From Candidatus Iainarchaeum sp. (GTDB lineage: Archaea > Iainarchaeota > Iainarchaeia > Iainarchaeales > JACQJH01): a stretch of 32,000 nt of DNA. Positions 1-32,000 of this stretch are shown here, piece after piece. The stretch is taken from the NCBI GenBank assembly GCA_016205145.1, contig JACQJH010000002.1, positions 240,001 to 272,000 of the forward strand, given 5' to 3'. The notes beneath the pieces are model-generated. The model was not told where the DNA came from. It made no database searches and worked only from the letters and a program-made list of their open reading frames with translations. The translations under genes and the position numbers were made by a program. Within the stretch, counting starts at the first letter, position 1, and each line of letters opens with the position of its first letter.

Positions 1-1470
1 CAAGTTGATTTCCGCGTCAGGCGAAACCGACAAGCGCGCAAAATTCAATGCAGAGGGTCTGCCAATGGAAATGTTCACGGCCGAATGCAGCAAACCGTCT
101 TCTCCGGAAATGTTTGCCACGAAAGCCGTGAGGCCATCGGCTTCGCCTTCAGGAACCGGGTTCTCGCTTGTCCTCCTCAGGGGCGGAGCCATGATTTCGG
201 CAAGGCGCTTCATTCTCCACAAAATCACGTTTTTCTTGACTGTGTTGATGTAAAGTGCAGTGTCGTTTTCGACGCGCGGCGCAAAAACCGGCACAATCGT
301 GTCGACGGTTTTTTTGCCGCCGGCCATATAACTGTTGCTGTTCGCGATGAGCCTGAACCATGAATAAATGCCCTTGTCCCAGGTCGCATAACCGCAATAG
401 CCCCTGCAATTGAAAGAGCAGATTGCCGGGTTAATTCTGGAATTGTAGCGGATGTTGCCGATGCTGTGCGAACCATAAGACGAATTGCCGCACTGTGCAT
501 CGGGAGCGCCGCGGGCCCTGCCGACCCAATTCGGGTCGGTGCCATAATCGGACTCCCTCTCGAAAAACGCCAACGCTGCAGCGGCGTCAATGTTGTCAGC
601 TGGAATTGCAGGGTTTAAGTAGTTGCCCCATTTTATGAACGATGCGCCGGTTCCCTGCGCCGGAGAACCATTTTCTTTCAGAACCGAGTCGATGAATGTG
701 CTGGTAACGCACTGCTTGGGCGAACCGCTCATTTGAATCCGCAGTTCGCCTGACGCGCTTGTCTGGTCGACGACGCCGCAATCGCCGCCAAGCACTATGT
801 CGCCGGAAATGAAAACGTCGTTGATTGTAAGCCTGCCGGCCTTTATCTGCGAAGGATTTGTTTTTGAATTCGCGAAAAGCCGCAGGTAAAGCATGTACTC
901 AAAACCGGAAACAATCATCCAATTTTTCTCGCCGGCATCCCGGTAATAGCCGCCCTCGCCGCCATTCAATGCCGACCGCAGCTCAATCAGGTACATTGGC
1001 CCGAACGCTTCCTTTACTTCGGCTTTCCTGTCCTTTTCGCGGGGGTTAGCCAGATTGTATTGTTTGACGTCTTCAATCAGGCCGGCATTGACCAGGAAAT
1101 CCTTTATTTCATATTTTCCTGCGGAACCATTGCCAAGCCTGACAACAATGTGCTTTGACAGTTTTTTCGGCCGGGGCTGCTGGCCGGCAATGAGATCGTC
1201 AGACAGGAATTCAACAGCCAAATCGAAAGAGCCCCTCGTATCAGAATCGAAGCGGACATTTGAAACAATGATCTTGAACGGGATTTTCCTGTCGGCCTTG
1301 TCAAGCTTGAATTTCCAGACAATCTCGCTTGTGCCCCTTGCCCAGCCGTTGAAGGAAAACCTTCCGACAGGCTGTACCTGGTCCGTGCGGATGGAAAGCC
1401 TGGCGGAGGCAAAACCCGCGAACAATGACAGGAAAAGCACGAAAAAAACGAAAAGCGAAAATGCGCGCAT
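1..1470 (-). CDS. Secreted protein, partial (C-terminus lies beyond the left edge), with a lysozyme/glucosaminidase-like (peptidoglycan-hydrolase-like) region
   Basis: Absent from the ORF track because it has no stop in the window. Hand translation of the minus strand from ATG at 1470 gives 490 stop-free codons down to position 1. N-terminus MRAFSLFVFFVLFLSLFAGFASA looks like a signal peptide. The part encoded by ~220-600 reads AAALAFFERESDYGTDPNW...GSHSIGNIRY...YATWDKGIYSWFRLI...TVDTIVPVFAP..NDTALYINTV. From memory this resembles the ES catalytic helix / NxxGI / aromatic-rich layout of glucosaminidase-lysozyme domains. Not searched. Confidence 0.7.
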   Translation of the reverse strand, partial: MRAFSLFVFFVLFLSLFAGFASARLSIRTDQVQPVGRFSFNGWARGTSEIVWKFKLDKADRKIPFKIIVSNVRFDSDTRGSFDLAVEFLSDDLIAGQQPRPKKLSKHIVVRLGNGSAGKYEIKDFLVNAGLIEDVKQYNLANPREKDRKAEVKEAFGPMYLIELRSALNGGEGGYYRDAGEKNWMIVSGFEYMLYLRLFANSKTNPSQIKAGRLTINDVFISGDIVLGGDCGVVDQTSASGELRIQMSGSPKQCVTSTFIDSVLKENGSPAQGTGASFIKWGNYLNPAIPADNIDAAAALAFFERESDYGTDPNWVGRARGAPDAQCGNSSYGSHSIGNIRYNSRINPAICSFNCRGYCGYATWDKGIYSWFRLIANSNSYMAGGKKTVDTIVPVFAPRVENDTALYINTVKKNVILWRMKRLAEIMAPPLRRTSENPVPEGEADGLTAFVANISGEDGLLHSAVNISIGRPSALNFARLSVSPDAEINL

Positions 1471-1530
1471 AAAAAAAACAACAATAACACTTTTGGCGTT
1501 CGGAATATTTAAGCATTATCACGCGCGGAT

Positions 1531-2754
1531 TCAGCCGAAAGCCGAAGCGATTTTGCGAAGCGCCTGCGCAAAAATTTCAATTTCCTCGTTTGAATTGTAA
1601 AAGTAAAAACTTGCCCTCGCCAGGCCGTCCCTGTTGAATTTCGAGACAAGCGGCTCCGCGCAGTGCATTCCGCTCCGGATTGCGACATTCGCTGTTTCAT
1701 CCAATGACAATGCAACGTCATGGCAGTTCATTCCCGGAATGTCGAAAAGGACGATGCTGCCCTGCTTTTCAGCGTCCAGCGGGTTGAAGAATTTTATTCC
1801 CTTGATGCCTGAGAGCTTTTCAAACGCAAGCTTTGTCAGCTTTTTTCCATGCGCCCGGATGTTTTCCAGTCCTGCTTTGCGGATGTAATCGGCGGCCTCG
1901 CCGAAGCCGATGCCTTCCGCAATCGCGGGAGTGCCGGCCTCGAACTTGTATGGAAGCTTGTTCCACGTCGCGGAATGCTCCTGCACCGAAAAAATCATGT
2001 CGCCGCCGAAAAGGAACGGTTCCTGTTTTTCCAGCAGTTCCTTTTTCGCGTACAATGCTCCAACTCCGGTGGGACCGCACATTTTGTGCGAGGAAAAGGC
2101 GAGGAAATCGGCGTTGATTTTTTTCACGTCGACCGGCATGTGGGGCACGGATTGCGCGGCGTCAACCAAAAACAATGCGTTTGCGTCATGGCACACTTTT
2201 CCCATTTCCCTGACCGGATTGATTGTCGCGACCGTGTTTGATGCATGCGTCACGGAAACCAGCCTCGTGCGCGCGGACATTTTTTCCTGCAAATCAGCCA
2301 TATCGATTTCAAAATTTCCGGTGAGCTTCGCTATTTTCAATTTGATCCCGTGCTTTCTTTCAAGGAACTGCCACGGCACGATGTTGCTGTGGTGCTCCAT
2401 TCCCGAAATGACGATTTCGTCGCCCTGCCGGAAATAGCCGCTGTTCAAAAGCGAATACATCACAAGGTTCATGGACTCGGTTGCATTGCGCGTGAAAACT
2501 ATTTCGCCGGGCTTCGCATTGACGAGCCTTTCGACTTTCGAATGCGCTTCCCCGTACAGGCGCGATGATTCCCCGCTCAGATGGTGCACTCCGCGGTGGA
2601 TGTTCGCGGTGCAGTCCTCGTAATAATGGCGCATGGCCTCAAGTACCGGCCTCGGCTTGAGGGAAGTGGCTGCATTGTCAAAATAGATTATTTGTTTGCC
2701 GTTCACGCTTTTTTCAAGCAGGGGAAAATCTTTGGCGAGGGCTTCCAACGACAT
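1531..2754 (-). CDS. sufS: Cysteine desulfurase, SufS/CsdA type (class V PLP aminotransferase)
   Basis: ORF 1531..2763. Motifs HHSNIVPWQ, SSHKMCGPTGVGALY (PLP lysine) and RSGMHCAEP (catalytic Cys) are typical of group II cysteine desulfurases. The track start is TTG at 2763. The first ATG (MSLEALAKDFPLL) at 2754 is the more likely start. Confidence 0.9.
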   Translation of the reverse strand: MSLEALAKDFPLLEKSVNGKQIIYFDNAATSLKPRPVLEAMRHYYEDCTANIHRGVHHLSGESSRLYGEAHSKVERLVNAKPGEIVFTRNATESMNLVMYSLLNSGYFRQGDEIVISGMEHHSNIVPWQFLERKHGIKLKIAKLTGNFEIDMADLQEKMSARTRLVSVTHASNTVATINPVREMGKVCHDANALFLVDAAQSVPHMPVDVKKINADFLAFSSHKMCGPTGVGALYAKKELLEKQEPFLFGGDMIFSVQEHSATWNKLPYKFEAGTPAIAEGIGFGEAADYIRKAGLENIRAHGKKLTKLAFEKLSGIKGIKFFNPLDAEKQGSIVLFDIPGMNCHDVALSLDETANVAIRSGMHCAEPLVSKFNRDGLARASFYFYNSNEEIEIFAQALRKIASAFG

Positions 2755-2805
2755 GCAAACCAAAGAAAAGTTGTAAGAAAAAGAATTTATAATTAGGGCG
2801 CCGGT

Positions 2806-5475
2806 TCAGCCCGGCTCGAAAACGCTGTCCTTGAACTTTTTGTCGATTTTTGCAAGGCAGTGCGGAACGTTCTTGCAGTCTTCCTCGCCGAACGTGACGG
2901 TGACAGATGCCATGTCAGTCCTCGGGCTCCCGTCGCTTGTGCTGCCGAACTGGCACGCAACGAACTTGTGCTGTTCATTGAGGCCCATTTCGGAAACAGG
3001 CCTGCCGTCAATGGAAAACACGGGCCAGAAATAAGCCGCAGTCCTGTTGCCGAGCGAAAATTCCGACAACCCTTCCCTTGAAAAAATCTGGGTCTTGCCG
3101 GTTGAAACCGCGCCGTTGTCGCCGGAAACTACAAATGATGCGTTCGAGAAAGTTATGGATTGCGTGGCAAACACTTCAACCTGCACCACTTCAGCTTCGG
3201 AGGAACTCGGAGTGGTTGCCGACGGAACCTGCTGCGTTGAACCTGCGGATGTGCCGGTTCCGCCGCCAACAATGCTTGCCTGCTGAGGCGCCTGGTTCCA
3301 GCCCTGCCTGACTCCCTGCACAAAAGACGAAACCGCGTTGACCGCACCGATTACAACGCCTTTGACTGCCGAGCCAAGCCATGCGCCAAATCTTCCGGTC
3401 GCCCTGCCGGCCGAGCCTGCGACATTTGAAACCGTGACATCCTGCTGCAGTCCTGCAACCAAAACCTTGGCCGGGCCGATGGCAACAGTGAATTTGGAAA
3501 CGCCGCCAAGCAATGCCTCACTGTAAGCCGGGCCTGCCAATGGCGCGGCATTCGCGGTCGCAAGAATGCCGGTGTCGGCGCCCGCCGCCGCAAAGTCCTT
3601 TTTCACGTTGTCCGCTTCATCGCCTGAAACGGTTTCAGTGAACAGATTAGGGTCCAGCCCGGTGTTCGAGGCATCGGGTTTCTTTTTCACAGTATCGTTG
3701 TTTTTCGCGTCAATCAAATACCTTGCAACCGCGGCCGGATTCTTGTAGTAATACGTGACATACTTGTAATCCACGCTGTCCGTCTTCTGCTCAGATGTTT
3801 TTATCTGGTCGATTTTTTTCTGCCCGTTCTCCTCGTAAGCCGATCCGTCTGCAAGGGCGCCGGAAACGTCTGCCGGGTGCGCATAGGAAATGGGCGTTTT
3901 TTTGTCGCCGGCAATTCTCAAAACCTGCCTGGGATAAACCGCGGTTATTTCATAAGCCGCATTTGCCGGGACGGCCGCGCCGCTTCCGCCAGCGCCCGTG
4001 CCTTCAGCTGTGCCGCCGGCGCTTGACGGCTCAACGCTTGAAATGTAGTCCTCGCGGATTTTCGAGCGGATGTCCGAGCAAATCTTCGTGGAATCCGCGG
4101 TTGCGTCGGCAACAGACAAATAAAGCTCCTTGTCGGTGTCGGCGCCGTCCAATTTCAAAAAGAATGGTGCAAGCGTTTCAAGCCTCGCATCCTTCCACTC
4201 CTTTGTGCCGGCAAGATTTCTTGCCCCGACCTTGAAGGAGTCCCCTGACTGGACTATGATCTGGTCAAAAACCAGGTTGCCGTTAAGCTGTGTCGGATAC
4301 TCTATCGTGCCTTCGGGGGTAAGCCTGAACGTCACAAAGCCCCATGGGTCGGCGTCATCATCCGACGGTATTACACTGCAATTGCTTGAACTCCACTTTG
4401 TTCCGGCACCGATTTTGCCTGCATCCATGCCAACACAATAAGTGTAAATGCCGGGCTGAGGCGCCTGAACGCTTGACATCCCATCGAAAATATTGCGGAT
4501 GTTCGCAGAACAGCCGTGCGTCACTGCAGTGCCATTTTTCAGGCCGGTTTCAATTTTGCCCCACAGCATCTGCTTCCAGTCGTTCGGCCCGAGATTCAGG
4601 AAAAAGCCCTCGCTTGCAATGACCGGCCTGGAAACGCCGTTGTCCGTCAAAACCCTTGCATCGGCATAGCCCTGGTAATCGTCCTTTATTATGTCCTGCT
4701 CGGAATCCGGCGTGAAAATCTTGTTCGCCCTTTCATCCTCCCTGAAGCAGGTGCTGCCGTCAATGCTGGGCTGGGCGGCGCGCCACAAAAAGATTTTTGC
4801 CGGAAGCTTTGCCTTTACCTCGCTTTCAAAGCCCGTTGAAGGCCTGACGGCAAAGGCAATCGTCCGCTGGTCCGCGCGCTTTGTCGCCCTGACGTCAATG
4901 ACATTGTGCCCAAACGGGGCGCCGGCGGCATCCCTCAATTCCGGGTCGAACTTTCCGGTAAAAACGCCCGGCGAAAACGCCCTCTTGCCTCCCGAACTAA
5001 CATCACAATAGCATACATCCGTTCCGGAGCAGGCCCAGCCGTAAGCCTTTTTCTCTTCCTTGCCCCAGACAACATTCCAGTTTTCGCCCGGCGAAGAGGA
5101 AGCGCATTTTGCATCCGTGCCCGAACCGTTCCAGGCACCGCATTGGCCGGAACAGGTCAGTTTTGGCGCGGGCGCAACCGAACGCGAAGAAGAACCGGAA
5201 GACCTTGAACCGCCGCGCTTTGTAACAGTCCTGGCAGAGCCGGAAGAATCAGGCTTCGGCGCAGGAGCCACGGCAGGAGAAGCCCCAGCAACGGTAAAAG
5301 CGGTGGGCGTTATATTCACTATTTGAACAGGGGCGGGGGGAGTTGTAGCACGCGGGATTGCGGATGGAGCCGGCGGTGCCTGTCCTTGGACAAAAATGAA
5401 AACCGCGGAAAATGCTGCGAGCGCAAGCAAAAGCGCCAAAAAGTGTTTTCGATTGAAGCCGGACAAACGCGACAT
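2806..5475 (-). CDS. Large secreted protein (889 aa), no family recognised
   Basis: Long ORF with an N-terminal hydrophobic signal/anchor (HFLALLLALAAFSAVFIFVQG), P/A/S-rich spacers and a Cys-rich stretch (CSGQCGAWNGSGTDAKC...CSGTDVCYC). An amphipathic Gly-rich hydrophobic segment (GRFGAWLGSAVKGVVIGAVNAV) follows. After an S/T/G linker, the C-terminal module (AAYFWPVF...FVACQFGSTSDGS) resembles the C-termini of the three L proteins upstream. Confidence 0.8.
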   Translation of the reverse strand: MSRLSGFNRKHFLALLLALAAFSAVFIFVQGQAPPAPSAIPRATTPPAPVQIVNITPTAFTVAGASPAVAPAPKPDSSGSARTVTKRGGSRSSGSSSRSVAPAPKLTCSGQCGAWNGSGTDAKCASSSPGENWNVVWGKEEKKAYGWACSGTDVCYCDVSSGGKRAFSPGVFTGKFDPELRDAAGAPFGHNVIDVRATKRADQRTIAFAVRPSTGFESEVKAKLPAKIFLWRAAQPSIDGSTCFREDERANKIFTPDSEQDIIKDDYQGYADARVLTDNGVSRPVIASEGFFLNLGPNDWKQMLWGKIETGLKNGTAVTHGCSANIRNIFDGMSSVQAPQPGIYTYCVGMDAGKIGAGTKWSSSNCSVIPSDDDADPWGFVTFRLTPEGTIEYPTQLNGNLVFDQIIVQSGDSFKVGARNLAGTKEWKDARLETLAPFFLKLDGADTDKELYLSVADATADSTKICSDIRSKIREDYISSVEPSSAGGTAEGTGAGGSGAAVPANAAYEITAVYPRQVLRIAGDKKTPISYAHPADVSGALADGSAYEENGQKKIDQIKTSEQKTDSVDYKYVTYYYKNPAAVARYLIDAKNNDTVKKKPDASNTGLDPNLFTETVSGDEADNVKKDFAAAGADTGILATANAAPLAGPAYSEALLGGVSKFTVAIGPAKVLVAGLQQDVTVSNVAGSAGRATGRFGAWLGSAVKGVVIGAVNAVSSFVQGVRQGWNQAPQQASIVGGGTGTSAGSTQQVPSATTPSSSEAEVVQVEVFATQSITFSNASFVVSGDNGAVSTGKTQIFSREGLSEFSLGNRTAAYFWPVFSIDGRPVSEMGLNEQHKFVACQFGSTSDGSPRTDMASVTVTFGEEDCKNVPHCLAKIDKKFKDSVFEPG

Positions 5476-5565
5476 TCCAACGCACTCCGCAAAAACCTTT
5501 CCACACCAAAGCCGATAAAAACCAAATTAACTGATTAATGCAATAAGACTATTAGCGATTTTCTG

Positions 5566-5573
5566 TATAAAAA
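5566..5573 (-). promoter_or_regulatory. Candidate archaeal TATA box (minus strand cATTTTTATAc) upstream of the 889 aa gene
   Basis: The reverse complement of 5561-5578 is aaacATTTTTATAcagaa. It lies in the 113 nt gap between 5589 and 5475. The same 9-mer ATTTTTATA recurs at 7389-7396 and 11474-11481. It sits 91 nt upstream of the ATG, implying a long leader. Confidence 0.35.
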
Positions 5574-5588
5574 TGTTTTCCCTGCAAA

Positions 5589-6758
5589 TCAAATCCATCC
5601 CGAAGACTTACCCTGGCATGATCCTGAAGTGCCGGACTTTGTGCACTCAAATGATACCCAGAACCCGCCACCGCCATCATATAATGTCTCCAACTCGAAA
5701 TAGCCGGTCCACGCCCTCGCACTGTAATACCTCCAAAAATATCCTTTAGGAAGCCCCGACGCAGTATACCGTGCAACAACCCCGCCTTGAAGCTCCGGCG
5801 TAAGACTGCCCGGATACTCGGCAACCTTGGTCCGCGCACGGGTTCCATTGGAATTCTGCACCAAAAAAAGCGTTGCCGACGTGATTGTTTTGCCCGGCGC
5901 CTCCAGGGAAGGCAAGAGAACCAGGAAAGAATTCGCGGGCGGCGCAGAAGGGGCAGGACCCGGCGAAGGAGAAGGGCCCGGAGCAGGACCGGGGGAAGGC
6001 GCTGGCGCGGTTCCGCCAAGACCGGCATCAACCATTGCTTTGGCCGCGCCGTCTTTGGTCCCATACCGGACATATTCAATGTTTGCAATCAAGGTTTCGC
6101 CAAGACCGGCAGTGCCGGCACGGTAATTTGCAGCCAAGATCCGAACGGTCAGGACAATGGTGTCATTCGGATAATCGGGGCTTATGAAACTGAAAGGCGC
6201 TGAACGCGTTGTCTGGACATATTTTGGGCCAGCACTGGTTGGATACGGAATCCTGCCGGTAACAGGGTCCATCTGCGCTTTCAACCGGCTTGCAATGACA
6301 CCCACATCATCGCCCATTTCAAGCCAGGCGAACCGTTCCATTGGCGCGTTAGAACCGGAAAGCGTTGGTGCAGGCGCCTGCTTGAAAGTAGTCAGTATGC
6401 GCGGGTCGCGGTAATGCGTGTCCAATCCCAAGTCGAAGCCTTTGACATTCACTTTCGGCGTCCAAGTCCCGTAAACGCCAATATCAATGCCGCCCTTTCC
6501 GCCATCGGGATGAGAACCAAGACAAAATGACAGGTAAAGCTCGCCATCATTGGCCTGGGGGGCGCCCCTATAGCGGTCGGCGCATCCGGGAAGTATTCCT
6601 GCAACCACGATTTGGCTTCGTTTGATTTCAGTTGTTTGGGCAAATGCGGCGGAAGCGAACAAAACAGTGGCGAAAACCAAAACCGCAATCTTTTTTGTTT
6701 GCCCGGCCATTCCACACACTTTGAAATTATTGTTGCTTGTTGTTTTATGCGTTTTCAT
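5589..6758 (-). CDS. Secreted protein L3 (389 aa), third copy of the L family (shares only the linker and C-terminal module)
   Basis: Signal peptide MAGQTKKIAVLVFATVLFASAAFAQT if translation starts at the ATG at 6710. The ATG at 6758 would overlap the upstream gene by 14 nt. Pro-rich linker APAPSPGPAPGPSPSPGPAPSAPP, then a C-terminal module PANSFLVLLPS...GYFWRYY...GFWVSFECTKSGTSGSCQ that aligns with L1 and L2. Confidence 0.8.
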   Translation of the reverse strand: MKTHKTTSNNNFKVCGMAGQTKKIAVLVFATVLFASAAFAQTTEIKRSQIVVAGILPGCADRYRGAPQANDGELYLSFCLGSHPDGGKGGIDIGVYGTWTPKVNVKGFDLGLDTHYRDPRILTTFKQAPAPTLSGSNAPMERFAWLEMGDDVGVIASRLKAQMDPVTGRIPYPTSAGPKYVQTTRSAPFSFISPDYPNDTIVLTVRILAANYRAGTAGLGETLIANIEYVRYGTKDGAAKAMVDAGLGGTAPAPSPGPAPGPSPSPGPAPSAPPANSFLVLLPSLEAPGKTITSATLFLVQNSNGTRARTKVAEYPGSLTPELQGGVVARYTASGLPKGYFWRYYSARAWTGYFELETLYDGGGGFWVSFECTKSGTSGSCQGKSSGWI

Positions 6759-7353
6759 CCGCGCACAATTCCTTCAAATCCGCGGCGTTTGCATGCACGA
6801 CAATGAAAGAATCCTCCGCATTTTCAACCAGGACAAAATCCGCGCCGAAAACCGTTTTTTTCGCCTCATCCGGAAACGACTTGTTGAATTCCGAAATTTT
6901 TTCCGAAAAGGTTTCGGCTTTGTCCAAAAAAACCGCGAACGCCAAGTCAAGTTCCACGAAATCCGAAAGCCTTCCGCAGGCGGAAACATCTTCCGGCTTT
7001 GAATCCATGAAAGCCTTCAGCACAGCCGCCTTTGCGCGCGCATCCTTTTTGGTTTCAAGATAGTCAACAAGCAGAAGGTTTAATTCCTTGAACTGCGCAA
7101 AGCCATTGCTGTTGCCGCTGGCCGCGGAAAGCTCGGCCCTCAAACCCGAAAACCGGTCGGGCAAAATGTTTTCCGCGGCTTCCGGCCCGGCCGGCGAAAC
7201 CTTTCCAATGTCAACGCCGTATTTGAGCCAGACGCCCTTGATTGCGTTGTAATCGCTTCCGGCATTCTGCACGAAAAAGACTGCAAGCAGGGCAAGCGCA
7301 ATCACAAGCAAAATTCCGGCCAAGAATATTTTGCGCAAGACAAAAACCTCCAA
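6745..7353 (-). CDS. Small signal-anchored protein S3 (202 aa), member of the S family
   Basis: One N-terminal TM helix (IFLAGILLVIALALLAVFFV). It aligns by eye with S1 and S2 at LRAELSAASGNSNGF, ACGRLSDFVELDLAFAVFLDKAETFSEKISEFNKSFP and C-terminal LKELCADEN. Both Cys positions are conserved. Confidence 0.8.
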   Translation of the reverse strand: MEVFVLRKIFLAGILLVIALALLAVFFVQNAGSDYNAIKGVWLKYGVDIGKVSPAGPEAAENILPDRFSGLRAELSAASGNSNGFAQFKELNLLLVDYLETKKDARAKAAVLKAFMDSKPEDVSACGRLSDFVELDLAFAVFLDKAETFSEKISEFNKSFPDEAKKTVFGADFVLVENAEDSFIVVHANAADLKELCADENA

Positions 7354-7388
7354 ACAAAATGCCAGTAAAAACTATTATTGAATTCCAA

Positions 7389-7396
7389 TATAAAAA
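7389..7396 (-). promoter_or_regulatory. Candidate archaeal TATA box (minus strand gATTTTTATAt) upstream of S3
   Basis: The reverse complement of 7385-7400 is cagATTTTTATAttgg. It lies in the 72 nt gap between L2 (ends 7426) and S3 (starts 7353), 36 nt upstream of the S3 ATG. Confidence 0.4.
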
Positions 7397-7425
7397 TCTG
7401 CCTTGAACGCCGGAAACGCCAAACA

Positions 7426-8895
7426 TCATTTTGCCGTGCCCGGCTTTGGCGAAGGCAGGCAGTCGCCGACCGGATTGCAGCCGCCGCGCTCGTTGCCGGA
7501 TGAAAAGCATTCGAAACTGCAGGCATAGCCTGAACCATCATCAAAAGTCGTGGCGACCGAAAATACTCCGGTGGACATTTCAGCGAGGTAATAGCGCCAA
7601 AAAATGCTCGTAACTTTTTTGTCGCGCTGCCTGTAGACGCCGCCGGCGGTGTCAAGCAGGCGCTCTGTGAGGCTTGAAAAATTCACAAGGCTTTCGCCCT
7701 GTTTTTTAAAAACCGCGACCGGCTCGACAATCGTCCTTCCTTGAGGTTCCGGAACAGGGAGGTAAATCAAAAAATTGGCCGGCACGGACGGGTGCCTTGT
7801 TGCTGCACCGCCGGCAGGCGGAGTCGTGGAAGAACCTCCAGATGGTGCCGGCGCAGTTCCGCCGCCGGGGGGAGCAGGCGCGGGAGCAGGCGTAGTGCCG
7901 CCATTGTTTTTCTCCGCTTCTTTCATTTCATCAAGAATCTTTTTCGCTTCAGCCGCTGCTTCGGGGGAAACTTCGCCGCAAGGCCATTGCCCTAAAAAAC
8001 TCGTTTTTGGGTCTATTTCAAGGTCGTCAAAGCTTATGCGCCCTGCCTTTCCCCTGCTCAGGTAAAGGTCCAATGTGACAATGCCATTGTACCTTGACTT
8101 GAACTTCAAAACATGGCTCTCATCGGCTTTTATGTTAACATTCCCCAGGCTGCCGCGTGAAACTATCGTGAAATTTATTTTGTTGCTTCCGGGAGTTTCA
8201 GGCAGCAATGTGGCATCATCCTTCCAAGACCTGCCGTCCGACTGCCTTGCTTCTGTGACAACGATTGTGGCGCTTCCGGAAGCGCCTTGCCTTGGAATGT
8301 TAAGGGTTCCTTTTTGGGTATGAATCCGGTAAATTGAGCTTATGCCCACAACGCTTGTTCCGCCGCCTGAAACGCCCGGGCACAAAACCAGATAGTCTTT
8401 TGTGTGAAGCACCGGCGCAGGCGTCGAACCCGTGGCGCCGACCGCGCGCAATCCAAGGTAAGCAAAAAAAGCATACACTCCGCCAACTGCGGTTATGCCT
8501 GCAAGTTTTACGCCAACAGGGATAAGCTTAGCCTTCCAAAGAAGCCTTATTGGTGCCCAGAACCATCGGGCCGTGCCGGCTATTGCCCTGCCTGCAAACC
8601 CTAAAGCTCCGCCCGCGGCTGTTTTGGCGGCAGCGCCCGCGCCGGCCGCGGTAACGCTGGCCGCTGGAAGCGCCCACCACAAAACCAATGCCAAAACAAT
8701 TGTCCCGATTATTCCGACGGTCCAGTTCCTGCCGGAATAATTCCTGATCCAGCCTTTCACGTTTTTCACGGTGTTCGGGCTTGAACCCTGCGTGTCGCCT
8801 TCAACGGTCGCAAAGGCGAAGTCCGCGGACAAAAGAATGAAAATCACGAACAGGCAGTAGAAAAAAGCCCTGCAAAAAAATTTTTTTGCTGCCAT
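7426..8895 (-). CDS. Secreted/membrane protein L2 (489 aa), L family
   Basis: Signal peptide ending FAFA-T, then a VKGW motif and a long Gly/Ala-rich hydrophobic region. The extracellular domain aligns with L1 at LCPG, YRI, NFTI, LKF, NGIVTL, ISFDDL and WPC. A P/G/A/T linker follows. C-terminal module PANFLIYLPVP...IFWRYY...YACSFECFSSGNERGGC. Its ATG directly abuts the S2 stop (TGAATG). Confidence 0.85.
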   Translation of the reverse strand: MAAKKFFCRAFFYCLFVIFILLSADFAFATVEGDTQGSSPNTVKNVKGWIRNYSGRNWTVGIIGTIVLALVLWWALPAASVTAAGAGAAAKTAAGGALGFAGRAIAGTARWFWAPIRLLWKAKLIPVGVKLAGITAVGGVYAFFAYLGLRAVGATGSTPAPVLHTKDYLVLCPGVSGGGTSVVGISSIYRIHTQKGTLNIPRQGASGSATIVVTEARQSDGRSWKDDATLLPETPGSNKINFTIVSRGSLGNVNIKADESHVLKFKSRYNGIVTLDLYLSRGKAGRISFDDLEIDPKTSFLGQWPCGEVSPEAAAEAKKILDEMKEAEKNNGGTTPAPAPAPPGGGTAPAPSGGSSTTPPAGGAATRHPSVPANFLIYLPVPEPQGRTIVEPVAVFKKQGESLVNFSSLTERLLDTAGGVYRQRDKKVTSIFWRYYLAEMSTGVFSVATTFDDGSGYACSFECFSSGNERGGCNPVGDCLPSPKPGTAK

Positions 8896-9516
8896 TCAGC
8901 CAGCCTCCGCAATGGCTTTTTCTTCCTCGCAACCGGCCTTCAGCCATGAAAGCATTTCTTCCAAATCCGAAACCCTCTGGCCGTCAACCGGCCACAAAAC
9001 ATCGCTGTTTGAAATGTTGCCAAGCCCGGAATAAACCGCAGGATAGTTTGATTCCAATGACACCATGCCCGCTTCAAGTTTTTGCGACGAGGACAGAGCG
9101 CTTTTTGCGTTTGAAACGGTTTGTTCAAGCAAAGGAATGCTGGGGCACAATTCCACGGACTCATAAGCGGAATCATATGCTGCTTCAAATTCCAGCGAAG
9201 ACGCGACAAACTTTCCAGTGTCCTGCCCCGCGTCAACCGCGCTTGCGGCAACCTTTGCCGCTTCTGCCCATCGGCCCCGGTTGGTTGACGCAAAACCCTC
9301 AAGCCTTTTTTTCAAGGCAGATGCTTCGGCATCATCCAAAAGCATTGCGGATTCCACAACCAAGCCTGATGCAGGGCTTACGCCAGCATCGGAAAGAATT
9401 GCCTGAAACTTCTGTTCCGCGGACATTGGCTTCGTTGGCGGCAGGAAAAAAAAGTATAATCCCAAAAGCAATGCTATGACCGCGATGCCAACCAAGGCTT
9501 TTACAAGAAAACCCAT
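8896..9516 (-). CDS. Small signal-anchored protein S2 (206 aa), S family
   Basis: N-terminal TM helix (LVGIAVIALLLGLYFFFL). Conserved blocks LKKRLEGFASTNRGRW, LCPSIPLLEQTVSNAKSALSSSQKLEAGMVSLESNYPAV and LKAGCEEE match S1 and S3. Confidence 0.85.
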   Translation of the reverse strand: MGFLVKALVGIAVIALLLGLYFFFLPPTKPMSAEQKFQAILSDAGVSPASGLVVESAMLLDDAEASALKKRLEGFASTNRGRWAEAAKVAASAVDAGQDTGKFVASSLEFEAAYDSAYESVELCPSIPLLEQTVSNAKSALSSSQKLEAGMVSLESNYPAVYSGLGNISNSDVLWPVDGQRVSDLEEMLSWLKAGCEEEKAIAEAG

Positions 9517-9528
9517 CTGCTCAGCCTA

Positions 9529-10791
9529 TTAATCTACCGCTTTCGAAAGAACGCCTTGAGTACGTGCCTGACAAGAAAGCGCGCCATCTGGGTTGGCACA
9601 ATTAAAGGTGGCACCGGAATAAACCGCGCCATTGGAATATAATGCCCCAAGCTTCCAGCCGCCCAGCGGCACTGACACAGTGTATTGATAGAATTTCTGG
9701 CCGCCAAACGTGAAAATCTTTGCCCTGCCGCTCGCATCAGTCCTCGCAAATTTGTCGGTCTCCACAATAGGCGTGTCATCCGAATTGCGAATCCTCAAAA
9801 CATCAACCGTTACACTGCCGCCTGGCGCAGGCACATAAACGTAAGCAGGGTAAATCGGTTGACCGCTAGTCTGCTGCAAGGCCGGCGCGGCGGGCGCTGG
9901 CGTGGAACCGCCGGACCCCGGTGCATTGCCTGCCGGCGGAGCAGAAGCCCCGGCATTCTGGGCTTTGGCAATTGCTGCCCCTGCCTGAGTCTTAAGCGCT
10001 TCAGAAATCGCAGAACACGGATTTTGCCCCGAAATTGTCGAACCCTGAGCCAAAAGGAGGTCATTCCAGCGTATCCCGCCTTTTGCCTGCGAAGCGTTCA
10101 GCACAATGGTTATTTCGCCGTTCAAATTAGAAACATATTTGAGAGTAGCCGGATTGTTTTTCAGATTGCTTATATATCCGTGCACGCCACCCCTTGATTC
10201 CGCCCACGTTGCAATGGTGAAGCTTACGGGTTGCGTTCCAATCGAAGTCCACCGCGCATCAGCACCCGCTTCCTGAACTTCAATATTCGCGGTAACTGGC
10301 GCATTTGTGTTGAACGTCCAATCACGATAAGAAGGCATGACCACTTGCCGGGCAATTATCTTATAGAATCCGGATTGGCCTTTCCCGTCTTCGGAAGGTG
10401 AAAAAGGGCAAATGTTTGCAAAGCCGTTTGCGACAAAGGCTTGGTCCCCCGTGGGCCTTGCACCATAACGATAACCCAAAAAACCCAAAGCGCCGACTAA
10501 ACCGGATCCAACAAGTCTGCCGATAACAGCCTTTGCGGTCAGTCCGGCTGCCCCTTTAGCAAGACCGCTTGCCAGCCAGCCGCCGGGAATAAAAACACCA
10601 ACAAGGACAGATACGCCAGTAACACCCCACGCAACGTACCTTTCACCCTGATTTATCGTCCAGCCCGTCACGTTTGCAGTGTGCGCGTTATCAGGGTAGG
10701 TCACGCCTTTTATCGTGGCAAACGCGTAGGAAGAACTCAACAGGATGAAAGCGGAAAAAAGGACCAAAAAGTTTGTGAAGCGCATTTTCAT
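9529..10791 (-). CDS. Secreted/membrane protein L1 (420 aa), L family
   Basis: Signal peptide ending YAFA-T, then a VTGW motif and a Gly-rich hydrophobic region (GWLASGLAKGAAGLTAKAVIGRLVGSGLVGALGFLGY). The domain is homologous to L2. Linker ASAPPAGNAPGSGGSTPAPAAP. C-terminal module PAYVYVPAP...KFYQYT...ATFNCANPDGALSC. Confidence 0.85.
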   Translation of the reverse strand: MKMRFTNFLVLFSAFILLSSSYAFATIKGVTYPDNAHTANVTGWTINQGERYVAWGVTGVSVLVGVFIPGGWLASGLAKGAAGLTAKAVIGRLVGSGLVGALGFLGYRYGARPTGDQAFVANGFANICPFSPSEDGKGQSGFYKIIARQVVMPSYRDWTFNTNAPVTANIEVQEAGADARWTSIGTQPVSFTIATWAESRGGVHGYISNLKNNPATLKYVSNLNGEITIVLNASQAKGGIRWNDLLLAQGSTISGQNPCSAISEALKTQAGAAIAKAQNAGASAPPAGNAPGSGGSTPAPAAPALQQTSGQPIYPAYVYVPAPGGSVTVDVLRIRNSDDTPIVETDKFARTDASGRAKIFTFGGQKFYQYTVSVPLGGWKLGALYSNGAVYSGATFNCANPDGALSCQARTQGVLSKAVD

Positions 10792-10815
10792 AATAATTCA
10801 CGTTGCATAGTTTTT

Positions 10816-11430
10816 TTATTCTTGATTGGCGTCAAAGTTAACTTCCGGGTTTTCGCAGTCGGCTTTGAGGCCCGCATTGAAAGTTTCGGATTCCGAAATC
10901 GTTTCCTGCGTCGGCGCAACAAGCCCGTCGCCCTCGGCCAAAATCTTCACTGAAGAAAGAACATTCGGATAATTCTTTTCAAGCGATTTTATTTTCGATT
11001 CAAAAACGGTTTTTGACTGCGCCAGCTTTTTTGAAACATCAACAAAGCTTTGCAACGAATCCATGCCGGGGCACAGGTCGGGCCAGTCCGACATTCCTGT
11101 AAAAAGCGCGGCGCGCCCGTTCGACGAATTGATGAAAACCGCGTAATTTTCTGAATAGTCCACCAAAGATGAAAGTGCGGAGCCCATTTCCTTCCATCCC
11201 CCGCTTTGCCCGGCCGAAAATTCTTCCAAATCAGCTTTCAATGCCAGGCGCTTTGAAGATTCAAGCACCATGGTTTTGTCGGCAAGGTAATCGGATTCCG
11301 CGTTTACGCCGTATTTGGCGTAAACCGATTTGAGTTCAGTGAAAGCGCCTGCAGGACCGGAAAAAAACAGCACGTATCCCGCGGCCAAAACCGCCAAGAC
11401 AACGATTGCAACCAAAAATTTGTTCGCCAT
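10816..11430 (-). CDS. Small signal-anchored protein S1 (about 204 aa), S family
   Basis: The track ORF is 10816..11472 and starts at a TTG. The in-frame ATG at 11430 (MANKFLVAIVVLAVLAAGYVLFF) gives a normal signal anchor and leaves room for the TATA-like box at 11474-11481. Conserved blocks LKADLEEFSAGQSGGW, LCPGMDSLQSFVDVSKKLAQSKTVFESKIKSLEKNYPNV and LKADCENPE. Confidence 0.8.
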   Translation of the reverse strand: MANKFLVAIVVLAVLAAGYVLFFSGPAGAFTELKSVYAKYGVNAESDYLADKTMVLESSKRLALKADLEEFSAGQSGGWKEMGSALSSLVDYSENYAVFINSSNGRAALFTGMSDWPDLCPGMDSLQSFVDVSKKLAQSKTVFESKIKSLEKNYPNVLSSVKILAEGDGLVAPTQETISESETFNAGLKADCENPEVNFDANQE

Positions 11431-11473
11431 TTTCCCGCCGTTTTGCTTTTCGTTAATTACATTGGTTTGCAAG

Positions 11474-11481
11474 TATAAAAA
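11474..11481 (-). promoter_or_regulatory. Candidate archaeal TATA box (minus strand tATTTTTATAc) upstream of S1
   Basis: The reverse complement of 11471-11486 is gaatATTTTTATActt. It lies 44 nt upstream of the ATG at 11430 and just downstream of the collagen-like gene stop (11493). Confidence 0.4.
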
Positions 11482-11492
11482 TATTCGTTTTT

Positions 11493-12368
11493 TCAGGGCA
11501 CGCGCCTTTGCATTCTAATCGGTTTTTTTTTGCCCCACAAGCCTTTCACTATTGCCTGCCTTCCGCGCACAGCCGAAACCCTTGGCGTCAAAACGGTCCT
11601 GCCGGCGGTGCGCACGGCGCCAGTAATTGCCCTTCCGGTTCCCCTTGCAAGCCTTCTTCCAAAACCCGGACCGGATGGCGCGGCTCTGACTGTTCCAGGC
11701 AAATCAACGTATCTTCCCCGGATTCCATTCATCCGCGCGTCAACTCCTGCAAGCGCCCGCCTGAAAGCTGACATGTGCTTTGGAGCGTAAGACCTTGGGC
11801 CTCTTTGTGCGATTCGTTCGCGTTGTGCGCGCAACGCATTGTAGGCTCTTGCATCCCTTGGACTCATTGTCAGGCCATGCTGCGTGCCAACGTAATGCGA
11901 GCCGGAAAACTGCCTTGCCGGATTCTCGGCCGCCTTGCCTTGCTCGCCGCGCTCGCCCTGCAGGCCTTGGGGACCGGGTTCGCCTTGCACGCCCTGCAAG
12001 CCCTGCAAACCTTGTTCACCACGCTCACCCTGCAGGCCAGGCAAGCCGCCACCGCCTCCACCGCCAGCAGGCGCAGGACCTGGAGCAGGACCACCACCAG
12101 CAGGAGGGCTTGACGCCGGAGCAGGCGGCATAACGGGTGGCACTGGTGCCGGAGCAGGAGGAACAGGAGTCGGAGTTGGCGCAGGCGCTGGCGTGCGCGC
12201 GGCCCGTGCAGCCAAGGCAGCTTGCCTTTTCTCACGCCAAACAGGCCTTCGCCCCTTAAGCCCAAAAACCGGGCCGACCGGCGTCTTGGACAAAGCCCAG
12301 TCAACCGGCGCGGTTACAACCTTGGCGCCAAGCTTAGCAGTTTTCCACACCGCACCAAGAATGCCCAA
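11493..12368 (-). CDS. Collagen-like repeat protein (291 aa) with a Pro-rich spacer and a basic Arg-rich C-terminal half
   Basis: ORF with a TTG start at 12368, preceded by GGTGG 6 nt upstream on the minus strand. It has an amphipathic N-terminus, a P/A/T/V-rich stretch and a G7 run. Thirteen uninterrupted G-X-Y triplets follow (GLPGLQGERGEQGLQGLQGVQGEPGPQGLQGERGEQGKA). It is co-directional with its neighbours. Confidence 0.75.
   Translation of the reverse strand: MGILGAVWKTAKLGAKVVTAPVDWALSKTPVGPVFGLKGRRPVWREKRQAALAARAARTPAPAPTPTPVPPAPAPVPPVMPPAPASSPPAGGGPAPGPAPAGGGGGGGLPGLQGERGEQGLQGLQGVQGEPGPQGLQGERGEQGKAAENPARQFSGSHYVGTQHGLTMSPRDARAYNALRAQRERIAQRGPRSYAPKHMSAFRRALAGVDARMNGIRGRYVDLPGTVRAAPSGPGFGRRLARGTGRAITGAVRTAGRTVLTPRVSAVRGRQAIVKGLWGKKKPIRMQRRVP
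11931..12047 (-). repeat. Collagen-like (G-X-Y)x13 coding repeat
   Basis: Residues 108-146 of the 291 aa ORF. The first codons were checked base by base (12045-47 ggc G, 12042-44 ttg L, 12039-41 cct P). The DNA shows recurring ctgcaggcc/ctgcaagcc units. Confidence 0.85.
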
Positions 12369-12404
12369 AAAAAACCACCAAACCTATTTTTGCTACACGG
12401 GCCT

Positions 12405-13580
12405 CTAGACGCCCCCACTATCTTGTTCGCGTTCCAGTTGAGCCTTTAATGTATCCCTGCGTTGCCGCAAATCTGCAAGCGCGGCTTTAGCAGCATCTAC
12501 GTTCGCAGGCAAAACAGACAACTGCTCATCCAAGCGCTGCTTAGTGCCCGGAATTGCCTCCAAAGCCTGTTGAGCCAGCTTATACCGGCGTGCACCCTCT
12601 TGCTTCCACTGTCCCGCCAAACGCACCCGTTCCTCCGGACTTGAAACCGCCCACTCCCACCGCTGCCTCAACCAACGCCCATCAGCAAACGCCAGTGCAG
12701 CCACTTGAGCACGATGCGCATCCGCCCCTCTCTGCAACAAGCCATCCGATTCACGCTTAACCCTTGCAAGAGTAGCCTCCAAATCCTGCAAAGCCCTATC
12801 AGCACCCGCAACAGCCCTGTCGGCTTCCCTTAACGGCGCCAATCGGTCGCGCTCAGCCCGGCCGGCCCGCACAGACGCAGTGGCACTTGCAACACCGCTT
12901 CTCGCGGCAGTCAGCAACTTGCGCGCAGGACCCTGTTCGCCTGCAGGCCTTTGCCTTCTGCTCTGGTCTTCCAATAATGGCGGTGGTGCAGGAGATTCGA
13001 TTCCAGCCCGCGCACTATGCTCTAGCAAGCCAAGCTGGCCGCCCAAAGCCACGACTCGTCGGCGCAATTGCAATAGTTGGTGTAACGATTCCGCGGGAAG
13101 CTCAGTCCGGGAAACATCCCGAAGCTGGCGTTCTAAATCTATAAGCGTAGTAATAGCCATTTGTAACTCAGAGCCTATTTGCTGGCGTTCCTCATTCCGG
13201 CGCTCCGATTCAAGCATCCGCCGGCCGCTTGAAGTAAGCCGCATAACAGCCACTTGACTGGAAGTGCGATTTGGAATGGGTTCCATTAGTGTCGGAGCAA
13301 TTTGCTCCCAAGCACTCATCACTTCCCAGGCACCGGCGCGTAGCTCGCGCACAGCAGCCAGCCTAGCATGCGCTTCAGCGGCACCAGACTCAGCGACATG
13401 CTCGACATGCGCTTCAGGCTCTCCCAAATCCTCGCCCCGAAGATTGGCGCGAGCCCACGCCGCTGCAACATCCGGATCCCAATGTTCAGTGAAACGCGGG
13501 TCGCTCACATGCTGCCTGCGCCTTCTTCCGCCTTGGCCCTTGCCAGGACCCCCGCCTTCACGCGGCGGTTCACTAGCCAT
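12405..13580 (-). CDS. Arg/Ala-rich coiled-coil protein (391 aa), paralog A
   Basis: No signal peptide. The C-terminal ~155 aa align clearly with the 288 aa neighbour (RDRLAPLREADRAVAGADRALQDLEATLARVK...GRWLRQRWEWAVSSPEERVRLAGQW vs RRRLAPLRAANRAVSGAEKTLQGLEATLKRAR...GHWLRQRWERLVSNPEEKARLAEQW). No family recognised. Confidence 0.8.
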   Translation of the reverse strand: MASEPPREGGGPGKGQGGRRRRQHVSDPRFTEHWDPDVAAAWARANLRGEDLGEPEAHVEHVAESGAAEAHARLAAVRELRAGAWEVMSAWEQIAPTLMEPIPNRTSSQVAVMRLTSSGRRMLESERRNEERQQIGSELQMAITTLIDLERQLRDVSRTELPAESLHQLLQLRRRVVALGGQLGLLEHSARAGIESPAPPPLLEDQSRRQRPAGEQGPARKLLTAARSGVASATASVRAGRAERDRLAPLREADRAVAGADRALQDLEATLARVKRESDGLLQRGADAHRAQVAALAFADGRWLRQRWEWAVSSPEERVRLAGQWKQEGARRYKLAQQALEAIPGTKQRLDEQLSVLPANVDAAKAALADLRQRRDTLKAQLEREQDSGGV

Positions 13581-13606
13581 CCCGGTTCACCAGCCGGATT
13601 AATTCA

Positions 13607-13630
13607 CTAGTCATCTTACTAGTCATCTTA
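13607..13630. repeat. Perfect tandem duplication of the 12-mer ctagtcatctta (x2) in the leader of paralog A
   Basis: 13607-13618 equals 13619-13630. A degenerate third copy (cactagccatcc, 13571-13582) overlaps the ATG of the 391 aa gene. Confidence 0.9.
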
Positions 13631-13653
13631 TCACATGATAAATGGTTTAATCT

Positions 13654-13668
13654 CCTATTTAATTCTTG
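13654..13668 (-). promoter_or_regulatory. 15 bp exact repeat cctatttaattcttg (minus strand caagaATTAAATAgg), TATA-like, upstream of paralog A
   Basis: Identical 15-mer at 14627-14641. On the minus strand it contains ATTAAATA preceded by a purine-rich, BRE-like aagaa. It lies 74-88 nt upstream of the ATG at 13580. Confidence 0.45.
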
Positions 13669-13708
13669 GCGTGAAAGCCAAAATTGGCAAGCCAAAACGA
13701 AAACGATT

Positions 13709-14575
13709 TCAGTTTCGTTCGCTGTCTTTGACTCCAAGCTCGGCGCGCAAAGTCTCTCTCTCGGACTGCGATTGTTCTAGCTTGGCCTGTGCCTCGGCTA
13801 TTTTCGAGGGCAGTTCATCCAATTGTGTTTCCAATCGCGCCCTAAGCCGCGGAATTTCAGCCAATTCCCGTTCGGCTAAAGCGTGGAGCCTTTCACCTTC
13901 GCGCATCCATTGCTCCGCCAAACGCGCCTTTTCCTCCGGATTTGAAACCAACCGTTCCCATCGCTGCCTGAGCCAGTGCCCATTCTTCCATGCCCGTGCC
14001 TTAACCAAGGCACGGTTCGCATTAGCCTCCCGTTGCGATAAACCATCAAATTCAAGCCGGGCTCTTTTGAGAGTAGCCTCCAAACCCTGCAAAGTTTTTT
14101 CAGCGCCTGAAACGGCCCTGTTGGCTGCCCTCAGCGGCGCCAATCGCCTGCGCTCAGCCAGCCTGCCTCTCACAAAAGTGCCAACACCTCGAATGCCGCG
14201 GCCTGTGCCGGCCAGGAGATCGCGGACGCCACGCTTGGGTGGCAATAAATTTAATCCCCTTGCCGTTCCATTGCGCGGGCGGCCCCTGCCTTGGCCCCTG
14301 CCAGGCGTCACACGCATGCCGGGTTCCTGATGCACACTAGAAAAATCCCCTGGCCCGGGAAAAACGGGTGGAATGTAAGGCGGTTGCCTTCTCCTTTCGC
14401 CCGGTAATGGTGCGGGTTCAAACCGGATAGGCGCCGTTGCGGGGTCCACGGCGCGCTGTCTGGGGCGCTGCCGGAAACCTGTTGCCGGACGGAAATCTGA
14501 TTCGCTTATCACGCCGTGGTCAACAAGCACTTGACCCAAAGTCTTCCTAGGCCTTTGGGGAGGAGTTTCAGCCAA
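13709..14575 (-). CDS. Arg-rich coiled-coil protein (288 aa), paralog B
   Basis: Pro/Arg/Gly-rich, probably disordered N-terminal half. The C-terminal coiled-coil domain is homologous to the 391 aa protein. No signal peptide. Confidence 0.8.
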   Translation of the reverse strand: MAETPPQRPRKTLGQVLVDHGVISESDFRPATGFRQRPRQRAVDPATAPIRFEPAPLPGERRRQPPYIPPVFPGPGDFSSVHQEPGMRVTPGRGQGRGRPRNGTARGLNLLPPKRGVRDLLAGTGRGIRGVGTFVRGRLAERRRLAPLRAANRAVSGAEKTLQGLEATLKRARLEFDGLSQREANANRALVKARAWKNGHWLRQRWERLVSNPEEKARLAEQWMREGERLHALAERELAEIPRLRARLETQLDELPSKIAEAQAKLEQSQSERETLRAELGVKDSERN

Positions 14576-14626
14576 GCAAAATCACTTCAAAAAAAACCAC
14601 GTTCTGCAATATCAACTTCCTTTCTG

Positions 14627-14641
14627 CCTATTTAATTCTTG
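14627..14641 (-). promoter_or_regulatory. Second copy of the 15 bp repeat cctatttaattcttg, TATA-like, upstream of paralog B (may also serve the divergent + gene)
   Basis: Exact match to 13654-13668. It lies 52-66 nt upstream of the ATG at 14575 and 60-74 nt upstream of the + strand ATG at 14701. Confidence 0.45.
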
Positions 14642-14700
14642 TGTCGAAAAATTCCGTTTGTTTAAAAACCGTTTCATGGCAATTCTTTTCCGGGCTGGCA

Positions 14701-15528
14701 ATGGCGCGGATTGAAAAAAATGGCAACTCCTTTTCACTGAAATTGTCCGAAGCCGAGGCGAAAAGCCTCAATATTGCAGAAGGCAAAAACTTTTCCGTTG
14801 CCAAAGTGCGCGACGGCCTGTTTGTTTTCGAGGAAAGCGCGGGCGAAAAGGAAAAAAATGCTTTGCTGGCGGGCAGAGGGTTCGAGCAACAGCGAGAACC
14901 CTCAACGTCGGACCCGGCGGACGAAACCGCCGAAAAAAGCAATCCTTTCGCGGAGCAGGACCGGAAAATCTTTTCCCTGCTTGAAAGCCTGCCCGCAGCC
15001 GACATAGTGGAAGGGAAATTTGAAAAGCAATTGAACAAGGAAGAGCTGGAGCGCTTCCAGTCGCTTTTGAAAGGCGGCGGAATCGAAAGGTTCAAGTCCT
15101 CGCCCAAATATTTCAAGTTCTTGTACAGGCAGGCCGCAAAACCGGCCAAAAAAAAGGAAAGCGAAAATCCTGCCGCGGAGGAAAAGGCGATTGAAGAGTA
15201 TTCGCTTGAAAAGGACGGCTTTTTTGTCGCAAAAAACGAGGAGCGCGTGAAGAGAATTTCGCAGGAGTTCGAGGAAAAAATCAAGAATGGCGAAATCCGC
15301 GGCATGAAGTCGTTTGACGGAAACTATTACATTGTCGAGGACGCCCTGCTGCAGAAGCACAGGCAGAAGGTTTTGGACTGCCTGAAAGCGGAAAAGCAGG
15401 CGAGCGTCGAAACCGTTGCGCAAAAAACTTCCATAAGCAAGACGCTTGCGAAAATCTGCTGCGAGTTCCTGAAAGAGGACGGCGAAATAATGGAAAAGCG
15501 CAGGGACATGTACTCGTTCATCGAATGA
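14701..15528 (+). CDS. Lys/Glu-rich hypothetical protein with a possible AbrB/SpoVT-like N-terminus and a winged-helix-like C-terminus
   Basis: The track ORF 14641..15528 starts at GTG. The first ATG is at 14701 (MARIEKNGNSFSLKLSEAEAKSLNIAEGKNFSVAKVRDGLFVF). The C-terminus (SVETVAQKTSISKTLAKICCEFLKEDGEIMEKRRDMYSF) looks wHTH-like. Domain calls are by eye only. The antisense ORF 14628..15305 is low-complexity S/F-rich and was rejected. Confidence 0.7.
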   Translation: MARIEKNGNSFSLKLSEAEAKSLNIAEGKNFSVAKVRDGLFVFEESAGEKEKNALLAGRGFEQQREPSTSDPADETAEKSNPFAEQDRKIFSLLESLPAADIVEGKFEKQLNKEELERFQSLLKGGGIERFKSSPKYFKFLYRQAAKPAKKKESENPAAEEKAIEEYSLEKDGFFVAKNEERVKRISQEFEEKIKNGEIRGMKSFDGNYYIVEDALLQKHRQKVLDCLKAEKQASVETVAQKTSISKTLAKICCEFLKEDGEIMEKRRDMYSFIE

Positions 15529-15574
15529 AAAAAAATCGCGTTCTCATGGGAAACTTGCCCCGATTACCCTTTTA

Positions 15575-16210
15575 TTGGCTTTCGGGCACACTCTTTTCAT
15601 GGAAGTCGAATTCAGGGGCAATGAAATCGTTTTCAACCGGCCGTTGTCTTATTTGGACAAACTTGTTCTCAGGTTCGTGAAAATACTCGAAAAATCAGGC
15701 ATAAGCCACGTGATAATTTCCGGCTACATTGCAATCCTTTTTGGCAGGAGCAGGAACACAGAAGATGTTGACCTGTTCATAGAGGAAACCGGTTTTGAAA
15801 AATTCTCCGCGTTGTGGTCGGAGCTTGAAAGGCAGGGCTTTGAATGCATCAACGCGTTTTCCGCGGAAAGCGCGTACAACGATTACCTGAAAGGGAAGCT
15901 TGCAATCAGGTTTGCGGAGAAAGGCGAAATCATCCCGAATTTTGAAATAAAATTTCCAAAAACAAGGCATAATGAATACTCTCTGAAAAACAAGCTGGTT
16001 GTCGTGCTGAACGGCGAAAAAATCAGCACTTCAGAATTGGAAATGCAGATAGCATTCAAGCTGAAGCTTGGAAGCCAGAAGGATTTCGAGGATGCAAGGC
16101 ACTTGTACAAATTGTTTAAAGAACAACTAAACACGGGTTTATTGCAGTTGCACATATCAGACCTTGGCGTTGAAAAAGAGGCTGAGAGGATACTATGGAA
16201 AAAGTACTGA
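15575..16210 (+). CDS. Nucleotidyltransferase-fold protein (MNT/pol-beta-like superfamily)
   Basis: SGYIAILFGRSRNTEDVDLFIE fits the G[SG]-x(9-12)-D-x-D minimal nucleotidyltransferase signature. The start is uncertain: TTG at 15575 or ATG at 15599. The stop overlaps the start of the next gene. Confidence 0.65.
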   Translation: MAFGHTLFMEVEFRGNEIVFNRPLSYLDKLVLRFVKILEKSGISHVIISGYIAILFGRSRNTEDVDLFIEETGFEKFSALWSELERQGFECINAFSAESAYNDYLKGKLAIRFAEKGEIIPNFEIKFPKTRHNEYSLKNKLVVVLNGEKISTSELEMQIAFKLKLGSQKDFEDARHLYKLFKEQLNTGLLQLHISDLGVEKEAERILWKKY

Positions 16211-16377
16211 AGCTCACAAAAGATGAGCTGAAAGAGCTTGAAGAGGAAAAAAAGCGCAACTTCGAGCAGAGAATGCAGTTTATAGACCTGTACGTGGAAT
16301 GGCTCAAAAAAAAGCCGAACAAGGCCTGGGCGAAAGGCCAGAACAGGCTTTTGAGCAGGGCAAAGGCTGAAACATGA
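16195..16377 (+). CDS. Small charged helical protein (60 aa), hypothetical
   Basis: Its ATG at 16195 overlaps the end of the upstream gene, and its stop overlaps the next start in an ATGA. This is a translational-coupling geometry. The sequence is K/E-rich and probably coiled-coil. Confidence 0.55.
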   Translation: MEKVLKLTKDELKELEEEKKRNFEQRMQFIDLYVEWLKKKPNKAWAKGQNRLLSRAKAET

Positions 16378-16781
16378 AAGACGTGAAAGTGCTCATTCCC
16401 TTGCTGTCAAAACTGGAAAACAATCAGGCTTTCCTTGACAGGGCATGCGAAGGCGCAAAGGAAATAATCGTTCTGGCGGTAATCGACCGCAGTCTGATGG
16501 TGGGGCAATTCGGTTTCTGCGCTTCGGAAATGATGGCCGCCAATGACGTCATGGAGGAAATGAGGAAAGCGATCGGCCAGAAGCGCAAAACGTGCAACGA
16601 CATAGTCGAATGGGGCGACACGCTCCAGAAAACCGTGAACATCGCAAAAATCCATTCGGCCGACAAAATCTTTCTCGCACGGCAGGACAACAGGTATTTT
16701 GAGGAAATCGCAGGCGGCCTGGAAAGGGAACTGGGAAAGAAAAAAATCGAAATAGTTGAAATCGCGGCGCCGCAAGCGTAA
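16374..16781 (+). CDS. Hypothetical protein, possibly with a USP-like/adenine-nucleotide alpha-hydrolase-like fold
   Basis: 135 aa. The beta-alpha pattern MKDVKVLIPL...AKEIIVLAVID...ADKIFLAR resembles universal stress proteins, but I do not see the G-x2-G-x9-G(S/T) ATP motif. ATGA overlap with the preceding gene. Confidence 0.55.
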   Translation: MKDVKVLIPLLSKLENNQAFLDRACEGAKEIIVLAVIDRSLMVGQFGFCASEMMAANDVMEEMRKAIGQKRKTCNDIVEWGDTLQKTVNIAKIHSADKIFLARQDNRYFEEIAGGLERELGKKKIEIVEIAAPQA

Positions 16782-16800
16782 AAAAATAAAATCCCGCGGC

Positions 16801-16820
16801 AAAAAAACGCAAAAGCAAAA
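16801..16820 (-). terminator. Oligo-T tracts downstream of trpS (minus strand ttttgcttttgcgttttttt)
   Basis: Immediately 3' of the TrpRS stop codon (16824-16826) on the minus strand. Archaeal termination typically uses T-runs. Confidence 0.35.
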
Positions 16821-16823
16821 CGC

Positions 16824-17912
16824 CTACTTTCCGAAAACGATTTTTTCGGCTTTTTTCATGTTGTCCGCGCGCTTTGCCTGGTGCGATTCAAGGAAGTCCT
16901 TGAAGTGTTCAACCGCAATCTGCTTGAGTTCGCCTGAAAGCATTCTTCCCGAACGGAATTCCTCGACGGTTTTCTCGTACTTTTTCCTGTTCGGCTGGTG
17001 GAATTTGAGCAGTTCGCATACCTTGCAGATTTCCGGGATTCCGCCCAGCCTGCGGTGCTCTTCAACCGAAGGCCTGCCGCCCGTGAAAGCCTTCTGGATT
17101 TTCTTTTCAACTTCTTTCAGGGAATCGTTGAGGAAAATCGCGGTGTGCGGCTCGGAAGAAGACATTTTAGTGCCCTCCTGCAAACCGCTTTGGTGCTCGA
17201 AGTAAACGAATGACGGAACTTCCATCGGATAGGGAAGCCTTTTCGCTATGTCCCTCACCGACCGCGCATGCGGGTCCTGGTCGAGGCCGATGCCCGTAAC
17301 GGAAGGCATTTTTCCGACAAACTCCGCAAGCTGCGGATGCAAAATGTCGGCATACTGCAAAAGGTTGGCGGAAACCTTGCCCAGGTCGATGTGCCCGTAA
17401 ATCGCCTCGAAGGTGTTGCGCGTGATCTTCTTGCTCAATTCGAATGCAAAATTGTAGTAGCGCGGCTTCTGCCGGCTCTGCAAATAAATGTCATCCTCGG
17501 ACAGGCCGAGGGCAAGCAGGTCAGCGACATTGCTTACAGCGAATTCCCTCGCCTTTTCAAGCGATGGCACTTTCGCGTCCGGCCTGCTCACGTACGCGTC
17601 GATGTCTGAAACCGAAAAAAAGTTCACTGCGCCGTGCCTTTTGAAAAAAACGAACAAATCGACGTCCGCCTTGTGGCCAAGGTGATAGTGCCCTGACGAG
17701 GCGATGCCGGTAATGTTGATGAACGGCTTCTGGCTTTTCATCCTCGCGAAAACCTTTTCGAAGTCGCGGTGCGCAATGACAATGCTGCGCTCGAAAAAAT
17801 GGTGGCCGATCTGCTTTGCCAGCCCGGGAGGAAAGGGCGTGAGGCCGAATTCCTTGAAGACGTGCGCGTAATCGGATACCTGGGCGGAACTCCATGGGTC
17901 AAGTTCGGTCAT
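16824..17912 (-). CDS. trpS: Tryptophanyl-tRNA synthetase, archaeal/eukaryotic type
   Basis: 362 aa class I aaRS. It has a HIGH-like motif (GHYHLGH), a KMSKS-like motif (KMSSS) and an N-terminal LDPW...Y..FKEFG block typical of archaeal/eukaryal TrpRS. ATG at 17912. Confidence 0.85.
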   Translation of the reverse strand: MTELDPWSSAQVSDYAHVFKEFGLTPFPPGLAKQIGHHFFERSIVIAHRDFEKVFARMKSQKPFINITGIASSGHYHLGHKADVDLFVFFKRHGAVNFFSVSDIDAYVSRPDAKVPSLEKAREFAVSNVADLLALGLSEDDIYLQSRQKPRYYNFAFELSKKITRNTFEAIYGHIDLGKVSANLLQYADILHPQLAEFVGKMPSVTGIGLDQDPHARSVRDIAKRLPYPMEVPSFVYFEHQSGLQEGTKMSSSEPHTAIFLNDSLKEVEKKIQKAFTGGRPSVEEHRRLGGIPEICKVCELLKFHQPNRKKYEKTVEEFRSGRMLSGELKQIAVEHFKDFLESHQAKRADNMKKAEKIVFGK

Positions 17913-17942
17913 TGGAAATCAAATATAAATTACTTTACAATA

Positions 17943-17992
17943 TTTAATAGTTGTTTTGGAGTGAACGTTTAATAGTTGTCTTGGAGTGAACG
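17943..17992. repeat. 25 bp tandem duplication (tttaatagttgtYttggagtgaacg x2, 1 mismatch) in the trpS/methyltransferase divergent intergenic region
   Basis: Copy 1 is 17943-17967 and copy 2 is 17968-17992. Each copy carries a TATA-like tttaata and an SD-like ggagtga. Copy 2 ends 1 nt before the ATG at 17994. tatttaat at 17941-17948 reads ATTAAATA on the minus strand, 29-36 nt upstream of the trpS ATG. Confidence 0.9.
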
Positions 17993-17993
17993 C

Positions 17994-18725
17994 ATGGCCG
18001 GAGATTTCGTGCAGCAGCAGACAAGCCGCTTTTTCAACAGCGAAGGCGAACTGAACAAGTATGCGAGCGCGGAACGCGAATGGCTTTTCAGGGAACCGAA
18101 AAACGGGTTCCTGGACCACATAAAAAAACTGCCAAAAAATTCAAGTGTCATAGACATAGGCGGGGGCGGCGGAGTGCACTGCAACCTCATCAAAAAAACG
18201 AGGCCGGACATTGACTGCACGGTAATCGACAATTCCGGGGAAATGCTGAATTCCTGCCGGAAAAACTTTCCGGGAATCAGGACCATTCACGGCGACATCC
18301 TGAAGACAGGCCTGCCGGAAAAATACGACGTGATAATGGCGAATTTTATCCTGCACCATCTGACCGCAGACGGCAGGGAACAGACAATGCGGAATATCGG
18401 GATGGCGGTGGAAAAGATGGTTGCCGCGTCAAAAAAGGAAACCGTGTTTTTCATAAGCGAACATATTACGGGCACGCCGTTGCAGGCGCGCCTTGTCTAT
18501 TTTCTCACAAAATTGTCGGGCAGAACCGGAATCAGGACGCCGCACAACAGCGGGGCGGTGGTCTACTTTTTGTCAAAAGCCGAATTCGACGGCCTGATGG
18601 AAAAAAACGGCCTCAAAAAAACAGCCGAATTCGAATACCGCTACAAAAAAGGCCTTGTGAAGACGGCGGTGGAAAAGCTGTTCGGAATGAAGACAGTTTC
18701 ATTCATCCTGAAAAGAACTTCCTGA
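17994..18725 (+). CDS. Class I SAM-dependent methyltransferase
   Basis: Motif I VIDIGGGGG, acidic residue at the end of beta2 (VIDNSGEML), GDI, and DVIMANFILHHL. The track ORF starts at TTG 17976. The ATG at 17994 is preceded by ggagtga. Confidence 0.8.
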   Translation: MAGDFVQQQTSRFFNSEGELNKYASAEREWLFREPKNGFLDHIKKLPKNSSVIDIGGGGGVHCNLIKKTRPDIDCTVIDNSGEMLNSCRKNFPGIRTIHGDILKTGLPEKYDVIMANFILHHLTADGREQTMRNIGMAVEKMVAASKKETVFFISEHITGTPLQARLVYFLTKLSGRTGIRTPHNSGAVVYFLSKAEFDGLMEKNGLKKTAEFEYRYKKGLVKTAVEKLFGMKTVSFILKRTS

Positions 18726-18806
18726 ATTTGGCCGGGAGGTTGCCGGGCATCCAAGCATTTAACAATCTTACCGCGAAGTATACAAATACGGCAACCGGTG
18801 ATGAGA

Positions 18807-19316
18807 ATGGCTTTGCTTTTGCAGGACAAGGTCCTCGTGAAGGAAATGAAACTGCGCGACCAGCTTATCGGCAGGGGCTTCGGCGAACTCAAAAACCAGG
18901 TGCTTGTACTGGATTTGCACGAAGCACTTTTCCTGTCGGCAAAGGACAGGCTGGAAATCGAAAACGAAAGCGGCAAAAAAGCCGACGCCGAAGAACTGCT
19001 GAAGCTCGGGCAGAAAGCGGACAAGAAATTCTATTCAACCCACATTGTTTTCGCGGATCTGCGGGAAAGGGGCTTTGTCGTCAAGACAGGCCTGAAATTC
19101 GGCTTCGATTTCAGGGTCTATCCGCGCGGAAAAAAGCAGGGCGAAGCCCACACGCAGTGGGTCGTAAGCGTCAGCGCACAGGACGAAAAGTTTTCAATGC
19201 CGGAGCTTTCGCGCATGGTCAGGCTGGCAGGCAACATCAAGACCGAACTGCTGCAGGCAATCGTGGACGCGGAAGACGACATAAACTATTACAAGATAGA
19301 GCGCATCGTGCCATAA
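18807..19316 (+). CDS. endA: tRNA-splicing endonuclease, short (homotetramer-type) EndA
   Basis: GLKFGFDFRVYPRGKKQGEAHTQWVV carries the catalytic Tyr/His region of EndA. Later Lys residues are also present, and the ~170 aa length matches the M. jannaschii type. Candidate starts are GTG 18798, ATG 18801 and ATG 18807. The last has GGTGAT 5-10 nt upstream. Confidence 0.8.
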   Translation: MALLLQDKVLVKEMKLRDQLIGRGFGELKNQVLVLDLHEALFLSAKDRLEIENESGKKADAEELLKLGQKADKKFYSTHIVFADLRERGFVVKTGLKFGFDFRVYPRGKKQGEAHTQWVVSVSAQDEKFSMPELSRMVRLAGNIKTELLQAIVDAEDDINYYKIERIVP

Positions 19317-19475
19317 AGAGTTATAACAAAAAAGAAATGCCGAATTTCGCACAGCGCAAAAAATTGAAAAGCCGGAGGCATTCGCCCCCAGCCAAGAACG
19401 CATATGCGCAAAATAGCGCACCCGGCCATCACGCAGTGATGCGCCCTGGTTTCGCTCCACCAGCCGAAACCGCGT

Positions 19476-19652
19476 TTAGATGTCTTCCGGCCTCACCGTC
19501 TTGCGGCCGTTTGCCTCGCATCTCTTGACCGCTTTCTTTATGAGCAAGTCAACTTCAGCGCTCAAGGCATCCGGAAAATCGCCCGCGCAGTTGCAGCCTG
19601 CTGCCTTGACAGCATCCTTTACCTTGGAAGTTACAACCAAAATTTCCGCCAT
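19476..19652 (-). CDS. 58 aa histone-fold-like small protein (DUF1931-like)
   Basis: Below the ORF-track size cutoff. Hand translation gives MAEILVVTSKVKDAVKAAGCNCAGDFPDALSAEVDLLIKKAVKRCEANGRKTVRPEDI*. The ending GRKTVRPEDI is the loop2/alpha3 signature of archaeal histones. A strong SD-like GGGGTGA lies 7 nt upstream of the ATG. The + strand ORF 19480..19674 is its antisense. Confidence 0.7.
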   Translation of the reverse strand: MAEILVVTSKVKDAVKAAGCNCAGDFPDALSAEVDLLIKKAVKRCEANGRKTVRPEDI

Positions 19653-19712
19653 TCGAAATCACCCCGGAAATTAACAAAAAGTTAATTTTCAAATTAAATT
19701 GGGCAGAAAAAC

Positions 19713-19720
19713 TATTTAAA
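19713..19720 (-). promoter_or_regulatory. Candidate TATA box (minus strand TTTAAATA) for the 58 aa gene
   Basis: The + strand tatttaaa at 19713-19720 reads as the consensus-like TTTAAATA on the minus strand. It lies 61-68 nt upstream of the ATG at 19652, in an AT-rich spacer. Confidence 0.4.
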
Positions 19721-19836
19721 ACAATCATAACGGGCGTTCTTCAGGCTGCAGTGTCGCCGATAAAAAGGCTGTCGGACAACTGGCGGCGTTTACTGTTTCC
19801 TCATTTTTGACGGCATAATTCTCATAAATTACAACA

Positions 19837-21078
19837 TCATATTTTCAGGATTTGGGCATAAAGCTTTATGTAAGCCGCGGCATTCTTTTCAACACTAAAC
19901 AATTTAGCAGATAAAACTGAATCCGCGCACAATTTTGAACGCCTGTCAGAATCCAAGCCCATAACCCAAGCAAGCCCTTCAGCCAAACTTTCAGCATTTC
20001 CTGTTTTGGCGATAAAACCGGTTTTTTTGTGCCGGACAATTTCCGGTATGCCCCCGGCACCAAAAGCAATGACCGGCTTGCCGCATGCAAGCGCTTCCAA
20101 TACCGCCAATGGCTGATTATCAACCAGCGAAGGGGCAACAAATGCGTCGCTTGCGGAAAGCAATTCCGCAATGCGGTTCTCATCAGAAACAAATCCGGTT
20201 TTCTCGCCGGTTATGCCAGCGTTTTCAAAGTCAAAATCTCCTTCGCCAATCAAAAGCACTGTCGGTTCAAGGCCCTCGGATTTTATAATTTGAAGTGCCC
20301 TCACAAGAAATGGGAGGCCCTTGAATTCATTGCTGAGGTGCGCTGCCATAAACGACAGGACAAAAGCATTTTTTGGCAGACCAAGCCCTGCCCGAACCGA
20401 ATTTCTGTTTTTACGCGGGAAAAATGTTCTCGTGTCAACGCAATTCGGAATAACCGAATGGGAAAGCGGCGAAAGCAGACTTTTGCGTGCAAGGCCGCAC
20501 ATCCAATTCGACGGGGAAACGCACCAGACGCGCCCGGCGCATGCTTCAGCATCATTCTTCTTTATTTTCCACAAGAGCGATGCCGTGTCAATTAAAATAG
20601 GCGGGTATTCGCCCAAAAAAGGACACTTTTTACACCCGGAGAGCCATTTCTCGCACCGCCCCCCGCCCGCATAAACGCAATGGCCGGTGAAAGCCCACAT
20701 GTCCCGCATTGACCAGACAACCGGCTTTTCTTTCGCTGCCTGCCGGATTATCCCAATATTCAAATAACCCCCGAGCGTGTCATGAAAATGCAGCACATCC
20801 GCTTTTCTGACAGCATCGATTTTCATCAGCCGGCTAAAAGACGGCTGAAAAAAATACTGAAGACCCGAGACATCCTCCATTTTGCTGTAGATTCTTTTCC
20901 ACAATCCTTCGAAACCAAAACCGGACAAGGGAATAACATCCGGGTCGGCGGTGTATTTTGCCCCCACGACAAATTTAGAATCGTGACCAAACCCTCTCAA
21001 TGCCGAATGCAGCAGGTAAGCCGATTTTGACGAGCCGCCGCCCCCCCAATCACGATTGTGAATTTGCACTATTCGCAT
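19837..21078 (-). CDS. Glycosyltransferase, GT4 family (GT-B fold)
   Basis: Starting at the ATG at 21078 gives the typical MRIVQIHNRDWGGGGS N-terminus. The C-terminal half has the GT4 pattern (SLVDNQPLAVLEALACGKPVIAFGAGGIPEIV). The track ORF extends to 21147. Confidence 0.85.
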   Translation of the reverse strand: MRIVQIHNRDWGGGGSSKSAYLLHSALRGFGHDSKFVVGAKYTADPDVIPLSGFGFEGLWKRIYSKMEDVSGLQYFFQPSFSRLMKIDAVRKADVLHFHDTLGGYLNIGIIRQAAKEKPVVWSMRDMWAFTGHCVYAGGGRCEKWLSGCKKCPFLGEYPPILIDTASLLWKIKKNDAEACAGRVWCVSPSNWMCGLARKSLLSPLSHSVIPNCVDTRTFFPRKNRNSVRAGLGLPKNAFVLSFMAAHLSNEFKGLPFLVRALQIIKSEGLEPTVLLIGEGDFDFENAGITGEKTGFVSDENRIAELLSASDAFVAPSLVDNQPLAVLEALACGKPVIAFGAGGIPEIVRHKKTGFIAKTGNAESLAEGLAWVMGLDSDRRSKLCADSVLSAKLFSVEKNAAAYIKLYAQILKI

Positions 21079-21222
21079 ATACGCCGCCTTCCTAGCCCAA
21101 AACTTCACCAACGGGTTTCTCCAAAAAAAACGGCCCCAATTGCACAAGCCACAATCGAAAATTTTGGTAAGCCGTGAAAAAACATTGTCCGTTTTATAAG
21201 TTAAAAATATGCATAGGTGGCA

Positions 21223-23085
21223 TCAGAGAACATGCGAAGGTTTTTCATTCTCAAGGAAAATTTTGTTCCAGACCGCAAAAGACAAAAAGAGCCATTTTTG
21301 TGGGCCGCCCATGCGTTGTTTGTTTGCAATCATTCTTCTGACCACCGGCATATCAAAAAAATTTTCTAGCGTAGAATCTCTTTCGAAGAAAAACCTGCCC
21401 AACTGGCCGTCAAGGAAAGATGAAACCCACGGCAATTCCGGAAAACCAAAACCGGTTTTCTTGTCAAAAAGAATTGTTTCCGGAAGTTTTCCGGCAAGCG
21501 CTTTCCGGAAAATTATTTTCCTGCGCGAACCAGAATGCTTCAAATTAAATGGTATTGACATGGCATGGCTTGCAAAACCCTCATCCAAAAGCGGAACCCT
21601 GACTTCGAGCGAATTGTTCATTGACATCCTGTCAACCTTCACAAGAAGGTCATCGGGCAAATAAGTTTTCAAATCCTGGAAAAGCACCCTGTTCAGTCCC
21701 TCGCGTTTCGGCAAAGAATCACCGTATGCAAAAACAGCCTTTTTGGTCGAATAGCTTTCACGCGGCACGCCGTAAACAAACTGGTTTTTGCCTAAATCAA
21801 ATTGAATTTTGCGGTAAAAATGCAAATCACGCGGGCAATGTGAGTGAAACCTAAAATATTCATATAGCCGTGAGTTAAGCCCCGGAGAAACTTTGCCTAA
21901 AATGCGGCGAAAAAAAGCATTATACGTCAGGGAAGCCCCGCCCCACAACCGCCGAAACTTGTTGGAAAATAGCACATCATAGTTCGGATAGCCTGCAAAA
22001 AGCTCGTCGCCGCCATCACCTGCAAGAACACATTTGACATGTCTGGCCGCCAGTCCGGAAACTGCGTTTGTCGGAACCGCGGAATCGTCATAAAAAGGCT
22101 GGCCAAACCTGGCGATCAATAATGGAAAATCTTCCAAATGTTTTTTCCCAACCAAAATCTCGTGGTGTTTTGTGCCTAAAGCGGACGCGACAAGCCTTGC
22201 GTTCGGGAGTTCGCACTCATCACCTTCAAAGCCTGCTGAAAAGGTATTGAGATTATCAGCATTCTGGGTCGCCGCCCATGTCACCGCGCTGGAATCAACC
22301 CCGCCACTGAGAAAAACTCCGACAGGCGTGTCGGCAACCAGTTGGCTTTCAACCGAACGTGAAAGCAGTTCAGGAATGCGCGCAATCGACTCGGCTTCAC
22401 CGCCAAATTTTGACGGACCAGATGCAAGATTGGAGAATTGCCCCCGCCCAACCGTTTTTTCGGCTACATTGATTTCCAGGAAATGCCCCGGCAAAAGCGA
22501 CCGTATCCTCGAAAAAATCGTTTTGGGCGACAAAACGTAACCCAAAGTAAAGTAATCGGCCATTGCATCCGAATCTATTGATTTGTCAAACTGCGGGGCA
22601 AGCGTAAGCGGCTTTATTTCCGAGGAAAACAAAAATGAATCGCCATAATCTGAGTAAAACAGGGGTTTTATCCCGAACTGGTCGCGTGCAAGCAGGACAC
22701 GCGTTCTACCGGAATCAAAAAGTGCGAAGGCAAACTGACCGCGCAGTTTCCCAAAAAAGGAGTCGCCGAACTCCTCATAAGCGTGAACGATTGTTTCGGT
22801 GTCGGTTTTTGTGTAAAATCTGTGCCCACTGTCTTCAAGAAGTGCCCGCAGTTCCACGAAATTGAAAATTTCGCCGTTGAAAACAACCGCAATGCTTTTG
22901 TCCTCATTGAAAATAGGCTGGTTTCCGCCGGCAATGTCTATTATGCTCAACCGCTGGCTCGCCAAACTGACCTTGGCGTCATAAAAAAAACCTTTTCCGT
23001 CCGGACCGCGATGCTCCTGCAAGCTTGCCATCCGCTTAAGCAGACCCTTGTCCTCAAACCCGACAAAACCGCAGATGCCGCACAA
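21223..23085 (-). CDS. asnB: Asparagine synthase (glutamine-hydrolysing)-like amidotransferase, glycan-cluster type
   Basis: N-terminal CGICGF Ntn-amidotransferase nucleophile, plus the SGGVDSS PP-loop. The track start TTG 23091 gives MILCGI. Ntn enzymes need Cys directly after Met, so TTG at 23085 (M-CGICG) is the likely start. AGGTG lies 7 nt upstream of it, overlapping the upstream stop. Confidence 0.85.
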   Translation of the reverse strand: MCGICGFVGFEDKGLLKRMASLQEHRGPDGKGFFYDAKVSLASQRLSIIDIAGGNQPIFNEDKSIAVVFNGEIFNFVELRALLEDSGHRFYTKTDTETIVHAYEEFGDSFFGKLRGQFAFALFDSGRTRVLLARDQFGIKPLFYSDYGDSFLFSSEIKPLTLAPQFDKSIDSDAMADYFTLGYVLSPKTIFSRIRSLLPGHFLEINVAEKTVGRGQFSNLASGPSKFGGEAESIARIPELLSRSVESQLVADTPVGVFLSGGVDSSAVTWAATQNADNLNTFSAGFEGDECELPNARLVASALGTKHHEILVGKKHLEDFPLLIARFGQPFYDDSAVPTNAVSGLAARHVKCVLAGDGGDELFAGYPNYDVLFSNKFRRLWGGASLTYNAFFRRILGKVSPGLNSRLYEYFRFHSHCPRDLHFYRKIQFDLGKNQFVYGVPRESYSTKKAVFAYGDSLPKREGLNRVLFQDLKTYLPDDLLVKVDRMSMNNSLEVRVPLLDEGFASHAMSIPFNLKHSGSRRKIIFRKALAGKLPETILFDKKTGFGFPELPWVSSFLDGQLGRFFFERDSTLENFFDMPVVRRMIANKQRMGGPQKWLFLSFAVWNKIFLENEKPSHVL

Positions 23086-23095
23086 AATCAAACAC

Positions 23096-24316
23096 CTACT
23101 TTACCATACGCTCAAAAAATTCTTCAAATTGCCTTACAACCAAGGGAACATCAAAATCTTTTGCCCTTTTTTTCGCATTGGCTGAAAGGCGGCGGTGAAG
23201 GCGTTTGTCCGACAAAACCCTGACAACAGCTTTGGCCATGGCATCCGGATTGCCAACAGGGACGAGCAAGCCATTCCTGCCATGCGAAATAATTTCCTTT
23301 GGACCGGACTTGCAGTCGGCTGAAACCACCGGAATGCCCAAAGCCATTGCTTCAAGAACAACGTTGGGAAGCCCTTCATAACGCGAGGATAGAACAAAAA
23401 CATCCGCTTTCGAAAAAAACTTCCACGGATTCGATTGCCACCCCACAAAATCGACAAAATCCCGGACACCAAAACGCTCAGACAAAGCCAAAAGCGCTGC
23501 CAACTCAGGCCCCTCGCCAACAATAACAAGCCTGCAGTCAACATGACGGCGAACCAAACAAAAAGCATCCAACAAAATATCAAAACCCTTCTGCGGGACA
23601 AGCCTGCCGCACGCGACAATTATTGGCGGGTTATGTGCGGAAACCCGGGAGCGGTCAACTTTTTCTTTGCCGGCTTTTAAAACTGCGCCAATGTCAACAG
23701 GGTTGTAAATAGTGAAAACCTTGGCTGACGGCAAACCATAAACGCTGACAAGGGCGTTCGCAGTTTCTTTTGAATTTGTGATAATCGCATCCGCCACGGG
23801 ATAAAGCTTGCGGATAATTGCCGGCTCACTATCAGGCTCAAGCGGAGAAAAAGCCCTCTCGCTGACAATGGATTTGTATCCAAAAAACGGGGAAGAAAAA
23901 ACAGCCAAAAAATTTGGCAAAGGCAAGAGGCTGAAAACAATATCTGGCTTATCCCGCCCAAAAAAGTCGATAAGAGACCTTATGTGGAAAAAAAAACCAA
24001 AACTCAAATAGGCCGGGTAAGCGGCCTTTTTGGAGTTAGTATAACAAAAAACTGCACGCAAATCATTAACAAATTTTAAACAAATAGAATAAAGTTTCAA
24101 AAAAAATTTCAGACAAAAAAACTTAAAGCCGACATTAAGGCGGAGAAACTTCACCCCGACATCAAGCGGATAGTGTTTCCCGCTAACCAAGGCAACAATT
24201 GTAACATCGAATTTTTTTTTGTCGAGGTTGTTAGCCAAAACCTGCACAAACCGTTCAGCGCCTCCGGAATAGAGGTCATATAAAAAAAATGATATTTTGA
24301 TTCGTTTGCTCGCCAT
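23096..24316 (-). CDS. Glycosyltransferase, GT4 family
   Basis: The N-terminus KISFFLYDLYSGGAERFV and the C-terminal SSRYEGLPNVVLEAMALGIPVVSADCKSGPKEII (E-x7-E region) are typical of GT4 enzymes. Confidence 0.85.
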   Translation of the reverse strand: MASKRIKISFFLYDLYSGGAERFVQVLANNLDKKKFDVTIVALVSGKHYPLDVGVKFLRLNVGFKFFCLKFFLKLYSICLKFVNDLRAVFCYTNSKKAAYPAYLSFGFFFHIRSLIDFFGRDKPDIVFSLLPLPNFLAVFSSPFFGYKSIVSERAFSPLEPDSEPAIIRKLYPVADAIITNSKETANALVSVYGLPSAKVFTIYNPVDIGAVLKAGKEKVDRSRVSAHNPPIIVACGRLVPQKGFDILLDAFCLVRRHVDCRLVIVGEGPELAALLALSERFGVRDFVDFVGWQSNPWKFFSKADVFVLSSRYEGLPNVVLEAMALGIPVVSADCKSGPKEIISHGRNGLLVPVGNPDAMAKAVVRVLSDKRLHRRLSANAKKRAKDFDVPLVVRQFEEFFERMVK

Positions 24317-24423
24317 TCAAGTTAATTTAAAAGCCTTAAAATTTAAAACACATACCAAGAAATGCGTTAAAATACTAGTTTAAATAACAAAATTCCAATA
24401 CAACGGGGAAAAAAGACGGCAAC

Positions 24424-25388
24424 ATGGGCGTCAAGGCAGACATGCTTTCCGGCAAATTTCCGCGGGCAACACTTTTCACGGTCTCCATTTTGGGCATATT
24501 TCTAATTTCAGCCATATCCGATCCGATGCTTGCTATTGCAACGGGGGTGGCATTTTTTGCGCTCGCATTCCATGACCGGAAAACAGCCATGCTTTTGACG
24601 ATATTTCTCACACCAGTATCAATCGAAACAAAAACATCATTCGGGCAGACTTTTTTTATCCTGCCGGAAATAATGCTTTTCGCAATTGTGTTGGCGTGGG
24701 TCTTGAAATCGCCAAAACTGGCATAACAGGCATATCGCAAAAAATGTGACCAAAAGGGAAACGCTGAAGGCATATTTGTCAGAATTTTGCCAAACATAAA
24801 AGGCGGCAATTTTTATCCAATCGAAATAGAAGTCTACGACAATAGCATCCGGGAGGGAATACAATTGGACAAGATTTTCCTGTTCAAAAGGCTTGCCAAC
24901 ACAGAAGAAGATTTTGCGACAAGAAATCTTGTCTTCGAAAAATGCTTTGAAAGATTCCTGAAAAGCCCCATTGCCGGGCCCGATAAAGAGTCGTTCAACC
25001 AGGAATTTTTGGCCAAAAAAATCGACGACATTGTTTATCTTCATCCGTTCATTTTGACATGGCTTGGCAACTGGGAAAAAAGCGCAGAACAAAAAACCTG
25101 TCCGCCGAATTCGCACAACGTTTTCATGCAAATGCTGATTGACGGCGGAATCATTGCACTTATTGCGTTTCTGTGGCTGTTTTTTGAAGCCGTAAGAGGC
25201 GTTTAAAATCATTAAAATATGCTGAAACCAGCGGTGAGTTGGCTATTTCTGCTGCACTGGCAGCAGCGCTCGCCGCATTTATTATAGGCGGCATGTTCGA
25301 GAACGTTCTTTTCTGGCAGAACAACATCCTGCTTTTCTGGCTCGCCCTTGCCATTATTGAAATAATCCAAAAAAGAAAGAATAAATAA
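24424..25388 (+). pseudogene. Decayed Wzy/O-antigen-ligase-like gene (in-frame stop, frameshift, missing central TM region)
   Basis: ORFs 24424..24726 and 24787..25206 are in the same frame, separated by a TAA at 24724. After ~25200 the homology continues in another frame. My hand translation of that frame reads ...ISAALAAALAAFIIGGMFENVLFWQNNILLFWLALAIIEIIQKRKNK*, with the stop at 25386-25388. RNLVFEKCFERFLKSPIAGPDKESF and NSHNVFMQMLIDGGIIALIAF parallel RKNMLFDALSIFLANPFMGAGYDTSRY and DAHNIYAEVLAETGIIGFIF of the intact neighbour. Confidence 0.45.
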
Positions 25389-25412
25389 CCAGAAAACCAA
25401 TTATTTTCCCGG

Positions 25413-26819
25413 ATGAAGCTTACAAAAGCGGAAGCCGGCACAATAATTCTGCTGGCCGCCACAATAGGGTTCTTTCTGCCCCTTGAAATGGCGTTAGCCA
25501 CGGTTGTTTCCGCGGTCGTGGCAATACTCCTCTTCAAAAACTACCATTTCGCGGTTCTTCTCCTTCTGATAGTCGGCTATGCGGGAATAACACCGGCAGG
25601 CCTTCTGCAATCCGCGGTACCGCTGAACAAAATAATATTTGCCATCCTGGCTTTTTTCTTTGTAGCGGAGTATTTCATTAAAAAGGAAAAAAAACTTTTT
25701 TTCCCAAACCAGCTTTTTGCGGTCATCGGATTCATGTCGGTTGCTGCAATATCAACGATTCTTGGCACGGCCGGCGGAACTCTTAGCTTTTTTTTGGATC
25801 CGAAAATGGCACTCACCCTGATTTTCATGATATACCTGACAAGAAACATGAAAGCGGCAAAAAACACTTTTTGGGTCCTGTCGGCAATAATAATCATTTT
25901 CGCCGGCTTGAGCCTTGCCAGCGGCGGAATATTTGAAGGCGGAGGCATAGAATTTATCGACAGATTAGAAAACCGGAATACGCTTGGCATAAACCTCTTG
26001 CCGCTGATGCCATTGGCTTTTGCGATGCTACTCATAACTAACAAAGAAACCAAGCCGTTTGAAGGAATACCAAAAAAAGCGTTCCTCCTGCTGGCAGTCC
26101 TTGCGGTATTCGTCGTGATATTTGTGACAGGTTCAAGAGGCAGCATTATAGGTGTCGCGGCCATGCTCCCAATGCTTTTCTACTATTTTCCAAAACAGAA
26201 AATATGGCCGGTCATTGCAATAATTCTGCTTGTTTCTGCGCCATTCTTTTATTGGAAAGTCGAAGACGTTGTGAGCCGGGTCCAAGGCTTGGGTGCGCTA
26301 GCAGGCGAAACCGGAAATTCGCAATTCACGGGAGCCCATTCGATCGAAGAAAGAAAAAATATGCTTTTTGATGCGCTTAGCATCTTCTTAGCAAACCCTT
26401 TTATGGGGGCCGGCTATGACACATCAAGATATCTATTAGGGCTTAAAGGGTACTATAAAAATCTGGAAAAAACAGGGGAACTTGTCAACTACCAGGATGC
26501 GCACAACATTTACGCGGAAGTCCTCGCCGAAACAGGCATAATCGGATTCATATTCTACGCAATGATAATAGCGTTCTCGTTCTGGGATATTGGCCGAGCG
26601 GAAAAAAATTTCACAGAAAAAGGCGAAAACGATGGCGCCACCATGGCAAAATGCCTGCGGGTTTCACTTGTCGGAATGCTTGTTTTAGGGTTTGCCGGAA
26701 ACGAACCGTTCTATCTAATATTCATTATTTTGGTCGCGCTTGGAATCATCCTGAGGCAGGTTTCAATAGATTTAAATAAGGAAAAACAGTATGAATTAGG
26801 GTCGGCTGGGCACTTTTAG
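25413..26819 (+). CDS. O-antigen ligase/polymerase-like (Wzy_C family) polytopic membrane protein
   Basis: 468 aa with about 10-12 hydrophobic helices. A large loop carries R..MLFDAL..FLANPFMGAGYD and the AHNIYAEVLAETGIIG motif characteristic of the O-antigen ligase/Wzy family. Confidence 0.8.
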   Translation: MKLTKAEAGTIILLAATIGFFLPLEMALATVVSAVVAILLFKNYHFAVLLLLIVGYAGITPAGLLQSAVPLNKIIFAILAFFFVAEYFIKKEKKLFFPNQLFAVIGFMSVAAISTILGTAGGTLSFFLDPKMALTLIFMIYLTRNMKAAKNTFWVLSAIIIIFAGLSLASGGIFEGGGIEFIDRLENRNTLGINLLPLMPLAFAMLLITNKETKPFEGIPKKAFLLLAVLAVFVVIFVTGSRGSIIGVAAMLPMLFYYFPKQKIWPVIAIILLVSAPFFYWKVEDVVSRVQGLGALAGETGNSQFTGAHSIEERKNMLFDALSIFLANPFMGAGYDTSRYLLGLKGYYKNLEKTGELVNYQDAHNIYAEVLAETGIIGFIFYAMIIAFSFWDIGRAEKNFTEKGENDGATMAKCLRVSLVGMLVLGFAGNEPFYLIFIILVALGIILRQVSIDLNKEKQYELGSAGHF

Positions 26820-26828
26820 GCGGGAACT

Positions 26829-28268
26829 ATGGAATTGGTGGACAAACACGGCAAACTGTTCGGCAAAGCAAATGTTGTCGACGTTCTGATAGTTGTTGCA
26901 CTTATACTGGGAGCCTATACAGCATACACATTCCTATTCGGCTTGGACAAGCCCACATATGTGACAATCCTTTCAAAAAACCAGCCGAGCTGGGTTTACA
27001 AAAACATACGTGTCGGAGACAAAGAACTCGGATATTTCACGGGCAGGGAGCTCGGCGAAGTTGTCGGCATTGAGCAAATACCATCGTTCCAGAACAAGGC
27101 CGATCTAGTGGTTGTAATGAAAATTGACGCTTCAAACAAGAACGGGGTTTTGTTTTACAAGGATGTCATAATCAACATAGGCAAACCCATCAAGATAAGC
27201 CTCGGAAACGTTTATCTGAATGGCCAGATAATCGGATTGGGCGAAACAAAGCCGCAGACCACGGTCCAACCAGATGAAAAAATAATCGAAGCCCGGGCCG
27301 AAGGCGTTTCATCTGAAGTCGCCGCGGAATTCTTCAATGGCAAGACTATTGAGCAAGGCGGGCAAAAAATTTTCGAAATATTGGACATAGAAAAAATCGC
27401 GACCGATTATAAAACTTATAACATCGTCATGAAATTTTTGATTGAAACAAAACGTTTTGACGAACGGCTTGTTTTCGGCGGGCAGACGATCAGAAAAGGC
27501 GACAATTTCGAGATTGACGATGGCGGCATTCAACTTAAAACAAAAATAGTCGACGTTTTGCCTTTTGAGGAAAAAAACAAGCGCCTTGCTGAAACTAAGA
27601 CCTTCAAGATAGTTGATTTGGAAGCCTGGGATTTCCCGCTTAGCACAGCCAGATACCTTCTTCCAGGAAGCGGCGAAACTGACTCTGACATGGAAAAGGT
27701 TTCTGAAATAAAGGAAATAAGCGGCGAGAAAACAACGGACGGGATTGCACACGTGAGGCTCAAAGCAGAAATACAGGTCGAAATTAAAAAGGGAGTTCCG
27801 ATGTACAAAAACGAGCAGCTCAATATTGGCGACACCATCAGCATAAATATACCAAATGCAACGATTTCCGGCGCCATACGCGGAATTTACAATAGCATGG
27901 AAGAAATACCGAAAAGCGAGACATTTTACAAAACCGTGACACTGAAAGCCAGAAATATAAATCCTTGGACTGCCGGCAAAATAGCTGCGGGTGATACCGA
28001 AACCAGCCTTGGCGGCGGCATAATTATAAGCAAAATCTTGGAAAAGTCTGAAAAGCCGGCTGAAATAATAACAACATCCGACAGCGGGCAAATATTGAAA
28101 ACTATTCACCCGGAAAACAAGGATTTGGATCTGAAAGCAGAACTGCTTCTCAAAAAAGACGAATACGGCCAAACCACATTCAAGGGAAAATTCATAAAAA
28201 CCGGGTATGAAATTTTCCTCAGCTTTGATAACGCCAACATAACCGCGGCAATTGTGGATATAAAATGA
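26829..28268 (+). CDS. DUF4330-like membrane-anchored protein
   Basis: The N-terminus MELVDKHGKLFGKANVVDVLIVVALILGAYTAY matches my recollection of the DUF4330 signature (idkkGrLFGkiniiDllvvl). The remainder is beta-rich and extracellular. The antisense 373 aa ORF (27309..28430) is F-rich and was rejected. Confidence 0.7.
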   Translation: MELVDKHGKLFGKANVVDVLIVVALILGAYTAYTFLFGLDKPTYVTILSKNQPSWVYKNIRVGDKELGYFTGRELGEVVGIEQIPSFQNKADLVVVMKIDASNKNGVLFYKDVIINIGKPIKISLGNVYLNGQIIGLGETKPQTTVQPDEKIIEARAEGVSSEVAAEFFNGKTIEQGGQKIFEILDIEKIATDYKTYNIVMKFLIETKRFDERLVFGGQTIRKGDNFEIDDGGIQLKTKIVDVLPFEEKNKRLAETKTFKIVDLEAWDFPLSTARYLLPGSGETDSDMEKVSEIKEISGEKTTDGIAHVRLKAEIQVEIKKGVPMYKNEQLNIGDTISINIPNATISGAIRGIYNSMEEIPKSETFYKTVTLKARNINPWTAGKIAAGDTETSLGGGIIISKILEKSEKPAEIITTSDSGQILKTIHPENKDLDLKAELLLKKDEYGQTTFKGKFIKTGYEIFLSFDNANITAAIVDIK

Positions 28269-28828
28269 GCATGGAAAGGGCGGTCGAAGACAGCCGGATA
28301 GTAAAAATGGTTTCAGAGGCATCAGAAGCCTACGAAAACTCATTATTTTTGAAAAAAATACTCTGGTTAAAACATTTATCGGGCGGCTACTCGGAGAAAA
28401 CTGCTGGGTGGCGTCCGATTGCATGGGCAAAAAAAAGCATTGCGAAGTTTTATGCGATGAACGCCTTTGAAAACAGCCGCATAGTAAAAAGATCGCTTCA
28501 AATTATTGAATCAACCGCAGAAAACACGTTTTGGGTGCTGTCAAAGGCTGCGAGACCAAGTTTGGGTGCAAAAATCTCAGCAGAACTTGAAAAAAAACCA
28601 TTTACATATCTTGGGCTTGTATCTCTTACGATACTTGCAATCAACACTATTGCCAGCGTAGCCTTTGACAACCAGGGTTTTCCCAGAGATGCTAGAATGA
28701 GAATTATCCTGGCGCTGCTTTTTTTTGCATGCACAAAAATAAGGTACAGCTACCAAGAAATAAGAAAACACAGCAAAATCGTTTCTGTTGCGGACGCTTG
28801 GTGGCAAAAGCAAAAAGCCGCTTGTTGA
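28265..28828 (+). CDS. Hypothetical membrane protein (187 aa)
   Basis: ATGA overlap with the upstream stop. It has an internal duplicated motif (VEDSRIVKMV / FENSRIVKRS) and two C-terminal hydrophobic helices. Confidence 0.6.
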   Translation: MSMERAVEDSRIVKMVSEASEAYENSLFLKKILWLKHLSGGYSEKTAGWRPIAWAKKSIAKFYAMNAFENSRIVKRSLQIIESTAENTFWVLSKAARPSLGAKISAELEKKPFTYLGLVSLTILAINTIASVAFDNQGFPRDARMRIILALLFFACTKIRYSYQEIRKHSKIVSVADAWWQKQKAAC

Positions 28829-29012
28829 AGCGCCCATTACAAAACTTTTCTTGGAAGCGCACGATGGATAAGCTCTTTGAGAAACGCTTAGCTGGCGGCA
28901 AAACAAAAAACCGATGACGCTTTTCCGCCGACCAAGCATTTAAAATCCATTCGCCAGACAATTAAATTGAAGAAAAAACCGGCATTCTTTGCTTTTTTTA
29001 TGGGGGTATTTT

Positions 29013-29447
29013 ATGACTGATTCGAAGAACCAGACCGAGGAAATGGCCAAGGAGATAGTCGAAGGCGAGCTGAAAGCAGAAGAGCAGGCCGCGGAAGCAT
29101 CGGGCGAGGAAGATGAAGGAACCGTTGATGAAAGCAAACTGCCTTTCCCGCGCGCAACCATCGTCAACATGATGAGAAAGCACCTGTCGCAGGGCAAGCA
29201 GATAAAAGGCCAGGTGAAGGACGAGATGAACATCTGGCTCGGAAAAATGGTTGAAAGGATTGCGAAAAAAATGGACGCATACCCGTACACTTATGTGGAC
29301 TATTCGATGTTCAGGGAAGCCGTTGAAACCTATGAAAAAGTGCAGGACATCGAGCTTGAAAAGGAGCGCATAATAAAATACCTTGAAAAAATCAAGGCGG
29401 ACTGCGATTCATTGGCAAGGGAAGTCGACAGGAAATTCGAACTCTGA
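29013..29447 (+). CDS. Histone-fold domain protein with an acidic N-terminal tail and a C-terminal coiled-coil extension
   Basis: LPFPRATIVNMMRKHLSQGKQIKGQVKDEMNIWLGKMVERIAKKMDAYPYTYVDYSMFREAVE follows the alpha1-L1-alpha2-L2-alpha3 layout of archaeal histones/NF-Y (compare LPIAPIGRIIK...RVS.DA...L...E...I...A...A..RKTI...DI). The ATG at 29013 is preceded by tggggg. The track ORF starts at TTG 28989. Confidence 0.65.
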   Translation: MTDSKNQTEEMAKEIVEGELKAEEQAAEASGEEDEGTVDESKLPFPRATIVNMMRKHLSQGKQIKGQVKDEMNIWLGKMVERIAKKMDAYPYTYVDYSMFREAVETYEKVQDIELEKERIIKYLEKIKADCDSLAREVDRKFEL

Positions 29448-29460
29448 AAAAAAAAAGAAT

Positions 29461-30195
29461 TCACTTGCTTTCTTTCAGGCGCCTGAACCTGCGCTTCAGC
29501 CGCCGGCCAAGCCTCCCGAACAGCACCGAAAACTGGGCAAATATTATTTTCAGGTCAAACAAAAAAGACCGCTTTTCAAGGTAGAGCAGGTCAAGCGCGA
29601 GCTTTTCCTTTGGCTTCGTGCTTGAAACGCCTTTCGCCTGCGCCAAACCCGTGAGACCGGGTTTCGCTTCAAGCCGCTTTTTCCAGCCGGACAATTTCCT
29701 GGCAAACCGCCGGTGAAAAAACGGCCTTTCCGGGCGCGGGCCGACAAAGCTCATTTCGCCAAGCAGAATGTTCCACAGCTGCGGCAGCTCGTCAAGGTAG
29801 TAGCGGCGCAAAAGCCTTCCGGTGCGCGTCTGCCTCGGATCATTCCATTTTGAAAGCCTCGGCCCTTCATCCTCGGCGCCCTCGACCATGGTCCTGAATT
29901 TTATGCACGAAAATTTTTTGCCCCCGAAACCAAGGCGCTCCTGCACGAAAAAAACTTTGCCATGCGAGTCAAGCTTTATTGCCATGCCGATTACGGCAAA
30001 TGCCGGCAGGAGAAAAACCAGCGAAACCAGCGAAACCGAAAAATCAAAAAACCGCTTCAGCAACCGCACCACGCAGACACATTGGAAAACAGAAGAAAAG
30101 AAATGCTTTGCCCTACGCCGGCCGGGCGGGGATTGACTCAAGTTCGCGCGCATACCTGCGGAGAAGCTTTTTCCGGTCAAAATGCGCTTCAGCAA
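29461..30195 (-). CDS. Monotopic phosphoglycosyl transferase (bacterial sugar transferase family, PglC/WbaP C-terminal-domain type)
   Basis: KRFFDFSVSLVSLVFLLPAFAVIGMAIKLDSHGKVFFVQERLG..GKKFSCIKFRTM...DPRQTRTGRLLRRYYLDELPQLWNILLGEMSFVGPRPERP is the hallmark sequence of this family. The start is uncertain. 30195 overlaps the upstream gene by 83 nt, so the ATG at 30153 or an internal GTG is more likely. Confidence 0.85.
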   Translation of the reverse strand: MLKRILTGKSFSAGMRANLSQSPPGRRRAKHFFSSVFQCVCVVRLLKRFFDFSVSLVSLVFLLPAFAVIGMAIKLDSHGKVFFVQERLGFGGKKFSCIKFRTMVEGAEDEGPRLSKWNDPRQTRTGRLLRRYYLDELPQLWNILLGEMSFVGPRPERPFFHRRFARKLSGWKKRLEAKPGLTGLAQAKGVSSTKPKEKLALDLLYLEKRSFLFDLKIIFAQFSVLFGRLGRRLKRRFRRLKESK

Positions 30196-31300
30196 AAGCC
30201 CTTCCTTTCCTGCCGAGCCGTTCCCTGCGCCGCGCGTCTTTTTTGATGCGTATTACGGCATCAGCAAACCCGCGCGCGGTTTCCGCAACAACGATTCCGG
30301 AACTCCTCTTCAAAATTCCGGAAAGCGCCCCGGAATTCGAGACAACCGGCTTTCCGCAGGCAAGGTATTCAAGGCACTTGTTAGGAATGAAACTCAGGCC
30401 GGAAACCTTTTCAATCATTGAATTCACGCAGACATCGGCCTGCATCAGAAGCTCCGGAAGGGCGGCTTTGGGGATGACCGGCAGGAAGAGCACGTTGCCT
30501 AGACGATTGGTTTTTGCAAAAGCCTTCAGGCCGGCTTTTCCGCTGCCGTCGCCCACAAGCACGAAAAGCAGTTCCTTATCATGGCGCAAAAGGACCGCGG
30601 CTTCAAGCACGCGCTGAAGACCGTAAAACCGGCCCATGGGTCCCGCATACATCACGACAAACTTTTTCCAGCGCCGCTTTGCGGGCTTTTTGCCTGCAAA
30701 CAAATCCAGGCTGACGCCGTTCGGAATCACAAGCACTTTTCCCGACCCGATTCCGGTTTTCAGGATTTCTTTCCTGAATTCATTGGTGACGCAGACAATC
30801 CTGTCAGCAGACCTGTACAAAAGCCGCTCAATAAAGTTCCCAAGCCGCGCTAACAAGCCATTGCGCAGGGCGCCCATCAAGACAGGCACAAGCGGCCACA
30901 GGTCCCTGACCTCTAAAACAAACCTGGCGCGCCTAGCCTTGGCAATGGCCAGGCCCGCAAGCCCGGACTGCAATGGCGGGGAACTCGCCAGGACAACATC
31001 AATCCGGGGGATTTTAAAGGAGGCAAAAAACGCGCCCAGCATGAAAGACTGCTGCGCCAAAAGCCTTCCGAAAAAGCCAGCGTGATGCGAACCTAGAACA
31101 TTGCAATAAATGACCTGAAGGTTCCTGCGCAGGACAACTTTTGTCACGCCGCGCTTTTTGTCGGTCATATAGTTCCTGTTTCCGGCCAGCACCCAGACAG
31201 TGTGACCGGCTTCCGCAAGAAAAACCGCCAAATCAAATGGCTTCGACGAACCCGGCTCGCCGGGAAGCGTGAAATGCTTGTGAATAATCAGAATATTCAA
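30113..31300 (-). CDS. Glycosyltransferase, GT4 family (WbuB/WcaI-like)
   Basis: The track ORF begins at TTG 31339. The TTG at 31300 gives the canonical M-NILIIHKHFTLPGEPGSSKPFDLAVFLAEAGHTV N-terminus and has GGTGG 5 nt upstream. The C-terminal half is GT4-like (SMIEKVSGLSFIPNKCLEYLACGKPVV). Confidence 0.85.
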   Translation of the reverse strand: MNILIIHKHFTLPGEPGSSKPFDLAVFLAEAGHTVWVLAGNRNYMTDKKRGVTKVVLRRNLQVIYCNVLGSHHAGFFGRLLAQQSFMLGAFFASFKIPRIDVVLASSPPLQSGLAGLAIAKARRARFVLEVRDLWPLVPVLMGALRNGLLARLGNFIERLLYRSADRIVCVTNEFRKEILKTGIGSGKVLVIPNGVSLDLFAGKKPAKRRWKKFVVMYAGPMGRFYGLQRVLEAAVLLRHDKELLFVLVGDGSGKAGLKAFAKTNRLGNVLFLPVIPKAALPELLMQADVCVNSMIEKVSGLSFIPNKCLEYLACGKPVVSNSGALSGILKRSSGIVVAETARGFADAVIRIKKDARRRERLGRKGRAFAEAHFDRKKLLRRYARELESIPARPA

Positions 31301-31365
31301 AAAAACCACCAAATAAGGCAATGTATTTAATAGCAACAATCTAAAAAATTATTAGGATTGACTCA

Positions 31366-32000
31366 ATGACCCGTATGCATATTACCTGTTTGAATGGCTT
31401 TTTGATGGGAAAAGAAAGCGGCGGAGCAAAAAGAATCAATTATATTACACGGAATCTTTCAAGGCATTTTACCGTGACCAGAATGGACTTTGCCAGCACC
31501 ATAAAACTGGTGAAGCCAGCGGAGGAAACAATCTTGAACAAAAGCCTCACAAGATATGGCTTGCCACAAAGTCCAATTCTTAACGGGAGCCTGAAGGCAA
31601 TTGGCGTGCCGTATGGCGTGAGACAGCATTATTGCTCTGGCGGATGGTCGTTGCCTTCGAAGGTCATGGAAAAGGCAGGCAGCCCAGACATTATACAGGT
31701 TGAATTCCCGTACCTGTTCGAATTCGCGGCAAAAAAATTCCCCGGCAAAAAAATTGTGCTTTCCGAGCATAACGTGGAACTTGACATGCAGCCCATCATC
31801 GCAAAAGAGCACAAGATTAGAAAATTTTTTTATGCAAAAATTGAGGAAATAGAAAGAAATGCCGTTCAAAGTTCCGACGCAATTGTCACGGTTTCTGCGG
31901 AAGACGGACGAAGGATTTGCAGGCATTACAGCATAAAAAAAGGCAAAATAATCGTTTGCCCGAACGGCGCCGATACAAGGGAAATCGTGCCGGCTACAGC
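31366..32000 (+). CDS. Glycosyltransferase, GT4 family, partial (runs off the right edge)
   Basis: Not in the ORF track because there is no stop in the window. Hand translation from ATG 31366 gives MTRMHITCLNGFLMGKESGGAKRINYITRNLSRHF...IIQVEFPYLFEFAAKKFPGKKIVLSEHNVELD...ERNAVQSSDAIVTVSAEDGRRICRHYSIKKGKIIVCPNGAD, a typical GT4 N-terminal domain. AGGA lies 9 nt upstream. The antisense ORF 31459..31926 was rejected. Confidence 0.75.
   Translation, partial: MTRMHITCLNGFLMGKESGGAKRINYITRNLSRHFTVTRMDFASTIKLVKPAEETILNKSLTRYGLPQSPILNGSLKAIGVPYGVRQHYCSGGWSLPSKVMEKAGSPDIIQVEFPYLFEFAAKKFPGKKIVLSEHNVELDMQPIIAKEHKIRKFFYAKIEEIERNAVQSSDAIVTVSAEDGRRICRHYSIKKGKIIVCPNGADTREIVPAT

Follow-up and report, generated by a model that had tools for sequence, protein, structure and literature searches.

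The proteins L1, L2, and L3, encoded in the 32,000-nucleotide stretch of DNA analyzed here (the window), share a homologous C-terminal domain of about 105–118 residues, which lies behind a linker rich in Pro, Ala, Gly, Ser, and Thr. The source of the window is a Candidatus Diapherotrites archaeon (DPANN), uncultivated and represented by a MAG. The domain, referred to below as the module, is a previously undescribed, lineage-restricted domain family of an ordinary kind. Because it is known from two species, and because a fourth proposed carrier was refuted, it is regarded as a modest lineage-specific domain and not as a new general sorting system.

Homology of the three C-terminal modules

The modules of L1 (109 aa, 9532..9858), L2 (118 aa, 7429..7782), and L3 (115 aa, 5592..5936) are, like all features given below, encoded on the minus strand, and they end 1–12 residues ahead of the stop codon. 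Identity between the paralogous modules is 19–33%, L1 being the most divergent copy. In composition-corrected BLASTP and in 1000 shuffles, the L2 and L3 modules matched with E = 4e-13 (33% identity over 110 aa) and z = 19.9, the L1 and L3 modules with E = 3.5e-5 and z = 6.1, and the L1 and L2 modules weakly, with E = 0.6 and z = 2.4. An HMM trained only on L2 and L3 modules, taken from two species, recovered those of L1 (E = 9e-6 and 3e-8) in a search of 505 six-frame ORFs, where noise began at E ≥ 4. All three proteins align column for column over the landmarks of the original prediction: a hydrophobic start, then the aromatic block (FWRYY / FYQY), and a Cys tail of the form C-x8/9-C. The invariant residues are a Pro, a Gly, a Tyr, and two Cys, which are structural only; the Cys pair is C398/C407 in L1 (CANPDGALSC, 9571–9600), C463/C473 in L2 (7477–7509), and C372/C381 in L3 (5616–5645). 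A second pair in L2, C459/C479 (7459–7521), is kept in its ortholog.

The module had been proposed as common to four secreted proteins, the fourth being the 889-aa product of the gene adjoining the array (2806..5475), with a weaker copy. The C terminus of this protein scored z = 0.7–1.5 against the three modules in shuffles, gave BLASTP values of E ≥ 0.2 or no match, and reached hhalign probabilities of 0.1–0.4% even with its ortholog added; the six-sequence module HMM (--max) gave no match to the protein at E ≤ 10. It ends in a different domain of its own (135 aa, 2809–3213), which is conserved in the ortholog. The proposal therefore stands for L1, L2, and L3, and the 889-aa protein, at chance level, was rejected as a carrier.

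That chance-level result, and the weakness of the L1–L2 pair taken by itself, favor the view that the similarity is compositional, accidental, or due to recent gene conversion, and that there is no real domain. Such a view has next to no probability given the L2–L3 scores and the recovery of L1 by an HMM built without it; there are also no DNA repeats between the copies, the orthologous copies in the second species are under purifying selection, and the strand-wise hydrophobic pattern is conserved. A purely compositional similarity, foreseen as a possible objection, is ruled out for the three proteins by the composition-corrected BLASTP and shuffle values, and a chance origin is refuted with it.

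The S–L gene array and its distribution

The L genes alternate with three S genes in the order S1-L1-S2-L2-S3-L3, all on the minus strand, with successive spacers of 24, 12, 0, 72, and −14 nt. An ORF check reproduced the coordinates and reading frames first assigned to L1, L2, L3, and the 889-aa ORF. S1 (10816..11472) lies 24 nt upstream of L1 (9529..10791, 420 aa), the stop codon of S2 (8896..9516) abuts the ATG of L2 (7426..8895, 489 aa), which follows immediately, and S3 (6745..7353) overlaps the start of L3 (5589..6758, 389 aa) by 14 nt. S1 is anchored by an N-terminal TM segment, and its ectodomain (~170 aa) contains two conserved Cys; comparison with its ortholog suggests that the true start is Met15, at 11430. 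S2 (E = 2e-15) and S3 (E = 1e-4) are paralogs of S1, and the three S proteins are mutually homologous, with two invariant Cys. Pfam, NCBIfam, and further searches gave no match of the S proteins to cohesins or to any other described family.

A second, diverged sister species keeps the gene order with nearly equal spacing (contigs L003, L004, and L001), and in both species a collagen-like protein is encoded just upstream of the array. Between the species, L orthologs are 47–55% identical and S orthologs 42–71%; the L1 ortholog on contig L003 is 50% identical, and the L3 ortholog P0021, encoded on contigs L001 and L003, is 54–58% identical. A profile search of 1.84 billion (1.84e9) representative proteins found only the L1, L2, and L3 families, with a four-sequence HMM that more distant relatives, below about 35 bits, would escape. 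Scans of GTDB genomes, JGI metagenomes, and IMG/VR gave no further carriers, and all known carriers are paralogs in one tandem array of two related species.

The modules are under purifying selection, with dN/dS of 0.27–0.37 at a dS near saturation. They are also the fastest-evolving globular part of the L proteins, at 41–50% ortholog identity versus 55–68% for the passengers. No direct repeats involving the module-coding regions were found in the 32-kb window. A diversity-generating retroelement target was considered and rejected, as the window holds no template repeat (about 100–150 nt) matching the module-coding 3′ ends. The module would have spread by ancient duplication within a tandem array of three S–L gene pairs, and these duplications would be older than the divergence of the two species known to carry it.

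Domain layout and predicted fold

As judged by hydropathy, L1 begins with a signal peptide (10714–10791) and two TM-like hydrophobic stretches (10474–10635) interpreted as a hairpin, followed by a beta-rich passenger with a Cys pair, a short helix, the low-complexity Pro/Ala/Gly/Ser/Thr linker (AIAKAQNAGASAPPAGNAPGSGGSTPAPAAPALQQTSGQ, 9859..9975), and the module. L2 has a signal peptide (8809–8895), a TM-like hairpin region (8449–8721), a passenger, a helix, the linker (GGTTPAPAPAPPGGGTAPAPSGGSSTTPPAGGAATRHPSV, 7783..7902), and the module. L3 has a signal peptide only, then passenger, linker (GGTAPAPSPGPAPGPSPSPGPAPSAPP, 5937..6017), and module, and the hydropathy scan found no TM-like segment in it. 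The linkers, whose coordinates were verified, are 27–40 residues long and rich in P/A/G/S/T; a PDB sequence search with the L1/L2 profile gave a single kind of match for the linker region, namely the inter-domain region of pyruvate dehydrogenase E2 chains, which is rich in Ala and Pro.

The N-terminal passengers had been said to differ, which is correct for L3, whose passenger has no detectable similarity to that of L1/L2 (hhalign probability 0.2%), and incorrect for L1 and L2, which are paralogs over their full length. In a full-length profile comparison of L3 with L1/L2, the confident columns begin at the linker. The two N-terminal hydrophobic segments of L1/L2 are helical in a low-confidence model and, on this and on hydropathy, are read as a putative membrane-anchoring TM hairpin. 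No C-terminal TM helix was found in the L proteins by hydropathy; every hydrophobic segment is N-terminal, in agreement with the earlier description of a module without a TM helix. Given the signal peptide and TM-like hairpin of L1 and L2, the tether would present the module outside the cell, and we infer an extracellular location.

For the L3 module, AlphaFold predicted eight beta strands (pLDDT 82, pTM 0.76), and a low-confidence full-length model of L2 has strands at equivalent positions. The i/i+2 hydrophobic/polar alternation, taken by column, is conserved in six of the six module sequences. C99 and C108 (module numbering) are cross-strand partners in the last, beta7–beta8 hairpin of the L3 model, and the two invariant cysteines (C-x8/9-C) probably form a disulfide that staples this hairpin. 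Conserved aromatics lie on both faces of beta1 and beta5 (Y8, W69, and Y71 in L3-module numbering). The topology could be wrong, because a four-sequence alignment underlies the model and no structural neighbor is significant.

The module had no family match in Pfam, NCBIfam, PHROGs, or PDB sequences; the cutoffs for Pfam and NCBIfam were E ≤ 1 with full proteins and E ≤ 10 with the six modules by themselves. Comparison of the predicted all-beta fold with known structures, as had been recommended, gave no significant Foldseek neighbor in the PDB or BFVD (E < 1e-3, TM > 0.5). The best PDB match was nectin-1 D1 (E = 0.08, TMq 0.32), the top TMq among the matches listed was 0.46, and the best BFVD match had E = 0.14. 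The assertion that the module matches no known sorting or anchoring domain is borne out by these searches, and an HMM match to a described domain, such as a CBM or a sorting domain, was not found.

Candidate roles of the module

Our preferred reading, held tentatively and at somewhat less than an even chance, is that the module is a tethered extracellular interaction domain that docks the cognate S protein and was spread by duplication, and is not a sorting signal. Because the S proteins are homologous and linker plus module is all that the three L proteins have in common, the module is the most likely common S-engaging surface. Held outside the cell on a flexible tether of 27–40 residues, the folded module of each L would engage its membrane-anchored cognate S, and L3, which is without an anchor of its own, would stay on the cell by this docking. 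An assembly or anchoring role of this kind is plausible. Of the sorting, anchoring, or assembly logic originally proposed, a constant linker and module on at least two unrelated passenger types stands, whereas the distribution is not the one expected for a sorting signal. The proposed docking, with S cast as the putative partner, is most closely paralleled by the dockerin–cohesin pair of the cellulosome, where different passengers end in a constant module that is joined by a Pro/Thr-rich linker and docks on a cognate, cell-anchored partner; dockerin (PF00404), however, consists of duplicated Ca-binding F-hand helical repeats of ~70 residues, whereas the module is predicted to be all-beta and has no Pfam match. 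The S–L pairs also resemble the SlaA/SlaB S-layers of Sulfolobales, in which a small membrane-anchored protein, the coiled-coil-rich SlaB, is encoded in one operon with a larger beta-rich outer protein. SlaB is anchored C-terminally, whereas S is anchored N-terminally; SlaA/SlaB form one pair as against three diverged S–L pairs with small L proteins (389–489 aa), and no sequence similarity to any described family was detected.

Several observations count against docking on S. The S–L pairing is seen as gene adjacency only, with genes adjacent or overlapping in two species, and L1 and L2 need no S anchor if their hydrophobic segments span the membrane. The faster evolution of the module fits equally well an outward-facing head that binds a host-cell or environmental glycan or protein, with three specificities for the three paralogs and S as chaperone, stalk, or in some other role. 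This adhesion or ligand-binding role is possible but doubtful. In its favor, a long flexible linker places the module on the side away from the proposed anchor at the N terminus, the passengers evolve more slowly than the module, whose invariant residues are only structural, and the aromatics on beta1/beta5 could form an exposed patch like that of carbohydrate-binding modules; attachment to host cells is, moreover, the presumed lifestyle of many DPANN archaea. In size, predicted all-beta character, putative disulfide, aromatics, and a tether like the Ala/Pro-rich segments between pyruvate dehydrogenase E2 domains, the module is similar to Ig-like and CBM beta-sandwich modules, but the best Foldseek matches, V-set Ig domains (E 0.08–0.5, TM 0.3–0.46), are not significant. 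No CBM, lectin, or adhesin match was obtained by sequence, HMM, or fold, there are no recognizable binding-site residues and no conserved polar or charged residues marking a common pocket, and the tight coupling of each L to a homologous S gene is left unexplained.

A sorting role is unlikely, and it is very improbable that the module is a C-terminal signal for sorting, secretion, or attachment that dedicated machinery recognizes and then removes or links covalently, following the logic of the T9SS CTD or PGF-CTERM. The T9SS CTD is an all-beta domain of about 70–100 residues at the extreme C terminus of otherwise unrelated secreted proteins of Bacteroidota. The module is comparable in size and all-beta character, and is likewise a constant tail on variable cargo, at the extreme C terminus behind a low-complexity linker and on two unrelated passenger types. 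T9SS is, however, a bacterial system, its CTD belonging to diderm bacteria with many cargo proteins, whereas the host of the module is an archaeon, of a kind not known to have an outer membrane, and the L proteins already have Sec-type signal peptides. Dozens of carriers per genome for the CTD compare with three in one operon for the module, after a search of 1.84e9 representatives. No match was found to the Por_Secre_tail profile (PF18962 / TIGR04183; full proteins E ≤ 1, modules E ≤ 10), PGF-CTERM, or other sorting families, the module has no conserved terminal motifs and no conserved motif at the linker–module junction, and it is less conserved than its cargo. PGF-CTERM, archaeosortase, and exosortase signals are similar in belonging to archaeal surface proteins with a Ser/Thr/Pro-rich linker directly before the C-terminal element, but they are tripartite and ~25–30 residues long (short motif, TM helix, basic tail), whereas the module, at ~110 residues, is a folded domain that lacks a hydrophobic helix and a basic tail and has no NCBIfam match. 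There is a small chance that the module is the cargo tag of a lineage-specific archaeal sorting or attachment system, with S as a dedicated receptor or chaperone that fixes L to the envelope, covalently or not. If true, a DPANN lineage would have its own archaeal form of CTD- or dockerin-type display, with no sequence relationship to either.

Association of L proteins with one another, as homo- or hetero-oligomers, a lattice, or a fiber, or else a stabilizing cap without a partner, is rather unlikely, as modules sharing a homotypic interface would be expected to be more similar than the 19–33% identity seen among the paralogs. In favor of such association, each of the three co-expressed paralogs carries the domain and beta5 has hydrophobic residues on both faces. 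Collagen-like proteins typically form trimers, and the gene for one lies just upstream of the array in both species.

Three secreted proteins with a common C-terminal module

ORF calling in the window showed that the minus-strand genes form a tight co-directional array, in which larger secreted proteins (L1, L2 and L3) are each preceded by a small, N-terminally anchored protein (S1, S2 and S3). The array, all on the minus strand, starts with a collagen-like ORF (11493–12368) and continues with S1 (10816–11472), L1 (9529–10791), S2 (8896–9516), L2 (7426–8895), S3 (6745–7353), L3 (5589–6758) and an ORF of 889 amino acids (2806–5475), beyond which lies a gene with a family match to class-V, SufS-like aminotransferases. 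Spacers within the S–L array are 24, 12, 0, 72 and −14 nt, and the L2 ATG abuts the S2 stop codon. The 14-nt overlap (6745–6758) between the S3 stop region and the long L3 start (MKTHKTT) is kept in a sister species; the NCBI form of L3 is shorter (373 amino acids, start at Met17), and either start is possible. The proteins encoded in the window correspond to NCBI entries MBI4053263–MBI4053281, every one annotated as hypothetical, and the window belongs to a 637-kb contig of a Candidatus Diapherotrites archaeon (DPANN) MAG.

In L1 and L2, the signal peptide ends in AFA|T and is followed by a conserved segment of ~25 residues, two hydrophobic Gly/Ala-rich transmembrane-like segments that could be read as a putative hairpin, a β-rich passenger with a Cys pair, a short Ala/Lys helix, a linker rich in Pro, Ala, Gly, Ser and Thr, and the C-terminal module. 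L3 carries a signal peptide and lacks transmembrane-like segments. As originally predicted, the module is free of a transmembrane helix; a hydrophobic helix is absent near every C terminus. In the S proteins, which are mutually homologous (S1–S2, E = 2e-15; S1–S3, E = 1e-4), an N-terminal transmembrane anchor is followed by ~170 residues of ectodomain that include two invariant Cys. The S proteins were considered as class III (pilin-type) signal-peptide proteins and, since their N termini carry no consistent [KR][GA] cleavage motif, were treated as plain signal anchors. Between the two species, the L1 signal peptide (10714–10791) is 92% identical and the next 26 residues (10636–10713) are 73% identical, the rest of L1 being 37–55% identical; this short segment (IKGVTYPDNA...VTGWTIN), extracellular in our reading of the topology, may serve a separate function.

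The coordinates given originally for L1, L2 and L3 cover the last 110–120 codons of each gene, and when the three are aligned the landmarks fall into the same columns. BLASTP with composition correction, applied to the isolated modules, gave E = 4e-13 for L2–L3 (33% identity over 110 amino acids), E = 3.5e-5 for L1–L3 and E = 0.6 for L1–L2; Smith–Waterman scores against 1000 shuffles followed the same order (z = 19.9, 6.1 and 2.4, respectively). An HMM built from the L2 and L3 modules of the two species, without L1, recovered both L1 modules (E = 9e-6 and 3e-8) from 505 six-frame ORFs, a set in which noise began at E ≥ 4. The similarity among the three modules is real. L1 and L2 are paralogs along their full length, and a profile of the two from both species matched the L3 profile (probability 98.6%, E = 1e-15). 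In this alignment, columns of high confidence start only at the low-complexity linker, and the passengers alone gave a probability of 0.2%; the common unit is thus linker plus module, carried on two types of passenger. The L3 passenger was also considered as a diverged form of the L1/L2 passenger and, on the same values, shows no detectable similarity to it. The closer match between the L2 and L3 modules was not taken as a sign of shuffling, because an unrooted tree of three paralog clades gives branch lengths and no topology. No DNA-level repeats between the module copies were found within the window, and a DGR-type hypervariable C terminus was ruled out, there being no template repeat in the window.

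The secreted protein of 889 amino acids had been put forward as a fourth carrier, and this could not be upheld. Its C terminus gave z = 0.7–1.5 against the three modules, with BLASTP E ≥ 0.2 or no match; hhalign with its ortholog added gave probabilities of 0.1–0.4%, and a six-sequence HMM of the modules from both species, run with all filters off (--max), had no match to the protein at E ≤ 10. As every similarity test failed, there are three carriers, not four. The protein, whose NCBI form has 821 amino acids, had no match in Pfam, NCBIfam, PHROGs or PDB sequences. A Cys-rich stretch at residues ~105–181 (KLTCSGQC...FDPELR) is nearly invariant in the two species, the whole proteins being only 70% identical, and a Gly/Ala/Val-rich amphipathic segment (residues ~690–725) stands ahead of a conserved 135-residue C-terminal domain of its own.

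Predicted fold and distribution of the module

For the L3 module, AlphaFold modeling from a four-sequence alignment gave eight strands at pLDDT 82 and pTM 0.76. The hydrophobic start, aromatic block and Cys tail described originally fall on strand 1, on strand 5 and on the hairpin of strands 7 and 8. In the six-sequence alignment, one Pro, one Tyr, two Gly and two Cys are invariant, indels are found only between strands 4 and 5, and hydrophobic and polar columns alternate with a period of two in every predicted strand of all six sequences. Of the two invariant Cys, residue 99 of the model belongs to strand 7 (92–102) and residue 108 to strand 8 (105–115), and the two are in exact cross-strand register around a two-residue turn; this arrangement, read from the DSSP string of the model, is compatible with a disulfide that staples the terminal hairpin. 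A further Cys pair, enclosing the first, occurs in L2 and its ortholog. The model of full-length L2 was poor (pLDDT 45) and unusable for the passenger fold, with strands still at equivalent positions of the module.

Searches of Pfam, NCBIfam and PHROGs with the full L proteins, and of Pfam with the isolated modules at E ≤ 10, gave nothing relevant. The module profile had a single match among all PDB sequences, which was not significant (E = 1), and no Foldseek match of the L3 module model reached E ≤ 1e-3 in PDB or BFVD; the top PDB matches were V-set Ig domains (E 0.08–0.5, TM 0.3–0.46), and the best BFVD match had E = 0.14. The earlier statement that the module matches no known domain therefore stands for sequence and fold searches of these five collections. 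Distant structural kinship with a known β-sandwich family may exist, the structural comparison having covered PDB and BFVD. With the L1/L2 profile, the only matches among PDB sequences were to pyruvate dehydrogenase E2 chains, in their Ala/Pro-rich inter-domain region, which supports reading the linker as a probable flexible tether.

To establish distribution, the module profile was run with HMMER against 1.84 billion representative proteins. Of the three matches at E ≤ 1e-3, one was L3 itself; the others were orthologs of L2 and L1 from a second organism. When L3 or the L1/L2 profile served as the query, protein searches brought up nothing beyond the query proteins and their sister-species orthologs, and a metagenome scan returned the sister contig only. 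No module was found in GTDB genomes (a collection that does not hold the source MAG) or in IMG/VR and a phage collection. A word-indexed search with the three-module alignment gave no match, not even to L2, which is a cluster representative there, and is not readable as absence. On the sister-species contigs (L003, L004 and L001), the genes for the collagen-like protein, S1, L1, S2, L2, S3, L3 and an 894-amino acid protein follow in the same order with nearly identical spacing. Orthologs are 47–55% identical for the L proteins and 42–71% for the S proteins, which, given the shared order, makes the three duplications older than the separation of the two species, themselves well diverged. Among the globular parts, the module is conserved least between orthologs (41–50% identity versus 55–68% for the passengers), and it is under purifying selection (dN/dS 0.27–0.37, with dS near saturation).

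Possible roles of the module

The module would be a folded extracellular interaction domain held on a tether. The three S proteins share homology, in both species each S gene is tightly linked to its L gene, and the linker and module alone are common to the three L proteins; together these point to the module as the candidate surface for S contact. If S and L proteins meet through a homologous interface, that interface would have to lie in the module. Docking of each S protein on the module of its L partner is thus the leading, putative reading, possible rather than probable, and would explain how the anchor-less L3 stays at the cell surface. The main rival, an outward-facing adhesion or ligand-binding head, is rather unlikely, although the distal position of the module, its faster evolution relative to the passengers and the aromatic residues conserved on the two sides of strands 1 and 5 all speak for it. 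Association of L proteins with one another, or a passive cap, appears improbable.

Sorting, anchoring or assembly had been the logic originally proposed. In its logic the module is like constant tails of the dockerin or CTD type on variable cargo. An assembly or docking role is a plausible candidate; the evidence speaks against a sorting signal, which is unlikely. The host is archaeal and the L proteins already have Sec-type signal peptides, the N-terminal transmembrane-like segments of L1 and L2 would anchor them, and the module is predicted to be folded, with neither a transmembrane helix nor a conserved junction motif. Its three carriers are, moreover, all paralogs of one operon. A true sorting signal has only a very slight chance of being correct. 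Nor does the module show the hallmarks of sequence and architecture that define the T9SS CTD, PGF-CTERM, dockerin and the known families of CBM and Ig domains.

The module is most fittingly classed as a lineage-restricted extracellular β domain not described before, a new family of an ordinary kind and not a new kind of system. The finding is real yet narrower than claimed, with three carriers, two passenger types and two species, and corrects the earlier claims of a fourth member and of sorting-type logic. Most surface proteins of DPANN archaea lack annotation, and such proteins may mediate cell–cell contact; literature searches on surface proteins of DPANN or Diapherotrites yielded nothing specific. 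Practical value is limited for a family known only in two uncultivated species, with no detectable relatives and no functional handle. What is added is one domain family with clear boundaries, invariant residues and a fold prediction, fit to seed domain databases. If the docking reading is true, the S–L array would offer a concrete candidate, open to test, for the way part of the cell surface is built in one Diapherotrites lineage, namely from three diverged pairs, each of a small anchored protein and a larger one with the common tethered domain.

Neighboring genes

The collagen-like ORF (11493–12368, minus strand) contains a stretch of Gly-X-Y triplets and is very basic, and a signal peptide was not evident by eye in its N-terminal sequence. 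Its only matches were weak (Collagen, Lcl adhesin and phage tail-fiber families), all via the GXY repeats; the sister species has a collagen-like gene at the same place, upstream of S1. Two paralogous, Arg-rich ORFs at 12405–13580 and 13709–14575 (both minus strand; 391 and 288 amino acids) had no family match, only weak Pfam matches of coiled-coil type. A direct repeat of 281 nt (12593–12873 and 13894–14174; 72% nucleotide identity) is common to both, and their stretch has the highest GC in the window (0.61, versus ~0.45–0.50 further right). Positions 19837–31339 hold a cell-envelope glycan assembly cluster with three GT4-type glycosyltransferases, a Wzy_C (O-antigen ligase-like) membrane protein, a Bac_transf initiating sugar transferase, a DUF4330 protein and an asparagine synthase (NCBI naming). 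This cluster may have a bearing on glycosylation of the Ser/Thr/Pro linkers.

Follow-up and report, generated by a model that had tools for sequence, protein, structure and literature searches.

To our knowledge, little has been learned about how DPANN archaea make contact with other cells, and only a handful of candidate surface machines have been defined at the gene level. The two-component S-layers of the Sulfolobales consist of a small anchored protein, SlaB, and a large exported one, SlaA. LemA proteins have an N-terminal transmembrane (TM) segment and a helical domain of about 170 aa, and are paired with a DUF2207-type membrane protein. Archaeal type IV pilin-like proteins carry a class III signal peptide whose [KR][GA] cleavage motif lies directly before a hydrophobic helix. 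Here, these systems are compared with a ten-gene locus found in the window, the whole 32,000-nt stretch of DNA that was analysed.

Organization of the locus

The organism, which the initial annotation had taken to be a DPANN archaeon, belongs to the Diapherotrites, as the L2 gene corresponds to HY394_04470 (NCBI), which comes from a MAG of Ca. Diapherotrites. The ORF coordinates agree with the earlier description of ten consecutive genes: every ORF from 2806 to 14575 lies on the minus strand, and the intergenic gaps are at most 128 nt.

13709-14575, minus strand: g1, 288 aa from TTG 14575; no signal peptide or TM segment
12405-13580, minus strand: g2, 391 aa, basic helical g1 paralogue; no signal peptide or TM segment
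11493-12368, minus strand: g3 (col), 291 aa, no signal peptide
10816-11430, minus strand: S1, 204 aa from ATG 11430; first called from TTG 11472
9529-10791, minus strand: L1, 420 aa, L family
8896-9516, minus strand: S2, 206 aa, S-family paralogue
7426-8895, minus strand: L2, 489 aa, L-family paralogue
6745-7353, minus strand: S3, 202 aa, S-family paralogue
5589-6758, minus strand: L3, 389 aa, L-family paralogue
2806-5475, minus strand: g10, 889 aa, secreted Cys-rich multi-module protein

From g1 to g10 the gaps are, in order, 128, 36, 20, 24, 12, 0, 72, -14 (an overlap), and 113 nt. With a conserved TATA-like box directly next to TTG 11472, the start codon of S1 has to be ATG 11430. Gene callers give a shorter g1 of 202 aa from ATG 14317, and a promoter-like motif at 14627-14640 fits the long form.

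None of the ten proteins belongs to a known family in Pfam, NCBIfam, PHROGs, PADLOC, or PDB sequences, where the searches returned only collagen-repeat and coiled-coil noise. The first four of these, as profile searches, uphold the initial judgement that no family is recognisable. Relatives of known function were undetectable for any locus protein. Two AlphaFold models were both unusable (pLDDT 46.7 and 33.4), and Foldseek gave no structural match (best E 0.63).

Conservation in a relative

The relative is one other uncultured archaeon, represented by three contigs that overlap identically (L006, L005, and L008). Its gene order is the same, col-S1-L1-S2-L2-S3-L3-g10 orthologue (894 aa), with orthologues 42-71% identical in amino acids and each gene the best match of its counterpart in the window. 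S1 and L1 are 71% and 52% identical to their orthologues, and the 5' end of L1 and the S1-L1 spacer are ~90% identical to the relative at the nucleotide level. Nucleotide collinearity extends only from 12390 to 2806, beginning with g3 and stopping at the stop codon of g10, and ends at both sides. Upstream of the relative’s col lies a basic protein without detectable homology to g1 or g2, and for neither paralogue was an orthologue detected, be it in the relative or at the distant loci described below. The proposed synteny of ten genes thus holds for the eight from g3 to g10, in the sole relative in the databases, and is not supported for g1 and g2. Because it rests on this single relative, the linkage could be inherited rather than selected.

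On the same strand beyond the ten genes, the initial annotation placed SufS and a secreted, lysozyme-like protein as a continuation. SufS is correctly named (TIGR01979, 503.5 bits against a cutoff of 475.1), whereas the secreted neighbour has no profile match. Both fall outside the block conserved in the relative, which is followed there by an RHH and PIN toxin-antitoxin pair instead of SufS.

Promoter-like motifs and probable transcription units

Two promoter-like motifs split the locus, CAAGAATTAAATAGG before g1 and g2, and ATTTTTATA before S1, S3, and g10.

14627-14640, minus strand: AAGAATTAAATAGG copy 1 (TATA-like TTAAATA), upstream of g1
13654-13667, minus strand: AAGAATTAAATAGG copy 2, 74-87 nt upstream of the g2 ATG
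11474-11482, minus strand: ATTTTTATA TATA-like box, 43 nt upstream of S1 ATG 11430
7389-7397, minus strand: ATTTTTATA TATA-like box, upstream of S3
5566-5574, minus strand: (C)ATTTTTATACAGA TATA-like box, ~90 nt before g10; also present in the relative

Exactly two identical copies of AAGAATTAAATAGG occur in the 32 kb, before g1 and g2, and the one upstream of g2 is followed by a tandem 12-nt repeat, TAAGATGACTAG x2, at ~13607-13630. The window contains four ATTTTTATA sites where 0.31 would be expected, and three of them shortly precede S1, S3, and g10 on the coding strand. In the relative, ATTTTTATA is found unchanged before S1 and g10, and ATTTTTTATA, with one extra T, at the position of the S3 box. 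At S1, both the box and the following GCAAACCAAT are kept. L1, S2, L2, L3, and g3 have no promoter-sized spacer before them; g3 starts 36 nt past g2, a space too small for a promoter. Taken as consensus-level matches, the motifs predict five probable units in two modules, in line with the at least four units that had been proposed.

The GC shift, which had been used as a further marker of the units, has a different source. It sits in codon positions 1 and 2, and GC3 in g1-g3 (0.52-0.57) is the same as in g4-g9. The shift is an effect of Arg/Ala/Gly/Pro content, and reflects amino-acid composition rather than foreign origin.

S and L families

Pairwise comparison confirmed that the locus contains two g1/g2 paralogues, three S, and three L proteins. 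Within the S family, S1 matches S2 at E 3e-14 and S3 at E 2e-3; within the L family, L2 matches L1 at E 2e-7 and L3 at E 3e-4. S1 has an N-terminal signal-anchor TM segment and an ectodomain of ~170 aa with two invariant Cys, which are the two invariant Cys columns of the family. L1 starts with a signal peptide (AFA|T) and a 2-TM hairpin, continues with a beta-rich middle domain, and ends, after a Pro/Ala/Gly linker, in a beta domain that holds a Cys pair. L3 retains this C-terminal domain and the signal peptide without the TM hairpin. The invariant Cys of the L family are C13, C266, and C276 (A4 numbering). A low-confidence AF2 model of L2 places N-terminal helices, a beta-rich middle domain, a helix at 311-330, and a disordered Pro linker before a C-terminal beta-sandwich (pLDDT 60-78). 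The S2 stop directly abuts the L2 ATG, and the end of S3 overlaps the start of L3 by 14 nt. No member of the L family was detected beyond the two organisms.

The S/L arrangement may recall SlaA/SlaB S-layers and other anchor-plus-canopy surface pairs in that a small membrane-anchored gene lies next to a large exported, beta-rich one and both are apparently co-translated. However, no sequence similarity was found, S is anchored at its N-terminus, a TM hairpin is often present in L itself, the pair exists in three versions, and the families occur in two organisms only. By analogy, S also resembles LemA in size and layout and adjoins a larger exported or TM protein, as in LemA-DUF2207 pairs. None of the S and L proteins has a Pfam match at E <= 0.1, be it to LemA (PF04011), DUF2207, or any other family, and the conserved disulfide of S argues for an outside-facing domain. 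A K-A-[LAV] motif, possibly pilin-like, precedes the N-terminal helix in S2, the S2 and S3 orthologues, and an S-like protein of a distant locus (L010); it is missing from S1, the S1 orthologue, and S3 of the window. No type IV pilus assembly gene (ATPase, PilC-like, or prepilin peptidase) was seen among the window ORFs.

The secreted protein g10

The best conserved gene of the block is g10, with 70% identity to its orthologue. In one Cys module (aa 103-181, nt 4933-5169) the identity is 97%, 14 Cys are invariant, and the protein ends in a module with the pattern YWPVxSIDG...FxACQF...CLAKIDKKF. It is also the only locus component with homologues elsewhere. A phmmer search of 1.84e9 representatives gave only three distant ones (E 7.5e-12, 2.5e-11, and 1.9e-4). 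P0006, P0007, and P0008 share with g10 a core (PGxYTYCxGxD...CxVRP...WGxVT), PFxLxIDxxDTxKxLYL, and the C-terminal YWPVxSIDG...ACQF...CLAKIDKKF, and P0007, from another Diapherotrites MAG, also shares the TCSGQCxAW Cys module. The P0005-P0009 alignment has invariant W, F-x-A-C-Q-F, and C...C-x-A columns. As judged from the shared core and the ACQF...CLAKIDKKF module, g10 belongs to this unnamed family, which so far is found only in MAGs.

The three proteins differ from g10 in several respects. They are 21-30% identical to it and shorter (511-596 aa), or, in P0006, fused to a region with an HEMGH motif, and they lack the g10 inserts at aa ~470-800. Their neighbours also differ from those of g10 and include no L-family gene; a 174/190-aa protein and a CARDB-like protein are found among the neighbours of the distant homologues. 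In L010, a gene for an S-like protein is followed by one for a 990-aa protein (signal peptide and TM hairpin) and then by the g10 homologue, with overlapping starts. The S-like protein (197 aa) has a TM segment and two Cys at matching positions, and its assignment is weak (hhalign E 6.5e-4, 143 collinear columns, probability 27%).

The collagen-like protein g3

The g3 protein has a net charge of +34 and consists of a conserved N-terminal part of ~60 aa, a Pro-rich stretch, a GXY run, and a basic C-terminal region. The run (aa 102-146, nt 11931-12065) contains 13 clean triplets after a Gly run, so the collagen-like segment noted earlier is indeed present; the orthologue has ~15 triplets. These uninterrupted 13-15 triplets are what g3 has in common with the bacterial proteins Scl1/SclA and Lcl (PF01391) and with collagen-repeat phage tail fibres. 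In g3 and its orthologue, they are rich in Q/E/R/P, and the profile matches align there. In contrast to the bacterial collagen-like surface proteins, the run is short and scores below cutoff, the flanks match nothing, the protein is strongly basic, and there is no signal peptide, LPXTG, or other anchor. The scores fall below the thresholds for the PF01391 collagen repeat (15.2 bits against 27.2), Lcl (NF046116, 26.6 against 500), and SclA (NF038330, 20.3 against 400). A hydropathy scan showed no hydrophobic segment in g3 or its orthologue, contrary to an Scl/Lcl-type adhesin. As a phage tail fibre, g3 matches PHROG 5073, 6320, 366, and others only within aa ~93-167, and no tail gene lies beside it.

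The basic paralogues g1 and g2

The C-terminal ~165 aa of the basic, Arg-rich, helical g1 are paralogous to g2 (50% identity over 163 aa, E 3e-40), and the kinship is visible in the DNA as a 281-nt repeat (72%). Like g3, both are very basic and lack export signals. They had been described as coiled coils. Their hydrophobic periodicity is maximal at 3.6 and non-significant at 3.5, and the sole support for a coiled coil is weak SMC and JetC coil-segment matches. As an SMC protein, g1 scores 16.8 bits (TIGR02168 cutoff 567) and has no full-length or ATPase-head match. The only match to a known anti-phage defence system (PADLOC-DB) is that of g1 to MukB-like JetC, at 18.6 bits, confined to a coil segment and with non-significant heptad periodicity.

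A proposed composite locus and its alternatives

The reading that we favour, with about an even chance of being correct, is of a real but composite locus of two adjacent modules, in which module B is a lineage-restricted, co-regulated set of cell-envelope proteins. S, L, and g10 are probably envelope proteins because they combine export or anchor signals with conserved Cys pairs; the signal peptides, signal anchors, and TM hairpins agree with the extracytoplasmic location first suggested for them. The eight genes of the block probably encode co-regulated cell-surface proteins. Module B would comprise S1-L1-S2-L2, S3-L3, and g10, three units sharing one TATA-like box. Each S would cross the membrane once, through its signal anchor, and expose an ectodomain that one conserved disulfide staples. 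All three L proteins would be Sec-exported, with L1 and L2 held in the membrane by the TM hairpin and L3 unanchored, and each would display a beta-rich domain and, beyond a Pro-rich spacer, a distal beta-sandwich stapled by a disulfide. The gaps of 24, 0, and -14 nt suggest that S and L are probably made together and paired 1:1. The most constrained protein, g10, is secreted and lacks an anchor; it is probably located at the S/L complexes or close to them, and may be the functional surface component, a binding or structural head. Module A would consist of g1 and g2-g3 under the second shared promoter motif, and encode a pair of helical paralogues together with the protein in which a short segment resembles a collagen triple helix. 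The sole link between the two modules is their conserved adjacency, with col followed by S1 in both organisms. The gene order, paralogy, synteny, motifs, export and anchor signals, conserved cysteines, and rarity of the families are observations; from them we infer the S/L pairing, the surface location of g10, the co-regulation, and any role in adhesion or host contact.

The genes may instead be unrelated neighbours, with the basic proteins, S/L pairs, and g10 doing separate jobs and their adjacency reflecting the shared ancestry of two fairly close genomes. This is possible, if doubtful. It would account for the two different promoter motifs and five units, the lack of g1/g2 orthologues in the one syntenic relative, and the other neighbourhoods, devoid of L-family genes, of the distant g10 homologues. 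Yet eight genes have kept their order at their present divergence while both flanks differ, the common TATA box before S1, S3, and g10 persists in the relative (with the extra T before S3), and L010 again combines an S-like gene with genes for a large exported protein and a g10 homologue, with overlapping starts. It is unlikely that the S/L pairs and g10 form the main wall, an S-layer-type lattice with anchors, as ordinary envelope parts rather than a host-contact device. Their TATA boxes come close to the archaeal consensus, which would suit strongly expressed genes, S proteins have an acidic composition, and the pairing may recall SlaB/SlaA; however, a wall protein that is essential should turn up in more than two sampled genomes, no similarity to S-layer families of Pfam or NCBIfam was found, and N-glycosylation sequons show no enrichment, which also counts against the composite reading.

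It is very unlikely that the block is a structural module of an archaeal virus or mobile element, integrated or domesticated, with the basic proteins as nucleoproteins, col as a collagen-like fibre, the S/L pairs as envelope spikes, and g10 for attachment or fusion. The ten genes are all ORFans, g1-g3 are strongly basic with no export signal, g10 has an internal Gly-rich amphipathic helix (aa 696-727), the flanks of the block differ between the two organisms, and g3 matches PHROG tail-fibre families (best E 7.5e-8). These matches, however, cover only the GXY run (aa 100-167), and the locus otherwise has no PHROG match. No integrase, capsid, ATPase, replication gene, or other hallmark family was found, nor a tRNA or flanking direct or att-like repeat, and g10 and g2 queries matched nothing in IMG/VR and 50,697 GenBank phage records. 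GC3 in the locus is host-like (0.51-0.62, close to neighbouring genes), and housekeeping genes (SufS, TrpRS, and EndA) lie nearby. The initial annotation had envisaged one apparatus for host attachment, with a cytoplasmic scaffold, a membrane part, and a fibre; this is speculation. In the form of an undescribed multi-part surface apparatus, we regard it as improbable. Three paralogous S/L heterodimers would then be membrane-anchored stalks bearing the secreted, strongly constrained g10 as a head for binding, the basic col protein and the helical g1 and g2 would couple the assembly to the inner membrane face, and this Diapherotrites lineage would use the apparatus for attachment to a host cell or for exchange of material with it.

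For the composite locus that we favour, immediate testability is low because neither organism is in culture and only two to five genomes are known to carry the families. Its novelty lies in the absence of detectable relatives rather than in a demonstrated new mechanism, and its function may prove to be ordinary envelope construction. The locus is nonetheless a bounded candidate, defined by a conserved order of eight genes, two recurring promoter motifs, a triplicated anchor/ectoprotein pair, and a constrained g10.

Composition of the locus

Ten consecutive open reading frames, all on the minus strand, span 2806-14575 of the window. They encode g1, g2, the collagen-like g3 (col), three alternating pairs of small and large paralogues (S1, L1, S2, L2, S3, and L3), and the secreted protein g10. 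In that order, the intergenic gaps are 128, 36, 20, 24, 12, 0, 72, -14, and 113 nt. The paralogy proposed in the initial annotation is borne out by all-against-all BLASTP. g1 and g2 have in common a C-terminal domain of ~165 aa (50% identity, E 3e-40), a relationship also seen in the DNA as a 281-nt repeat. The S proteins are mutually related (S1/S2, E 3e-14; S1/S3, E 2e-3), as are the L proteins (L1/L2, E 2e-7; L2/L3, E 3e-4), and residues 102-146 of g3 form a collagen-like run of GXY triplets. The layout and paralogy of the ten genes are confirmed.

Searches of Pfam, NCBIfam, PHROGs, and PADLOC assigned none of the ten proteins to a family. The sole profile matches in these collections, collagen-repeat matches to g3 and weak coil-segment matches to g1, are repeat and coil noise. 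Sequence searches of the PDB with g10 and with L and S profiles returned no match, scanning the window for Rfam families and tRNAs gave none either, and no account of the gene cluster turned up in the literature searched. The families fall outside everything catalogued, and the locus is new through its absence of relatives. L2 has the same sequence as NCBI protein HY394_04470, encoded on a 637-kb contig of a "Candidatus Diapherotrites archaeon" MAG, so the DPANN origin guessed earlier is right. The same L2 sequence is present in the Logan assemblies of SRR12113383-85.

Conservation in a single relative

Within the searched collections, the families of the locus were found in only one other organism, an uncultured archaeon represented by three contigs from JGI 3300004210 and ENA ERZ27293400 (L006, L005, and L008) whose overlaps are identical. 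Its gene order is a partial Arg/Glu-rich protein, col, S1, L1, S2, L2, S3, L3, an 894-aa g10 orthologue, and an RHH/PIN toxin-antitoxin pair. For each of the eight genes from col to g10, the best window match is the positional counterpart, and the triplication of the S/L pair is therefore older than the split of the two organisms, with all three pairs retained.

Amino acid identity of locus proteins to their counterparts in the relative
S1, 71%
g10, 70%
L3, 55%
S3, 55%
L1, 52%
col, 48%
L2, 47%
S2, 42%

In a whole-block nucleotide alignment with this single relative, collinearity extends from ~12390 to 2806 and falls to background level beyond both ends. The conserved unit thus runs from g3 to g10, eight genes linked in the same order in both organisms. 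The SufS gene, which continues the series on the same strand, lies outside the collinear block, its position after g10 being occupied in the relative by the RHH/PIN pair. Membership of g1 and g2 is likewise not supported, as neither has a detectable orthologue there. Comparisons by BLAST, phmmer, and hhalign gave no significant similarity between them and the basic protein encoded upstream of col in the relative, and homology was rejected (hhalign probability <1%). That protein lies 16 nt from col, compared with 36 nt between g2 and g3, and is a positional and compositional analogue.

At the nucleotide level, similarity to the relative varies as a mosaic: identity reaches 0.88-0.92 in three stretches and is ~0.5-0.7 elsewhere.

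High-identity stretches (locus genes on the minus strand)
10720-10830, end of S1, spacer, and start of L1
5000-5190, Cys module of g10
3580-3880, g10 aa 541-640

Synonymous change is reduced in these stretches, where 14-27% of conserved codons differ versus 40-54% elsewhere. The pattern suggests that lineages have recombined or that the nucleotide sequence itself is under constraint. The 30 nt directly upstream of the L1 ATG (GAATAAAAAAACTATGCAACGTGAATTATT; 10792-10821, covering the S1 end and the S1-L1 spacer) are identical in the two organisms. A structured RNA at this hyper-conserved junction was rejected because the fold is less stable than those of shuffled sequences (z = +1.28). Such weak folding is as expected of an open translation-initiation region.

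Protein anatomy

The S proteins (~200 aa) have a single N-terminal hydrophobic anchor followed by a soluble domain in which two cysteines are invariant. The L proteins begin with an SPase-I-type signal peptide (AFA|T), which is followed in L1 and L2, and not in L3, by a two-helix hydrophobic hairpin. The chain continues with a beta-rich middle domain, delimited by conserved Cys, then a helix and a Pro/Ala/Gly spacer, and it ends in a beta domain of ~110 aa with an invariant Cys pair. g10, which contains 14 Cys, carries a signal peptide and no membrane anchor; residues 696-727 form an internal amphipathic helix rich in Gly. These anchors, signal peptides, and cysteines support the envelope character proposed for the locus in seven of its genes. 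g1, g2, and g3 contain neither hydrophobic segments nor Cys, and all three are strongly basic, with net charges of +21, +5, and +34, respectively. Read in this way, the S and L proteins and g10 would be extracytoplasmic, and g1-g3 would be cytoplasmic or exported by an unknown route. The coiled coil attributed to g1 and g2 was not demonstrated, as their heptad periodicity is not significant. No enrichment of N-glycosylation sequons was found.

AlphaFold2 models of L2 and g10, each built from 5 sequences, reached pLDDT values of 46.7 and 33.4 and are not interpretable, owing to insufficient sequence depth. The low-confidence L2 model does match the L secondary-structure layout. Its best Foldseek match in the PDB (E 0.63, generic Ig-like folds) is meaningless because the model is too poor.

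Promoter-like motifs and gene starts

Comparing the window with the relative between genes brought out two recurring promoter-like motifs. ATTTTTATA, which is near the archaeal TATA consensus, occurs four times in 32 kb versus 0.31 expected, a count reached by no shuffle.

Copies of ATTTTTATA within the locus
11474-11482, coding strand, just upstream of S1
7389-7397, coding strand, just upstream of S3
5566-5574, coding strand, just upstream of g10

In the relative, the motif is exact before S1 and g10 and has one extra T before S3. A second motif, AAGAATTAAATAGG, is present in two exact copies, before g1 and before g2, and a promoter-sized spacer is absent before all other genes of the locus. 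At the level of sequence, the two motifs and the spacers point to five probable transcription units (g1, g2-g3, S1-L1-S2-L2, S3-L3, and g10) with two putative promoter classes, in agreement with an earlier estimate of at least four. The GC shift over g1-g3, previously read as a further boundary signal, is confined to codon positions 1 and 2 (Arg/Ala/Gly/Pro content), and GC3 (0.52-0.57) equals that of g4-g9. Horizontal transfer as its cause was rejected for the same unchanged GC3.

The fourth ATTTTTATA copy (26454-26462, minus) is inside and antisense to the gene for a 468-aa, O-antigen-ligase-like multi-pass membrane protein, and it may have arisen by chance or act as an antisense or internal promoter. 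Two tandem copies of the 12-nt unit TAAGATGACTAG (13607-13630, minus) are found between the promoter-like motif of g2 and its ATG, near the expected transcription start, and could be an operator.

Longest ORFs and public annotation disagree on start codons at 5272-5475 (5' end of g10), 11431-11472 (S1), and 14318-14575 (g1). The TATA-like box abuts TTG 11472, which places the S1 start at ATG 11430, in agreement with the orthologue. g1 has two candidate forms of 288 or 202 aa. The NCBI model of g10 (821 aa) begins at residue 70 of the 889-aa ORF, within the Pro-rich stretch behind the signal peptide, and thus omits this peptide, which is conserved in the orthologue. Conservation with the orthologue supports the long form.

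Distant homologues of g10

The L family was undetectable beyond the window's organism and its relative: when 5.8e9 proteins were searched by word index, with L2 and with an L-core profile trimmed of low complexity, these two alone were recovered. In the same word-index search, a g10-family profile added only P0008. Across 1.84 billion cluster representatives, a full HMMER search with g10 yielded three homologues, all distant (E 7.5e-12, 2.5e-11, and 1.9e-4), one of them from another Diapherotrites MAG. The g10 homologues have a common modular core and a C-terminal ...ACQF...CLAKIDKKF motif. Nothing was found among GTDB species representatives with the N- or C-terminal module of g10, in IMG/VR with g10, or in GenBank phages by tblastn of g10 and g2, and JGI metagenomes returned only the already-known contig.

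In L010, one of the distant loci, three genes overlap, and the third encodes the g10 homologue. The first encodes a 197-aa S-like protein with a TM segment and two Cys at matching positions (hhalign to S: E 6.5e-4, 143 collinear columns, probability only 27%). The second encodes an exported protein of 990 aa that contains a TM hairpin; neither this protein nor L12_361 showed detectable homology to the L family. A second paralogue of g10 lies just upstream, together with a 284-aa helical protein of basic character, for which homology to g1/g2 was rejected (hhalign probability <1%).

At L010 8803-11396 and L012 3040-3788, distant g10 homologues are flanked by a conserved 174/190-aa protein (E 1e-8 between loci) that has a signal peptide and, at its C terminus, a TM segment. 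Beside it is a CARDB/NPCBM_assoc-like Ig-domain surface protein in L010, and probably in L012. Both proteins are absent from the window, and this is a second recurring surface-protein neighbourhood. In the homologue P0006 (L013 128-2827), a long Q/T/S-rich linker precedes a C-terminal region with a zincin-like HEMGH motif that hints at a possible protease fusion; Pfam gave no match.

Flanking genes

The locus is flanked by housekeeping genes, with SufS (TIGR01979, 503.5 bits, over cutoff) downstream and TrpRS, a methyltransferase, and a tRNA-splicing endonuclease upstream.

Other features of the window
1-1470, minus, protein of at least 490 aa downstream of SufS with a signal peptide and a Cys-rich C-terminal half, continuing past the window edge
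14641-16781, plus, group divergent from g1, between the locus and TrpRS: a 295-aa protein without family match, a DUF2204-like nucleotidyltransferase, a DUF8150 protein, and a 135-aa ORF
19837-31339, surface-glycan cluster, by ORF reading: three glycosyltransferases, asparagine synthase, an O-antigen-ligase-like membrane protein, a sugar transferase, and a DUF4330 protein

The protein at 1-1470 had been labelled lysozyme-like, for which Pfam and NCBIfam offer no match. The glycan cluster could glycosylate the putative envelope proteins of the locus.

Interpretation

The initial annotation proposed, as a hypothesis, one ten-gene apparatus for host contact. Its DPANN origin, envelope character (for seven genes), linkage (for eight), and multiple units stand; the inclusion of g1/g2 and SufS, the meaning of the GC shift, and the proposed function are not supported. 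The full host-contact apparatus is improbable. A somewhat unlikely alternative is that the genes are unrelated neighbouring units. That they are ordinary wall or S-layer-type components is unlikely. A virus-derived structural module is very unlikely and disfavoured by the lack of hallmark genes, att or tRNA sites, and viral matches (g10 against IMG/VR, g10 and g2 against GenBank phages), and by host-like codon composition.

The biological payoff is uncertain, and testing is hard in uncultured organisms. In the best-supported reading, the S/L pairs and g10 would form a lineage-restricted, co-regulated set of envelope proteins, beside a second module of basic, signal-less proteins (g1 and g2-g3) that conserved adjacency alone links to the first. 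S and L may pair with each other, as their tight gene packing and retained one-to-one arrangement suggest, and the signal peptide, cysteines, and high constraint of g10 point to a probable role at the surface. For this archaeon, host attachment is a possible function of the set.

Follow-up and report, generated by a model that had tools for sequence, protein, structure and literature searches.

The slaA and slaB genes of Sulfolobales are adjacent. LemA proteins (PF04011) are small, consist of an N-terminal transmembrane helix and a helical bundle, and are often encoded upstream of a gene for a larger membrane or secreted protein. SlaB contains a Sec signal, two to three beta-sandwich domains, a coiled coil of about 100 residues and a single transmembrane segment, and SlaA and SlaB are each about 24-25% identical between S. 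acidocaldarius and S. islandicus (PMC6911244). A similar combination of a membrane-anchored alpha-helical stalk with a larger, beta-rich, fast-diverging Sec-exported protein (PMC6911244, PMC10903991) is predicted at a locus of a tiny groundwater archaeon, known from a MAG of Candidatus Diapherotrites (Iainarchaeota, DPANN). On the minus strand of the window, the whole analysed stretch of 32,000 nucleotides, three consecutive pairs of a small anchored (S) and a larger exported (L) gene follow one another in the order S1-L1-S2-L2-S3-L3. An ORF check found all six reading frames at the coordinates proposed in an earlier, sequence-only reading of this DNA. The features of the locus are listed below.

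12405-13580 and 13709-14575, minus strand: two paralogous coiled-coil proteins, upstream context, no signal peptide
11493-12368, minus strand: collagen-like 291-aa protein, upstream context, no signal peptide
11493-14575, minus strand: the upstream same-strand context block of these three genes
11473-11482, minus strand: TATA-box-like element ATTTTTATAC upstream of S1, exact motif
10816-11430, minus strand: S1, 204-aa S-family protein (ORF)
10792-10815, minus strand: S1/L1 spacer (cross-species nucleotide comparison)
9529-10791, minus strand: L1, 420 aa (ORF)
8896-9516, minus strand: S2, 206-aa S-family protein (ORF)
7426-8895, minus strand: L2, 489 aa, L1 paralog over its full length (ORF)
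7388-7397, minus strand: TATA-box-like element ATTTTTATAT within the 72 nt between L2 and S3, equivalent motif in species B
6745-7353, minus strand: S3, S-family protein (ORF, family HMM)
5589-6758, minus strand: L3, 389 aa, or 373 aa from Met17 at ATG 6710 (ORF)
5565-5574, minus strand: TATA-box-like element ATTTTTATAC after L3 and ahead of the 889-aa gene, identical in species B
2806-5475, minus strand: 889-aa secreted Cys-rich protein that ends the block (ORF)

We propose, with a probability of roughly 0.4, that S serves as a conserved stalk tethered in the membrane; by binding the partner made along with it, S would retain or escort this partner at the cell surface. S differs from SlaB in being about 200 aa long, all-alpha and N-terminally anchored, with no beta-sandwich, and its all-alpha model had no PDB sequence or fold match to SlaB. 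The L1-L3 proteins are 389-489 aa long, compared with about 120 kDa for SlaA, a soluble, beta-rich exported protein that makes a lattice together with SlaB, and had no PDB sequence or fold match to it, the L1 model being poor (pLDDT 48). Heavy glycosylation is not evident in the proteins, which carry 0.2-1.0 sequons per 100 aa. Whereas one SlaAB pair makes a lattice, S and its partners occur as several diverged pairs in a genome, and some S genes stand alone. S resembles LemA in its size (~190 aa), single N-terminal transmembrane helix, helical-bundle body and operonic larger partner. However, only S has the conserved Cys pair and the YP motif, none of 44 S members matches PF04011, and LemA structures are absent among the listed Foldseek and PDB-profile matches. 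By description, S may also be likened to DPANN-restricted uncharacterised 'S-layer-like proteins', which are alpha-helical or secreted and lie partly in a housekeeping context.

Judged from its sequence matches, S is a previously undescribed, uncurated family specific to Iainarchaeota. The sequence-only reading recognised no family among the six proteins. This stands for curated libraries, where none of S1-S3 and L1-L3 found a family: S has no match in Pfam, NCBIfam, PHROGs, PADLOC, PDB or BFVD, and the 44 S members matched neither LemA nor any other Pfam model (hmmscan, E<=0.01), nor any NCBIfam model. It does not stand for S as such, for which an uncurated family is detectable. An exhaustive search of 1.84 billion representatives with a profile of four S sequences returned 43 matches at E<=1e-3, about 38 of them outside this lineage and nearly all full-length (about 170-230 aa). 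Every named match is from Diapherotrites, which argues against a detectable DPANN-wide family. The family HMM was built from alignment A8 with S1, S2 and S3 as training members, and scores them at E 4e-45, 4e-41 and 1e-38, respectively; genes outside the training set score at E 4e-22 (locus L012, 8369-8989) and 4e-14 (locus L011, 8688-9332). Paralogy of the S proteins is seen directly by BLASTP for S1 and S2 (30% identity over 192 aa, E 6e-16) and for S1 and S3 (25% over 150 aa, E 1e-4). The direct S2-S3 alignment is not significant, but the family HMM unites all three (E 1e-38 to 1e-45).

Topology prediction places a single N-terminal transmembrane helix in each S protein, as had been noticed previously (aa 1-30 in all three; aa 2-23 in S1). 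In the AlphaFold model of S1 the ectodomain is all-helical (pLDDT 84.9, pTM 0.74) and includes two long helices of 35 and 38 residues. S ectodomains are acidic, with a mean net charge of -14. The two Cys residues described as invariant among the three copies lie about 72 residues apart (S1 Cys120/Cys192, S2 Cys124/Cys196, S3 Cys126/Cys197) and proved to be conserved family-wide, C120 in 44 of 44 sequences and C192 in at least 90%; the Pro of the YP block (P155) is likewise conserved in at least 90% of the 44. S1, S2 and S3 thus carry the single N-terminal tether, the Cys pair and the F-x3-YP motif of the S family. Membrane tethering itself appears to be the conserved feature, since one member (P0015) has a lipobox-type signal, FSGC, in place of the transmembrane helix. 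A type IV pilin-like identity (class III signal peptide) lacks support: only seven of the 44 S proteins have the [KRDE][GA] cleavage motif at the N-terminus, directly ahead of the hydrophobic segment, and S1 is not one of them. A Pfam scan of window ORFs likewise turned up no gene for pilus assembly.

The L family is confined to this lineage. L1 contains a signal peptide (aa 1-25, AFA/T), a hydrophobic hairpin (aa 52-106), a central beta domain, an Ala/Pro/Gly/Ser linker (aa 264-310) and a C-terminal beta domain with a Cys pair (aa 311-420, window 9532-9861), which reaches pLDDT 70-83 in the otherwise poor model. L2 has a longer hydrophobic region (aa 57-149), and its C-terminal domain spans aa 373-489 (window 7429-7779). 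L3 is composed of a signal peptide (AFA/Q), a distinct N-terminal domain, a Pro-rich linker and a C-terminal domain homologous to that of L2 (aa 277-389, window 5592-5930). The two-segment hydrophobic region that follows the cleavable signal peptide in L1 and L2 is absent from L3. Full-length homology of L1 and L2, claimed on the initial inspection, was recovered (43% in the N-terminus, E 2e-8; 22% in the rest, E 1e-5), as was the reduced homology of L3, which matches L2 in the C-terminal domain only (E 3e-5; 6e-10 for L3 of the second species, species B). The L1-L3 comparison is not significant by BLASTP.

Outside this lineage, 10 of 13 S genes have a gene for a large signal-peptide protein directly behind them. 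The adjacency is non-random: a downstream gene with an N-terminal signal was found for 10/13 S genes and 19/115 background genes (Fisher p 1.6e-5), and a large protein with such a signal for 10/13 and 3/115 (p 3e-10), both p-values being optimistic as several loci are syntenic relatives and not fully independent. The called partner start overlaps the end of the S gene in seven of ten pairs and lies 5-60 nt downstream in the other three; partner signal peptides end in AxA/xFA-type signal-peptidase sites. At least three further lineages (L008/L015, L011 and L012) show tandem S-L-S-L arrangements. The partners in L008 and L015 are orthologs (33% over 740 aa); in general, partners in other genomes are homologous neither to each other nor to L1-L3, and therefore S is the conserved element and the partner the variable one. 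Co-occurrence accordingly extends to S followed by an exported protein and not to L as a general family. The idea of a functional pair gains independent support from these distant loci, with their frequent stop/start overlaps, and from the S-L-S-L-S-L block, which is conserved in species B under purifying selection. Since the small S protein is kept while the downstream exported protein differs between archaea, the pairs are probably cell-surface anchor-and-cargo units. In the partners outside this lineage and in L3 the signal peptide is the sole hydrophobic segment, so that release would be expected without a tether. The membrane segments of L1 and L2 speak against a stalk, as these two proteins need no anchor.

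The evidence from adjacency and translational coupling applies equally to S as a dedicated extracytoplasmic escort or chaperone (a foldase, intermolecular pro-domain or inhibitor) that, unlike a stable anchor, would act on the freshly exported partner only for a time, during Sec translocation or afterwards. The space just outside the membrane, where the tethered helical bundle lies, is where such a factor would work; one fold facing unrelated clients is more readily expected of a generic chaperone than of a specific receptor, and L1 and L2 are membrane-embedded on their own. We nevertheless regard this explanation as unlikely. Profile, Foldseek and PDB comparisons gave S no similarity to a known foldase or chaperone family or fold. 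A generic S should suffice as one copy per genome, but every partner comes with a diverged S of its own, and cognate pairs stay together across species.

A partner directly downstream is missing for three of the 13 S genes. In L006 the gene just upstream encodes a 204-aa secreted protein, and the other two S genes adjoin housekeeping genes (a tRNA synthetase and a RIO kinase in L005; L010), so that S may have a partner-independent role. Solitary S genes beside ribosomal, aaRS or RIO-kinase genes (L005, L010), and one directly after the ribosomal protein S2 cluster (L009), would suit a housekeeping-like envelope protein with no physical partnership, alongside which fast-evolving secreted genes accumulate and duplicate in a variable surface-protein island. 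Other unrelated secreted giants (889 aa here, 1297 aa in L007, 335 and 521 aa in L013), the further tandem paralogs of the coiled-coil pair and the non-homology of the partners agree with such an island. It would not predict one S per partner, however, and each S diverges along with its neighbour; strict S-L-S-L(-S-L) alternation, and not S followed by runs of L, is found in four lineages, and seven of ten partners have a stop/start overlap. We consider the island about as unlikely as a chaperone.

The junctions within the locus are operon-like, as originally proposed: S1 and L1 are 24 nt apart, the S2 stop and L2 start form TGAATG, and S3 and L3 overlap by 14 nt. The S1/L1 spacer lies in a 29-nt stretch identical between both species, and this interval has 95% nucleotide identity between them compared with a background of 45-70%. 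It holds a six-codon mini-ORF whose stop overlaps the L1 ATG. The element at 11473-11482 sits 43 nt upstream of the S1 ATG, and a near-identical motif, ATTTTTATAG, occupies the equivalent position in species B with conserved sequence downstream; by the archaeal promoter consensus it is a putative promoter. Because TTG 11472 abuts this element, ATG 11430 is the S1 start, as had been assumed. The element at 7388-7397 is a probable internal promoter for S3-L3. The locus would be read as two transcription units, S1-L1-S2-L2 and S3-L3, and then the giant secreted protein. The S3 and L3 reading frames hold, but their starts were revised: TTG 7338 (NCBI model P0006, 197 aa) is more likely than TTG 7353 for S3, and Met17 (ATG 6710) is favoured for L3 because it is conserved in both species and residues 8-16 are not.

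Species B keeps the same gene order, including the collagen-like gene upstream of S1, with proteins 41-71% identical. All six genes are under purifying selection (dN/dS 0.14-0.31, dS saturated). Identity between orthologs is 71% for S1 (dN/dS 0.14), 41% for S2, 53% for L1 (0.31), 49-54% for L2 (ortholog P0004; 0.31) and 58% for L3 (0.18). In both species all S proteins are acidic and all L proteins basic, a pattern that fails to generalise beyond this lineage. The modules share no DNA-level repeats except short matches in the Pro/Ala linkers, and the duplications are therefore old. In the S tree, a rough neighbour-joining reconstruction with long branches, S1 and S2 are sisters, but S3 falls together with the S gene from L007, a syntenic locus that has a single cassette; hence S3-L3-889 looks ancestral and S1-L1/S2-L2 an added, duplicated pair. 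By synteny, the 889-aa protein, which has no assignable family and is 71% identical to species B over the portion available there, occupies the position that the 1297-aa protein has in L007. A history of two duplications of a single unit, as suggested in the sequence-only reading, is too simple, given this grouping of S3 and an L3 whose homology to L2 is limited to the C-terminal domain. The S and L histories agree, with S1/S2 and L1/L2 closest and S3 and L3 as outliers.

Among the upstream genes, the two coiled-coil proteins are 50% identical over 164 aa (E 4e-43). PADLOC gave a generic coiled-coil JetC match for a 288-aa protein, and nothing for S, L, the 889-aa or the collagen-like protein. 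The GXY repeats of the latter match phage tail-fibre PHROGs, S clusters in L007, L011 and L013 have ParE/RHH and PIN toxin-antitoxin genes nearby, and G+C in 2.8-14.5 kb is somewhat above that further along the window. Viral or mobile-element cargo, or a conflict system (toxin-immunity, or a lysis cassette with a spanin- or holin-like small protein), would account for these features. S also recalls phage i-spanins (Rz-type) in its type-II topology, extended helical extracytoplasmic domain and conserved Cys, in outline only; unlike them, it lacks PHROG or BFVD similarity and lysis-gene context, is chromosomal and syntenic across the phylum, and belongs to an archaeal host with no outer membrane to span. 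We find such an origin very improbable. For S and L there were no PHROG or PADLOC matches, no BFVD fold neighbours and no Pfam toxin or immunity domains; S1 and L1 have no relatives on IMG/VR contigs, and the window lacks integrase, capsid and terminase genes as well as any tRNA. Chromosomal synteny beside TrpRS/TyrRS, Pyr_redox and DEAD_2 helicase genes is conserved across genomes. A toxin-immunity pair is expected to have a small protein that varies with the toxin, whereas S is the conserved member.

With S as a membrane-tethered stalk, the locus would amount to three cassettes of a surface module found specifically in this lineage, the Iainarchaeota (Diapherotrites). S would be a type-II protein with a short positive N-terminus inside, one transmembrane helix and, outside, a helical, acidic bundle of roughly 170 residues. 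Two long antiparallel helices would form the core of this bundle, which is probably stapled by a disulfide linking the conserved Cys pair. The downstream gene, transcribed with S and often translationally coupled to it through abutting or overlapping stop and start codons, would supply a Sec-exported product as the variable, outward-facing part. The L partners are predicted to be beta-rich, with a common C-terminal disulfide-containing beta domain on a Pro/Ala-rich linker, and L1 and L2 would also have their own membrane hairpin. Physical S-L binding would imply, as the partners are mutually non-homologous, that one fold must recognise very different proteins, or only a common feature. We speculate that S could even be the universal docking stalk of Iainarchaeota, a tethered bundle displaying interchangeable, fast-evolving exports with one S per cargo, a possibility that we hold to be doubtful. 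If true, the surface architecture would be modular, with two components, and would have no relation to any known S-layer, sortase or pilus system, and the partner repertoire, L1-L3 here and other folds elsewhere, would form a variable interface through which these archaea may contact hosts, viruses or minerals.

The window comes from a 637-kb contig of a Candidatus Diapherotrites MAG (now Iainarchaeota, DPANN/Nanobdellati). Its six minus-strand genes, S1-L1-S2-L2-S3-L3, alternate between a small membrane-anchored protein (S) and a larger exported one (L). An ORF check agrees exactly with the six reading frames delimited by the sequence-only reading, and the S1 and L2 products are identical to the NCBI proteins HY394_04485 and HY394_04470, respectively. 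S1 and L1 are separated by 24 nt and S2 and L2 are joined as TGAATG, bearing out the tight within-pair spacing proposed earlier, whereas S3 and L3 overlap by 14 nt. The gaps between modules are 12 nt (L1/S2) and 72 nt (L2/S3). The S3 start is probably TTG at 7338, and the L3 start is probably Met17, ATG at 6710. The remaining content of the window is ordinary and cellular (a class-V aminotransferase, a Trp/Tyr-type tRNA synthetase, a methyltransferase); GT4 glycosyltransferases, asparagine synthase, Wzy and a sugar transferase are also encoded. Scans of the window for tRNAs and Rfam families gave zero matches.

The modules are diverged paralogs. BLASTP aligns S1 with S2 at 30% identity over 192 aa (E 6e-16) and S1 with S3 at E 1e-4. 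L1 and L2 are homologous, as had been read from the sequence, both at the N-terminus (E 2e-8) and over the remainder (E 1e-5). L3 likewise proved to retain the linker and the C-terminal module: its Pro-rich linker is present and its match to L2 is confined to the C-terminal domain (E 3e-5; 6e-10 for the L3 of the second species described below). Compared as profiles, S and L show no relationship. The L proteins are organized as follows.

L1 and L2: cleavable signal peptide (AFA before the cut, T after it), conserved stretch of about 25 residues, Gly/Ala-rich two-segment hydrophobic region, central beta domain, Ala/Pro/Ser/Gly linker, C-terminal beta domain (about 110 residues) that includes a Cys pair
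L3: signal peptide, different N-terminal domain, Pro-rich linker, same C-terminal domain as L1 and L2

Three contigs from three datasets (L001–L003; JGI 3300004210, ENA ERZ27293400 and Logan SRR6240789) encode identical proteins and therefore represent one second species, species B. L001 spans a partial collagen-like gene, S1-L1-S2-L2-S3-L3 and the beginning of a giant secreted protein, and on L002 S1 is preceded by the coiled-coil and collagen-like genes. Orthologs of the two species are 41–71% identical and keep their Cys positions; dN/dS is 0.14–0.31 where dS could be estimated (not for S2), with dS above 1. DNA similarity between modules is left in the Pro/Ala linkers only. The triplication therefore happened before the two species diverged, and selection maintains all six genes.

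TATA-like boxes (ATTTTTATAC or a one-base variant) lie upstream of S1, S3 and the gene of an 889-aa secreted protein downstream of L3, and are conserved in both species; we infer that transcription proceeds in three units, S1-L1-S2-L2, S3-L3 and the 889-aa gene. The segment 10786-10841 (end of S1, spacer 10792-10815 and start of L1) has 85–95% nucleotide identity to species B against a background of 45–70%, and the 29 nt preceding the L1 ATG are identical. Within them is a six-codon mini-ORF (ATG CAA CGT GAA TTA TTA TGA) with a stop codon that overlaps the start of L1, and this stretch may serve in translational coupling or regulation. A conserved RNA element extending past the spacer was rejected, as synonymous conservation in L1 codons 1–50 (27/38 identical codons) exceeds the S1 average (77/140) only modestly.

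Searches of S, L and neighbouring proteins against Pfam, NCBIfam and PHROGs gave nothing except collagen-repeat matches on a 291-aa protein, PADLOC gave nothing, and PDB profile searches returned linker and coiled-coil noise only. Word-indexed searches retrieved only the species-B orthologs; a locus search of genome and metagenome collections returned the known contigs and one new locus, L015. An S-profile HMMER search, exhaustive over 1.84 billion representatives, found 43 proteins (E<=1e-3), among them a spurious repeat protein (P0011) and four from the window's own lineage. The remaining matches are about 170–230 aa long and align end to end; all those with a named source belong to Ca. Diapherotrites or Iainarchaeum. 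These members have no consistent match in Pfam or NCBIfam. The earlier statement that no family is recognized thus holds for curated libraries, but not for S as such, which HMMER detects as an uncurated family.

Topology prediction agrees with the single N-terminal transmembrane helix assigned to each S protein; it follows a short basic N-terminus and precedes an acidic ectodomain (net charge -10 to -15). In one relative (P0015, 8001-8663 of locus L007) a lipobox-like signal (...VIFSGC) replaces the anchor, and the protein ends in a long acidic tail; this substitution suggests that membrane tethering is what is conserved in S. Of the two cysteines described as invariant, C120 is so throughout the 44-sequence alignment, whereas C192, like P155 of the YP motif, is conserved in at least 90%. 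The AlphaFold alignments were shallow (four rows for S1, five for L1). The S1 model nevertheless reached pLDDT 84.9 and pTM 0.74, with the transmembrane helix, short helices, long antiparallel helices 77-111 and 116-153, and a C-terminal helix 175-201. Cys120 lies just past the hairpin turn and Cys192 at the end of the last helix; a disulfide between them is plausible in the model, since the helix directions would put both at the same end of the bundle. Foldseek searches with this model gave generic helical bundles throughout, the best E being 0.46 (PDB) and 0.86 (BFVD). The L1 model is weak (pLDDT 48 overall, 70–83 in the C-terminal domain), and fold searches with L carry little information for that reason. 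LemA-like, pilin-like and spanin-like readings failed their membership tests.

Gene order was compared for 13 S genes in nine loci, all outside the window's lineage. In ten, S is followed directly by a large same-strand protein of no curated family with an N-terminal signal peptide. The partners are 399–1247+ aa long (one ends at 160 aa at a contig edge); seven of the ten overlap the S end by 4 to 35 nt, and three start at +5 to +60 nt. In the same loci an N-terminal hydrophobic signal occurs in 19/115 background genes (Fisher p 1.6e-5) and large size with a signal in 3/115 (p 3e-10), p-values that are optimistic, since the loci are in part related by synteny. Tandems of the form S-L-S-L are found in L008 (Ca. 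Iainarchaeum), its ortholog L015, L011 and L012; the second S of L011 and of L012 was found by the HMM and is absent from its training set. The L008 and L015 partners are orthologous (33% over 740 aa), and cognate pairs therefore persist across species. By BLASTP and the L HMM, partners show no homology to each other or to L1–L3; S is a family, and L is not a general one. Domain hints in partners are mostly sub-threshold beta-sandwich or Ig matches, the sole match above the Pfam cutoff being a GXGXG domain in the 872-aa partner of L012. The partner of the second S in L008 (6679-7947) contains Cys-rich repeats in tandem, each about 45 residues long (PKTC[AS]E[ML]GW[EQ]CG[ST]G...C...C..G..C......HKC), which match nothing in Pfam and may represent a further undescribed extracellular repeat.

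The three S genes without a downstream partner are in L005, L006 and L010. The L005 gene sits between a tRNA synthetase and a RIO kinase, and the L006 gene has a secreted 204-aa protein upstream. It is unlikely that S is a housekeeping envelope protein beside a variable surface-protein island, with no physical partnership between S and L.

Loci L007, L008, L011 and L012 share with the window a Trp/Tyr-type tRNA synthetase, Pyr_redox, a DEAD_2 helicase, and 240-aa and 137-aa proteins; the cassette therefore holds a conserved chromosomal position. At this position L007 has only one S, together with a 443-aa protein and a giant of 1297 aa. A rough neighbour-joining tree groups S3 with the L007 S and places S1 and S2 as sisters beside a solitary S. 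From this weakly supported tree, the ancestral cassette would be S3-L3-889, with S1-L1/S2-L2 as an added, duplicated pair. The genes flanking the pairs are listed below.

2806-5475, minus strand: giant secreted Cys-rich protein, 889 aa; closes the cassette, own conserved TATA-like box at 5565-5574
11493-12368, minus strand: collagen-like protein, 291 aa, GXY tract, basic termini, without signal peptide
12405-13580 and 13709-14575, minus strand: a neighbouring pair of coiled-coil proteins, 391 and 288 aa, neither with a signal peptide
14641-15528 and 16374-16781, plus strand: two unannotated proteins, 295 and 135 aa, divergent from the island
15575-16210 in the window; 4363-4865 and 13993-14659 in L007; 4451-4887 in L011; 2196-2705 and 9729-10603 in L013: toxin-antitoxin-type genes

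The 1297-aa protein (L007 10021-13914) is the positional counterpart of the 889-aa protein, and neither could be placed in a recognized family. A Cys-rich motif of the latter (KLTCSGQC...WACSGTDVCYCD; 5014-5163, aa ~105–155) has 90–93% nucleotide identity between species, and among conserved residues 40/53 codons are identical in it vs 24/54 in aa 1–99; strong constraint and recent exchange are candidate explanations. The coiled-coil proteins are paralogous (50% identity, 164 aa, E 4e-43), a second tandem duplication in the island, and lie where G+C peaks at 0.61. The toxin-antitoxin-type genes (ParE/RHH, PIN/RHH, HEPN/nucleotidyltransferase, DUF2204 nucleotidyltransferase) recur beside S cassettes of different genomes. 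By eye, the 295-aa and 135-aa proteins look similar to the L007 proteins of 240 and 137 aa; they seem to delimit the island at a conserved boundary.

In species B, too, the collagen-like gene immediately precedes S1. Its product matches phage tail-fibre PHROGs and collagen-like adhesin models through the repeats only, and IMG/VR viral contigs contained zero S or L relatives when searched with narrower alignments. Defence-system and provirus readings were tested and are unsupported. That the block is a viral, mobile or conflict system is very improbable, being disfavoured by the negative searches and by the conserved chromosomal synteny.

We favour, tentatively and with a probability of about 0.4, a two-gene surface module. 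The S protein, a conserved membrane-tethered helical stalk, would be made together with its partner and would retain or escort this variable, Sec-exported protein at the cell surface. A rather unlikely alternative is that S acts as a transient extracytoplasmic chaperone. Acidic S and basic L proteins are found in the window species and species B; the pattern fails in other genomes, and electrostatic complementarity was dropped as general evidence. The nearest functional analogue of the proposed surface module is the Sulfolobales S-layer, with its SlaB stalk and SlaA canopy (PMC6911244); every testable defining feature of SlaA/SlaB fails in S/L. The earlier interpretation is supported in part: the non-random gene-pair grammar speaks for a functional pair, and the surface or host-contact roles remain predictions. 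S is a real, uncurated family restricted to the phylum; its genes follow this grammar, and in the window the pair is, unusually, repeated three times.

Abundant and for the most part uncultured, DPANN archaea rely on contact with other cells or surfaces, and nearly all of their surface machinery is annotated as 'hypothetical protein'. Here, six anonymous ORFs yield a definable S family and a confident structural model without a known fold neighbour. The rule of S followed by a co-translated exported protein flags a fast-evolving surface repertoire in any Iainarchaeota genome, and the cognate S-L pairs are concrete candidates for binding tests. If S does not tether its partners, it is still a phylum-specific envelope protein family deserving a name; if it does, the pairs would represent a surface-display principle whose components have no relation to known S-layer, sortase or pilin systems.

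Follow-up and report, generated by a model that had tools for sequence, protein, structure and literature searches.

A collagen-like basic protein gene at an envelope locus of Candidatus Iainarchaeum

The locus and its genes

The window, by which the whole analysed stretch of 32,000 nucleotides from Candidatus Iainarchaeum sp., a tiny archaeon of groundwater, is meant, carries on its minus strand a complete gene for a strongly basic collagen-like protein. The gene lies between cc1 and a series of S/L surface-protein cassettes. The features of the locus, in window coordinates, are as follows.

13709..14575, minus strand: cc2, a paralogue of cc1 (ORF list, sequence comparison)
12405..13580, minus strand: cc1, the upstream neighbour, Arg/Glu-rich, signal-less, 391 residues, 36 nt from the collagen-like gene
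12375..12379, minus strand: Shine-Dalgarno-like GGTGG, 7-11 nt upstream of the TTG start (sequence, genome-wide motif enrichment)
11493..12368, minus strand: collagen-like basic protein gene, complete, 291 residues, TTG start at 12366-12368 and stop at 11493-11495 (ORF list, orthologue, pN/pS)
12195..12368, minus strand: residues 1-58, conserved N-terminal module, in which an amphipathic helix with Trp and Lys is combined with a D-W-x-L-S-K-T-P motif and an Ala-rich basic helix
12048..12194, minus strand: residues 59-107, Pro/Ala/Thr/Val-rich spacer ending in Gly7, poorly conserved (sequence)
12006..12008, minus strand: in-frame TTG at codon 121, start of the public 171-residue call P0001, judged a false start
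11931..12047, minus strand: residues 108-146, 13 uninterrupted Gly-X-Y triplets (sequence, orthologue alignment, Pfam Collagen 15.2 bits)
11709..11876, minus strand: residues 165-220, predicted antiparallel helical hairpin, helices 170-193 and 196-218 (AF2, conserved in the orthologue)
11496..11708, minus strand: residues 221-291, Arg-rich, probably disordered tail (net charge +16, pLDDT < 50)
10816..11472, minus strand: S1, the downstream neighbour and first of the S/L surface-protein cassettes, true start probably 11430

The protein has a pI of 12, a net charge of +34 and 34 Arg among its 291 residues; Cys is absent, and Asn, Ser and Thr are scarce. By composition (Cys-free, Arg-rich) it groups with the signal-less cc1 and cc2, unlike the exported proteins of the cluster. 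The two cc proteins share 50% identity over 164 C-terminal residues, and cc1 belongs to no Pfam or PHROG family and has no clear relatives among 196 genomes of the order. S1 follows the collagen-like gene at about 20-60 nt, and the S proteins are acidic (pI 4.4-4.7).

Orthologue, selection and start codon

An exhaustive HMMER search recovered a full-length orthologue (P0055/P0057; 251 residues, 55% identity) from a metagenome contig; the alignment starts at the first residues and takes in both repeat and hairpin. Downstream of the orthologue on contig L036, the next gene is S1 (71% identity), and the order S1-L1-S2-L2-S3-L3-big is the same as in the window. Against L036, the collagen-like gene has pN 0.317, pS 0.688 and an omega of about 0.22, with 0.14-0.32 for the neighbouring genes; these conservation statistics come from one pairwise comparison with saturated dS, and the L036 contig starts inside the orthologue. 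On this comparison, purifying selection is shown to act on the 291-residue frame. The chance of a 291-codon open frame at 60% GC is arithmetically about 8e-5. To judge from the sequence evidence, ORF 11493-12368 is a genuine, lineage-restricted protein-coding gene of Iainarchaeota (DPANN). The earlier note had placed a collagen-like gene in an archaeal chromosome, and this placement stands, given the orthologue, pN below pS and an adjacent archaeal TrpRS, which is 65% identical to the TrpRS of a groundwater MAG of Candidatus Iainarchaeum.

The family is tiny, with two species known. Searching 5.8 billion proteins with the whole protein returned matches driven by the Gly-X-Y repeat (10-28% query cover) and the truncated self call P0001, while a word-indexed search with residues 147-291 and 1-62 returned only the protein itself or its orthologue. 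No relative was found in 60 genomes of the order or among 185k species genomes, and the ESM Atlas gave no usable match. P0056 (398 residues, HMMER E 6.6e-7) was set aside as an unrelated, irrelevant repeat protein. By these searches, the flanks outside the repeat are orphan.

The TTG start proposed earlier holds. It is the first start in frame, with only five codons between it and the upstream in-frame stop, it is preceded by GGTGG, and the orthologue begins at the equivalent Met-Gly-Ile. In this genome, GGTG-type motifs are enriched about 11-fold at the Shine-Dalgarno position: of 533 long ORFs, 14.6% carry GGTG and 4.1% carry GGTGG at -16..-4, as opposed to 1.3% and 0.4% for a control window. 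The public 171-residue gene call, which starts inside the repeat, is by the same alignment truncated. Its TTG at codon 121 is preceded by GGTGA, a string arising from Gly-Glu-Arg-Gly-Glu codons, and is judged a false start because the orthologue conserves the 120 residues upstream. Here Gly-Glu-Arg codons pass for a ribosome-binding site, which is why the call is too short; the lesson for annotation is that such codons can shorten a gene call.

The gene also lies at the boundary of a GC-rich segment, as had been described: GC is 0.606 at 11501-12500 against 0.479 at 10501-11500. A foreign origin of this step was rejected, since GC3 is host-like (0.53, as in the neighbouring genes); the GC-richness is due to Gly, Ala, Pro and Arg codons and not to a foreign mutational bias.

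The Gly-X-Y segment

Residues 108-146 are exactly the 13 unbroken Gly-X-Y triplets reported in the earlier note, and the run extends to 15 triplets (11931-12065) when two preceding GGG triplets are counted. A collagen-like segment is operationally defined by at least six contiguous triplets (PMC11923368), and the protein has 13 (or 15) and the orthologue 15. Elsewhere in the 1.25 Mb genome, no Gly-X-Y run of at least eight triplets occurs in any frame, and the sole other run of at least six is a poly-Gly stretch of seven. TRF detects a weak 9-bp periodicity of about three copies, and the run is therefore not a recent slippage array.

Within the repeat, 13 of 13 Gly, 3 of 13 X and 8 of 13 Y residues are identical to the orthologue, at saturated synonymous sites (pS 0.90). 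Across both proteins the two variable positions are strictly partitioned, with Glu always in X (9/9) and Gln (16/16) and Arg (4/4) always in Y. In host-guest peptides studied by Persikov et al. in 2000, Glu reportedly prefers X, and Arg and Gln prefer Y. Invariant Gly with such position-specific preferences is, at the level of the two aligned sequences, the constraint pattern typical of a triple helix. Gln-Gly-X triplets are reported to be over-represented in archaeal collagen-like domains (PMC11923368). A profile of both sequences against the PDB matches solved collagen chains over the repeat (E 7e-22), and a PDB sequence search found collagens only, through the repeat.

The Pfam scan by which the repeat was to be checked did not support it at family level: PF01391 scores 15.2 bits (E 0.019), below the gathering score of 27.2, owing to the shortness of the run. 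Scanning the whole genome with PF01391 gave nothing at E 0.001 or better, and the orthologue P0055 bears a precomputed PF01391 label. The low score and the short, Pro-poor run (three Pro in 13 triplets) speak against a collagen rod. They favour an Arg-rich protein of the cytoplasm, for instance a nucleic-acid binder, that would be monomeric and mostly disordered; the repeat would then be a flexible or polyproline-II-like linker with a merely fortuitous three-residue period. The low AF2 confidence over the repeat, the pI of 12 with its 34 Arg, the missing export signal and the lack of a prolyl-4-hydroxylase-type domain (PF13640) in the 98%-complete genome point the same way. However, every Gly and the unbroken register are kept while 10 of the 13 X residues change and synonymous sites are saturated, whereas the true linker alongside (residues 59-107) has indels and a pN of 0.44. 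Triple helices typically show such a strict sorting of Glu to X and of Gln and Arg to Y, and bacterial collagen-like proteins fold without hydroxyproline (PMC8968730). A monomer with a mere linker is considered unlikely, though by no means far-fetched.

Flanking regions and predicted structure

The N-terminal module has the lowest pN of the protein (0.21) and many invariant columns. Its amphipathic character, noted previously, is borne out by a hydrophobic moment of about 0.4 over residues 1-25, and AF2 places helices at 4-14 and 43-57 with low confidence. Basic Trp/Lys-repeat proteins also adjoin S/L cassettes in two other genomes, G015 and G013; as relatives of the N-module they were not accepted, the similarity being weak (p 0.008-0.09 without multiple-test correction). 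The G7 run and the Pro/Ala/Thr/Val spacer described before the repeat are present (about 45 residues within 59-107). The spacer is poorly conserved in length and sequence, as expected of a linker.

The hairpin, which starts about 20 residues after the repeat, is the sole confidently modelled part of the protein (AF2 monomer, pLDDT 73-88); over the repeat and the greater part of the chain pLDDT stays under 50, with an alignment of two sequences. A fold search with this model returned generic helical hairpins alone (Z at most 7.1). Judged from the monomer model, the hairpin is a candidate trimerisation or nucleation domain. The Arg-rich C-terminal part expected from the first inspection is likewise there, and the last roughly 28 residues of the tail are absent from the orthologue. 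A GTGR-x-I motif is common to the tail and cc2, at marginal significance (p 0.02).

Export and surface adhesins

The earlier observation that no classical signal peptide is present was confirmed: neither a hydrophobic signal nor an anchor is present, the Kyte-Doolittle mean over 19 residues peaking at 0.88, whereas the exported S/L proteins next to it reach 1.95-3.15. No lipobox-like or Tat-like hydrophobic region was found on inspection of the sequence, and N-glycosylation sequon counts were uninformative on localisation.

These features bear on the idea of a surface fibre or adhesin that would be exported non-classically or along with the S/L proteins, its basic tail then binding the host or a mineral surface. 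The gene is directly upstream of, and syntenic with, exported S/L cassettes, and the acidic S proteins could dock a basic partner. Moreover, known bacterial collagen-like proteins, including Lcl, are surface adhesins, and Lcl binds sulphated glycans (PMC11162425). Most other collagen-like ORFs of the phylum, too, have N-terminal anchors and Cys-rich heads. Such export is nevertheless distinctly improbable, as the protein lacks any signal, anchor, lipobox-like or Tat-like region, is Cys-free with few Asn, Ser and Thr, unlike every exported protein of the cluster, and belongs by composition with the signal-less cc proteins.

Among the closest known systems are bacterial ones. Scl1/Scl2 of Streptococcus and Lcl of Legionella share with the window protein an uninterrupted, charged and Gln-rich Gly-X-Y run without hydroxyproline; Lcl binds polyanions (PMC11162425), and the non-collagenous V domain of Scl is thought to nucleate trimerisation (PMC8968730), for which the window protein has a candidate hairpin. 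In contrast, the window protein has a much shorter repeat (13 triplets) and orphan flanks, it lacks a signal peptide, an LPXTG motif and an anchor, and its candidate nucleation domain is C-terminal, whereas that of Scl is N-terminal. Membership of the Lcl or Scl1/SclA adhesins was rejected: the hydrophobic N-terminus is absent, and the NCBIfam models NF046116 (Lcl, 26.6 bits against a cut-off of 500) and NF038330 (SclA, 20.3 against 400) match the repeat only. A place among the BclA-type exosporium glycoproteins was rejected as well. In these the repeat is glycosylated and Thr-rich, and a beta-sandwich of C1q/TNF-like type forms the C-terminal head; here the C-terminal part is predicted helical or disordered and has no Pfam match, and the repeat contains no Thr.

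The vertebrate proteins collectins, macrophage scavenger receptor A/MARCO, C1q and ColQ combine a short collagen rod, an alpha-helical oligomerisation segment and polyanion-binding basic clusters, and are secreted or membrane-bound, hydroxylated and glycosylated. For the window protein they serve as a "works like" analogy only, with no sequence relationship or demonstrated fold relationship.

Viral or mobile-element origin

Collagen-like segments are common in phage fibres. Viral genes are also mentioned in connection with such segments (PMC8968730), and the protein might be a fibre or virion protein derived from a virus or mobile element, the remnant of an integrated archaeal virus. Cytoplasmic assembly would then explain the missing signal peptide, and the Arg-rich arms would bind the viral genome. 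PHROG tail-fibre families match with E down to 7.5e-8, the make-up is polybasic, and the codon-usage signal of the gene is weak; all three genes at 11493-14575 score weakly for host-like codon use and are unusual in composition. The PHROG matches, however, span only residues about 89-167, that is, the repeat, and none of 10 neighbours has a PHROG family match. The viral lead raised by the earlier note also fared poorly: searching the non-collagen parts in IMG/VR gave no relatives, and a phage collection gave one marginal compositional match, to a Streptomyces phage tape-measure gene (E 8e-3). No recognisable integrase, capsid, terminase or tRNA gene occurs in the window, and the host-like GC3 and the same chromosomal gene order in a second species speak against viral origin, which we regard as highly improbable.

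Membership of the tail-fibre families themselves (PHROG 5073, 6320 and 366) was rejected, the similarity being confined to the repeat in a neighbourhood without phage genes. These fibres resemble the window protein in their Gly-X-Y segment and in assembly without a signal peptide, but the window protein has no fibre tip, chaperone or other phage domain.

Collagen-like proteins in Iainarchaeota

The claim that collagen-like repeats are unusual in archaeal chromosomes was overstated. PF01391 matches occur in 11 of 215 Iainarchaeota genomes, and archaeal collagen-like domains are included in a published census (PMC11923368). The Iainarchaeota ORFs share short runs of 10-25 triplets and Gln-rich Y positions with the window protein; most of them are N-terminally anchored with Cys-rich C-terminal heads, whereas the window protein has neither, and no sequence match to its N-module or hairpin was found among them. 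Relative to known collagen-like proteins, what is unusual is a protein without export signal or anchor that is extremely basic and heads an envelope locus.

One of these ORFs, C27 of genome G017 (302 residues), has the same overall design, with a basic N-terminal end, 25 Gly-X-Y triplets and an Arg-rich tail. AF2 models a hairpin with confidence (pLDDT 72-96) directly behind its repeat, and downstream of its gene are exported proteins and an S/L pair. Homology was rejected as unproven: the BLAST (E 5e-5) and hhalign (probability 96%) matches are driven by the repeat and the Arg-rich composition, and the non-collagen parts give p 0.03-0.35 after shuffling controls. The two proteins may be convergent.

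Proposed trimeric rod and its significance

The protein is most likely a homotrimeric rod, and as a whole the reading of a polybasic rod serving as scaffold or linker of the envelope locus is given a probability of roughly 0.55. Collagen folding begins at a C-terminal nucleus (PMC11923368), and flanking domains nucleate trimerisation in Scl proteins (PMC8968730). In the proposed rod, the hairpin (residues 165-220), C-terminal to the repeat, would bring three chains together and act as the nucleus from which the 13-15 triplets zip up to form a triple helix of about 11-13 nm. Glu in X with Arg and Gln in Y would stabilise this helix without hydroxyproline, and the Pro/Ala spacer would act as an extended linker. 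One end of the trimer would then carry three conserved amphipathic Trp/Lys N-modules, candidate membrane-interface binders, and the other three Arg-rich tails, candidate binders of a polyanion such as nucleic acid, acidic lipids or the acidic S proteins. The scaffold or linker role is suggested because the gene lies between cc1 and the S/L cassettes and the protein resembles cc1 and cc2 in make-up; the cytoplasmic side of the membrane seems somewhat more likely than export.

A more specific form of the rod, which we consider rather improbable, would be an intracellular, membrane-proximal collagen-type trimer. Together with cc1 and cc2, here taken as Arg-rich coiled-coil proteins, it would connect the nucleoid or ribosomes with the inner membrane face beneath the S/L cassettes. 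The Arg tails would hold the nucleoid or ribosomes and the Trp/Lys amphipathic heads the membrane. If true, it would be, to our knowledge, the first collagen-like element to work inside a cell and not on a surface, spore or virion. The G017 look-alike suggests that such a trimer would recur in Iainarchaeota.

General interest is modest, as the family comprises two known species. Surface fibres of bacteria, viruses and some archaea are known to be built with collagen-like segments. If the rod model is true, the protein would be a minimal natural triple helix free of hydroxyproline, 13 triplets long and equipped with a compact nucleation domain of its own. The cell-surface and host-contact biology of DPANN archaea is almost unknown, and for this locus of uncharacterised envelope proteins in conserved order, such a rod would offer a small, expressible handle.

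Reading frame and start codon

The minus-strand ORF at 11493-12368, taken from the ORF list of the window, encodes 291 residues. A model of codon usage, trained on 540 long ORFs from the same genome, favours its annotated frame only weakly, as it does the frames of the two upstream genes, cc1 (12405-13580, minus strand) and cc2 (13709-14575, minus strand), so that composition alone leaves the status of the collagen-like ORF as a gene unsettled. The decisive evidence is an orthologue of 251 aa (P0055) on the metagenome contig L036, retrieved when the C-terminal 145 residues served as query in an exhaustive HMMER search. It is 55% identical to the window protein in an alignment that runs from the N-terminus through the repeat into the C-terminal domain. 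The Nei-Gojobori comparison of the two genes gives pN 0.317, pS 0.688 and an omega of about 0.22, in the range of the neighbouring genes (0.14-0.32). Therefore, the frame is under purifying selection. The ORF is established as a gene in frame and selection, and also in its start. Two TTG codons are relevant here:

12366-12368, minus strand: TTG start of the collagen-like gene
12006-12008, minus strand: internal TTG at codon 121, mid-repeat and preceded by GGTGA, at which the public 171-aa gene call (P0001) begins

The former, already proposed as the start, is the earliest start in frame, with an in-frame stop just five codons upstream. GGTGG lies 7-11 nt before it, a distance at which GGTG-type motifs are about 11-fold enriched in this genome, and the orthologue likewise begins with Met-Gly-Ile. 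Frame, motif and orthologue together support it as the true start. The public model lacks 120 conserved N-terminal residues; its gene caller was probably misled by the GGTGA, which arises from Gly-Glu-Arg-Gly-Glu codons and mimics a ribosome-binding site. The call of a second gene caller (P0058, 285 aa) starts at codon 7.

The Gly-X-Y repeat

As had been described, residues 108-146 are 13 Gly-X-Y triplets without interruption, and two preceding GGG triplets extend the run to 15 (11931-12065). No other run of at least 8 triplets occurs in any frame of the source genome, which is small (1.25 Mb, 98% complete). Recent tandem-repeat expansion is excluded, because TRF detects a 9-bp unit in no more than about 3 weak copies. 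The suggested Pfam Collagen (PF01391) scan returns 15.2 bits, under the family's own gathering score of 27.2. Despite this sub-threshold score, the evolutionary pattern of the repeat, as read from two sequences, is what a triple helix predicts, and a collagen-type constraint is established. Gly is identical at 13/13 positions between the orthologues, X at 3/13 and Y at 8/13, with synonymous sites saturated (pS 0.90). Moreover, in both proteins Glu is confined to X (9/9) and Gln (16/16) and Arg (4/4) to Y; in the host-guest peptides of Persikov et al. (2000), X is reportedly favourable for Glu and Y for Gln and Arg. The invariant Gly and this partition argue against a disordered, monomeric basic protein with the run as a mere linker, a reading that appears unlikely, if the strongest of the alternatives. 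It is the adjacent spacer that is linker-like, with indels and a pN of 0.44 against the orthologue.

Archaeal collagen-like domains are reported to be enriched in Gln-Gly-X triplets (PMC11923368). The genome yielded no domain of the prolyl-hydroxylase type, a likeness to bacteria whose collagen-like proteins fold without hydroxyproline (PMC8968730). Additionally, Gln occupies 8/13 Y positions, and a 596-aa ORF of the same genome carries a transglutaminase-core domain (81.8 bits; G000:C2:594314-594580, locus L042). The idea has been raised that archaeal transglutaminases might modify Gln of such repeats (PMC11923368); as the domain is common in prokaryotes, the link is a lead only.

Flanking regions and predicted structure

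The Gly7 run, the Pro/Ala/Thr/Val spacer (residues 59-107) and the Arg-rich C-terminal half are present as claimed; with 34 Arg, the protein has a net charge of +34 and a pI of 12. Of all regions, residues 1-58 show the least non-synonymous change (pN 0.21), and they contain an amphipathic Trp/Lys segment, in agreement with the amphipathic N-terminus noted previously. The final 70 residues, rich in Arg (net +16) and predicted to be disordered, are partly absent from the orthologue.

Built on an alignment of two sequences, the AlphaFold2 model is of low quality as a whole (mean pLDDT 49). Its single confident part, residues about 165-220 (pLDDT 73-88), is an antiparallel helical hairpin, many residues of which are invariant in the orthologue:

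Residues 170-193 and 196-218: helices of the predicted hairpin, starting 20 residues past the repeat (AlphaFold2)

A Foldseek-independent fold search returned generic helical hairpins alone (Z <=7.1), which neither supports nor excludes any specific family. Collagen folding is described as nucleated at the C-terminal end in a published census that covers archaeal collagen-like domains (PMC11923368), and trimerisation of Scl proteins is nucleated by flanking domains (PMC8968730). The hairpin is therefore a candidate trimerisation and nucleation domain.

The flanks have no relative in Pfam, PHROGs, NCBIfam, the ESM Atlas, PDB sequences, 196-215 genomes of the order and phylum or 185k species genomes, nor in protein collections besides the protein itself and its orthologue. 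The proposed comparison with viral databases gave no relative in IMG/VR and one marginal, compositional match in a phage collection.

Gene neighbourhood and composition

Ten genes run in the same direction, with the collagen-like gene in third place, in the order cc2, cc1, collagen-like gene, three cassettes of exported surface proteins (S1/L1 to S3/L3) and an 889-aa exported protein; cc1 and cc2 are paralogous (50% identity over 164 residues). Synteny is established, since on L036 (Ga0066639_10010564) the orthologue is followed in the same order by S1, L1, S2, L2, S3, L3 and a large exported protein. The neighbouring TrpRS shares 65% identity with its counterpart in a groundwater MAG of Candidatus Iainarchaeum. 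S1 is listed as a 218-aa ORF with a TTG at 11472, and its L036 orthologue starts 14 codons later; its true start is probably the ATG at about 11430 (minus strand; Met-Ala-Asn-Lys), which would leave a larger gap, of about 60 nt, between S1 and the collagen-like gene.

Two compositional classes are seen. The products of cc2, cc1 and the collagen-like gene are Arg-rich, with no hydrophobic segment, no Cys and little Asn, Ser or Thr, whereas the S, L and large proteins all combine a hydrophobic segment at the N-terminus with pairs of Cys. Over 19 residues, the mean Kyte-Doolittle hydrophobicity of the collagen-like protein peaks at 0.88 (versus 1.95-3.15 in the exported S and L neighbours), too low for a signal peptide or anchor, so the reported lack of a signal peptide holds. 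An adhesin exported by a non-classical route is thus improbable, as the export signal is absent and the composition differs from that of the exported proteins.

The boundary of the GC-rich segment was also correctly placed, with the GC step at 11.5-14.5 kb. It stems from first and second codon positions; GC3 (0.52-0.55) is within the neighbours' range, so the step is no evidence of foreign DNA. The three genes at 11493-14575 score poorly under the genome's own codon model, and given their normal GC3 what sets them apart is the make-up of their proteins (Arg, Ala, Gly, Pro, Glu), not nucleotide bias. A remnant of a virus or mobile element is very unlikely, given host-like GC3, conserved chromosomal synteny and viral matches limited to the repeat. 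Furthermore, the nine neighbour genes have no PHROG match, no integrase, capsid or terminase is recognisable among the window ORFs, and no tRNA gene was found in the window.

The Arg-rich tail (11496-11660) and the start of the cc2 conserved domain (14100-14230), both minus strand, have the stretch Gly-Thr-Gly-Arg-x-Ile-x-Gly in common. The resemblance is marginal, at p about 0.02, and does not extend to cc1.

Collagen-like proteins in other Iainarchaeota

PF01391 matches 11 of 215 Iainarchaeota genomes, nine of them above the cut-off, and most matching ORFs are small and signal-anchored with Cys-rich heads. One ORF (G084:C9:38339-44977; loci L002/L013) is at least 2579 aa long and nearly all collagen repeats; Pfam Collagen matches it 27 times, and it contains runs that exceed 100 triplets. 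A 302-aa protein of genome G017 resembles the window protein in its basic N-end, lack of a hydrophobic segment and Arg-rich tail, but has 25 triplets instead of 13. Its AlphaFold2 model has a confident helical hairpin straight after the repeat (pLDDT 72-96). Outside the repeat, the similarity is not significant after shuffling controls, and the protein is considered an analogue whose homology is uncertain. Just before it comes a basic paralogue of 268 aa without a collagen run; the two have a common 70-95-residue domain (46-49% identity). Downstream of this pair (L014 8802-10529, G017:C27) are large exported proteins and an S/L pair. Basic proteins with repeated Trp-x-x-Lys/Gly-Ala-Lys motifs also adjoin S/L cassettes in two further genomes (L032 8319-9200, G015; L028 7714-9102, G013), and are faintly like the N-terminal module (p 0.008-0.09 in shuffle tests without multiple-test correction). 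A literature search found no paper combining 'collagen-like' and 'DPANN'.

Proposed model

The best reading, with a probability of roughly 0.55, is a homotrimeric rod that would serve the neighbouring envelope locus as scaffold or linker. The C-terminal hairpin would nucleate a triple helix of 11-13 nm, at the rise of 0.286 nm per residue. One end of the rod would carry the Pro/Ala linker and three amphipathic N-modules and the opposite end three polybasic tails. Trimerisation, binding partners and location are what we infer. As it has no signal and is close to cc1/cc2 in composition, the protein is placed, by a slight preference, on the cytoplasmic side; an intracellular collagen-type scaffold as such is a rather doubtful proposition.

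The finding is real and the earlier description accurate. Collagen-like proteins are already known as a kind, and this one is of modest interest. What is new is a signal-less, polybasic archaeal collagen-like protein with orphan flanks, so far from two species.
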